Assembly: GCF_001598795.1 (NCBI RefSeq)
Contig: NZ_BCZP01000002.1
Location: 240,001 to 272,000, forward strand
Reading direction: 5' to 3'
Origin: Delftia acidovorans NBRC 14950
GTDB lineage: Bacteria > Pseudomonadota > Gammaproteobacteria > Burkholderiales > Burkholderiaceae_C
DNA: 32,000 nt
The notes below the pieces were generated by a model. That model had not been told where the DNA came from, ran no database searches, and was given only the letters and a program-made list of their open reading frames with translations. Position numbers and translations under genes: made by a program. This document shows positions 1-32,000 of this stretch, piece after piece (within the stretch, counting starts at the first letter, position 1; each line of letters begins with the position of its first letter).

Positions 1-128
1 CCACAAGCCCGGACGGCATGCACGCACTGTAGAAAATGCCGCCGCCGCGCACCATTCGGACGGTTACGCGCGGCGCTGCGTAGAAATACGGAGAAGCCAG
101 GCGCGCTGCTGGGCGAGGAGGTGGCGCT

Positions 129-770
129 TCAGGCGCCTGCCGCCGTGTCCGCCAGGCTGGCGTAGCGGCGTATGAGCTGGGCCAGGCTGGGCGCCTCCAG
201 CTTGGCGAAGAGGTTGGCACGGTGCGTTTCCACCGTGCGTGGCGACAGCTCCAGGCTGCGGCCTATCTCCTTGTTGGTCAGGCCCTGCACGATCAGCGCC
301 AGCACCTCGCGCTCGCGTGCCGAGAGCTGGGCGAAGCGCTGCTGCGCATCGCGGTCGGCCTGCTGGCGTTCGCGCGACTGCACATGCTGGCGCACGGCGC
401 CTTGCAGCGCGTCGATCAGCACTTCGTCGTCCACGGGCTTTTCCAGGAACTCGGCCGCGCCGGCCTTGAAGGCGCGCCGGCACATGTCCACCGTGCCATG
501 GCCGGTGAGCATGATCACGGGCTGGTCCACGCCCTGCTCCACCAGCCGGCCCAGCAGGGCCAGTCCGCCGATGCCGGGCATGCGCACGTCCATCACGATG
601 GCGCCTATGCCCTGGCGGTCCAGCCCTTCGAGAAAGGCCAGCGGATCGGCCCAGCACTGCACACGCAGGCCCACGGTGCCGATCAGCAGGGCCAGGCTGT
701 CGCGCACGGCCTCGTCGTCATCGACCAGATGGATCAGCGGGGACAGGTCTTGGGCAGGCGCGGCGGTCAT
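129..770 (-). CDS. Two-component response regulator, FixJ/NarL (LuxR-type HTH) family
   Basis: Translation begins MTAAPAQDLSPLIHLVDDDEAVRDSL, a receiver domain with the DD..D..K pattern. The C-terminus LSAREREVLALIVQGLTNKEIGRSLELSPRTVETHRANLFAKL is a LuxR/GerE HTH. The start was moved to the ATG at 770, which overlaps the upstream kinase stop by 4 nt (ATGA). The longer ORF to 848 adds an implausible N-terminus. Confidence 0.9.
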   Translation of the reverse strand: MTAAPAQDLSPLIHLVDDDEAVRDSLALLIGTVGLRVQCWADPLAFLEGLDRQGIGAIVMDVRMPGIGGLALLGRLVEQGVDQPVIMLTGHGTVDMCRRAFKAGAAEFLEKPVDDEVLIDALQGAVRQHVQSRERQQADRDAQQRFAQLSAREREVLALIVQGLTNKEIGRSLELSPRTVETHRANLFAKLEAPSLAQLIRRYASLADTAAGA

Positions 771-2335
771 GGGTTCGGTGGTGGTGGTGGTGTGGATGCG
801 GTGGGGGCGGCGCGTGCCGTGGATGCATTGGCGCATGCACTGGCGCACGCCGCAGGCAGCAGCAGCTCGAAGCGGGCTCCGCTGCCCGGTCCCGAGGCGG
901 CCAGCTCCAGGCTGCCGCTCATGGATTCGGCCAGGCTCTGGCTCAACGTCAGGCCCAGGCCCAGCCCCTGGGCGCGGCCCGTGGCAAATGGGGTGAACAG
1001 GCGCTGGCGCATCTCGGGCGCCACGCCGGGTCCGCTGTCCTGCACCGCCACCAGCAGGCGGTTGTCGCGTCGTTCCAGTTCCACCCGCAGATGGCGTGTT
1101 GCGGGCGGCTGCTCGTCCATGGTCTGCAGCGCATTGACCAGCAGGTTGTGCAGTATCTGCTGCACGGCCACGGGGTCGGCCTGGGCGGCGGGCAGATCGG
1201 CGGCCTGCACTTTCATCTGCACCTTGACCTGGACCTGGCGGCGCCGCAGCTCGGGCTCCAGCAGATAAAGCGCTTCGGCAACGGCCTGGTTCAGATCCAG
1301 CGGCTCGGCCTGGGGCGCAAGCCCCGGTTGCTCCACCAGGCGGCGCAGCCGTCCTACCACGGCGGACGCGCGCTTGGCCTGCTCGGCCGCCTGCGTCATG
1401 GCCTGGCGGGCGGCGTCCATCTCGGGCGGGTCCTCGGCCAGCAGGCGGCGCGCGGCCTGGCTGTTGGACAGCACGGCCGTCAGCGGCTGGTTCAGCTCAT
1501 GCGCCATGCCGGCGGCCAGTTCGCCCAGCGTATTGAGCCGAGCCACCTGGCCCAGCTGCAGCAACTGCTCGGCGCGGCGGCGGGCCACGCGCTGGCGCAG
1601 CAGGGCGCGCAGCGCTGCCACGGCCAGCGCGCAGCCCAGGGCCCAGCCCAGCATGGCCGTCCAGGGCAGCACCGAGGCGTCCAGCGGCTGGCGCAGGTAC
1701 AGCACCAGCGGCTGGCTGGGCGAGGCCAGGGTCTTGCTCACCTCCCAGGACCATGTGTTCCAGCCTGGCGAGCCGGTGCTGCCTGGCTGGATCAGGAATT
1801 CCTGCCCGCCCAGGGCCAGCCAGGCGCGCACCGGGCTGGTGGCCGGTGGCATGGGCCATTCGTCGGCGGGAATGATGGAGCGCAGATCCAGCAGCAATGC
1901 ATAGCTGGCCGGCAGCCCGGCCTGCACCAGGTACAGGCGGCCCCGGGCGAGATCGGCCAGGGCCAGTTCGGCATGGCCGCTGGCCTGGGAGCGGCGCTCG
2001 GCCTCGGCCATGCCGTGCGGCCAGGGCGCGGGCCAGGACTCGCCTGCGGCGGCCGAGCGGCGCGCCACATCCAGCACCTGCGGATACAGGCGCGGCAACT
2101 GCTTCCACGAGGCCTGGTCGGGCGCGGGCTGGCGCGGCTGCAGCAGCGCCAGCGTGCCCAGGATGGCATCGTGCTGCACCATGCGCTGGCTCAGCAGCCG
2201 GTGGGCAATGCGGGCATCGGTATCGAAGACCTCGCGCAGCGACTGCAGGCGAGCGTGCGCCAGCCAGGCCGCGCCGCAGCCTGCGGCCACGGCCCAGGCC
2301 AGCACCCACCCCGCTGTTCGCTGCCATCCATTCAT
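767..2335 (-). CDS. Sensor histidine kinase with two TM segments and a large periplasmic domain (FixL/DctS-like H-box)
   Basis: H-box LGELAAGMAHELNQPLTAV and an HATPase region (LVNALQ.., DSGPGV, GLGLGL). Hydrophobic segments flank a roughly 270-aa putative periplasmic region. The start was chosen at MNGWQRTAGWVLAWAV (ATG at 2335). The stop overlaps the regulator start. Confidence 0.85.
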   Translation of the reverse strand: MNGWQRTAGWVLAWAVAAGCGAAWLAHARLQSLREVFDTDARIAHRLLSQRMVQHDAILGTLALLQPRQPAPDQASWKQLPRLYPQVLDVARRSAAAGESWPAPWPHGMAEAERRSQASGHAELALADLARGRLYLVQAGLPASYALLLDLRSIIPADEWPMPPATSPVRAWLALGGQEFLIQPGSTGSPGWNTWSWEVSKTLASPSQPLVLYLRQPLDASVLPWTAMLGWALGCALAVAALRALLRQRVARRRAEQLLQLGQVARLNTLGELAAGMAHELNQPLTAVLSNSQAARRLLAEDPPEMDAARQAMTQAAEQAKRASAVVGRLRRLVEQPGLAPQAEPLDLNQAVAEALYLLEPELRRRQVQVKVQMKVQAADLPAAQADPVAVQQILHNLLVNALQTMDEQPPATRHLRVELERRDNRLLVAVQDSGPGVAPEMRQRLFTPFATGRAQGLGLGLTLSQSLAESMSGSLELAASGPGSGARFELLLPAACASACANASTARAAPTASTPPPPPNP

Positions 2336-2408
2336 GGCGCGGATTCTGGCATGCGGCCCGCGCAGGCAGTGGTCTAATCCGCAGCACCCCCACCTATCGC
2401 AGCGCAGC

Positions 2409-3401
2409 ATGGCCGAGTCCACTCCATCTACCGCCAACGCACCCGACTGGATGGCGCCGCACAGCCTGCTGCGCATCTCGGTCGTCGTGGCGCTGCTGAC
2501 CATCGTGCTCAAGACCCTGGCCTGGTGGCTCACGGGCTCGGTGGGCCTGCTGTCGGACGCGCTCGAATCCTTCGTCAACCTGGCCGGTGCCGTGTTCGCG
2601 CTGACCATGGTCACCATCGCCAAGCGGCCGGCGGACACCGACCATCCCTATGGCCACCACAAGGCCGAGTACTTCTCTGCGGGCTTCGAGGGCATCCTGG
2701 TCATCGGTGCCAGCCTGGCCATCGCCTGGGCGGCGCTGGCGCGGCTGTGGAACCCGCAGCCGCTGGAGCAATTGGGCTGGGGCCTGGCGCTGTCCGTGGT
2801 CAGCTCCGCCCTCAACGGGCTGCTGGCCGTGGCCATGCTGCGCTCGGCGCGCCAGCACCGCTCCATGGCGCTGGAGGGGGATGCCCGCCACCTGCTCACC
2901 GATGTCTGGACCTCGGCCGGCGTCGTCATCGGCCTGATGGGCGCAGCGCTCACAGGCTGGCTGTGGCTGGACGCGGCCGTGGCCATAGGGGTTGCGATCA
3001 ACATCTGCGTGCAGGGCGCGCAACTGGTCTGGCAGTCGTCCCAGGGCCTGATGGACCAGGCGCTGGACGCGCCCGAGCGCCTGCGCATCGACACCGTGCT
3101 GGACCGCCATGCGCACCGCGAGCATGGCGTGGTCTTCGACAACATCTCCAGCCGGCGTGCCGGCGAGCGCAGCTTTGCCGATCTGCACATGCATGTGCCC
3201 GGCGACTGGAGCGTGGCCCGCGCCGCGCGGCTGCGCACCGAGATCGAGGCCGAACTGCTGCAGGCCGTGCCCGGCCTGTATGCGCGCATCGAGCTGCTGC
3301 CCCTGGGCATGCAGACCGCCATGGAAGCCGCTATCGAGGCGGCAGGCCAGGCGGACACTCCTTCCCCATCCACCGACAAGAACCCGAACCCCGAACAATG
3401 A
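2409..3401 (+). CDS. Cation diffusion facilitator (CDF) family metal efflux transporter
   Basis: [51 protein letters not shown] and [13 protein letters not shown] are typical CDF TM motifs, followed by a C-terminal cytoplasmic domain. The start (ATG 2409) is uncertain because no clear SD precedes it. An in-frame ATG at 2451 is an alternative. Confidence 0.85.
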
Positions 3402-3868
3402 TCAGCATCCTGCAGCGCGTGAAACAGGCGCGCGTGGAAATCGACGGCCAGGTCGCCGGCAGCATAGGCCCCGGCCTGCTGGCCCTGGTCTGCGCAGAGC
3501 GCGGCGACACCGAGGCCGAGGCCGACAAGCTGCTGGCCAAGATGCTCAAGCTGCGCATCTTTGCCGACGACGCGGGCAAGATGAACCGCAGCGTGCAGGA
3601 CCTGGACGGGCAGGGCGCCTGCGGGGGCCTGCTCATCGTCAGCCAGTTCACGCTGGCGGCCGACACCGGCGGCGGCAACCGCCCCAGCTTCACGCGCGCG
3701 GCGCCACCGGCCGAGGGCGAGCGCCTGTACGACTACATCGTCCAGCGGGCGCGCGCCCTGCATCCCGACGTGGCCACGGGCCGCTTCGGCGCCGACATGC
3801 AGGTGCACCTGCTCAACGACGGGCCCGTGACCATTCCGCTGTCGATCCCCCCAGCCGCAGCCGCTTAG
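3398..3868 (+). CDS. dtd: D-aminoacyl-tRNA deacylase
   Basis: [31 protein letters not shown]...[10 protein letters not shown]...GNRPSF...[15 protein letters not shown] matches the Dtd family end to end. The ATG overlaps the CDF stop (ATGA). Confidence 0.9.
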
Positions 3869-4000
3869 CTGCCGCAGACCTGCTGCAGACCTGCTGTTCT
3901 GGGGCGGATTCTGGCGCGATCTGCGAGCACGTCCTGGCCGGAAAAGGGCTGCAAAGCCCGTATTCTTGCGGCCTCAGCATTCATCGACAGACCGACGACC

Positions 4001-5776
4001 ATGAAGAACCATCCGTTCAAAGCCTCCACCCTGGCCCTTGCCATGAGCATGGCCCTGGCGTGGAGCGGCGCGGCCGGCGCCGACACCCTCAGGAAGCCCG
4101 CGCTGGACGCGCTGGCCCAGGCCCAGCCGGCACCCACCGACTTCGCCAGCTTCCTGAAGCAGGCCGCGGCCGCGCAGCCTGTCATCGCCCAGGCCGTGCA
4201 GCGACATGCGGCAGGCCAGGCGCTTGCGGGAGAGGACCTCGACCACATCGCCCGCCTGCTGGGCCTGTACACGCGGCTCACGCAGGAGCAGGCCGTGCTC
4301 GCCAGCATCGAGCGCATGGTCGCCCTGCCCACCGTGCGCGATGCCAAGGTGCCGCCCCATGAAAGCCCGGCCATCCTGGCTTTCGGCGAACTGGTGCAGC
4401 AGATGGCCAGGGACTTCGGCCTGCAGTACCGCAACGTGGACAACCGCATCTTCGAAGTCACCCTGCCTGCGAACGCCGCGAGTGCCTCGAACTCGGGCAC
4501 CGATGAATTCGGCATCCTCACCCATGCAGACGTCGTCCCCGTCGTCCCCGCCGAATGGGTGCTGGACGGCCAGGCCATCGACCCCTTCAAGGTCACGCGC
4601 GTGGGCGACAAGCTCTACGGGCGCGGCACCATCGACGACAAGGGCTCCATCGCCACCGTGCTGTTCGCCATGAAGGCCGTCAAGGACAGCGGCCTGCCCC
4701 TGTCGCGCGGCATTCGCCTCATGATCGAGACCACCGAGGAAACCGGCGGCGATGCCATGAAGTACTACCAGGGCAAGACCACGCTGCCCGCTTACAACAT
4801 CGTGCTGGACAGCAAGTACCCAGCCGTCGTCGCGGAAAAAGGCTCGGGCGCGCTCAAGGCCGTGTTTGACGACGTGAAGGCCGATCCCGCCCAGCCCGCC
4901 ATCACCGCCATGGCCGGCGCCGCATCGGCCAACGCCATTGCCCAGACCGCCACCGCCACCATAACGGCCGGCGACGAAGCCGCCATCGAAGCCATCGCCG
5001 CGCGCCTGCAGGCGGCCAAGGGTGACTTCACCACCAGCTATGCAGGGCAGGGCGGGCCGTTCACCATCGACATCCAGCGCAGCGGCACCGCAGCCACCGT
5101 CAAGGTCACGGGCACCTCGGCCCACGGCTCGCGCCCTGAGGAAGGCGTCAACCCCGTGCCGCGCCTGACGCTGTTCCTGCAGCAGGTGCTCATGCCCACC
5201 GATGGCGTGGCCCTGGTCCAGCCCAATGCCTACAGCAACGCCCTGCGCTACATCAACGGCGCCTTTGGCCTCGACTACTTCGGCAAGCAACTGGGCGTTG
5301 CCTATGCCGACGACTTCATGGGCCCGCTGACCCTGTCGCCCAACCTCATCAAGGCGGCAGACGGCAAGCTGGAAGTCACCACCAACGTGCGCATGCCGCG
5401 CGGCAAGACGCCCGAGCAACTGCGCACCGAAGTCGAGCAACGCATCACCCGCTGGAGCGCGGCCGCCAAGGTCCCCCTGACCCTGCAATACACCCAGGGC
5501 AACTGGATGGCGCGCGACCCCAAGGGCGCCTGGCTGTCCACCCTGCTCAACATCTTCGGCGACACCACGGGCCTGGACGCCAAGCCCGTGCCCACGGCCG
5601 GCAGCACCACGGCCAAGCTCATGCCCAACGCCATCAACTTCGGCCCCGCCATGCCCGGCAAGAAGTACACGGCGCACAACGCGCTCGAATACAAGGAGCT
5701 GCCCGACCTGCGCGCCGACATGCAGATGTTCACGGAAATGCTGGTGCGCATCGGGAATCTGAAGCAGATGCAGTGA
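4001..5776 (+). CDS. Secreted M20-family metallopeptidase (dipeptidase-like)
   Basis: N-terminal signal peptide MKNHPFKASTLALAMSMALAWSGAAGA. M20 motifs are present: THADVVPV, GRGTIDDKG, and metal-ligand-like EETGG. The high GC3 frame is consistent with the host. Confidence 0.85.
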   Translation: MKNHPFKASTLALAMSMALAWSGAAGADTLRKPALDALAQAQPAPTDFASFLKQAAAAQPVIAQAVQRHAAGQALAGEDLDHIARLLGLYTRLTQEQAVLASIERMVALPTVRDAKVPPHESPAILAFGELVQQMARDFGLQYRNVDNRIFEVTLPANAASASNSGTDEFGILTHADVVPVVPAEWVLDGQAIDPFKVTRVGDKLYGRGTIDDKGSIATVLFAMKAVKDSGLPLSRGIRLMIETTEETGGDAMKYYQGKTTLPAYNIVLDSKYPAVVAEKGSGALKAVFDDVKADPAQPAITAMAGAASANAIAQTATATITAGDEAAIEAIAARLQAAKGDFTTSYAGQGGPFTIDIQRSGTAATVKVTGTSAHGSRPEEGVNPVPRLTLFLQQVLMPTDGVALVQPNAYSNALRYINGAFGLDYFGKQLGVAYADDFMGPLTLSPNLIKAADGKLEVTTNVRMPRGKTPEQLRTEVEQRITRWSAAAKVPLTLQYTQGNWMARDPKGAWLSTLLNIFGDTTGLDAKPVPTAGSTTAKLMPNAINFGPAMPGKKYTAHNALEYKELPDLRADMQMFTEMLVRIGNLKQMQ

Positions 5777-5800
5777 CACTCTCCGGCTATTGAAATGCGA

Positions 5801-5831
5801 AAGCGCCTTGTGAAAGCAAGGCGCTTTTTTT
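5801..5831 (+). terminator. Rho-independent terminator downstream of the M20 peptidase
   Basis: Perfect 10-bp stem aagcgccttg / caaggcgctt with a 6-nt loop, running into a T7 tract, 25 nt after the stop codon. Confidence 0.75.
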
Positions 5832-5902
5832 CATCCACTTCCGCCCAGTCATTCGACACATGAAAGCCGACTGCCCTGGATGCGGCACAGGCCTGCCTGC
5901 AT

Positions 5903-6298
5903 TCAACCTTCCGGACCATGCTCCGCGTATTCCACAAAGGACGGTGCTTCATCAAACAGTTGCAAGAGCAGTTTCAGGTGCCGGGCGTAGAGGCTCTGTG
6001 GCCGGTTGAAGGCCTGGGCGGCCAGGGCGATGGCTGCGCGGGCGAGGTACCACTCGTTGTCGAATTCGCTGGCGTCCTCGAATACCTTGTGCCGAATTTG
6101 CCGGATGTGGTTCAGCGCCAGGTCTGCGGCCAGGTCCACCTCTACATCCGCGTCATGCCAGTCCATGTCGGCACAGCGTGTTTCGATCAGGGCAACCAGC
6201 CCCATCTCTGCGCGGGCAATGGACAGGGCGATCATTTGCTGCATGGTTGGCCAGGCAGCGGTGTCTACTAGGTGCGACTGCTTGGACGCGGCATCCAT
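5903..6298 (-). CDS. Hypothetical acidic helical protein (131 aa), no family recognised
   Basis: A strong SD (gggaggag) lies 8 nt upstream of the ATG at 6298. The ORF sits in a visibly lower-GC stretch and is divergent from the Arc-like gene. Confidence 0.55.
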   Translation of the reverse strand: MDAASKQSHLVDTAAWPTMQQMIALSIARAEMGLVALIETRCADMDWHDADVEVDLAADLALNHIRQIRHKVFEDASEFDNEWYLARAAIALAAQAFNRPQSLYARHLKLLLQLFDEAPSFVEYAEHGPEG

Positions 6299-6345
6299 GT
6301 CGGTAACTCCTCCCGATTCGGTATTGGTGCGTGGCGAGCCACTCT

Positions 6346-6388
6346 GAATCTATTAGATATTTTTGATTGTTTGATGTCAAATAGATTC
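6346..6388. promoter_or_regulatory. Inverted repeat gaatctatt / aatagattc in an AT-rich divergent intergenic region; candidate operator
   Basis: A 9-bp perfect inverted repeat (6346-6354 and 6380-6388). Two further direct gaatct copies lie at 6397 and 6415, between the divergent 131-aa gene and the Arc-like gene. Confidence 0.4.
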
Positions 6389-6425
6389 TTTGTCATGAAT
6401 CTTTCTGATGTCCAGAATCTGGCGG

Positions 6426-6788
6426 ATGACTGACAAGCAAGTGCCGTCCTACCCGTTGCGTATGCCTGTGGAGCTGCGTGAAAAGCTCACCCTCGTTGCC
6501 AAGAACAACAATCGCAGCGTGAACGCAGAAATCATTGCGAGGCTGGAGAGCAGCCTTGACGCAACCGGTGCCAAAGCAGACTTTGGACAGGATGTGGCCG
6601 TTCGGTCCGCGATGGCGGCGTCGCTTGCGGATGTGGCCGTTTTGACGCTGACCCAGGATGAGTCATGGAAAGAGGACGTCGCACGCAGGGTTGCTGAAAG
6701 CCTGCGTGCAATGCCATTGGTGTCTGCTGAGACGGCACCGGTGGATGCACAGCCGCCAAAGAATAGGCAGCGGCCAAGGAAGGCCTGA
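6426..6788 (+). CDS. Arc/MetJ-type ribbon-helix-helix DNA-binding protein with a C-terminal extension
   Basis: The N-terminus PSYPLRMPVELREKLTLVAKNNNRSVNAEIIARLESSL matches the Arc-domain pattern (beta strand, then ...RS.N.EI...L). The start could be ATG 6408 or 6426. Confidence 0.7.
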   Translation: MTDKQVPSYPLRMPVELREKLTLVAKNNNRSVNAEIIARLESSLDATGAKADFGQDVAVRSAMAASLADVAVLTLTQDESWKEDVARRVAESLRAMPLVSAETAPVDAQPPKNRQRPRKA

Positions 6789-6816
6789 GCAGCGGCCCTT
6801 CTTCAAAAACCCCGCC

Positions 6817-7575
6817 TCACTGCCTCCAGAAAAACACCCCCGCCATCACCAGCCCCGTCAGCACGATGCCTGCGCGCAGCCATTCGGGCGGGATGCGGCG
6901 CGCCAGGCGGGCGCCGCCGTAGCCGCCTGCGGTGGCGGCAATCATCATGACCAGGGCCTGCTCCCACTGCACGACGCCGCCGGCCGCATAGATGGCGACG
7001 GCAATGGCCGTGAGCAGGGCGGAGACCAGGTTCTTCATGCCGTTCATGGCGTGCAGCCTTGTCTGGCCCAGCAGGCCGAACAGGGCCAGCAGCAGGATGC
7101 CCAGGCCGCCGTTGAAGTAGCCGCCGTAGATGGCCACGGCCAGCATGCCGGCGCCGGCCTTCAGGGGCGATGCATGGGCGGCATGCTCGGCGCTGCCGCG
7201 TGATGCCATGCGCCTGAGCTGGGGCGCGAAGGCGAACATGGCGGTGGCGGCCAGCAGCAGCCAGGGGACGACCTTGCGGAACAGGTGGTCGGGCGTGACC
7301 AGCAGCAGGGCCGCGCCCAGAGAGCCGCCGATGAGTGACAGCACGATGACGCCGCGCATGCCCAGGCCGGGCGGCGGCTCCATGTCCTGGCGAAAGCCCC
7401 AGGCACCGGCCATGTAGCCGGGCAGCAGGGCGACGGTGCCAGTGGCGTTGGCGGCCACGGGCGGCACGCCGGTGAAGACCAGGGCGGGCAGGGTGAGGAA
7501 GCTGCCGCCTCCTGCAACGGCATTGAGCGCGCCGGCCACGAAGGCGGCGCTCATGAGCAGTGCGATGTCCCACAT
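6817..7575 (-). CDS. TauE/SafE family sulfite/anion exporter (DUF81 membrane protein)
   Basis: Polytopic membrane protein. The N-terminal FVAGALNAVAGGGSFLTLPALVF and the repeated internal half are typical of TauE/SafE. SD aggagga lies upstream of the ATG. Confidence 0.85.
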   Translation of the reverse strand: MWDIALLMSAAFVAGALNAVAGGGSFLTLPALVFTGVPPVAANATGTVALLPGYMAGAWGFRQDMEPPPGLGMRGVIVLSLIGGSLGAALLLVTPDHLFRKVVPWLLLAATAMFAFAPQLRRMASRGSAEHAAHASPLKAGAGMLAVAIYGGYFNGGLGILLLALFGLLGQTRLHAMNGMKNLVSALLTAIAVAIYAAGGVVQWEQALVMMIAATAGGYGGARLARRIPPEWLRAGIVLTGLVMAGVFFWRQ

Positions 7576-7765
7576 GGGTGTTGTCTCCTCCTGGAGCCGG
7601 GCATCGGCAGGCCGCCGTGGCCTTGCGCGGCCAGGCCGGTGTTATAGGTCGAGGCCGATCTTAGTGCCGGACCATCGGGCGGGCTGTCGCACCGGCATGG
7701 CGGCGGGGTCAGGGCTGCTTTGCGCAAAAGGACAGGATCGCGCTGGCGTGGTGGCCGCCTGGCGA

Positions 7766-8710
7766 CTAGGGCGGCTCCACCCCCGGGCCGGGCAGGCCCA
7801 GCGTGGCGCGCAGCAGGGCGACGCGTGGGTTGGCGACGGCGCTGCGGTAGATCAGCGCCACGGGGCCCATGGAGATGGCGGGTGTGACATGCACCCTGCG
7901 CACCCCCAGCGACCGGGGCGAGGCCTGTAGCGTGGAGTCGGGCACGGCGCTGAGCCCCAGGCCGGCCCGGACCAGTTGCAGGTTGGTGAAGGGGCTGGTG
8001 GATTCGATGACGGGCGTGGGCGCGATCACGCCTTCGCGGCGGAACACCTCTTCCATCATGCGGCGCAGCATGGAGCTGCGCGTGGGCAGGATCCATCGCT
8101 GGCGCGCCAGCTCCTCCCAGCGGTTGCTGCGAGCGTGGCCTGCAGGGTGGTCCGGCGGGGCGATGACGGTGAAGCCGGTGTCGAACAGTTTTTCGTAGCG
8201 CAGCGGCTGGCCTGCAGCCTCGGGCAGTTCGGTGGGGTAGCTGGTGATGAGGGCATCGAGCTGGCCGTCCAGCAGGCATTGCACAAGCAAAGGCACGCGT
8301 TCTTCCTTGAGCTGTACACGCACATGGGGCTGCTGTGCGGCCAGGTCCGCCAGTACGCCGGGCAGGTAGCCCTGTGCCACGAAGGGCGGGGTGCCGATGC
8401 GCAGCAAGGTGATGGCGGGTTGCTGGGCGGTCTCGCTGCCCAGATGGCGCAGCTCGGCCAGCAGCATGGCCGCGCCGCGGATGGCGATCTCGCCCTGGGC
8501 CGTGGGTTCGAGCCCGCGCGCATTGCGCAGGAACAGCGTCACGCCGAAGGCCGCCTCGATTTCGCCCAGGGCCTTGCTCAGCGCGGGCTGGGTCAAATGC
8601 ATGAGGCCGGCGGCGGCACGCAGGCTGCCTCCCTGGTGCAGGGCCAGCAGGAGCTGCAGGTGCTTGAAGCGCAGCCGCGACAGCAGGCGTTGCGGGTCGA
8701 AGTCGTGCAT
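7766..8710 (-). CDS. LysR-family transcriptional regulator
   Basis: LRFKHLQLLLALHQGGSLRAAAGLMHLTQPALSKALGEIEAAFGVTLFLRNARG is a LysR wHTH, followed by a substrate-binding domain. The start was trimmed to MHDFDPQ (ATG 8710). The gene is divergent from the Bug operon. Confidence 0.9.
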   Translation of the reverse strand: MHDFDPQRLLSRLRFKHLQLLLALHQGGSLRAAAGLMHLTQPALSKALGEIEAAFGVTLFLRNARGLEPTAQGEIAIRGAAMLLAELRHLGSETAQQPAITLLRIGTPPFVAQGYLPGVLADLAAQQPHVRVQLKEERVPLLVQCLLDGQLDALITSYPTELPEAAGQPLRYEKLFDTGFTVIAPPDHPAGHARSNRWEELARQRWILPTRSSMLRRMMEEVFRREGVIAPTPVIESTSPFTNLQLVRAGLGLSAVPDSTLQASPRSLGVRRVHVTPAISMGPVALIYRSAVANPRVALLRATLGLPGPGVEPP

Positions 8711-8738
8711 GTTCCCGGGGGTGGAGTGATTACCGGAG

Positions 8739-8757
8739 GTTTGCCATCCATCCAAAC
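8739..8757. promoter_or_regulatory. Candidate LysR binding site (T-N11-A within the dyad gtttg-N9-caaac)
   Basis: gtttgccatccatccaaac is a 5-bp perfect dyad that satisfies T-N11-A. It lies in the 118-bp region between the divergent LysR gene and the Bug/CoA-transferase operon. Confidence 0.35.
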
Positions 8758-8828
8758 ATATCACTATTGGAAATGGGCCTGCCGTTCTATCGTGACCCCA
8801 CGACGACAAGCGACAAGGAGACAGGACC

Positions 8829-9800
8829 ATGGACAGACGCGTCTTTCTGGCAGGCAGCCTGGCGGCTGCCGCGCTTCCGCTGGTGCGGGCCAGCGATTTT
8901 CCGAGCCGGCCGGTGCGGGTGATTTCCCCGTATGCGGCGGGCGGGGGGCCTGATGTGCAATTGCGCCAGGCCGGCCCGGTGCTGGGGGAGATCCTGGGGC
9001 AGTCCATCGTGATCGAGAACAAGGTGGGTGCGGCCGGCGTGCTGGCCGCGCAGTATGTGGCGCAGCAGCCCGCCGATGGCTACACCTGCCTGATGGGCTC
9101 CAACACCCACCTGATCCAGAAGCTGCTGCAACCGGGCCTGCGCTTCGACCCCATCGGCGACTTCACGCCCGTCAGCAACCTGGCCTCGTCGCCCACGGTG
9201 CTGGTGGTGCGTGCCGATGCGCCCTGGCGCACGGCCCGGGAGCTGATCGCGGGGCTGAAGGCCCAGCCGGCGCAGGCCAACTACGGCTCGGGCGGCATAG
9301 GCACTTCGGCCCATCTGGCGGGCGCCACGCTGGCCTCGCTGGCGGGCCTGCAGGTCACGCACATACCGCTCAAGGGATCGGTGGAGATTGCGGCATCGCT
9401 GATCCGCGGCGATACGCAGTATGCGTTTCCGGTGGCGGGCACCGGCATTCCCCAGGTGCAGGGCGGCAAGCTGCGGGCCCTGGCGGTGACCAGCCGCAAG
9501 CGCCTGGCGCAGCTGCCCGAGGTGCCCACGCTGCAGGAGGTGCTGGGCAGCGAGCTGGCAGTGCAGGAGTCCTGGTTCGGGCTGTGGGCTCCGGCCAGGA
9601 CACCCCCTGCCGTGGTCGAGCGCCTGCACGCCGCCGTGCGCCAGGCCGCCGCCCAGCCAGCACTGCGCGCCTCGTTCGAGGCTGTCGGCAACGAGGCCAC
9701 GGCCAGCGCTTCGCCGCAGGCCTTCGCCGATTTCGTGCGCAGCGAGAACCGCAAGTGGGCCGCCATCATCGAGCTGGCCGGCATCACCGCCAACAGTTGA
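8829..9800 (+). CDS. Bug-family (TctC-like) tripartite tricarboxylate transporter periplasmic binding protein
   Basis: Signal peptide followed by FPSRPVRVISPYAAGGGPDV, YGSGGIGTSAHL and HIPLKGS, all characteristic Bug/TctC motifs. SD aaggaga lies upstream. Confidence 0.9.
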   Translation: MDRRVFLAGSLAAAALPLVRASDFPSRPVRVISPYAAGGGPDVQLRQAGPVLGEILGQSIVIENKVGAAGVLAAQYVAQQPADGYTCLMGSNTHLIQKLLQPGLRFDPIGDFTPVSNLASSPTVLVVRADAPWRTARELIAGLKAQPAQANYGSGGIGTSAHLAGATLASLAGLQVTHIPLKGSVEIAASLIRGDTQYAFPVAGTGIPQVQGGKLRALAVTSRKRLAQLPEVPTLQEVLGSELAVQESWFGLWAPARTPPAVVERLHAAVRQAAAQPALRASFEAVGNEATASASPQAFADFVRSENRKWAAIIELAGITANS

Positions 9801-9822
9801 ACCAGGGAAAGGCAAGACGGGT

Positions 9823-11079
9823 ATGGACAAGCCGCTGCAAGGAGTGCGCGTCATCGACATGTCGCATGTGATCGCGGGGCCGCTGGCCTCGCACTACCTG
9901 GCCCAGCTCGGGGCCGAGGTCATCAAGGTCGAGCCCACGCGTGGCGAGGTCATGCGCAACAGCCGGGCGCCCGGCGAGCCCGGGGGCGGCATGCCTTCGG
10001 GCTTCGTGGCGCTCAATGCGGGAAAGCGTTCGCTGTCGGTGGACATCCGCCAGCCCGAGGGCGCGGACATCGTGCGTGCCCTGGCGCGCACGGCCGATGT
10101 GTTCATCGAGAACTTCCGCCCCGGCGTGGTGGCGCGCCACGGCCTGGGCTACGAGGACATCCGGGCGGTGCGTCCCGACGTGGTGTACTGCTCCATCTCG
10201 GGCTTTGGCCAGCAGGGCGAGTGGGCCGGGCGGGGCGCCTATGACCATGTGGTGCAGGCGCTCACGGGCATGATGATGATGGCGGGGGGCGACGAGGAAG
10301 CGCCGCCCGTGAAGGTGGGCTTTCCCGTGATCGACGTGGCGGTGGGCATGCTGGGGGCGCTGTCGGTCACGGCGGCCCTGCACCAGCGCAACGCCCGGGC
10401 GCCTGGCGAGCGGCGCAGCCAGCACATCGATGCCTCCATGCTGCAGGCCTCGCTGATGCTGATGTACCCGCATGCCTGTACCTATCTCACCCATGGCGTG
10501 GAGCCACGGCGCGTGGGCAACCGGGGCTATACGGGGAGCCCGGCGGCCGACACCTACCGGTGCGCCGACGGCTGGCTGTCCACGGCCGCCAATACGCCGC
10601 AGCAGTTCCGCAGGCTCGCAAGCGTGCTGGAGCTCGATGCCCTGTGCGAGGACGCCACGCTGCTGGACCTCGATGCCTTCAACGCGCCCGAGGGCGGCTT
10701 TGTCGCCGCGCGCGATGCGTCCGCGCTGCAGCGGCTGCAGGCATGTCTGGCCGAGGCCTTCGCCGCACGCAGTGCTCGGGACATGGAAGCCCGGCTCAAC
10801 GCCGTGGGCGTGCCTGCGGCCAGGGTGCGGCGCCTGGGCGAATTCCTGGGCGAGGCCCGCGCCGCCGGCACCGTGTCACCTGTGAGCTATGGCGCCGGCG
10901 GCGCTGCGGTGGACACTCCGGGACTGGGGTTCCGGTGGATGGATGCCGAGCCCCTGCCGGGTGCGCCGGCCCCCGTCCTGGGCGATGGCAATCTCGCGCT
11001 GCTGCGGGAGCTGGGGATGGCGGACGAGGCCATCGCCCGCCTGTGCCGCAGCGGCGTGCTGGGCGCGCCGCAGTCCTGA
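9823..11079 (+). CDS. Family III CoA-transferase (CaiB/BaiF family)
   Basis: LQGVRVIDMSHVIAGPLASHYLAQLGAEVIKVEP and ENFRPGV..R.GLGYEDI match the N-terminal signature of the CaiB/BaiF/Frc family. Confidence 0.9.
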   Translation: MDKPLQGVRVIDMSHVIAGPLASHYLAQLGAEVIKVEPTRGEVMRNSRAPGEPGGGMPSGFVALNAGKRSLSVDIRQPEGADIVRALARTADVFIENFRPGVVARHGLGYEDIRAVRPDVVYCSISGFGQQGEWAGRGAYDHVVQALTGMMMMAGGDEEAPPVKVGFPVIDVAVGMLGALSVTAALHQRNARAPGERRSQHIDASMLQASLMLMYPHACTYLTHGVEPRRVGNRGYTGSPAADTYRCADGWLSTAANTPQQFRRLASVLELDALCEDATLLDLDAFNAPEGGFVAARDASALQRLQACLAEAFAARSARDMEARLNAVGVPAARVRRLGEFLGEARAAGTVSPVSYGAGGAAVDTPGLGFRWMDAEPLPGAPAPVLGDGNLALLRELGMADEAIARLCRSGVLGAPQS

Positions 11080-11120
11080 TTGCCTGTGGATTCCTTTGCC
11101 ACTGCCTTGCTGGAGACCCC

Positions 11121-12107
11121 ATGTTCAAAGCCTTGCTGCTGACCCAACCCGTACCGCGTGAAACCCGTGCCGAGTGTGTGGAACTGGACGAAGCCAGCCT
11201 GCCCGCCGGCGCGGTGCGCGTGGCCGTCTCGCATTCCACGCTCAACTACAAGGATGCACTGGCCATCACGGGGCGTTCGCCCGTGGTGCGCCAGTTCCCC
11301 ATGGTGCCGGGCATCGACCTGGCCGGCACGGTGCTGGACAGCGAGGACGCGCGTTTCCAGCCCGGCGATGCCGTGCTGCTCAACGGCTGGGGCGTGGGCG
11401 AGACCCACTGGGGCGGGCTCGCCCAGCAGGCGCGCGTGAACGGCGACTGGCTGATCCGCCGGCCCGAGGCCTTCAGCGCACGGGATGCCATGGCCATAGG
11501 CACGGCCGGCTATACGGCCATGCTGTGCGTGATGGCGCTGCAGGCGCATGGCATCACGCCTTCCAGCGGCCCGGTGCTGGTGACGGGGGCCAACGGCGGC
11601 GTGGGCAGCATTGCCGTGGCCCTGCTGTCGCGCCTGGGTTTCGAGGTGCATGCCGGCACCGGGCGGCCCGAACAGGCCGAGCACCTGAAGGCGCTGGGCG
11701 CGGCGCGGATCGTGGAGCGCAGCAGCCTGGATGCGCCCGGCAAGCCGCTGCAAAAGGAGGTCTGGGCGGCGGCCGTGGACAGCGTGGGCAGCCATACGCT
11801 GGCCAATGTGTGCGCCAGCCTGCGCTACGGCGGCTGCGTGGCGGCCTGCGGGCTGGCCCAGGGGCTGGACCTGCCGGCTTCCGTGGCACCGTTCATTCTG
11901 CGCGGCGTGTCGCTGCTGGGCATCGACAGCGTCTATGCGCCGCAGGCGCGGCGCGAGCAGGCCTGGGCGCGGCTGGCTGCCGAACTGCCGCGCGAGGTGT
12001 TGGAGCGCAATACCGAAGAGGCGGGCCTGGCCGATGCGGTTGCGCTGGCGCCCCGGCTGCTTGCCGGCCAGGTGCGCGGCCGGGTCGTCATCGATACGGC
12101 GCGCTGA
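11121..12107 (+). CDS. acuI: Acrylyl-CoA reductase AcuI / YhdH-type NADPH-dependent MDR oxidoreductase
   Basis: Collinear with E. coli YhdH as I recall it: HSTLNYKDALAITG, FPMVPGIDLAGTV, GWGVGETHWGGLAQQARV, GTAGYTAMLCVMAL, VTGANGGVGS, YGGCVAACGLAQG. SD tggaga lies upstream of the ATG at 11121. Confidence 0.9.
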   Translation: MFKALLLTQPVPRETRAECVELDEASLPAGAVRVAVSHSTLNYKDALAITGRSPVVRQFPMVPGIDLAGTVLDSEDARFQPGDAVLLNGWGVGETHWGGLAQQARVNGDWLIRRPEAFSARDAMAIGTAGYTAMLCVMALQAHGITPSSGPVLVTGANGGVGSIAVALLSRLGFEVHAGTGRPEQAEHLKALGAARIVERSSLDAPGKPLQKEVWAAAVDSVGSHTLANVCASLRYGGCVAACGLAQGLDLPASVAPFILRGVSLLGIDSVYAPQARREQAWARLAAELPREVLERNTEEAGLADAVALAPRLLAGQVRGRVVIDTAR

Positions 12108-12131
12108 GGCCCGCGTGGGCTCTGGTGCCGC

Positions 12132-12590
12132 CTACTTGGCGTAGGGGTCGGCAAAGCCCAGCTCGACCATGATCTCGGTCTCGTAGGCTTCCATTTCCTC
12201 GGCGTCCTGCTCGCTGGTTTCATGGTCCCAGCCCTGGGCATGCAGCGTGCCATGCACCAGCAGGTGGGCGTAGTGCTCCTCCAGTGTCTTGTTCTGCTCG
12301 CGCGCCTCGCGCTCGACCACGGGGGCGCACAGCACCAGGTCGGCCATGGCGGTGGGCTCCTGCTGGTAGTCGAAGGTCAGGACGTTGGTGGCGTAGTCCT
12401 TCTGCCGGTACTCGCGGTTGAGCTGCTGGCCTTCCTCGGCGTCGACGATGCGCACGGTGATCTCGGCATCGACGGCCAGGGCATGGCGTATCCAGCGCGT
12501 GACCTTGCTGCGGGACAGCACGGCGCGGTGGACGGGCGCCTCGGCAAAGCGCGCGAATTGCAGGGACAGTTGCAGTTGGTTCAGGGACAT
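12132..12590 (-). CDS. ybeY: Endoribonuclease YbeY (rRNA maturation factor)
   Basis: ATNVLTF and the zinc motif [16 protein letters not shown] are diagnostic. The start was trimmed to MSLNQLQ (ATG 12590). Confidence 0.9.
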
Positions 12591-12666
12591 GGGAGGAGGC
12601 GTGGGCGTGAGCTTGGGCGTGTGCTTTGGAGCGCCCGTGTGCGGGCGTCTGCTGTGGCTGTCGGGA

Positions 12667-13638
12667 TCAAGGCGCTGCAAGGCGCGGTGCGGCACGGCGC
12701 GCAGGGGCCTGGCCGCGTGCGTCGTAGGCGTCCACGATGCGGGCCACCAGCGGGTGGCGCACCACGTCGGCGCTGGTGAAGTGGTTGATGGCGATGCCCT
12801 TGACGCGCTTCAAGACGCGCTCGGCATCGATCAGGCCGCTCAGGGCGCCCTTGGGCAGGTCGATCTGGCTGACGTCGCCCGTGACCACGGCGCGGGCGCC
12901 GAAGCCGATGCGCGTGAGGAACATCTTCATCTGCTCGGGCGTGGTGTTCTGCGCCTCGTCCAGGATGACGAAGGCGTTGTTCAGCGTGCGCCCGCGCATG
13001 AAGGCCAGCGGCGCGATCTCCAGCACATTGCGCTCGAAGGCCTTTTGCACCTTCTCGTAGCCCATGAGGTCGTAGAGCGCGTCGTACAGCGGGCGCAGGT
13101 AGGGGTCGACCTTCTGCGTGAGGTCGCCGGGCAGGAAGCCCAGGCGCTCGCCTGCCTCCACTGCGGGGCGCGTGAGCACGATGCGCTGCACGGCGCTGCG
13201 CTCCAGCGCGTCCACGGCGCAGGCCACGGCCAGGTAGGTCTTGCCGGTGCCGGCCGGGCCGATGCCGAAGGTGATGTCGTGGCGGGCGATGTTCTCCAGG
13301 TAGGCCGACTGGTTGGCCGTGCGCGCGCGCAGGTCGGGGCGGCGCGTGGACAGCTGGATGGCGTCCTGGGGCTGCTCGATGAGTTCGGTGTCACCGGCCA
13401 GCATCAGTTGCAGGGAGTCGTCCAGGATAGGGTCGTCGGCCATCTCGTAGAGGGCCTGCAGCAGCTCCAGTGCGTCGTTGGCCTTGGCCTTGGGGCCGTC
13501 GATCTTGAATTGCTCGTGGCGGTGGGCGATCTTGACGCCCATTGCGATCTCGATGGTGCGCAGGTGCGCGTCGGCCGGGCCGCAGACGTGGCTCAACCGG
13601 TTGTTGTCGTGGGGTGTGAAGGTGTGGCGCAGGATCAC
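12667..13638 (-). CDS. PhoH-family ATPase (YbeZ-like)
   Basis: Walker [13 protein letters not shown], plus AFMRGRTL and ILDEAQN. I chose the GTG at 13638 ([13 protein letters not shown]) as the start. The ATG at 13764 would abut the divergent ruvA start and leave no promoter space. The start remains uncertain. Confidence 0.85.
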
Positions 13639-13763
13639 GCGGATAATTCCAGAGATTCCGGGCGGCGGCCAGCGCGAGGGCGTGGTGCCATACCCTGTGA
13701 ATGGGCCGGCGTTCGGTTGCGGACGGGCATGAAAAGCCGCCCCTGGGGCGGCAAAGGACACCA

Positions 13764-14336
13764 ATGATAGGCAAATTGACAGGAACGCTGCTGGAAAAAA
13801 ACCCGCCCGAGGTGCTGGTGGACTGCGGCGGCGTGGGCTACGAGGTGCAGGTGCCCATGAGCACCTTCTACAACCTGCCCGCCAGTGGGGCCAAGGTCAG
13901 CCTGCTGACGCACTTCGTGGTGCGCGAGGATGCGCAGCTTCTGTACGGCTTTGGCACGCACAGCGAGCGCCAGGCGTTCCGCGAGCTGATCAAGATCACC
14001 GGCATCGGCCCGCGCATGGCGCTGTCGGTGCTCAGCGGCATGAGCGTGGAGGACCTGGCCCAGGCCGTGACGCTGCAGGAGGTGGGCCGCCTGGTCAAGG
14101 TGCCGGGCATCGGCAAGAAGACGGCCGAGCGCCTGCTGCTGGAGCTCAAGGGCAAGATCGGCGCCGATACGGGCGCGCAGTCGCTGTTCGTGAACAACGA
14201 CCAGAACGACATCGTGCAGGCGCTGATGGCGCTGGGCTATTCCGACAAGGATGCGGCCGCCGCGCTCAAGAAGCTGCCGCCCGACGTGGGCGTGACCGAA
14301 GGCATCAAGCTGGCGCTGAAGGCGCTGGCCAAGTGA
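13764..14336 (+). CDS. ruvA: Holliday junction DNA helicase subunit RuvA
   Basis: [35 protein letters not shown] and the HhH motifs ([22 protein letters not shown]). Confidence 0.95.
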
Positions 14337-14343
14337 GCGGCGC

Positions 14344-15414
14344 ATGAGCATCCATACCGACGATTTCGGGCAGGGCGGTTTCGCGCCCGACAAGGCCCCG
14401 GAAAAGCCGCGCATGATCTCGGCAGCACCGGTCTCGCGCGGGGAAGAGGCCATGGAGCGCGCCCTGCGCCCCAAGCTGCTGCAGGAGTACGTGGGCCAGG
14501 CCAAGGCGCGCGAGCAGCTGGAGATCTTCATCGGCGCGGCCCGAAAGCGCAATGAGGCGCTGGACCATGTGCTGCTGTTCGGCCCGCCGGGCCTGGGCAA
14601 GACCACGCTGTCGCACATCATCGCGGCCGAGCTGGGCGTGAACCTGCGCCAGACCAGCGGCCCCGTGCTGGAAAAGCCCAAGGACCTGGCGGCGCTGCTG
14701 ACCAACCTCGAAGCCAACGATGTGCTGTTCATCGACGAGATCCACCGCCTGTCGCCCGTGGTCGAGGAAATCCTCTACCCGGCGCTGGAGGACTACCAGA
14801 TCGACATCATGATCGGCGAGGGGCCGGCGGCGCGCTCCATCAAGCTGGACCTGCAGCCGTTCACGCTGGTGGGCGCCACCACGCGCGCGGGCATGCTGAC
14901 CAACCCGCTGCGCGACCGCTTCGGCATCGTGGCGCGGCTGGAGTTCTATACGGCCGAGGAGCTGGCGCGCATCGTGCGGCGCAGTGCAGGCCTGTTGAAC
15001 GCGCCCATCGATGACGAGGGCGCCTTCGAGATCGCGCGCCGCTCGCGCGGCACGCCACGCATTGCCAACCGCCTGCTGCGCCGCGTGCGCGACTATGCCG
15101 ATGTGCGCGGCGACGGCAGCATCACGCGCGAGCTGGCCGACCGTGCGCTGGCCATGCTCGATGTCGATCCCCAGGGCTTCGACATCATGGACCGCAAGCT
15201 GCTGGAGGCCGTGGTGCACCGCTTCGACGGCGGCCCCGTGGGCCTGGACAACATCGCGGCCAGCATCGGCGAGGAAGCGGGCACCATCGAGGATGTGATC
15301 GAGCCCTACCTGATCCAGCAGGGCTTTTTGCAGCGCACGCCGCGCGGGCGCATGGCGACCCAGGCGGCGTACCGCCACCTGGGCCTTCCCGTGCCGGGCG
15401 ACGACGCCAGCTGA
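14344..15414 (+). CDS. ruvB: Holliday junction DNA helicase RuvB
   Basis: [30 protein letters not shown] and TRAG.L..PLRDRFG are the RuvB AAA+ signature. The gene begins 7 nt after ruvA. Confidence 0.95.
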
Positions 15415-15421
15415 CGACGGC

Positions 15422-16138
15422 TCATTCCTCCGTGCCGGCGTTCCAGAAGGCCTGCAGCACGCCGGGCAGGGCCTCGATGGCGGCGATCACGCGGTCGAGC
15501 TCGTCGGAGTCCACCGAGGTGGCGTAGAGCATGGCCTCGATCTCCGTGTCCTGCGGGCCGAAGGCATGGGTTTCCAAGCCGCGCACGGGGTAGCTGGCGT
15601 TCTCCAGCAGCTCCAGCATCTGCTCGCGCACATCGCCCTGGGCGCCGCGGTGGCAGATGGCGTAGACGTAGTAGGTCGACTCCGTGGATTCGTCATCCAC
15701 CGGGCGGCGGTTGATGCGGTTGACCACGGGGCGCAGCAACGTATTGCTGGCCAGCACGAACAGCGTGGCCAGGCCCGCCTCGGCCACCAGGCTGGCGCCC
15801 GCGCAGGCGCCCACGGCGGCCGAGCCCCACAGCGTGGCCGCCGTGTTCAGCCCGGTGATGTTGGCCCCTTCCTTCATGATGGCGCCCGCGCCCAGGAAGC
15901 CCACGCCCGAGACCACGTAGGCCACCACGCGCGTGGCGCCCTCGGCCCCGCCCAGGCGCACGGCCAGGTCCACGAAGACGGCCGCGCCCACGGCGACCAG
16001 GGTGTTGGTGCGCAGCCCCGCCGTGCGCTGGCGCACCTGGCGCTCCAGGCCGATGAGGGCGCCGAACACGAAGGCCGTGGTCAGGCTGACGAAGGTGTCC
16101 AGCATGGCGCCGGGGTTGAGGTTCTGCAGGGCCTGCAT
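15422..16138 (-). CDS. mgtC: MgtC/SapB family membrane protein with an ACT-like C-terminal domain
   Basis: FGALIGLERQVRQRTAGLRTNTLVAVGAAVF is the MgtC family signature. The gene lies directly downstream of the P-type Mg ATPase. Confidence 0.85.
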   Translation of the reverse strand: MQALQNLNPGAMLDTFVSLTTAFVFGALIGLERQVRQRTAGLRTNTLVAVGAAVFVDLAVRLGGAEGATRVVAYVVSGVGFLGAGAIMKEGANITGLNTAATLWGSAAVGACAGASLVAEAGLATLFVLASNTLLRPVVNRINRRPVDDESTESTYYVYAICHRGAQGDVREQMLELLENASYPVRGLETHAFGPQDTEIEAMLYATSVDSDELDRVIAAIEALPGVLQAFWNAGTEE

Positions 16139-16201
16139 GGGGTTCCGGGCTTTCCTGGTGAATGGGTTGAAGGGGCGTTGAAAGAGGCGTTGAAGGGTGC
16201 G

Positions 16202-18961
16202 TCACTGCCAGCCGTAGCGGCGGATGTAGACGCGCTTGAGCAGCGTGGCCAGGCAAGCGTAGCCCAGCAATATGGCAATCATCCACGGGAAGTAGGCCGC
16301 CGGCAGCGCCTGCAGCTTGAAGTAGCCGGCCAGCGGCCCCATCGGCAGGAAGATGCCGGCCGCCATCACGGCCGCCGTGGCCAGCAGCAGCGGCCAGGAC
16401 GGGCGGCTTTGCAGGAAGGGGATCCTGGGCGTGCGGATCATGTGCACGATCAGCGTCTGCGTGAGCAGCCCGATGACGAACCAGCCCGACTGGAACAGCG
16501 TCTGCTGCTCGGGCGTGTTGGCGGCGAAGACGAACCACATCAGCGCGAAGGTCAGGATGTCGAACAGCGAGCTGATGGGCCCGAAGAACACCATGAAGCG
16601 GCCCAGGTCGGCCGGGTTCCAGCGCAGCGGCTGGCGCACCAGTTCGTCGTCCACGTTGTCGAAGGGGATGGCGATCTGCGAGAGGTCGTACAGCAGGTTC
16701 TGCACCAGCAGGTGCAGCGGCAGCATGGGCAGGAAGGGGATGAAGGCCGAGGCCACCATCACCGAGAACACGTTGCCGAAGTTGGAGCTGGCCGTCATGC
16801 GGATGTACTTCAGCATGTTGCTGAAGGTGCGCCGGCCCTCGATCACGCCCTGCTCCAGCACCATCAGGCTTTTTTCCAGCAGGATGATGTCGGCCGCTTC
16901 CTTGGCGATGTCCACGGCGCTGTCCACGCTGATGCCGATGTCGGCCGCGCGCAGGGCCGGTGCGTCGTTGATGCCGTCGCCCATGAAGCCGGTGATGTGG
17001 CCGTTGGCGCGCAGCGCATGCACGATGCGCTCCTTGTGCAGCGGCGTGAGCCGGGCGAACAGCTGGTGCCGTTCCACCGTCTGGCGCAGCATCTCGTCGT
17101 TCATGTGCTCGATCTGCGTGCCCAGGATGATGTGGTCTGCGGGCAGCCCTACATCGCGGCAGACCTTGGCGGCCACCAGTTCGTTGTCGCCGGTCAGCAG
17201 CTTGACGGCCACGCCGTGCGCGGCCAGGGCGGCCAGCGCCTCGGCCGTGGTTTCCTTCGGTGGGTCCAGGAAGGCGATGTAGCCGATCAGGGTCAGCTCC
17301 GACTCGTCGGCCACGCCGTAGTCGCTCTTGTGCGGCGGCACTTCCTTCATGGCCACGGCGACCACGCGCAGGCCCTCGCGGTTGAGCTCGCGCGTCACGC
17401 GGCGCACGCGGGCCAGTTGCTCCTCGTCCAGCGGGCGCGTGCCGTCGCCCTCGCGCAGCCGGGTGCACGCGCCCAGGATTTCCTCGACCGCGCCTTTGCA
17501 GATCAGCTCGTGGTGGTGGCCGCGCTCGGCCACCACCACGGACATGCGGCGGCGCTCGAAGTCGAAGGGGATCTCATCGACCTTGCGGTAGTCCTCGGCC
17601 AGGCGCATCTGGGTGTGCAGCTCCACATGCTCGAGCACGGCATGGTCGAGCAGGTTCTTCAGGCCGGTCTGGTAGTGGCTGTTGAGGTAGGCGAAGCGCA
17701 GCGTCTCGTCGCACGGCTGGCCGAAGGCGTCGGTGTGGCGCTCCAGCACGATGCGGTCCTGGGTCAGCGTGCCGGTCTTGTCGGTGCACAGCACGTCCAT
17801 GGCACCGAAGTTCTGGATGGCGTCCAGCCGCTTGACCACGACCTTGCGGCGCGACAGCACCACGGCGCCCTTGGCCAGGGTGGAGGTCACGATCATGGGC
17901 AGCATCTCGGGCGTCAGGCCCACGGCCACGGACAGCGCGAACAGGAAGGCCTCGGCCCAGTCGCCCTTGGTGTAGCCGTTGATGAACAGCACCACGGGCA
18001 CCATCACGGCCGCAAAGCGGATCAGCAGCCAGCTGACGCTGTTGACCCCGGTCTCGAAGGCCGTGGGCGCGCGGTCGTTGGAGGTCACCCGCGTGGCAAT
18101 GGTGCCGAAATAGCTGCGGTTGCCCGTGGCCAGCACCACGGCCAGCGCCGTGCCCGAGACCACGTTGGTGCCCATGAACAGCAGGTTGCTGGCGTCCAGC
18201 ACGCCGGTGCCATTCGATGCACTGGCGTCGGCGCGCTTTTCCACGGGCAGGGATTCGCCGGTCATGGCGGACTGGCTCACGAACAGGTCCTTGGCGCTGA
18301 GCACGCGGCAGTCGGCAGGAATCATGTCCCCGGCCGACAGCACCACGAAATCGCCGGGTACGACCTCGCGCAGCGGCACCTCGTAGCGGCGCGCCTGCTG
18401 GCCGAAGCCGCTGTGCGGGGCATCTGCGGAGTCGGCATCTGCAGGGGCCGGTGGGCCGCCATTGCGGCGCAGCACCGTGGCCGTGCTGCTGACCATGGCC
18501 TTGAGCCGCGCGGCGGCGCGGTTGGAGCGGCCTTCCTGCACAAAGCGCAGCAGCGTGGACAGCAGCACCATGGAGGCGATGACGACCGTGGCCTTCATGT
18601 CCTCCGTGGCGTAGGAGACCACGGCCAGCAGCGTCAGCAGCAGGTTGAAGGGATTGCGGTAGCAGTACCACAGGTGCAGCCAGCCGGGCAGCGGCTTTTC
18701 GTGCTCGACCTCGTTGGGGCCGAGACGTGCGAGCGCGGCGCGGGCCTGCTCGCGGGTCAGGCCGTCCTCGCTGGAGCCGGTGCGCGCCAGCACGGCGGCA
18801 ATGTCATCGCGCGAGGCGCGCAGCAGCTCGCGCGTGAGGGTCGGCGATACCGAGCACGAGTGGTGCACGGCCGTGCCCGAGGGCAGGGCATTGCGCCGGA
18901 ACAGCCCCAGGGCGTGGCGGCTGCGCAGAAATGCCTGGAACAGGTGCTTGAGGCTTTTCAT
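16202..18961 (-). CDS. mgtA: Magnesium-translocating P-type ATPase (MgtA/MgtB type)
   Basis: 919 aa with DKTGTLT, TGDN and GDGINDAPAL. The N-terminus LTREQARAALARLGPNEVEHEK and overall length are typical of P3B Mg2+ ATPases. SD gggagg lies 7 nt upstream. Confidence 0.95.
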   Translation of the reverse strand: MKSLKHLFQAFLRSRHALGLFRRNALPSGTAVHHSCSVSPTLTRELLRASRDDIAAVLARTGSSEDGLTREQARAALARLGPNEVEHEKPLPGWLHLWYCYRNPFNLLLTLLAVVSYATEDMKATVVIASMVLLSTLLRFVQEGRSNRAAARLKAMVSSTATVLRRNGGPPAPADADSADAPHSGFGQQARRYEVPLREVVPGDFVVLSAGDMIPADCRVLSAKDLFVSQSAMTGESLPVEKRADASASNGTGVLDASNLLFMGTNVVSGTALAVVLATGNRSYFGTIATRVTSNDRAPTAFETGVNSVSWLLIRFAAVMVPVVLFINGYTKGDWAEAFLFALSVAVGLTPEMLPMIVTSTLAKGAVVLSRRKVVVKRLDAIQNFGAMDVLCTDKTGTLTQDRIVLERHTDAFGQPCDETLRFAYLNSHYQTGLKNLLDHAVLEHVELHTQMRLAEDYRKVDEIPFDFERRRMSVVVAERGHHHELICKGAVEEILGACTRLREGDGTRPLDEEQLARVRRVTRELNREGLRVVAVAMKEVPPHKSDYGVADESELTLIGYIAFLDPPKETTAEALAALAAHGVAVKLLTGDNELVAAKVCRDVGLPADHIILGTQIEHMNDEMLRQTVERHQLFARLTPLHKERIVHALRANGHITGFMGDGINDAPALRAADIGISVDSAVDIAKEAADIILLEKSLMVLEQGVIEGRRTFSNMLKYIRMTASSNFGNVFSVMVASAFIPFLPMLPLHLLVQNLLYDLSQIAIPFDNVDDELVRQPLRWNPADLGRFMVFFGPISSLFDILTFALMWFVFAANTPEQQTLFQSGWFVIGLLTQTLIVHMIRTPRIPFLQSRPSWPLLLATAAVMAAGIFLPMGPLAGYFKLQALPAAYFPWMIAILLGYACLATLLKRVYIRRYGWQ

Positions 18962-18979
18962 GGTGACCTCCCTGGCGGC

Positions 18980-19390
18980 TCAGGCCTGGCTCGAACGAAG
19001 GGTGGCGCGCAGCCAGTGCCAGTTGCGCTGGCAGGCGCACAGCAGGCGGCGGCGCAGCGGCGGGCGGGTCACGGTGGCCGACTGCAGCCATTGGCGACGC
19101 GCATGGGCAGGCAGGTGGCGGTAGACCTCGGCGCGCTCCTGCGCCGCCAGCAGGGACAGAACGTCGGCCTGCTGGCGCTGCGTGAGCGCCACGAGGGCAG
19201 GGGCGAAGAGACCGGGGCCGTGTTGCTGCAGCAGGGCGTGCAGTTGTCCGGTATGGCGTGCCGCAATGGCGGCTTGCAGGGCCAGCTGCAGGGTGCTGGC
19301 GCGGGAGGTGTGGCTGGCGCGTGTGGAGACGGGTGCTGTGGCGGGCGTGGTTGCCGGCGTGGTGCGCAGCGCGGTGATGACGTGTTGCAT
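18980..19390 (-). CDS. Hypothetical 136-aa protein upstream of mgtA; possible MgtE N-terminal-domain-like helical protein
   Basis: High GC3 coding frame. The stop is 18 nt before the mgtA ATG. The segment LHALLQQHGPGLFAPALVALTQRQQADVLSLLAAQERAEVYRHLP loosely resembles the MgtE_N helical repeat, but this is my recollection of the pattern and not a search result. The start was taken at MQHVITAL (ATG 19390). Confidence 0.45.
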   Translation of the reverse strand: MQHVITALRTTPATTPATAPVSTRASHTSRASTLQLALQAAIAARHTGQLHALLQQHGPGLFAPALVALTQRQQADVLSLLAAQERAEVYRHLPAHARRQWLQSATVTRPPLRRRLLCACQRNWHWLRATLRSSQA

Positions 19391-19427
19391 GGCGGGCTTC
19401 TTTCGTTGCGGCCGAAAGAAGCCCGCC
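19391..19427 (-). promoter_or_regulatory. Very stable 15-bp stem-loop abutting the start codon of the 136-aa ORF (possible RBS-sequestering structure)
   Basis: ggcgggcttctttcg / cgaaagaagcccgcc form a perfect 15-bp stem with a 7-nt loop. On the mRNA strand the 3-prime arm ends at the nucleotide before the ATG, and no U-tract follows. Confidence 0.5.
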
Positions 19428-19436
19428 ATCTGTCCA

Positions 19437-19556
19437 TCAATGGACGTGCGCGGGTCTCCCGGCCGGGGCCTTGGGATGAGGCGGAAGGGCCGCAGGCATG
19501 TGCGGCCGGACCGTATCGGAGGGGTCAGGGCAAGATCGACTCGGATCGGGGTCCAT
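19437..19556 (-). CDS. Candidate proline-rich leader peptide ORF (39 aa: MDPDPSRSCPDPSDTVRPHMPAALPPHPKAPAGRPAHVH)
   Basis: The canonical SD aaaggag sits 7 nt upstream of the ATG at 19556. 11 of 39 codons are Pro. The stop lies 9 nt upstream of the 15-bp hairpin. This ORF is too short for the supplied track and I translated it by hand. CCN-rich frames are common by chance in high-GC DNA, so confidence is modest. Confidence 0.35.
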   Translation of the reverse strand: MDPDPSRSCPDPSDTVRPHMPAALPPHPKAPAGRPAHVH

Positions 19557-19604
19557 GGGGGAACTCCTTTCTGACGATGGGGCGGACAAGGCTGCGGCGC
19601 GCGT

Positions 19605-19841
19605 TCAGCGCGGCTGCAGGCTCAGAAAGCTGCGGATGCGGTGCGTGGGCCAGTGGGTCTGCAGGTCCAGGTGCATGGCGTGCTCCATGGCCGAAGGGGC
19701 CTGGGCTTGCATCTGTGCCTGTGCCTTGGCCTGCATTGCTGCCTGGGAGGCAGCCACGCGCGTACCGGTGGCGCCGGGGCAGGGCGCGGCAGTGGCAGGC
19801 TGCAGGCGTTGCATTGCGGGGCGGACGAACGGTGTGGACAT
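19605..19841 (-). CDS. Small hypothetical protein (78 aa), Ala/Gln-rich centre and His-rich C-terminal part
   Basis: Strong SD aaggaga 5 nt upstream of the ATG at 19841. Third-position G+C is high and similar to neighbouring genes. It has the same orientation as the mgtA operon. No family recognised. Confidence 0.5.
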   Translation of the reverse strand: MSTPFVRPAMQRLQPATAAPCPGATGTRVAASQAAMQAKAQAQMQAQAPSAMEHAMHLDLQTHWPTHRIRSFLSLQPR

Positions 19842-20092
19842 GGCTTTCTCCTTGGCGAACCAGGAAGACCGCCGTAGGCAGGGCCGTCAAGCAGCGTGGG
19901 CCGGGTGCTGCTCGATGGCAGCCACACGGGCACGCGGTCAGTGATCAACAGCCATTGGAATCTTCGGTGCAGGAGCGGCGTGCCTGATGCAGGCCAAGCG
20001 CCACTGCAGCGCCGGGCGGCGCGAAGATCCAAGGGGAAACGCAGCAATGGATGGAAGCCGACCGACATGGCCGCTCCCATCACAGGAGTCGG

Positions 20093-21967
20093 TCAGTCAG
20101 CCAGCAGCGAAGCCATTGCGGCGCGCTGTTTGTCACTGGTTGAACTGGCACTGTCCACGGAGGACTCCTGAAAATGCGATCCCTCGATTGTGCCTTGCGA
20201 GCTGCTTCGGGTCAACCCTGATGTCGATGCGCCACGGGCCAGCCAGCCCTGCACGATCAGCAGTTGCGCCGCGTAGTAGGTGGACAGCACGCCGGCTTGC
20301 GCGCCGTCGAAGGGCTGCACAAATCGGTTGATGGCCAGCAGCGAGTCGCTGACCATGAAGAGGCAGGCGCCGATGGCCACGGTCCAGGCGGGCTGGCCGC
20401 CCAGGTGCCTGGCGCGGCCCAGGGCCTGGGCCGCCATCAGCGCAATGACCAGTACATAGGCGGCCACGGGCAGGCGCAGCGCGGCGGGCAGCCCGCCCTG
20501 CCAGAGCACGGCATACATGCCCGCGCCCAGGGCCAGCGTGGCGGCCAGCGAGGGCCGGTGTGCAAACCAGGGTGCGTCCTGGCGCAGCAGCACGATATAG
20601 GCCAGGTGGGCGAGCAGGAAGCTGGCCAGGCCCGGGATGAACAGATCGGGCAGCATCAGGAACACGTCGCCCGCCATCGAGGCCGCCAGCGCCGCGGCCA
20701 GCCAGCAGGCGCCGCGCGCGGGTTTCGCCAGTGCCGAGAAGGCCGTGCTGCCGCGCCACAGCTGCATGACGGCGATCAGCGCAAAGACCATGGTCAGCGG
20801 CTTGAACAGCCAGTGCCAGTGCAGCATGTCCAGCGCGGCGGTGGCGGTGGCCAGTGCGCCGGCCTCAATGGCCAGTGCCAGCCACAGGCTGATACGCCCC
20901 TGCATGGCCGCGCCCAGTGCCCACTGGCAGGCCAGCAGCACGCCAAACCACAGCGCATTGCGCGCCGTCGAGGACTGGTCGGCATGCCACAGAAACAGCG
21001 ACACCCCGGCGATCAGCGCCACGAACTGCAAGCCCGCAAACCAGCGCAGGCTGCGCTGCATGTCGGGTGCGTAGAGCACGCGGTGCGCGTCCAAGTCGAA
21101 GGCCGGCCTGGGAAAGCGCTGCGCCACGTCGGCAGGGCGCCACCCGGGCGGCTTGAGCCAGACGCGCAGCTTGTCGCTCCAGCGCCGCGCATGCCAGCTG
21201 TCATGGATGAGTTGCCGGTACACCACGGCGTTGGCCCACAGCGGATCCCAGCTTTGCAGCAGGCCGCGCGTGCCGTAGACGCAGGGCTCGCTGTCGTCCT
21301 CGGGCTTGAAGGTGCCGAACATGCGGTCCCAGACGATGAGGATGCCGCCGTAGTTCCTGTCCAGGTAGGCGTCGTTGACTGCGTGGTGCACGCGGTGGTT
21401 GCTGGGCGCGCAGAACCAGCGGTCGAACCAGCCCAGACGCCGAACCTGCTCGGTATGGACCCAGAACTGGTAGAGCAGGTCTATCAGTCCCACGATGGCA
21501 AACACCAGCGGCGGCACGCCCGCCAGCGCCATGGGCAGGTAGAACAGCCAGCCCAGCAGCGCGCCCGAGCTGGTCTGGCGCAGCGCCGTCGACAGGTTGT
21601 AGTCCTGGCTCTGGTGGTGCACGGCGTGGGCTGCCCACAGCACGGCCACCTCGTGGCCCATGCGGTGAAGCCAGTAGTAGCAGAAGTCGTAGAACAGCAG
21701 GGCCAGCAGCCAGCCGGGAATGCTGGTCCAGAAGGCATCGTTGCGCCACAGCGCCAGGTGCTCGAAGGCCAGCGTGTACAGGCCCACGCGCAGCAGCGTG
21801 GTGAAGACGGCGCTGGTCTGGCTGAGCATGCCCAGGCTGATGGAGCTGATGGCGTCGGCCAGCCGGTAGGCATTGCGCCCGCGCCACAGGCTCACGCCCC
21901 ATTCCAGCGCGATCAGCAGCAAAAAGGCAGGCGTGGCGAAGACAATGACTTGGCTGGGTGAGAGCAT
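20093..21967 (-). CDS. Fusion protein: N-terminal fatty-acid hydroxylase/sterol desaturase-family domain (alkylglycerol monooxygenase-like) plus C-terminal YhhN-family lysoplasmalogenase domain
   Basis: The N-terminal half has histidine boxes HRMGHE, HAVHH and HRVHH plus WDRMFGTF. The C-terminal half has YhhN motifs FKPLTMV, AGDVFLML, GLASFLLAHLAYI, LFMVSDSLLA and TYYAAQLLI. It is a single uninterrupted 624-codon ORF. Confidence 0.85.
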   Translation of the reverse strand: MLSPSQVIVFATPAFLLLIALEWGVSLWRGRNAYRLADAISSISLGMLSQTSAVFTTLLRVGLYTLAFEHLALWRNDAFWTSIPGWLLALLFYDFCYYWLHRMGHEVAVLWAAHAVHHQSQDYNLSTALRQTSSGALLGWLFYLPMALAGVPPLVFAIVGLIDLLYQFWVHTEQVRRLGWFDRWFCAPSNHRVHHAVNDAYLDRNYGGILIVWDRMFGTFKPEDDSEPCVYGTRGLLQSWDPLWANAVVYRQLIHDSWHARRWSDKLRVWLKPPGWRPADVAQRFPRPAFDLDAHRVLYAPDMQRSLRWFAGLQFVALIAGVSLFLWHADQSSTARNALWFGVLLACQWALGAAMQGRISLWLALAIEAGALATATAALDMLHWHWLFKPLTMVFALIAVMQLWRGSTAFSALAKPARGACWLAAALAASMAGDVFLMLPDLFIPGLASFLLAHLAYIVLLRQDAPWFAHRPSLAATLALGAGMYAVLWQGGLPAALRLPVAAYVLVIALMAAQALGRARHLGGQPAWTVAIGACLFMVSDSLLAINRFVQPFDGAQAGVLSTYYAAQLLIVQGWLARGASTSGLTRSSSQGTIEGSHFQESSVDSASSTSDKQRAAMASLLAD

Positions 21968-22080
21968 GGTCAGCCGATTCTGGGCATGGCGGCGGGGCAG
22001 CGCCTTAGGCGAGAACCCTAGGACACGGAATCACAAGGGTTGAAACGGATTGCAATAAATGGGGCTTCATGGCAAGCACG

Positions 22081-22096
22081 TGGCAGGAAAATTGCG
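22081..22096 (+). promoter_or_regulatory. Sigma-54-type -24/-12 promoter candidate (TGGCAG-N5-TTGCG)
   Basis: tggcaggaaaattgcg places the GG and GC dinucleotides at the canonical spacing. It lies about 108 nt upstream of the Bug gene start in a 236-bp divergent intergenic region. Confidence 0.35.
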
Positions 22097-22203
22097 CCCT
22101 ATGGCAGAATCGCCCGCTTTCCACGCGCTGGACGTGCTTGCCCTGCAGGCCATCGCCAGCCCGCACCGCCTTTGCCGGCATGCGCCTTGCATGCCCAAGC
22201 CCC

Positions 22204-23208
22204 ATGCCCTTGTCCCGCCGCTCCCTGCTATCGGCTGCCGCCTCACTGGCTGCGGCCCTTGCCGCTGCACCCGCCGCCCATGCCGCGCCGGGCGCGGGCA
22301 AGCCCTGGCCGGCAGCCGGGCCCATCACCCTGATCGTGCCCTTTGGCGCGGGCAGCGATGTGGACGCCACCGCACGGCTGATCGCCGAAAAGCTGGGTGC
22401 GCGGCTGCACCAGTCGGTGGTGGTGGACAACGTGCCGGCCTCGGGCGGCGTGCTGGGCGTGAGCAAGGTGGCACGCTCGCACGCCGATGGCTATACGCTG
22501 CTGCTGGGCTTTGACGGGCCGGTGAGCATTGCGCAACTGGTGAACTCCTCCGTGCGCTATGACGCCGAGCGCGATCTGGCTCCCGTGGGCCTGACTTCGG
22601 TGGCGCCCATGGTGATCGTGGCCCGCCCTGGCCTGCCGGTGCACAACCTCAACGAGCTGATCAGCATGGCCCGCGCCCGGCCCGGCGCGCTGACCTATGC
22701 CACGCCGGGCGTGGGAACGGTGCTGCACCTGGCCATGGAACGGCTGCAGGAGCGCGCCCGCATCCGCCTGGTCCATGTGCCCTATCGTGGTGTGGCCCAG
22801 GTGACCAGCGAGGTCATGGGCGGCCAGGTCGATCTGGGCATTCTGATGACCACCGGCGCCACGCCGCTGGTGCAGCAGAAAAAGCTGGAAGGCGTGGGCG
22901 TGACCTCGGCACAGCGCATCGACGTGATTCCCGAGGTGATGAGCTTTGCGGAGGCGCCCGATCTCAAGGGCTTCGAGCTGGAAGCCTGGACCGGCCTGTT
23001 CGCCCCCGCCCGCACACCCGAACCCGTGGTCAGCCGCCTGGCCGCCGAACTGGCCGAGGTGCTGAAGCTGCCCGAGGTCCGCAAGCGCCTGCAGGACAGT
23101 GGCGCCACGCCCGGCTCGGGCACGCCGGCCACGTTCGCCCAGTTCCTGAAAAAGGAAAAGGCGAGTTACACGCAGATCGTCAAGTCCGCCAATATCCAGG
23201 TGGAATAG
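22204..23208 (+). CDS. Bug-family (TctC-like) periplasmic binding protein
   Basis: Tat/Sec-like signal MPLSRRSLLSAAASLAAALAAAPAAHA, then ITLIVPFGAGSDVD, YATPGVGTVLHL and HVPYRG. The start was trimmed from 22069. The start is uncertain because no clear SD is present. Confidence 0.9.
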   Translation: MPLSRRSLLSAAASLAAALAAAPAAHAAPGAGKPWPAAGPITLIVPFGAGSDVDATARLIAEKLGARLHQSVVVDNVPASGGVLGVSKVARSHADGYTLLLGFDGPVSIAQLVNSSVRYDAERDLAPVGLTSVAPMVIVARPGLPVHNLNELISMARARPGALTYATPGVGTVLHLAMERLQERARIRLVHVPYRGVAQVTSEVMGGQVDLGILMTTGATPLVQQKKLEGVGVTSAQRIDVIPEVMSFAEAPDLKGFELEAWTGLFAPARTPEPVVSRLAAELAEVLKLPEVRKRLQDSGATPGSGTPATFAQFLKKEKASYTQIVKSANIQVE

Positions 23209-23218
23209 GCCGCGCTGG

Positions 23219-23242
23219 CGGTCAGCGGGTGACCGTTTTTTT
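23219..23242 (+). terminator. Probable rho-independent terminator after the Bug gene
   Basis: cggtca / tgaccg form a 6-bp stem with a 5-nt loop, followed by T7, about 10 nt after the stop. Confidence 0.55.
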
Positions 23243-23383
23243 CCATTGAATGAAGACTGGACCGGCGAAATCGGCGGCATTGTCTGCAGTCGCCTTTGTG
23301 AGCCGAGTGCCACGTATTGGTGTGTGAAATCTGTTACCCTCCGCTTACATTTTTAAGGGGGCGGTGTGGGGGTGGAGAAAATC

Positions 23384-24550
23384 ATGCGCCGGGCCATGGC
23401 ATGGCTCTGGCTTTTTGCGCTTGCAGCGTCGGGCGCTGCAATGGCCGAGGACCGGCCCAATGTCACTTTTGCGGGAGTCGCCTATTCGGGCGACGCCAGT
23501 TCGCAGCAGCAGCGATTCCCTTATTCAAAGCAGTATGAGAGCCGCCTGAAGGCCGCCGGGCACAGTGCCTATGCGCGGGCACTGGCATTCGTGCAGCAGG
23601 CGCCTGCACAGCATCTGCAGATATCCACCAATCCCATCGATGAGCTCAAGGGGCGCGACCAGGCCCTGGTGGTTTCTCTGGTGCTCAATTCCGAGACGGT
23701 CTCCGTGGAAAGCTTTGGCGGCGTGCGCAAGCTGTTCATCCTGATTCGTGGACAGGCCCTGTTTTTCGACTTCAAGTCCATGACGGCGGTGCGTTCGTAT
23801 CCGCTCAGCTTTGCCTTCATCGACAACCTGCGCCACGAGCCGTCGCAAGAGGAAATCATGGAGCGCGTGACCAAGGTATACGAAGGCGCGGGAGGCAAGC
23901 CCGGCATCTTCGGCCGTTTTGCCCAGGTGCTGGCCACGGCCACCGTGCCCTCGCAGACGCCGCGTTTCCTGCAGGTCACCGATATCCAGATTCCCGCCGC
24001 CATGGCCGAGATGCTGCCCGGCTATCTGCAGGACCCGCAGGTGCACAAGACCTGGGCTGCCGATATCGTGGGCGAGGCCATTTCCAGCCGCATTGGTGTG
24101 CCCATCATTCCTTTTGCCATGGGCTATGCCGTGGGCAATGTGATGCGCATGCAGGTGCTTGACGGAGAGGTCTACACGCTGCAGCTGCCCAGTGCCGACT
24201 ACGCCATCAGCGTCGATTTCAAGGGATTCAAGAAGCTCAAGTTCAAGGAATCCAGCGCCGGCACCAGCTATGTCTACGGCACCTTTGCCGATATGCGCAT
24301 CCAGGAACCCAATGGGCCGGTGTTTCTCGGCGCCTCGCTGAAGAACGCGGAAGTGAAGGTGGTGCCTTCCACGCAAACCCATGTCGATGACTTTCCGGCG
24401 TTCTATGACTCGCTCAACGGCCTTTTCGTGAAGCTGGCCGAGACGGTGGCGGCTGGAAAGGGCAATGACTGGCTCAAGTCGGCTGCTGCCGAGAGCGACA
24501 TCGAAGCGCAAATTGTCAAAACAAAAGACCTGATGAATCTATGCAAGTAA
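23384..24550 (+). CDS. Exported protein of unknown function (388 aa), first gene of the four-gene envelope cluster
   Basis: SD ggtggaga lies 5 nt upstream of the ATG at 23384. Cleavable signal peptide MRRAMAWLWLFALAASGAAMA. No family recognised. G+C is somewhat lower than in neighbouring genes. Confidence 0.75.
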   Translation: MRRAMAWLWLFALAASGAAMAEDRPNVTFAGVAYSGDASSQQQRFPYSKQYESRLKAAGHSAYARALAFVQQAPAQHLQISTNPIDELKGRDQALVVSLVLNSETVSVESFGGVRKLFILIRGQALFFDFKSMTAVRSYPLSFAFIDNLRHEPSQEEIMERVTKVYEGAGGKPGIFGRFAQVLATATVPSQTPRFLQVTDIQIPAAMAEMLPGYLQDPQVHKTWAADIVGEAISSRIGVPIIPFAMGYAVGNVMRMQVLDGEVYTLQLPSADYAISVDFKGFKKLKFKESSAGTSYVYGTFADMRIQEPNGPVFLGASLKNAEVKVVPSTQTHVDDFPAFYDSLNGLFVKLAETVAAGKGNDWLKSAAAESDIEAQIVKTKDLMNLCK

Positions 24551-25680
24551 TCCAGAAAATCCTCCTGTGCCTTTCCATGGCGCTGTTCGCGGCCGGTGCG
24601 GGCGCGCAGGTGCAGCAGGCACGCGGCAAGGCCTCGGTCAGCTATCAGGATTCAAAGGTCAGCCCGCAGGACAAGGAGCGTGCACTGATGGCGGCCCAGC
24701 TCAAGGCCGTGGAGTTCTACTACGCCGAAGCGGGCCAGTCGGAGGCCGAGAATTTCGACGCCGTGCGCGACAAGATCCTGGCCAACCCCGATCGCTACAT
24801 CCTTGAGCACACCGTGCTCAGCGAAGAGGACAACGCCGACAGAAAGCAGTACACGGTCTCCGTGCGCGTGGCGCTGAACGTGGCCAATCTGCGCAATGCC
24901 GTCAAGGCCAACTCTGCCGTGGCCAGGGGCGGGCCTGCAGGCCGGTCGCCGCTGGCCTTCATGTTCGTCTCGCGCCAGGTGGCCACGACCAAGTCCTTCG
25001 ATGACCGCGTCTACAAGCGCGTGGACGAGACCGAGGACGTCAAGGCCCAGGTCAGCGCTTCCGAAAAGGGCAGCGAGGGTGAATCCATCCGTGGCGGACG
25101 CATCAGCACGAATGCCTCCACGGCGACCTCGGGCACTGCCTCGGTCAAGAGTAGCCGCACTTCCGAGACCGGCGGCAGCACAACGCGACGCTCGGCCGAG
25201 TCCACCTGGCGCGTGATCCCCAGCGCCAACCTGTCCCAGGTCTTTTCCTCCAACTTCGCCAAGGCCGGCTTCAAGGTGTCAGAGGCTGCCATGGTGGAGC
25301 CCTACACGGGCGGCCACTTCAAGGTCGCGGCCGTGGAGAACGACTACAAGAGCGGCATGGACCTGCAGCCCTCGACGCTGGCGGCCATGGTGGCCGGCAT
25401 GCGCACGGCGCAGATTCCCTACATCGCCCTGGGCACGCTGGATGTGGGCATGGGCGAGCCCGATCCCCAGACCGGCCTGATGCGCGTGAGCGTGACGGTC
25501 AACGCCAAGATCCTGGACATCGCCCAGACCATTCCCGACACGATTGCCGCCGTCGGCCCCGTGCTGTACGCGGGCACCGGCCCGTCCGAGGATGAGGCGC
25601 GCAACAACGCGCTGAAGCTGGCCGCCAACAACGCGGCCCGCGATCTCACCAGCCAGGTCACCAATCTGGGCCTGCGTTGA
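24541..25680 (+). CDS. Exported protein (379 aa) with an LPP20/FlgT-N-like N-terminal region, a Ser/Thr-rich insert and a CsgG/FlgO/LpoB-superfamily-like C-terminal region
   Basis: Signal peptide MQVIQKILLCLSMALFAAGAGA. Its ATG lies inside the last 10 nt of the upstream gene. The pattern KASVSY..DKERALMAAQLKAVEFY resembles LPP20-like lipoprotein domains. YIALGTLDVG and the terminal EDEARNNALKLAANNAARDL resemble the same fold class. These domain calls are pattern recollection only. Confidence 0.7.
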   Translation: MQVIQKILLCLSMALFAAGAGAQVQQARGKASVSYQDSKVSPQDKERALMAAQLKAVEFYYAEAGQSEAENFDAVRDKILANPDRYILEHTVLSEEDNADRKQYTVSVRVALNVANLRNAVKANSAVARGGPAGRSPLAFMFVSRQVATTKSFDDRVYKRVDETEDVKAQVSASEKGSEGESIRGGRISTNASTATSGTASVKSSRTSETGGSTTRRSAESTWRVIPSANLSQVFSSNFAKAGFKVSEAAMVEPYTGGHFKVAAVENDYKSGMDLQPSTLAAMVAGMRTAQIPYIALGTLDVGMGEPDPQTGLMRVSVTVNAKILDIAQTIPDTIAAVGPVLYAGTGPSEDEARNNALKLAANNAARDLTSQVTNLGLR

Positions 25681-25696
25681 GCGCTGCGGCTTCCAA

Positions 25697-25727
25697 GGTC
25701 CGGCTGCCATGCAGCCGGACCTTTTTT
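25697..25727 (+). terminator. Rho-independent terminator between genes 2 and 3 of the cluster
   Basis: ggtccggctg / cagccggacc form a perfect 10-bp stem with loop catg, followed by T6, 17 nt after the stop. Confidence 0.8.
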
Positions 25728-25800
25728 CCGTTCTTTCGCTTTCCTCGTTTTTATCTTCGCCGTCCGCGTTCACGGACTGCTGCAACCCGAGTCCATCTCC

Positions 25801-26463
25801 ATGAAAAAGCTCTTCACCACCGTCGCCGTTGCCGCCGCCATGGCCAGCCCCGCCCTGACACAGGCCCAGTTCTCCATGCCCTCCATCCCGGGTGTCGGCA
25901 AGCTCATGGGCGGCAGCGGCTCTGCCGACGTGGCCGGCCAGGGCGACGCCCTGGTGCGCAGCTATGTGGGCGCCAGCAAGGAGGTGCTCAGCGCCAATGC
26001 CAAGATGGCCACGGCCCTGGGCCTGAAGGAGCAGGCCGCCAGCGCCGCCAGCACGGCGGACAGCCTGGGTGATGGCGCCACCCTCGGCGCGCTGGGCGAT
26101 GGCAACAAGGTGGTCTCGGACACCAGCGGCGCGATTGCCGAGTCCATGGCGAAGAAGCCCGTGCTCGATGCCGCCTCCAAGGCCACCTTCGCCGAGGGGC
26201 TGGTGCACCTGGTCAACGGCAGCGTGAAGTACGCCGGCATGGGCAAGGATGTATCGGTCATGGGCAAGAGCCTGCAAAGCGCCAACCCCATGCAACTGAC
26301 CAAGCTCACCTCCGCGGCCTGGGTGGTGTCCAAGTTCCCCGGCTCGGCCTCCGACCTGTTCAGCACTGTGCAGACGGCCATTGCATTCGCGCGGGCCAAC
26401 GACATCGAGGTGCCGGCCAATGCGGCTGACGCCACGGCCGCGCTGGGCACGCTCAAGCTGTGA
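25801..26463 (+). CDS. Exported Ala/Gly/Ser-rich, probably helical protein (220 aa), unknown function
   Basis: Signal peptide MKKLFTTVAVAAAMASPALTQA. Host-like codon bias. No recognisable family. No obvious SD. Confidence 0.65.
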   Translation: MKKLFTTVAVAAAMASPALTQAQFSMPSIPGVGKLMGGSGSADVAGQGDALVRSYVGASKEVLSANAKMATALGLKEQAASAASTADSLGDGATLGALGDGNKVVSDTSGAIAESMAKKPVLDAASKATFAEGLVHLVNGSVKYAGMGKDVSVMGKSLQSANPMQLTKLTSAAWVVSKFPGSASDLFSTVQTAIAFARANDIEVPANAADATAALGTLKL

Positions 26464-26489
26464 TCCGGTACAGGCAAGGAGCACTTTCT

Positions 26490-27944
26490 ATGCGTATCCG
26501 CATCATTGCGGCCGTCGTGGCTGCCTGCGCCGCCATGTCCGGCTGTGGCGACAAGCCGTCCGAGCAGCCCAGGACCGACGCGCCTGAACAACCCCAAAGC
26601 GTCGCCCCGCCCGTGCCCGACGTGGGCAGGCTGGAGACCGTCGAGGTCCAGGTCACCGGCCTGGGCCAGTCCCCTGGCGAAGCCATGGCGCAGGCGCTGC
26701 AGATGGCGCTGCTGCAGGTCAATGGCGCGGTGATCCAGTCCGCCTCGGTCACGGCCAAGTACGGCCTCGACGTGGCGCTGGGGCAGGACGCCGCCTCGCT
26801 GCGCGCCAGCGCCTTCGCCGAGGTGGTCAAGCAAAAGTCCGGTGGCGTCATCCAGTCGGTCCAGGTGGTGGATCTGGAAGAGCCCAAGCCTTGGGCCAAG
26901 CGCTACAAGTACACCATCAAGGCCAGCATCTCCAAGTTCAAGCCTTCGGCCGAGATGCAGAAGATCAAGGTCGTGGTCGGGCCGATGCGCTTCGAGCAGG
27001 CCTCGTTGCCCATGGGCGACCGCAGCGTTTCCGCCGCCGAGGTGGGTGCAACGCTGAGGCAACGCATCAGCGACGCCCTGGTGCAGACAGGCCGCTTTGC
27101 CGTGCTGGACCGCGAATTCAGCCCCGAGATCGAGCAGGAACTGGCCATCATCGCCACGGGCCAGGCGCCCAGTGCCGAGCTGGCCAAGCTGTCCCAGGCT
27201 GCCAGCGCCGATCTGGTGTGGAGCGCCCGCGTCAGCAGCTTTGCCTACAACCGCCATGCCCGCCAGCTCAAGACCAGTGACCGCCAATTGGTGAGCTACT
27301 CGGGCGGCTGGGCCCTGTCGCAGAAGCTGGTGAATGTGGCCACGCGCCAGGTCACGGCCTCGGATTCGCTGCGCGGCTCCGTCCCTTCCACGGCACCGAC
27401 CACGCTGGGCGCGGGCGTGGATGGCAACAAGGTCATGACCGACATGAGCGATGCGCTGGTCGCCGGCGTGGTCAGCTCCATCCTGCAGCGCACCTTTCCG
27501 CTGACCGTGGTCGCCCGCGATGGCGAAAGCGTGGTGCTGAGCCAGGGCGGCCAGGCCGTGAAGGAGGGCGCGCGCTACCAGGTGGTGGCCATGGGCAAGG
27601 AGATGAAGGACCCGCAGACCGGGCAAAGCCTGGGGCGCCTGGAGTCACCGTGCTGCGAACTGGTGGTCGATCGCGTGACTCCAAACCTCTCCTACGGCCA
27701 CCTGGAGAACATGCGCGGCGGCATGGAAGACCTGCCACCGGGCGGGCTGCAGGTGCGTGAGGTGCTGAAGGCATCCGCCGCGCCGGTGCTGGCCGCACAG
27801 GCTGCATCAGGCGATACGGCCGCGGCCGCTGAGCCCCAGGCCGCACCGGCCCGTGCTGCACAACCGCCCGCAGCACGCCGCGCGGCCTCGCCCGCCAAGG
27901 AGGCCGATGCCCCGGTCGGCAAGAAGGACGACGACAACTGGTAA
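26490..27944 (+). CDS. Multidomain outer-membrane lipoprotein with a central CsgG/HfaB-family-like domain
   Basis: SD aaggag lies 8 nt upstream of the ATG at 26490. Lipobox AAMSGC. The centre KIKVVVGPMRF...LRQRISDALVQTGRFAVLDREFSPEIEQELAIIATGQ...ASADLVWSARVSSF matches the CsgG-family core pattern. The N-terminal TGLGQSPGEAMAQALQMALLQVNGAVIQS looks LPP20-like. A C-terminal beta-rich segment (VVLSQGGQAVKEGARYQVVAMGKEMKDPQTGQSLGRLE) is followed by an Ala/Pro-rich tail. Confidence 0.8.
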   Translation: MRIRIIAAVVAACAAMSGCGDKPSEQPRTDAPEQPQSVAPPVPDVGRLETVEVQVTGLGQSPGEAMAQALQMALLQVNGAVIQSASVTAKYGLDVALGQDAASLRASAFAEVVKQKSGGVIQSVQVVDLEEPKPWAKRYKYTIKASISKFKPSAEMQKIKVVVGPMRFEQASLPMGDRSVSAAEVGATLRQRISDALVQTGRFAVLDREFSPEIEQELAIIATGQAPSAELAKLSQAASADLVWSARVSSFAYNRHARQLKTSDRQLVSYSGGWALSQKLVNVATRQVTASDSLRGSVPSTAPTTLGAGVDGNKVMTDMSDALVAGVVSSILQRTFPLTVVARDGESVVLSQGGQAVKEGARYQVVAMGKEMKDPQTGQSLGRLESPCCELVVDRVTPNLSYGHLENMRGGMEDLPPGGLQVREVLKASAAPVLAAQAASGDTAAAAEPQAAPARAAQPPAARRAASPAKEADAPVGKKDDDNW

Positions 27945-27994
27945 GCGACAAGCGGCGGGGAGGTGCGCTGCGGCGCCTTTCCCCGTGCGGGTGC

Positions 27995-28636
27995 TCAGCT
28001 GAAAACCTCGTCGCGCGCACCGCCTTCCAGGTGCTGCACATCGCCCCAGCCGACCAGGCCCAGGCCCTGGGGCGTCCACAGCAGGCGGTTGATGGCCGCG
28101 TTGCCCAGCGCCCAGGTGCGTGGCGCCTGCACTTCCTGGTGCGTGGCCAGGCGGTAGAGCACATCCATCACGCCGCCATGCGCCACGATCACGATCTGCT
28201 CGCCGGGATGGCCAATGGCCAGCCGGTTCACCGTGGCCGAGATGCGGTCGCGCAGCATCAGCAGCGACTCGCCGCCGCCTGCGGGCACGAACTCGGGATC
28301 GCGCTTGCGCCAGCGCAGCGCATCCTCAGGGTGGGACGCCTCGATATCGTTGAAGGTCTGGCCCTCGAAGCTGCCGAAGCAGCGCTCGCGAAGGCCCTTG
28401 TCGGCCGTCAGCGTCGCCCCCGTGCTTGCGGCCACGGCCTCGGCCGTGACATAGGCACGCAGAAGGTCGCTGCTGTAGATGGCGGCCACCGACTCACCCG
28501 CCAGGGCCTTGCCGGCCTGGGCGGCCTGCCAAAGTCCCATGTCGTTCAGAGGAATGTCCAGATGGCCCTGGATGCGGGCGTCCACATTCCAGGCGGTTTC
28601 TCCGTGGCGGATGGCAATGATGCGCGTGGCTTGCAT
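27995..28636 (-). CDS. Histidine phosphatase family protein (phosphoglycerate mutase GpmB/CobC-like)
   Basis: RIIAIRHGETAWN contains the catalytic RHG motif, with the later IVAHGGV. The start was trimmed to MQATRII (ATG 28636). Confidence 0.85.
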   Translation of the reverse strand: MQATRIIAIRHGETAWNVDARIQGHLDIPLNDMGLWQAAQAGKALAGESVAAIYSSDLLRAYVTAEAVAASTGATLTADKGLRERCFGSFEGQTFNDIEASHPEDALRWRKRDPEFVPAGGGESLLMLRDRISATVNRLAIGHPGEQIVIVAHGGVMDVLYRLATHQEVQAPRTWALGNAAINRLLWTPQGLGLVGWGDVQHLEGGARDEVFS

Positions 28637-28737
28637 GAGGGGCTGGCGTGGGGTGCTGCAAAAAGAGCAGGCATTGTCCCGCAAGCCAGGCAAGCCTGCA
28701 TCGCGCGCCACCGTTGAAACTGGCGCGGCCCAACTCA

Positions 28738-28835
28738 GGGACGCCGAGCAAGAGCCGCCTCGCGGCGGGGGCGCCCGGCCGAAGGCGTCGTCCCCCTCCG
28801 CGAAGCGAGAAGGGGGAAGCGGCGCAGCCGCTCAG
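28738..28835. other. GC-rich multi-hairpin element immediately downstream of the Gly-rich secreted protein gene (terminator cluster, REP-like element or small RNA)
   Basis: Four adjacent short hairpins: ccgcc-tcgc-ggcgg, gcc-gaa-ggc, ccccc..cgc-gaa-gcg..ggggg and agcggc-gca-gccgct. Flanking gggacgcc / ggcgtc..cccc could close a longer stem. Confidence 0.3.
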
Positions 28836-28839
28836 GGGG

Positions 28840-29331
28840 TCAGATCAGCGATTTTGCGTTGTCCAGCACGAAGTCGCAGGCCTTCTCCTTGAGGTCGCCC
28901 TTGAGCTTGTCGATGCTGAAGCTCTTGCCGTTGGAGCCGGTGACCAGGCCGCCCAGGCCGTTCTGGAATCCCGTGTCCTTGGGCTCTTCCTGCTTTTGCA
29001 TGCCCAGCTTGCCCAGCAACTGGTCCTTGACCTGGGCAGCCTTGTCGGCATTGAGGTAGTTGTTCTTCATGCAGTAGGAGATGACGCCTGCCGCATTGCC
29101 GGCCGTGGCCGAGGGGCTCAGGCCCAGGGCGGACAGCGCACCCGCACCGCCTGCCCCCGCACCCAGCATGCCGCCGAGGCCGGAGCCGGCGCCTTCGCTG
29201 CTGGCGGCGGCCTTGTCACCGCCAAGCCCGGAGGCCTGGCGCAGCGAGTCGCCCAGGCCCGACGCCTGGGCAGGCAGGGCGCCCAGGCCCAGCATGGCGC
29301 ATAGCAGTGCGCTGGCAATGGATGTCTTCAT
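28840..29331 (-). CDS. Secreted Gly/Ala-rich protein with a conserved two-Cys C-terminal domain (DUF2501-like as I recall the family)
   Basis: Signal peptide MKTSIASALLCAMLGLGALPAQA and a Gly-rich region with three SGLG repeats. The C-terminal AGNAAGVISYCMKNNYL...KEKACDFVLDNAKSLI resembles DUF2501 proteins. This is from memory and was not searched. Confidence 0.7.
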   Translation of the reverse strand: MKTSIASALLCAMLGLGALPAQASGLGDSLRQASGLGGDKAAASSEGAGSGLGGMLGAGAGGAGALSALGLSPSATAGNAAGVISYCMKNNYLNADKAAQVKDQLLGKLGMQKQEEPKDTGFQNGLGGLVTGSNGKSFSIDKLKGDLKEKACDFVLDNAKSLI

Positions 29332-29573
29332 GGATGCTTCCTTTCCGCGGCAACCCGCAGGCTCGATACAGGGCCTGAAATTAGCACGCCGTGCGGCGCA
29401 GACCTGTGCCCGATTGCAAACCTTTGCCAGAGCAGGCCGTGGCGGTCTTTCGCGTTTTCACTAGCTGTCAAAGCCGTTGGCCTGTCCATAATGGCCGCAC
29501 GCCAATGGCGGGCCGCAGGCGGCGGTCTTGTTATTTGGAAATGGCTTTTAAGTATAAAAATCAATTCAACAAG

Positions 29574-29592
29574 CTGTAAAAGTTATTTACAG
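29574..29592. promoter_or_regulatory. Perfect inverted repeat ctgtaaa-N5-tttacag in the AT-rich region upstream of the ABC operon; candidate operator
   Basis: A 7-bp perfect dyad (TGT-N11-ACA core) lies about 95 nt upstream of the binding-protein ATG. It sits just downstream of an AT-rich stretch containing ttgtta and tataaa hexamers with a suboptimal 19-nt spacer. Confidence 0.35.
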
Positions 29593-29686
29593 TGGGGCGC
29601 ACCTATATGGCCCGCTTCTTGCGGCGCCCGGGCTGCTGCGTCGCATGACCGCCGCCATTCCAATCAATCCACAGGGGAGCAGACAA

Positions 29687-31279
29687 ATGATCATGAAGAT
29701 TCTGGGCAGTTCTTTGCTGGCCGCAGGCCTGTTGACCTCGGCCGCGCTGGCCCAGGCCGAGACCGTGCGTTGGGCGCGCGGCTCCGATCCGACTTCGCTG
29801 GACCCGCATGCCTTCAATGTGGGCACCAATTTCGTGCTGCTGCACCAGATCTACGAAACCCTGGTCATCCGCTCGGCCGACGGCAAGCTGGTGCCCACGC
29901 TGGCCACCTCGTGGAAGATGACCTCCGACCCGTCGGTCTGGGAGTTCAAGCTGCGTCCCAACGTCAAGTTCCATGACGGCACGCCGTTCACGGCGCGCGA
30001 CGTGGTCTTCTCGCTGAACCGCGCCAAGGGCGAGAACGCCCAGGTCAAGTCCCTGCTGTCCTCGATGGAGGAGGCCAAGGCCGTGGACGATCTCACGGTG
30101 CAGGTGAAGACCAAGGGCCCGAACCTGATCTTCCCCGACAACCTGACCAACCTCTTCATCATGAGCGAGAAGTGGTCCAAGGCCAACGGCGCCGAGACCA
30201 CGCAGGACACGGCCAGCAAGACCGAGAACGGCGCCACGCGCGCGGCCAACGGCACGGGCGCCTATGTGCTGGCCAGCCGCGAGGTCGATTCGAAGACGGT
30301 GATGAAGCTCAACCCCGACTACTGGGGCAAGGGCCAGTTCCCGCTGCAGGTGACCGAGCTGATCTACCTGCCCATCAAGTTCCCGGCCACGCGCGTGGCG
30401 GCCCTGCTGTCGGGCGAGGTGGACTTCGCCCAGGACATTCCCGCGCAGGACGTGGCGCGCCTGAAGCAGGACAAGCGCCTGCGCATCAATGAAGGTCCCG
30501 AGAACCGCTCCATCTTCCTGGGCCTGAACGTGGGTGCGGCAGAGCTCAAGAGCAGCAACGTCAAGGGCAAGAATCCGCTGGCCGATCCCAAGGTGCGCCA
30601 GGCCATTGAGCTGGCCATCGACCGCGATGCGATCAAGCGCTCGGTGATGCGCGGCCTGTCGATTCCCACGGGCGTGATCGCGCCGTCGTTCGTCAATGGC
30701 TACGACAAGGCCTTTGCGGCCTATCCCAAGGCGGATGCCGCCAAGGCCAAGCAGCTGCTGGCCGAGGCGGGATACCCCAACGGCTTCACCATCACGCTGA
30801 ACACGCCCAATGACCGCTATGTGAACGACGAGGCCATTGCCACGGCAGTCGCGGGCTTCCTGGGCCGCATCGGCATCAAGACCGAAGTCTCGGCCCGGCC
30901 GATTGCCATGCACAGCGTGTCGCTGACCAAGGCGGACAGCGACTTCTACCTGTACGGCTGGGGCGTGCCCACCTATGACTCGGCCTACATCTTCGACTTC
31001 CTGGTGCACACGCGCGGCAAGGACAGCCGTGGCGCGCAGAACGCGACGCACTACAGCAATGCCGATGTGGATGCCAAGATACTGTCCCTGTCCTCGGAGA
31101 GCGACAAGGCAAAGCGCGATGCCACCATCAAGAGCATCTGGGAGACCGTGCAAAAGGAGCGCTTCTACATTGCGCTGCATGACCAGGTGATCCACTTCGC
31201 GTCCGTGCCCCGGATCAATGTGCCCGTGCACCCGGACAACGCGCTGCACTTCAAGTTCGTCAAGTTCGAGAAGAAGTAA
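29687..31279 (+). CDS. ABC transporter periplasmic substrate-binding protein, family 5 (peptide/nickel/opine type)
   Basis: Signal peptide MIMKILGSSLLAAGLLTSAALAQA. The sequences TVRWARGSDPTSLDPH, WEFKLRPNVKFHDGTPFTARDVVFS and YGWG fit SBP_bac_5. SD ggggag lies 7 nt upstream of the ATG at 29687. Confidence 0.9.
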   Translation: MIMKILGSSLLAAGLLTSAALAQAETVRWARGSDPTSLDPHAFNVGTNFVLLHQIYETLVIRSADGKLVPTLATSWKMTSDPSVWEFKLRPNVKFHDGTPFTARDVVFSLNRAKGENAQVKSLLSSMEEAKAVDDLTVQVKTKGPNLIFPDNLTNLFIMSEKWSKANGAETTQDTASKTENGATRAANGTGAYVLASREVDSKTVMKLNPDYWGKGQFPLQVTELIYLPIKFPATRVAALLSGEVDFAQDIPAQDVARLKQDKRLRINEGPENRSIFLGLNVGAAELKSSNVKGKNPLADPKVRQAIELAIDRDAIKRSVMRGLSIPTGVIAPSFVNGYDKAFAAYPKADAAKAKQLLAEAGYPNGFTITLNTPNDRYVNDEAIATAVAGFLGRIGIKTEVSARPIAMHSVSLTKADSDFYLYGWGVPTYDSAYIFDFLVHTRGKDSRGAQNATHYSNADVDAKILSLSSESDKAKRDATIKSIWETVQKERFYIALHDQVIHFASVPRINVPVHPDNALHFKFVKFEKK

Positions 31280-31285
31280 GCGCCG

Positions 31286-32000
31286 ATGCTGGTCCATCTG
31301 CTGCGCCGGCTGGGCCAGTCCGCCCTGGTCCTGCTGGCCGTTTCCTTTGTCTCGTTCATGGTGTTCCGCCATATCGGCGATCCCACGATCAGCCTGCTGG
31401 GCGAGGACGCGACGGTTGCCGAGCGCGAGGCGCTGACGGAAAGCCTGGGCTTCAACAAGCCCGTGCCCCTGCAGTACCTGGGTTACGTGGGCAAGGTGCT
31501 GCAGGGCGACCTGGGCATCTCCTACCGGCTCAAGCGCCCCGTGACCGAGATCATTGCCGAGCGCCTGCCCGCCACGCTGGAGCTGGCGATGACGGCGGCG
31601 CTGTTCGCCCTGGTCATCGGCGTGGCGCTGGGCGTGTATACGGCCATACGGCGCGAGGGCTGGCTGAGCCGCTCGATCATGACGGTGTCGCTGGTGGGCG
31701 TGTCCTTGCCCACCTTCCTGATCGGCATCGCCCTGATCTACCTGTTCGCCGTGGAGCTGCGCTGGCTGCCGTCCTTCGGGCGCGGCGAGACAGTGAAGCT
31801 GGGCGGCTGGGAGACCGGGCTGCTGACGGCCTCGGGCTGGTCGGCGCTGATCCTGCCGGCCATCACGCTGGGCTTCTACAACATGACGCTGATCATGCGC
31901 CTGGTGCGCGCCGAGATGCTGGAGGTGCTGCGCGCCGACTACATGCGCTTCGGCCGTGCGCGCGGGCTGCGCGAGCGCGACCTGTACTTTGGCCATGCGC
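31286..32000 (+). CDS. ABC transporter permease (DppB/OppB-like), 3-prime end truncated by the window
   Basis: Hand translation from ATG 31286 gives MLVHLLRRLGQSALVLLAVSFVSFMVFRHIGDP...LGFNKPVPLQYLGYVGKVLQGDLGISY, which is the typical DppB N-terminus. The frame is open to the window end. It is absent from the ORF track because no stop is reached. Confidence 0.9.
   Translation, partial: MLVHLLRRLGQSALVLLAVSFVSFMVFRHIGDPTISLLGEDATVAEREALTESLGFNKPVPLQYLGYVGKVLQGDLGISYRLKRPVTEIIAERLPATLELAMTAALFALVIGVALGVYTAIRREGWLSRSIMTVSLVGVSLPTFLIGIALIYLFAVELRWLPSFGRGETVKLGGWETGLLTASGWSALILPAITLGFYNMTLIMRLVRAEMLEVLRADYMRFGRARGLRERDLYFGHA

Follow-up and report, generated by a model that had tools for sequence, protein, structure and literature searches.

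An unannotated 39-codon ORF at the head of the mgtA operon in this Delftia sequence is, judging by sequence comparison, a genuine conserved relative of enterobacterial MgtL. We put at roughly 60% the probability that it acts as an MgtL-type translation-sensing attenuator with an output stage unlike the enterobacterial one, in which a two-hairpin switch would turn the operon ON when the leader is left unfinished. MgtL is a textbook instance of the ribosome as an Mg2+ sensor; the full-text literature searched treats it as an enterobacterial device, and we found there no description of MgtL-type leaders outside enterobacteria.

Leader ORF and operon

The first-pass annotation had reported a canonical SD (aaaggag), a 7-nt spacer and a 39-codon ORF with 11 prolines, all of which we confirmed at 19570-19437 on the minus strand; the Salmonella MgtL sequence that it quoted was also correct on checking. 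It had placed this leader upstream of an Mg2+ ATPase operon. The unit does contain mgtA, but the ORF directly behind the hairpin is a 136-aa gene, orf136, and not mgtA. The genes concerned lie as follows in the window, that is, the whole stretch of 32,000 nucleotides that was analysed.

15422-16138, minus strand: mgtC-family gene, last of the unit (Pfam MgtC and MgtC_SapB_C)
16202-18961, minus strand: mgtA, magnesium-translocating P-type ATPase (Pfam; TIGR01524, 1359 bits against a cut-off of 610.75)
18980-19390, minus strand: orf136, small helical protein of 136 aa, first operon gene (40 homologues)
19437-19556, minus strand: leader ORF, 39 codons plus TGA, MDPDPSRSCPDPSDTVRPHMPAALPPHPKAPAGRPAHVH; unannotated, read from the sequence
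19564-19570, minus strand: SD of the leader ORF, AAAGGAG, with a 7-nt spacer to the ATG; read directly from the sequence

The leader ORF runs on the minus strand from an ATG at 19556 to a TGA stop at 19439-19437. Among the 184 ATG ORFs of 30-60 codons in the six frames of the window, it alone has at least 28% proline and it alone starts with M[DE]P[DE]P; it is also one of three with an SD. The putative sensor part is the N-terminal MDPDP...CPD, and the peptide ends in ...APAGRPAHVH after 39 residues (36 in some relatives). We found no hydrophobic segment in the peptide and no match to it among NCBIfam models, and leader peptides of this kind were missing from a collection of 15 billion proteins, except for one 'hypothetical protein'. 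A consensus promoter scan found no promoter between the upstream genes and the leader; its single promoter-like site lies within the upstream yhhN-like gene. A conserved second ORF, orf78, adjoins and precedes the proline-rich leader ORF.

Further downstream, mgtA starts 18 nt past the orf136 stop with its own SD (GGGAGG), and the mgtC-family gene matches NF011912 with an E value of 4e-49 and 166.9 bits, under the curated cut-off of 255. An orf136-family gene is always found between leader and mgtA. The MgtE_N model (PF03448) matches 11 of 15 members of this family, all under the Pfam cut-off (best E 6.6e-5), and the window copy at E 0.018, also under the cut-off. The best PDB profile match of orf136 is the MgtE N domain (E 0.13), and its AlphaFold model (pLDDT 70) gives 2yvy as the top Foldseek match (E 0.66, probability 0.84). 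These three signals agree, each being non-significant alone, and they point to a weak MgtE_N similarity. We rejected a 149-aa version of the gene, beginning at ATG 19429 inside the 5' arm of the hairpin, because this ATG is GTG, GCG or deleted in relatives and the frame is closed in five loci, where a TGA (CAA TGA) stands ahead of the real ATG. A termination-reinitiation cascade through ATG 19429 was rejected on the same grounds.

The comparative check on ORF conservation proposed in the first-pass annotation came out in favour of the ORF. Leader ORF, SD, TGA and hairpin are kept in at least 20 Delftia-type loci; across the window, L001, L081-L091 and L092-L102, the SD, ATG and TGA are identical and only 9-nt in-frame indels occur, giving 36 or 39 codons. 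The sequence AGAAAGGAG around the leader SD is invariant in 12 Delftia-type loci, as is the N-terminus MDPDP[SG]RSCP[DE] in Delftia-type loci, while residues 12-28 are neither conserved nor constant in length. The gene order leader-orf136-mgtA-mgtC is unchanged in all related loci, and an MDPDP ORF stands directly upstream of an orf136-family gene in 45 of 45 metagenomic loci with enough upstream sequence.

The leader had been presented as one betaproteobacterial case, and it turned out not to be restricted to a single betaproteobacterium: an M[DE]PDP start upstream of mgtA also occurs in Stenotrophomonas-type bacteria, Bordetella, Achromobacter, Sapientia and enterobacteria. Families and orders with the motif before mgtA include Comamonadaceae, Alcaligenaceae, Oxalobacteraceae and Xanthomonadales. 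Of 80 species loci, 17 have the pattern ATG-GAN-CCN-GAY-CC upstream of mgtA and none has it on the reverse complement, and the peptide M[DE]PDP is preserved between lineages while its codons change synonymously. The leaders of these natural variants range from 29 to 39 codons, and their distances to the switch differ.

Could a CCN-rich frame have stayed open by chance in 70% G+C DNA beside a palindrome, with no regulatory link? That the frame is open says little by itself, because in 11 of 12 loci the +1 frame across the leader span is likewise stop-free, and the G+C-rich DNA and the unconserved middle of the peptide would also fit such a frame. Chance, however, does not account for the retention of SD, ATG, N-terminal motif and TGA with in-frame indels only, for an identical motif ahead of mgtA in distant lineages whose codons differ synonymously, for the presence of the ORF at all 45 orf136-family loci, or for an ORF that is the sole one of its kind among 184 beside a palindrome not repeated in the window. 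This null hypothesis, raised with the original claim, was not borne out: the comparative data appear effectively to refute it, and we give it almost no weight. The proposal of an MgtL-type leader, by contrast, stood, with its start, SD, stop and frame conserved and with M[DE]PDP, kept through synonymous changes, in common with enterobacterial MgtL.

Two competing hairpins

The end of the leader ORF and the start of orf136 can form either of two hairpins, and a further hairpin lies inside the leader ORF.

19389-19429, minus strand: sequestor hairpin, segment 3 paired with segment 4, perfect 17-bp stem and 7-nt loop (-32.4 kcal/mol, z -7.0)
19446-19464, minus strand: segment 2, GGCCGGGAGACCCGCGCAC (codons 31-37 of the distal leader); imperfect direct repeat of the 3' arm, able to pair with the 5' arm
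19410-19464, minus strand: anti-sequestor hairpin, segment 2 paired with segment 3 (-32.4 kcal/mol, z -4.74)
19488-19507, minus strand: conserved hairpin GGCCGCA-CAUGCC-UGCGGCC of codons 17-23, within the variable part of the leader ORF (RNAalifold)

In the sequestor stem, ATGGCGGGCTTCTTTCG (19429-19413) pairs with CGAAAGAAGCCCGCCAT (19405-19389) on the minus strand. A perfect 15-bp stem 9 nt past the stop had been described; the perfect hairpin is present, but the full helix has 17 bp and starts 7 nt past the leader stop. None of 200 shuffled sequences was as stable, and 95% of cells are paired across 12 Delftia-type loci. The 3' arm (19389-19405) holds the SD-like GAAAGAAG (19397-19404) together with the A and U of the orf136 start codon (19390), in agreement with the earlier claim that the hairpin buries the ribosome-binding site of the next gene. 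Four loci have GAAAGGAG in this arm, which is a better SD and remains paired through G-U. A terminator scan found no U-tract or intrinsic terminator after the hairpin, as the first-pass annotation had noted, which makes control at the level of translation initiation plausible. The possibility of a REP-like repeat was rejected, the palindrome arm being found at this one site in the window. No Rfam family reached its gathering score anywhere in the window, and a permissive scan of 18800-20300 (E<=10) gave spurious miRNA and sRNA matches only and no Mg sensor.

The alternative hairpin formed by segment 2 was absent from the first-pass annotation. Segment 2 is nearly invariant at synonymous positions, while the middle of the ORF is highly variable. 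The anti-sequestor overlaps the leader ORF and has segment 3 (19429-19410) in common with the sequestor, so that the two are mutually exclusive; an apical mini-hairpin (19432-19445) carries the leader stop UGA in its loop. Again none of 200 shuffles was as stable, and 94% of cells are paired across the 12 Delftia-type loci. In the other 11 loci of this alignment, the anti-sequestor reaches -24 to -37 kcal/mol and the sequestor is less stable (-18 to -26 kcal/mol). The Delftia clade has no compensatory double changes in either helix (12 loci), and support for the two helices in Delftia consists of predicted energies and conservation.

Compensatory changes, which had been suggested as a check on the hairpin, do occur in the Stenotrophomonas-type lineage, where both helices covary (35 aligned sequences). 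The equivalent of the sequestor is paired in 98% of cells and includes pairs 122-154 (GC 25 / AU 9) and 130-144 (AU 19 / GC 15). The anti-sequestor between distal ORF and 5' arm is paired in 97% of cells, including pairs 76-130 (UA 18 / CG 12) and 99-122 (UG 25 / UA 8). Columns 122 and 130 of segment 3 take part in pairs of both helices and therefore covary with both partners. The covariation in Stenotrophomonas and Bordetella may reflect just two or three clade-splitting events, and the alternative hairpins of these two groups do not exceed shuffled sequence in stability (z -0.75 to -2.0). RNAalifold also proposed a long-range pairing of the leader start with the 5' arm in the Stenotrophomonas-type alignment (pair 26-122), which we did not adopt because its covariation falls on one split between clades.

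The SD and start codon are paired in the hairpin in Stenotrophomonas-type loci and Bordetella as well. Bordetella has a similar layout, with the stop codon followed after 6 nt by a hairpin bearing the SD of mgtA; the stop-to-hairpin distance is 7 nt in the window and 3-6 nt in Stenotrophomonas and Bordetella. The C-termini of the leaders differ: the ending ...AGRPAHVH-UGA is confined to the Delftia clade, and GRFLSV, RRSLPA and GPCPHA are found elsewhere. Conservation of the distal leader would thus act at the RNA level, because the C-terminal peptides differ between lineages. We rejected a conserved C-terminal arrest peptide of the TnaC type, its ending being clade-specific and RNA pairing explaining the conservation better.

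The same data bear on whether the 39-aa product might be a trans-acting small protein that regulates, for instance, MgtA or MgtC. MgtS, MgtR and MgtU are small proteins that regulate Mg2+ transporters, so there is precedent for such a role, and the Delftia peptide is longer than enterobacterial MgtL (39 versus 17 aa). Yet residues 12-28 are unconserved and variable in length, the C-terminal residues are wholly different between lineages while the RNA pairing potential is kept, and the peptide is without a hydrophobic segment. We therefore consider a trans-acting peptide very unlikely.

Within the variable middle of the leader ORF, the hairpin of codons 17-23 has compensatory changes in three of seven pairs and a covariation score of 0.221 compared with 0.081 in shuffles (0 of 500 as high). 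It might prevent the C-rich linker from base-pairing to segment 2, or might keep Rho from being recruited there.

A proposed kinetic choice between the hairpins

When the whole leader was folded at equilibrium, the sequestor state came out ahead by 0-6 kcal/mol, with a margin of 14 kcal/mol in the window. When ribosome footprints were masked in equilibrium folding, computed SD accessibility was hardly altered and no switching was seen. The switch must therefore be kinetic to work. The estimated barrier for direct refolding from anti-sequestor to sequestor is 13-19 kcal/mol, and a co-transcriptional choice could therefore persist.

In MgtL, the residues EPDP following the initiator Met cause intrinsic destabilization of the ribosome, which is stronger at low Mg2+, and mgtA is up-regulated. 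Low Mg2+ increases the abortion of translation that E. coli and Salmonella MgtL undergo in their first six residues, and in Salmonella a slowdown of mgtL translation breaks its coupling to transcription, so that the attenuator stem does not form. From this precedent, MDPDP at the start of the Delftia leader would act as the sensor by destabilizing the translating ribosome, an effect that was shown for E. coli ribosomes only and that is extended to Delftia by likeness. The Pro codons of the leader would make elongation dependent on Pro-tRNA and EF-P.

The response to Mg2+ and proline, ribosome abortion in Delftia, the kinetic choice and the involvement of Rho, all of which we infer, would combine as follows. 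With ample Mg2+, the lead ribosome would track RNA polymerase and sit on segment 2 while segments 3 and 4 emerge; at the leader stop its footprint would extend from about codon 35 to about 10 nt past the stop. Finished translation should favour the sequestor, because the terminating ribosome covers the distal codons that compete with the 3' arm. With its SD and AUG then buried, orf136 would be left untranslated, and Rho would probably terminate on the C-rich, untranslated 5' part of orf136 before mgtA and mgtC are reached (OFF). By contrast, low Mg2+ or a shortage of proline or EF-P would cause abortion or stalling at MDPDP or at early Pro codons (up to about codon 25), leaving segment 2 free. 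Segment 2 would capture segment 3 once this is transcribed, segment 4 would stay single-stranded, orf136 would be translated, and transcription and translation would run on into mgtA and mgtC (ON).

The first-pass annotation had favoured the opposite sign: ribosomes that finish the leader would melt the hairpin and let the next gene initiate, and a stall at Pro codons would keep it closed. In its favour, leader stop and hairpin are separated by just 7 nt here and by 3-6 nt in Stenotrophomonas and Bordetella, the hairpin does hold the SD and AUG, and equilibrium folding leaves it closed in every state, so that some active opening would be needed. However, a ribosome with the stop codon in its A site reaches about 10 nt past the stop, that is, about 2-3 bp of a 17-bp stem of -32 kcal/mol, and the same ribosome covers segment 2, the sole strong competitor of the 3' arm. 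Such coupling would also switch the operon ON at high Mg2+ and OFF when Mg2+ is low or ribosomes stall, the opposite of what an Mg2+ importer needs and of Salmonella mgtL, and it leaves unexplained both the RNA-level conservation of the distal codons and the fact that in the sister lineage they covary with the 5' arm. Thus, coupling by a terminating ribosome is not supported, and we judge it improbable.

A true MgtL-type sensor could alternatively have a purely transcriptional, Rho-dependent output, with the hairpin as an RNA polymerase pause or structural element. Salmonella mgtA, corA and mgtCBR all use Rho, an intrinsic terminator is absent, and the stretch straight after the hairpin is strongly C-rich and G-poor: the first ~130 nt of orf136 mRNA contain 51-55% C and 19-22% G and are rut-like. 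Against this output alone, three lineages of differing sequence have the SD and start codon within the 3' arm, which points to control of initiation. Rho action is moreover compatible with SD gating, Rho polarity already being a likely consequence in the two-hairpin switch that we prefer. Rho as the only output seems to us an unlikely reading, if slightly less so than the coupling model.

Relation to known leaders

If true, the two-hairpin model would join the MgtL motif found before mgtA in Comamonadaceae, Alcaligenaceae, Oxalobacteraceae and Xanthomonadales to a different, simpler output stage, and would make nascent-chain-induced ribosome destabilization an ancient, modular sensing principle. 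A more tentative extension, which we regard as possible rather than probable, is that M[DE]PDP is an old, portable cassette sensing ribosome integrity and Mg2+ across Beta- and Gammaproteobacteria and repeatedly wired to different outputs, namely Rho or attenuator stem-loops in enterobacteria and, in Burkholderiales and Xanthomonadales, hairpins that sequester the SD. In the Delftia and Stenotrophomonas lineages the cassette would exert direct control over a stand-alone weak-MgtE_N protein not recognised before, possibly a cytosolic Mg2+-binding regulator of MgtA or MgtC, and orf78 could be a second sensory leader. The data also draw attention to a small, uncharacterised protein, weakly similar to MgtE_N, that is proposed to be co-regulated with MgtA and MgtC. 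Mg homeostasis in the opportunists Stenotrophomonas, Bordetella, Achromobacter and Delftia may depend on an ORF missed by annotation, and the natural variants, with 29 to 39 codons and varied distances to the switch, are usable to define the requirements of the motif.

The closest known system is the MgtL/mgtA leader RNA of Salmonella and E. coli (Rfam Mg_sensor). Like it, the Delftia leader is a short, co-oriented ORF with its own SD upstream of mgtA, with an N-terminal M[DE]PDP ribosome-destabilizing motif and interspersed Pro codons; in both, the distal ORF belongs to one of two exclusive RNA structures, and when untranslated it would give the ON conformation. Unlike MgtL, the Delftia leader has 39 rather than 17 codons, is without the basic, hydrophobic C-terminal tail and has no Rfam match to Mg_sensor. 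Its OFF structure would hide the SD and AUG of the next gene, whereas the enterobacterial OFF state exposes a rut site or forms attenuator stem-loop B. In Delftia, orf136 separates leader and mgtA, mgtC is in the same unit, and the host belongs to Comamonadaceae and not to Enterobacterales.

Translational attenuation of ermC and cat offers a parallel for the output stage: the regulated SD lies in the 3' arm of a hairpin whose 5' arm can pair instead with a leader-linked segment, and ribosome behaviour on the leader selects the pairing, as proposed for Delftia. The signal in Delftia is, however, not an antibiotic-dependent arrest peptide, and the presumed event is abortion or stalling at the ORF start, about 80 nt ahead of the competing segment. 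The decisive point would therefore be the absence of a ribosome from segment 2, and not stalling on segment 1. In corL-corA of Salmonella and E. coli, control of an Mg2+ transporter likewise runs through a short upstream ORF that is translated and a leader that refolds, but the leader peptide differs, the output is Rho-dependent and the MDPDP motif is not reported there.

The mgtP/mgtM leader of Salmonella mgtCBR is similar in being rich in Pro codons, in preceding an operon of Mg2+ transporter and mgtC, and in forming alternative stem-loops. It differs from the Delftia leader in that the two have no sequence similarity and that mgtC comes last in the Delftia unit. An N-terminal MDPDP motif is not known from mgtP. 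Delftia likewise has a second upstream ORF, orf78, as a candidate for a regulatory role.

A conserved MDPDP leader upstream of mgtA

The proline-rich ORF and its SD, which the first-pass annotation had read as a MgtL-like leader, are both present: aaaggag precedes the ATG with a 7-nt spacer, and the encoded peptide, MDPDPSRSCPDPSDTVRPHMPAALPPHPKAPAGRPAHVH, contains 11 prolines and ends at a TGA. Among the 184 ATG ORFs of 30–60 codons in the window, this leader alone combines at least 28% proline with an SD. It is followed by a 136-aa ORF (orf136), mgtA and mgtC.

Gene order around the leader
21967-20093, minus: FA_hydroxylase/YhhN fusion gene
19841-19605, minus: orf78, conserved upstream ORF of 78 aa
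19556-19437, minus: leader ORF, 39 codons
19429-19389, minus: sequestor hairpin
19390-18980, minus: orf136, 136-aa ORF
18961-16202, minus: mgtA (TIGR01524, 1359 bits)
16138-15422, minus: mgtC

The window is Delftia DNA; its best MgtA segment is identical to that of Delftia tsuruhatensis NBRC 16741, and the leader regions of the two share 96% identity. Diverged Delftia-type loci were found via homologues of the 136-aa protein (66–99% protein identity), and a metagenome scan supplied 48 further loci. In every Delftia-type locus the leader SD, ATG and TGA are the same, and the length is 36 or 39 codons, a single 9-nt indel accounting for the difference. All share the N-terminus MDPDP[SG]RSCP[DE]; the end is conserved too, and the stretch between varies strongly. 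An MDPDP ORF lies directly upstream in 45/45 orf136-family loci with enough upstream DNA, including a Stenotrophomonas-type branch in which it spans 29–31 codons. Upstream of mgtA, the pattern ATG-GAN-CCN-GAY-CC occurs on the sense strand in 17 of 80 species representatives (ten Enterobacterales with classical MgtL, Delftia, four Stenotrophomonas, Bordetella and Sapientia) and on the antisense strand in none of the 80; DPDP forms residues 6–9 of an Achromobacter upstream ORF. Codons change synonymously between lineages (GAC/GAT/GAA, CCC/CCA/CCT, CCG/CCT/CCC) with the peptide unchanged, which argues that selection acts on the N-terminal peptide. These comparative data reject the null hypothesis of a CCN-rich frame arising by chance. 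The stop-free frame itself is uninformative, because the +1 frame over the leader is also open in this G+C-rich DNA. The leader peptides are missing from a 15-billion-protein collection, bar one 36-aa 'hypothetical protein'.

A small hairpin is predicted (19551-19567, minus) in which the SD of the leader itself, GGAG, pairs with codons 1–3 (AUGGACCCC). None of its positions varies among Delftia-type loci, synonymous sites of codons 2–10 included, and leader initiation may be under an additional constraint at the RNA level.

Two competing hairpins at the leader end

As first described, a perfect inverted repeat follows the leader, and its 3′ arm extends to the ATG of orf136; the stem measures 17 bp rather than 15 bp (ATGGCGGGCTTCTTTCG with CGAAAGAAGCCCGCCAT). 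This sequestor starts 7 nt past the leader stop, takes in the A and U of the orf136 start codon and has a folding energy of −32.4 kcal/mol (z −7.0). No U-tract terminator was found, as had been noted, and the arm does not recur as a dispersed repeat in the window.

Folding the 12 aligned Delftia-type transcripts as they would be before synthesis of the 3′ arm replaced the single-hairpin view with two competing hairpins. In 12/12 sequences, distal codons 31–37 (GGCCGGGAGGCCCGCGCAC; segment 2) pair with the 5′ arm (segment 3) and the first loop nucleotides (GUGCCGGGCUUCUUUCGGCC), and a small apical hairpin displays the stop codon. The window's copy of this anti-sequestor (19464-19410, minus) reaches −32.4 kcal/mol (z −4.7, 0/200 shuffles), equal to the sequestor; at the other 11 loci it is the more stable structure (−24 to −37 versus −18 to −26 kcal/mol). 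Segment 2 is an imperfect direct repeat of the sequestor 3′ arm (segment 4), the two sharing the order of a purine run pairing with CUUCUU, GCCCGC, and CAC or CAU. This repeat explains why GGGAGG in segment 2 and the surrounding third codon positions are invariant, with the ORF middle scrambled. Within the Delftia clade, no compensatory changes were found in the sequestor or anti-sequestor helix. In the variable leader middle, a 7-bp hairpin (19507-19488, minus) has compensatory changes at 3/7 pairs, and its covariation score was reached by 0/500 shuffles.

An alignment of 35 distinct Stenotrophomonas-type leaders yielded a sequestor that encloses the orf136 homologue's start region together with its SD, GGAG (98% paired), with covarying pairs 122–154 (GC 25/AU 9) and 130–144 (AU 19/GC 15). 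Once the 3′ arm is removed, the distal ORF pairs with the same 5′ arm in the consensus (97% paired), with pairs 76–130 (UA 18/CG 12/UG 3) and 99–122 (UG 25/UA 8). Covariation of columns 122 and 130 thus extends to both partners, the pattern that a shared strand should leave, and few independent events may lie behind it. Leader C-terminal peptides differ between the sub-clades, which places the conservation of the distal leader at the RNA level. In Bordetella, which lacks an orf136 homologue, a hairpin whose 3′ arm holds the mgtA SD begins 6 nt after the stop codon, and the distal ORF shows complementarity to the 5′ arm. Neither in Stenotrophomonas nor in Bordetella is the alternative hairpin more stable than shuffles.

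Upstream of the MDPDP leader, 33 Stenotrophomonas-type loci and Bordetella bronchiseptica carry a perfect palindrome, (TA)TACCAAGGTA(TA) (L008/L009, 4403-4412; L011, 4700-4709; L103–L138, ~105–130 nt upstream of the leader ATG), a possible operator site for one transcription factor common to them. None of the Delftia-type loci has it, which suggests that lineages with the leader in common differ in their transcriptional control.

A proposed co-transcriptional switch

In E. coli MgtL, EPDP after the initiator methionine destabilizes the 70S ribosome internally, an effect confined to a nearly empty exit tunnel. Translation aborts within MEPDPT, more strongly at low Mg2+, and this triggers mgtA up-regulation. 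In Salmonella, slowing of mgtL translation by factors including low Mg2+, proline codons and EF-P loss uncouples it from transcription and blocks an attenuator structure; high Mg2+ favours translation of mgtL, refolding of the leader and Rho-dependent termination. The Delftia leader carries the destabilizing motif in the required position.

A ribosome with the stop codon in its A site would cover ~codon 35 to ~10 nt past the stop, a span comprising the apical mini-hairpin, segment 2 in its 3′ half and no more than 2–3 nt of the 17-nt 5′ arm. As this footprint covers segment 2 and barely the 5′ arm, completed translation would remove the competitor, leave at least 14 nt of the 5′ arm free for the 3′ arm and bury the orf136 SD and AUG in the sequestor (OFF). 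Abortion or stalling up to ~codon 25 would instead let naked segment 2 pair with segment 3 before segment 4 is made (ON). This direction fits a Mg2+ importer. The coupling proposed initially, with hairpin opening by a terminating ribosome, would give the opposite physiology and require that ribosome to melt a stem with which it has hardly any contact.

For the complete naked leader, the sequestor-containing state is favoured by 0–6 kcal/mol (14 in the window, with its perfect stem), and masking ribosome footprints in equilibrium folding hardly altered SD accessibility; the switch must therefore be kinetic. The barrier for leaving the anti-sequestor, by a crude direct-path estimate, is 13–19 kcal/mol, so a co-transcriptional choice could persist for the mRNA lifetime. 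The first ~130 nt of the orf136 mRNA, encoding a low-complexity, indel-rich N-terminus, are 51–55% C and 19–22% G, a C>G bias unmatched elsewhere in the region. In the absence of translation Rho should load well here, and its polarity on mgtA and mgtC would therefore probably add a second layer.

The Delftia element would work like the MgtL–mgtA leader, with which it has the defining N-terminal motif and genomic position in common, and differs from the MgtL family in peptide length and C-terminus. The switching logic is that of Salmonella mgtL, moved to a translational gate whose output resembles ermC-type SD sequestration. The leader does not match the Rfam Mg_sensor RNA. In full-text searches of a limited literature, no paper linked mgtL to Burkholderia, none came up in a combined query for Stenotrophomonas, Bordetella, Delftia and Xanthomonas, and mgtL with Pseudomonas returned reviews only.

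orf136 and other upstream ORFs

Genes of the uncharacterised orf136 family are always placed between an MDPDP leader and mgtA–mgtC, and orf136 is annotated only as 'hypothetical protein'. Delftia-type members (121–139 aa) and the 99-aa Stenotrophomonas protein (L009, 4639-4938; 38–45% identity) have a conserved core in common, LLxQHGPxLFAxxL...RxxADxLSLLxxxERxxVxRHLP. Weak signals came from Pfam (MgtE_N in 11/15 members, best E 6.6e-5, with FliG_M as a related alternative), a PDB profile search (MgtE N domain, E 0.13) and Foldseek with an all-helical model (pLDDT 70; MgtE cytosolic domain on top, E 0.66, probability 0.84). This weak likeness to the Mg2+-sensing MgtE N domain is consistent across sequence, profile and fold, making a stand-alone MgtE_N-like fold plausible for the modelled protein.

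Only Delftia-type genomes have members of the orf78 family (31 proteins, each 'hypothetical'). The ORF, which stops 48 nt short of the MDPDP ORF, has an invariant SD (AAGGAG), the N-terminus M[ST]TPFVRPA, a Q/A/M-rich middle with in-frame indels (66–82 aa overall) and a C-terminus, AMHLDLQT[HS]WPTHRIRSFLSLQPR, that is invariant down to synonymous sites. Its product may act as a second leader peptide; alternatively, the promoter or an RNA element of the MDPDP leader may lie in its 3′ end. Upstream of mgtA in Variovorax sp. Root411 (L023, 4576-4770), a 64-aa ORF contains ...LWTTRRIRSFLVLQP..., similar to the conserved orf78 C-terminus (tblastn, 78% identity over 14 aa, E 0.04), which hints at a W-x-T-x-RIRSFL-x-LQP ORF upstream of mgtA in other Comamonadaceae without the MDPDP leader.

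Different Pro/Glu-rich ORFs precede mgtA at other loci (L019, 4540-4683; L022, 132-308; L012, 2614-2646; L063/L069). They are found in Pseudomonas (MPNPEPFLKNP... and MFPEPILKNPP...), Azonexus (MPDPEPSPPA) and Achromobacter (MPSALDPDPRL...), and may represent additional forms of this sensing principle.

Follow-up and report, generated by a model that had tools for sequence, protein, structure and literature searches.

A conserved, uncharacterised four-gene envelope module of Delftia acidovorans: a tentative case for a periplasmic scaffold over a CsgG-type pore

Gene layout, export signals and noncoding elements

The window analysed here is a 32,000-nucleotide stretch of the Delftia acidovorans NBRC 14950 genome, in which four consecutive plus-strand ORFs, G1 to G4, occupy positions 23384-27944 and are referred to together as the cassette. 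The genes and the elements between them are as follows:

23209..23383, + strand: intergenic leader of G1, containing a terminator-like hairpin that belongs to the TctC gene upstream, and a GGAG ribosome-binding site
23384..24550, + strand: G1, ORF of 388 aa, exported
24541..25680, + strand: G2, ORF of 379 aa, exported
25695..25733, + strand: G2-G3 hairpin and U-run, with a 13-bp stem (9 G-C pairs) and a 3-nt loop; terminator-like
25801..26463, + strand: G3, ORF of 220 aa, exported
26490..27944, + strand: G4, ORF for a 484-aa lipoprotein, publicly annotated 'CsgG/HfaB family protein'
26544..26546, + strand: codon of the G4 lipobox Cys19 (M-S-G-C), invariant in alignments A1 and A4

An earlier, sequence-only reading of this stretch had described four same-strand genes with Sec signals and a lipobox in the last, and this description is correct throughout. 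The signal peptides of all four proteins were judged by eye, from a basic n-region, a hydrophobic core and an AxA-type cleavage site, the sites of this type found by inspection among the cassette proteins being AMA-ED, AGA-QV and TQA-QF (the hyphen marks the cleavage point), while the G4 lipobox reads M-S-G-C19, with the cysteine invariant in 110 homologues across the two alignments. An alternative GTG start for G1 lies at 23366 and would give a protein of 394 aa; the last 10 nt of G1 overlap with G2, and an AAGGAG sequence is found 8 nt 5' of the G4 ATG. The flanking genes encode an FA_hydroxylase/YhhN fusion, a TctC-type binding protein, a histidine phosphatase, a DUF2501 protein and an SBP_bac_5 protein. 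The usual partners of CsgG-like proteins had been noted as missing, and indeed no csg, hfa, flagellar, DUF799 or DUF4810 gene adjoins the cassette, nor was a peptidoglycan-binding domain of the LysM, OmpA_C or SPOR type detected in G1, G2, G3 or G4.

The cassette had also been credited with its own terminators and with a lower G+C content than its surroundings, both of which hold in part. Terminator-like hairpins exist, but the one at 23217-23237 belongs to the TctC gene upstream of G1, the other, strong and with a U-run, is internal, at 25695-25723 between G2 and G3, and a terminator scan 3' of G4 found none. In the G1 leader, where the GGAG ribosome-binding site lies at 23374-23377, no sigma-70-like promoter, no Rfam match and no upstream motif common to different genera was found. 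The 120-nt G2-G3 spacer folds with -44.8 kcal/mol (z = -5.0) and its hairpin may act as an attenuator within the cassette; most other genomes leave only about 0-60 nt between G2 and G3, the 120-nt hairpin spacer is confined to a few genomes, and cassettes in general do not have the hairpin. The G+C content is 0.60-0.62 in G1 and the 5' half of G2, against 0.67-0.70, and the rest of the cassette does not share the lower value.

Conservation and distribution of the cassette

The strong terminator-like hairpin that parts G1-G2 from G3-G4 in Delftia, together with the unequal G+C of the two halves, could be taken to mean that four unrelated exported proteins have become neighbours by chance. The chance of such a fortuitous adjacency is negligible, as it is refuted by synteny analysis, and the hairpin spacer that would speak for it is specific to few genomes. 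The sequence-only reading had proposed co-occurrence in related genomes as a check, and the order G1-G2-G3-G4, all on the same strand, is kept in 74 of 74 sufficiently long, informative loci from about 80 species, mostly Burkholderiales (the six remaining loci are cut contigs and lie outside this count), as well as in most of the distant metagenomic loci, amid unrelated flanks. A given flanking gene family is found in 11 loci at most and flanks are kept only among the closest relatives, while within the cassette the intergenic gaps, besides the 10-nt G1/G2 overlap, are short.

Among the distant metagenomic cassettes, which were anchored on G2 relatives, 32 of the 50 informative loci show the arrangement 1-2-3(-3)-4, G3 being present as a tandem duplicate in some, and G4 is found upstream in three. 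It is absent from 14, which belong to one lineage that retains G1-G3, and most of these G4-less loci carry a small DUF3192 lipoprotein instead. Thus G1-G2-G3 is the constant core of the cassette and G4 its least constant part. Gene order is also kept in variants in which a unit of the G4 M- and C-domains is duplicated (P0051, P0115). The genomic location of the cassette varies, one Variovorax (L017) carries it on a 1.1-Mb plasmid, and there are signs that it has passed between families, a picture more in keeping with an accessory than with a housekeeping function. Across Burkholderiales and beyond, the four genes are passed on as one unit.

G1, G2 and G3

Sequence searches against Pfam, NCBIfam and the PDB gave no match above threshold for G1, G2 or G3, all of which are named 'hypothetical' in public sources; of the four proteins, G4 alone falls into a Pfam family (CsgG). 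The view that genes 1 and 3 are unrecognisable is therefore right at the level of sequence, but the predicted structure of G1 belongs to the fold class of G4. Every one of 321 G1 homologues is named 'hypothetical' and 35 diverse members of the family had no Pfam match. The AF2 model (pLDDT 87.3, pTM 0.84) predicts a tandem pair of LptE/CsgG/FlgT-class alpha/beta domains, and its Foldseek matches include CsgG (4uv2, 3e-5), Cj1090c (5e-5), LptE and, over 295 columns, FlgT in the H ring (8z5n_0, 3e-4). The protein ends in a conserved Cys-Lys/Arg.

G2 is the most conserved of the four proteins, with a family of 545 clusters at 50% identity. Its N-terminal domain is joined to a weakly LptE-like C-terminal one by a linker that is rich in Ser and Thr and contains invariant EGE and E-x-GG motifs. 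G2 had been assigned to the CsgG fold class together with G4; the assignment stands for G4, by Pfam, while G2 yields only sub-threshold matches, to LptE (6 of 79 members, best 5.9e-4) and to FlgT_N (3 of 18 members). G3 is Ala-rich; its signal peptide is followed by a Gly-rich linker, a conserved 'I-P-V-P-x-D-A' motif lies close to the C-terminus, and the composition suggests a mainly helical protein.

Domains and relatives of G4

G4 can be divided into three domains and a tail, with the following features:

26619..26948, + strand: N-domain (aa 44-153), beta-alpha start, motif G-x-G-x-x-x-x-E-A...Q-V-N-G
26949..27500, + strand: M-domain (aa 154-337), alpha/beta, CsgG/LpoB/FlgT-M/TolB-N class
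aa 251-272: TM1-equivalent hairpin, polar and nearly invariant
27501..27773, + strand: C-domain (aa 338-428), beta-rich, FlgT-C / TsaP CI-CII type
27774..27941, + strand: tail (aa 429-484), Ala/Pro-rich, predicted disordered, pLDDT <50

The Pfam CsgG match (E 3.6e-9, 36.7 bits, gathering score 20.8) spans aa 154-256 and only profile positions 5-106 of 210. Across 36 members of the G4 family, Pfam matches were obtained to LpoB (30, best 1.7e-7), CsgG (24), FlgT_M (7) and TolB_N (7), with weak N-domain matches to FlgO (3) and LPP20 (2); on Delftia G4 itself neither FlgT_N nor FlgT_M nor FlgT_C gave any at E <= 1. The N-domain includes a conserved amphipathic segment (aa 80-117, pLDDT <50), and the C-domain a conserved K-D-P-Q-T-G-Q-S-L-G-R motif and adjacent cysteines, C388-C389. 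The tail closes with a conserved acidic-aromatic end, DDNW here and DDKW in most homologues: the terminal W is present in 73 of the 77 sequences of the Burkholderiales set, nearly all with D or E before it, and an acidic-aromatic end in 38 of 41 distinct distant sequences. Such ends are also enriched in adjacent extra exported genes (20/138 versus 15/337, p = 3e-4).

Structural comparison places FlgT first. The best Foldseek match of G4 is FlgT 3w1e (E 7.9e-17, 418 columns, all three domains), followed closely by FlgT in the LPHT ring (8z5n_0, 9.9e-17), with CsgG at 4e-6 over about 200 columns and GNA1162 (4HRV) matched by both G1 and G4. The G4-FlgT TM-scores are low (0.24-0.32, rmsd 17-23 A), so that the match is one of shared domains in the same order, not of a superimposable whole. 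In profile searches, the G4 family matched TsaP 6ve2_O in two stretches (E 3.2e-7), with matches to both TsaP repeats, TsaP in 3jc8 and CsgG 4UV2 (E 3e-3). The nearest solved relatives of the N, M and C domain types are thus FlgT and TsaP.

FlgT, of the Vibrio H-ring (3W1E, 8Z5N chain 0), resembles G4 in its N-M-C order, two alpha/beta domains followed by a beta-rich one, but is no lipoprotein, and its gene sits with flgO/flgP and other flagellar genes, whereas G4 has a lipobox, a long disordered DDxW tail and no flagellar neighbours. In the flagellum the three-domain FlgT forms a periplasmic 26-subunit H ring around the LP ring, beneath the outer membrane, with a groove that takes the C-terminal tail of FlgP (10.64898/2025.12.04.692373). 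TsaP, of type IVa pili (6VE2 chain O, 3JC8), is the best PDB profile match of the G4 family, on the C-domain; its CI and CII domains are FlgT-C-like and the protein encircles the PilQ secretin as a heptameric belt (10.1101/2020.05.29.123786). G4 variants in which the M-C unit is duplicated recall the tandem C domains of TsaP, but TsaP has an N-terminal LysM and no lipid anchor, whereas G4 lacks LysM, has N and M alpha/beta domains and is without linked pil genes.

A second group of relatives shares a core fold rather than an architecture. LptE, PqiC, PelC and LpoB have the core found in G1 and the G4 M-domain and several members form rings, but they are single-domain proteins with identified transport partners (LptD, PqiB, PelB), whereas the cassette encodes multi-domain proteins with no transporter nearby. 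PelC is a dodecamer. The alpha/beta core is common to the ring-forming outer-membrane lipoproteins PqiC, PelC and CsgG, and the PqiC-like PA3214 is an octamer that forms a ring under the outer membrane (PMC13631591).

Pore, belt, cell-wall tether or scaffold

The annotation of G4 raises the possibility of a true CsgG/HfaB-type channel that secretes G3 or a product encoded elsewhere, protein or polymer, with G1 and G2 as CsgE/CsgF-like adaptors. CsgG (PF03783; 4UV2/4UV3) and HfaB are lipoproteins, as G4 is, homology to CsgG is recognisable in the first half of the G4 M-domain, with a score above the Pfam gathering threshold, G1 is structurally alike as well, and a hairpin of G4 lies at the TM1 position of CsgG. 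Tandem duplicates of G3 recall major and minor subunits. In Acinetobacter, an unrelated cluster of three genes, one of them for a CsgG homologue, has an effect on pili and on PNAG, a surface polysaccharide (10.1101/2021.05.19.444899). Clusters of CsgG, DUF4810 and DUF799 (GNA1162) in Acinetobacter, Neisseria and Vibrio are likewise small, widespread, centred on a CsgG-family lipoprotein and made up of exported envelope proteins, substrate-less so far, as in the present cassette (10.1101/2021.05.19.444899), but G1-G3 match neither DUF799/GNA1162 nor DUF4810, are not lipoproteins and are each about 220-390 aa long.

We nevertheless consider such a CsgG-type channel unlikely, on several grounds. 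The Pfam match, limited to the N-terminal half of the profile, and the profile alignment both end before TM2, and this second membrane hairpin of CsgG has no counterpart in G4. TM1 and TM2 of E. coli CsgG have one hydrophobic phase each (+0.82, +0.97), whereas the nearly invariant TM1-equivalent of G4 is hydrophilic in both (-1.06, -0.98), that is, polar on both faces. FlgT matches G4 far better and over its whole length, G4 has N and C domains that CsgG and HfaB lack, about 160 loci contained nothing like csgA/B/E/F or hfaA/D, G3 is free of amyloid-like repeats, and one lineage dispenses with G4. Of the self-contained envelope machine that the sequence-only reading had pictured, the conserved, uncharacterised module is upheld at the 74 loci, while the CsgG-like pore at its centre is not, and with FlgT as the best match of G4 the predicted structures shift the reading from a pore to a ring scaffold.

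The same relatives suggest an accessory belt, TsaP- or FlgT/FlgO/FlgP-like, for a machine encoded elsewhere: a secretin of type IV pili or type II secretion, or a flagellar LP ring. Many host genera are probably both flagellated and piliated, G4 has the domain repertoire of FlgT, TsaP, FlgO and LPP20, and the FlgT and TsaP belts both encircle machines that span the outer membrane. In none of the approximately 160 loci examined, however, is the cassette linked to flagellar, pilus or secretin genes; it lacks the LysM that TsaP has and comes without MotX or MotY partners, and this role appears about as improbable as the channel.

A part in regulating or tethering the cell wall, with G4 acting LpoB-like on a peptidoglycan synthase or the complex serving as a spacer between outer membrane and peptidoglycan, is less probable still. 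LpoB, an outer-membrane lipoprotein that reaches its peptidoglycan synthase, is the Pfam family with the most G4 relatives, its C-domain is among the G4 Foldseek hits, and every cassette component is periplasmic. The LpoB match of Delftia G4 is, however, sub-threshold (Pfam E 0.087; NCBIfam 14 versus 110 bits), G4 is a three-domain protein with a short N-terminal linker, unlike LpoB, the peptidoglycan-binding domains named above are missing from every cassette protein, and the varied genomic places, the plasmid location and the signs of transfer between families are better suited to an accessory function.

The cassette is a self-contained, widely conserved and uncharacterised envelope module, and the reading we tentatively prefer, at somewhat less than an even chance, sees it as a periplasmic scaffold, shaped like a ring or disc and tethered to the outer membrane's inner face, rather than as a CsgG-type pore. 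The fold class of G4 also includes true channels (CsgG) and proteins that form no ring (LptE, LpoB). Counting against the scaffold and in favour of the channel, the low-confidence amphipathic segment at aa 80-117 could fold in an unforeseen way in an oligomer, and might become a barrel only there. G4 is absent from one lineage, and the FlgT-like protein cannot therefore be the essential core.

In the scaffold as we picture it, G4 would be lipid-anchored in the outer membrane and would oligomerise through its N/M and C domains, as its relatives FlgT and TsaP do, with G1 and G2, from the constant core, adding further layers and the small, Ala-rich G3 acting as an adaptor or cap. The DDxW plug on the flexible Ala/Pro tail of G4 might dock in a groove on a partner or on an adjacent subunit, for which the docking of the FlgP C-terminal tail (Q133-F143) into the FlgT ring offers a template, and the extra exported, D-x-F-ended proteins of distant cassettes could be recruited likewise. 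Such a scaffold may surround or stabilise a machine whose genes lie elsewhere, or the outer membrane as such. The G2-G3 hairpin of Delftia may lower the expression of G3 and G4 relative to that of G1 and G2.

An ordered cassette of four exported proteins

The cluster comprises four adjacent genes on the forward strand of the window, G1 to G4:

23384-24550, +, G1: 388-aa ORF, with GGAG 6 nt 5' of the ATG
24541-25680, +, G2: 379-aa ORF, overlapping G1 by 10 nt
25801-26463, +, G3: 220-aa ORF
26490-27944, +, G4: 484-aa ORF, with AAGGAG 8 nt 5' of the ATG

Each ORF starts with a typical signal peptide, and G4 carries a predicted lipobox (M-S-G-C19), the cysteine of which is invariant in 110 homologues, while no lipobox was found in G1, G2 or G3. 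The four-gene cluster of exported proteins seen in the sequence-only reading is thus confirmed. Its G4, G2 and G1 proteins have database matches at 99-100% identity, Delftia acidovorans being among the matched proteins, and the locus of D. tsuruhatensis (L001) is 98% identical to that of the window. The neighbouring genes are unrelated, encoding a fatty-acid hydroxylase/YhhN fusion, a TctC-type binding protein, a histidine phosphatase, a DUF2501 protein and a family-5 solute-binding protein.

A genome scan using the G4 alignment as query, with one genome per species, returned 80 loci, the hosts of which are Comamonadaceae, Pandoraea, Cupriavidus, Caballeronia, Oxalobacteraceae, the Roseateles/Piscinibacter/Rhizobacter group, Gallionella, Uliginosibacterium and the gammaproteobacterium Solimonas. 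When searched with the four window proteins by tblastn, all 74 loci with enough upstream sequence had the order G1-G2-G3-G4 on one strand; the remaining six are on contigs that end just upstream of G4 or G3. The 10-nt overlap of G1 and G2 recurs across loci and the other gaps are short. The flanks, in turn, vary: the window's flanking genes reappear in the three closest loci only, and none of the families obtained by clustering flanking ORFs extends beyond 11 genome loci, the largest being the abundant TctC family. As order and strand are constant in all 74 informative loci, the adjacency exceeds chance, and a fortuitous arrangement is refuted by this constancy amid varying flanks. The earlier proposal of a self-contained, undescribed envelope module was right, and the co-occurrence whose lack would have counted against it is found across the genome loci and in most metagenome loci.

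The metagenome scan, for which a subset of G2 relatives at great distance (25-45% identity) served as query, followed by HMMs of the four proteins, yielded 50 loci with room on both sides. The canonical order is present in 27 of these; five have G3 in tandem duplicate, three have G4 upstream of G1, one is irregular, and 14, all of one lineage, lack G4 but keep G1, a shortened G2 and G3. Most of the 14 carry a small charged protein instead, and several add a small DUF3192 lipoprotein. From these arrangements, G1-G2-G3 is the constant core and the CsgG-like lipoprotein G4 its replaceable part, the reverse of the suggestion that the module is centred on the lipoprotein. The sole recurrent additions in the flanks of the metagenome set are uncharacterized genes adjacent to the cassette. 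Within the lineage of loci L125-L151 (e.g. L125:8241-12041), G1 lacks its terminal cysteine, G2 is about 244-272 aa, and G3 is followed not by G4 but by a 102-aa charged protein, with several loci also encoding an exported protein of 132 aa and a DUF3192 lipoprotein; G4 is still present in two members, L141 and L142.

The cassette is spread through the Burkholderiales, including Delftia and Pandoraea, both opportunistic pathogens, and through many uncultured aquatic bacteria. Cassettes of Pandoraea (Burkholderiaceae; L023-L036, L056) are as close to that of Delftia as are those of Comamonas (about 71-73% for G2), with those of Cupriavidus and Caballeronia much more distant (47-60%). Variovorax sp. 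WS11 (L017) has a copy on a 1.1-Mb plasmid, and two divergent types exist in Variovorax, with G4 identities of about 65-70% and about 52%. The Pandoraea similarity, the plasmid copy and the two Variovorax types suggest horizontal transfer.

Sequence families

Only G4 matches a curated family, namely PF03783 (CsgG; E 3.6e-9, 36.7 bits against a gathering score of 20.8), and this match is limited to aa 154-256, equivalent to profile positions 5-106 of 210. It falls below threshold for LpoB (PF13036; E 0.087, 13.2 bits versus 22.3) and for TIGR02722 (14.3 bits versus the 110.55 needed), nothing in NCBIfam scoring above threshold. Among 36 diverse G4 relatives, the Pfam matches were LpoB (30), CsgG (24), DUF3280 (12), FlgT_M (7, best E 1.1e-5), TolB_N (7), FlgO (3), LPP20 (2) and FlgT_C (1). 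As these are spread over a group of related families, 'CsgG' is but one among several family names that fit G4's middle domain equally weakly.

G4 homologues are publicly named 'CsgG/HfaB family protein' or 'curli ... secretion channel CsgG', and all homologues of G1 and G2 'hypothetical'. No Pfam match was obtained for G1 in 35 diverse members or for G3 in 29, and the G2 family, which has 545 clusters at 50% identity (395 with E <= 1e-10), gave sub-threshold matches only, to LptE in 6 of 79 members (best 5.9e-4) and to FlgT_N in 3 of 18. The cassette also differs from the known CsgG/DUF4810/DUF799 three-gene cluster, as the partner lipoproteins of the latter are unmatched by G1, G2 or G3, none of which has a DUF799 (GNA1162-like) or DUF4810 Pfam match. 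Searches of the PDB by sequence and profile with G1, G2, G3 and the close G4 alignment gave nothing significant, all PDB sequence matches coming from a more diverse G4 profile. An all-against-all hhalign comparison of nine domain alignments found no internal homology, with the G2 C-terminus and the beginning of the G4 N-domain pairing best, at 12% probability.

Comparison of G4 with the CsgG pore

In the curli secretion channel, two amphipathic beta-hairpins per CsgG subunit form a 36-stranded barrel; we take these, TM1 and TM2, to be residues 134-154 and 184-204, respectively. The G4-family HMM aligns to E. coli CsgG over residues 44-117 only, the more diverse profile extends to residue 185 and ends before TM2, and in a forced global alignment the G4 loop at the TM2 position has only about 13 residues. 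At the TM1 position, G4 has a nearly invariant hairpin (aa 251-272, FAYNRHARQLKTSDRQLVSYSG) with mean hydropathies of -1.06 and -0.98 in its two alternating phases, making it hydrophilic in both; in CsgG, TM1 and TM2 each have one hydrophobic phase, at +0.82 and +0.97, respectively. While G4 shares with CsgG a lipobox and a significant profile match, albeit to half of the profile, the alignments and the monomer model thus give TM2 no counterpart and make the TM1 equivalent polar. On this basis G4 is probably not a CsgG-type pore, the curli-type pore placed at the heart of the module was probably a misreading, and the automatic label on G4 homologues is probably misleading, since the pore-forming hairpins are missing. 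No csgE/csgF, curlin or hfaA/hfaD genes lie next to the cluster in the window, and no conserved neighbours were found in the 80 genome and 80 metagenome loci.

That G4 is nonetheless a real CsgG-like channel seems improbable in view of its hairpins, although a conserved, poorly modelled segment of the N-domain leaves room for surprises in the oligomer, which could behave differently from the monomer through that segment in particular.

Predicted structures and closest relatives

AlphaFold2 gave G4 a model (mean pLDDT 73) in which three domains are confident (aa 46-152, 159-335 and 339-425), an insert at aa 80-117 is of low confidence and the tail (aa 429-484) is disordered. The insert, encoded at window 26727-26840 within the N-domain, is highly conserved and yet modelled at pLDDT <50; lineages differ in its length, its hydrophobic and polar residues alternate, and it may fold only within an oligomer.

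In Foldseek searches of the PDB, the top match of G4 is FlgT, the H-ring protein of the Vibrio flagellum (3W1E, E 7.9e-17, 418 columns), with FlgT in the cryo-EM structure of the Vibrio LPHT ring similarly placed (8Z5N chain 0, E 9.9e-17). CsgG matches over about 200 columns (E 4e-6), followed by CT253, HpaA, TolB, GNA1162, LpoB and PelC of the same alpha/beta class. FlgT is built of N, M and C domains, and 26 copies of it make up the H ring that encircles the LP ring (10.64898/2025.12.04.692373). G4 is predicted to have the same three-domain N-M-C architecture, and since the TM-scores are low (0.24-0.32), the likeness lies in shared domains in the same order rather than in a rigid superposition. 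Unlike FlgT, the window's G4 has no FlgT_N, FlgT_M or FlgT_C Pfam match at E <= 1 and no flagellar linkage, with flgO/flgP and motX/motY absent from the flanks of every locus, window included; the usual partner genes, flagellar as well as curli and holdfast, are missing from beside the cluster just as the sequence-only reading had it. An LpoB-like role in cell-wall synthesis or tethering is very improbable, as the window's G4 is below the LpoB thresholds and has three domains where LpoB has just one globular domain, carried on a long disordered linker.

The diverse G4 profile identified TsaP as its best PDB match (6VE2 chain O, E 3.2e-7), with TsaP in 3JC8 at 5e-3 and CsgG at 3e-3, and both C-terminal repeats of TsaP, CI and CII, align to the G4 C-domain. 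These repeats are FlgT-C-like beta-rolls, the 'fingers' of which connect seven subunits in a belt that surrounds the PilQ secretin (10.1101/2020.05.29.123786). G4 would thus share the FlgT-C-like beta-roll, but it lacks TsaP's N-terminal LysM domain for peptidoglycan binding, no LysM Pfam match being found in G4 or 36 family members.

G1, which was thought to match nothing and indeed has no Pfam match, does find relatives through its model (pLDDT 87.3, pTM 0.84), in which a strand/helix pattern is present twice. The matches are CsgG (3e-5), the LptE homologue Cj1090c, LptE and FlgT in its ring (295 columns), placing G1, as modelled, in the same fold class as G4. Members of this PqiC-, LptE-, PelC- and CsgG-like class are outer-membrane lipoproteins that share an alpha/beta core, and several assemble into rings (PMC13631591). 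Two long G4 variants of about 770-780 aa, P0051 (L081:10001-12346) and P0115 (L082:10000-12309), have doubled M and C domains (N-M-C-M-C), remain within a G1-G2-G3-G4 cassette and still end in DDW.

Shared tails and conserved cysteines

The last residues of G4, DDNW, follow a stretch rich in Ala and Pro for which disorder is predicted. A terminal tryptophan is found in 73 of 77 sequences of the Burkholderiales set, DDKW being the commonest end (n=47), and an acidic-aromatic end in 38 of 41 distinct sequences of the distant set. Many distant cassettes have a fifth exported gene directly 3' of G4, the 420-490-aa product of which has a low-complexity stretch and then a D-x-F terminus. One such protein scores marginally over the Pfam cut-off for DUF6844, and the sole paper found naming DUF6844 lists the Francisella protein FTL_0572 in that family. 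The genes of such extra proteins (L085:14119-15543, L112:9494-10753, L100:1892-2572 and relatives) directly follow G4 or, where G4 is upstream, sit between it and G1. Tail ends of this kind are enriched in same-strand genes adjacent to the cassette (20/138 versus 15/337, p = 3e-4, with crude ORF calls). In Vibrio, the C-terminal tail of FlgP (Q133-F143) sits in a groove of the FlgT ring (10.64898/2025.12.04.692373), and by analogy we infer that the shared acidic-aromatic tail could be a docking peptide.

G4 also has adjacent conserved cysteines, C388-C389 (window 27651-27656), and G1 a conserved penultimate cysteine, C387 (window 24542-24544). A disulfide between the two proteins is unlikely as these do not co-vary, 23 loci keeping the G1 cysteine without the G4 pair and five the pair without the G1 cysteine.

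A putative ring scaffold

Our preferred reading, held tentatively and at rather less than even odds, is that the cassette builds a periplasmic ring or disc tethered to the outer membrane. G4 would be a lipid-anchored ring former akin to FlgT and TsaP, G1 and G2 would make up the constant body, and G3 would serve as a small adaptor. FlgT and TsaP form periplasmic belts, built from few domain types, around machines that span the outer membrane, and the cassette puts domains of this type into a stand-alone, strictly co-inherited four-gene unit. Were the scaffold real, it would be a new envelope structure or an unrecognized accessory of a pilus, secretin or flagellum in beta-proteobacteria, and would bring with it a simple C-terminal docking signal. 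The second of these, an accessory belt for a machine encoded elsewhere, is a special case of the scaffold with an identified client; we hold it improbable, no flagellar genes flanking any locus examined.

A more daring form of the scaffold, and an unlikely one, is that the cassette specifies a new, widespread organelle-like structure, a multi-layer ring or disc extending from the outer membrane independently of flagella and pili, made of a FlgT-like lipoprotein and three families without a sequence match in Pfam, NCBIfam or the PDB, with parts recruited by a shared C-terminal D-x-W or D-x-F 'address tag' on a flexible tail. In its boldest version, the conserved but unmodelled hairpin of the G4 N-domain would make a new kind of oligomeric barrel, through which secretion would follow a route not related in detail to that of CsgG.

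A literature search turned up no paper dealing with the cassette, nor any on homologues of G4 in Delftia, Variovorax, Comamonas or Pandoraea. Pfam, NCBIfam, the PDB and the searchable literature contain no description of the four genes as a unit, of three of the four protein families or of the tail motif; the cassette is not categorically new, because its parts come from known domain classes. The families of G1, G2 and G3 are unnamed and unstudied, and the cassette is conserved, widespread and directly testable.

Local features of the Delftia locus

The lower G+C ascribed to the cluster holds for G1 and the 5' half of G2 (0.60-0.62 versus 0.67-0.70) and not for the rest. Of the terminators ascribed to it, none was found 3' of G4 in a terminator scan; instead, a very stable hairpin with a 13-bp stem (25695-25723), followed by a U-run (to 25733), separates G2 from G3 within the cassette. 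It lies in a 120-nt spacer with a folding energy of -44.8 kcal/mol (z = -5.0). The spacer is confined to Delftia and a few other genomes, the G2-G3 gap elsewhere being about 0-60 nt, and the hairpin may be an attenuator setting the ratio of G1/G2 to G3/G4.

No sigma-70-like site was seen 5' of G1, an Rfam search gave no match, and k-mer comparison upstream of the cassettes gave none common across genera. A motif, TCTG(G/T)TAA(C/T)CTCCG, lies about 35-55 nt 5' of the G1 start (window 23330-23350) in Delftia and its two nearest relatives (L002, L003) only, and could be an operator or promoter element. Just 3' of the cassette, the DUF2501 protein (window 28840-29331, -) is small, exported and Gly/Ala-rich; as it is kept there only in the nearest relatives (L001, L003), it probably lies outside the module.

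Two further regions of the window are of note. A 1473-aa ORF without a Pfam match (window 15566-19987, +) is overlapped by long ORFs on the opposite strand (e.g. 16202-18961, 919 aa) and may be either a spurious ORF of the kind that high G+C produces or a large protein as yet unannotated. Window 5501-7000, unrelated to the cassette, has the lowest G+C of the window (0.586-0.603 versus about 0.70) and may be a foreign or intergenic region.
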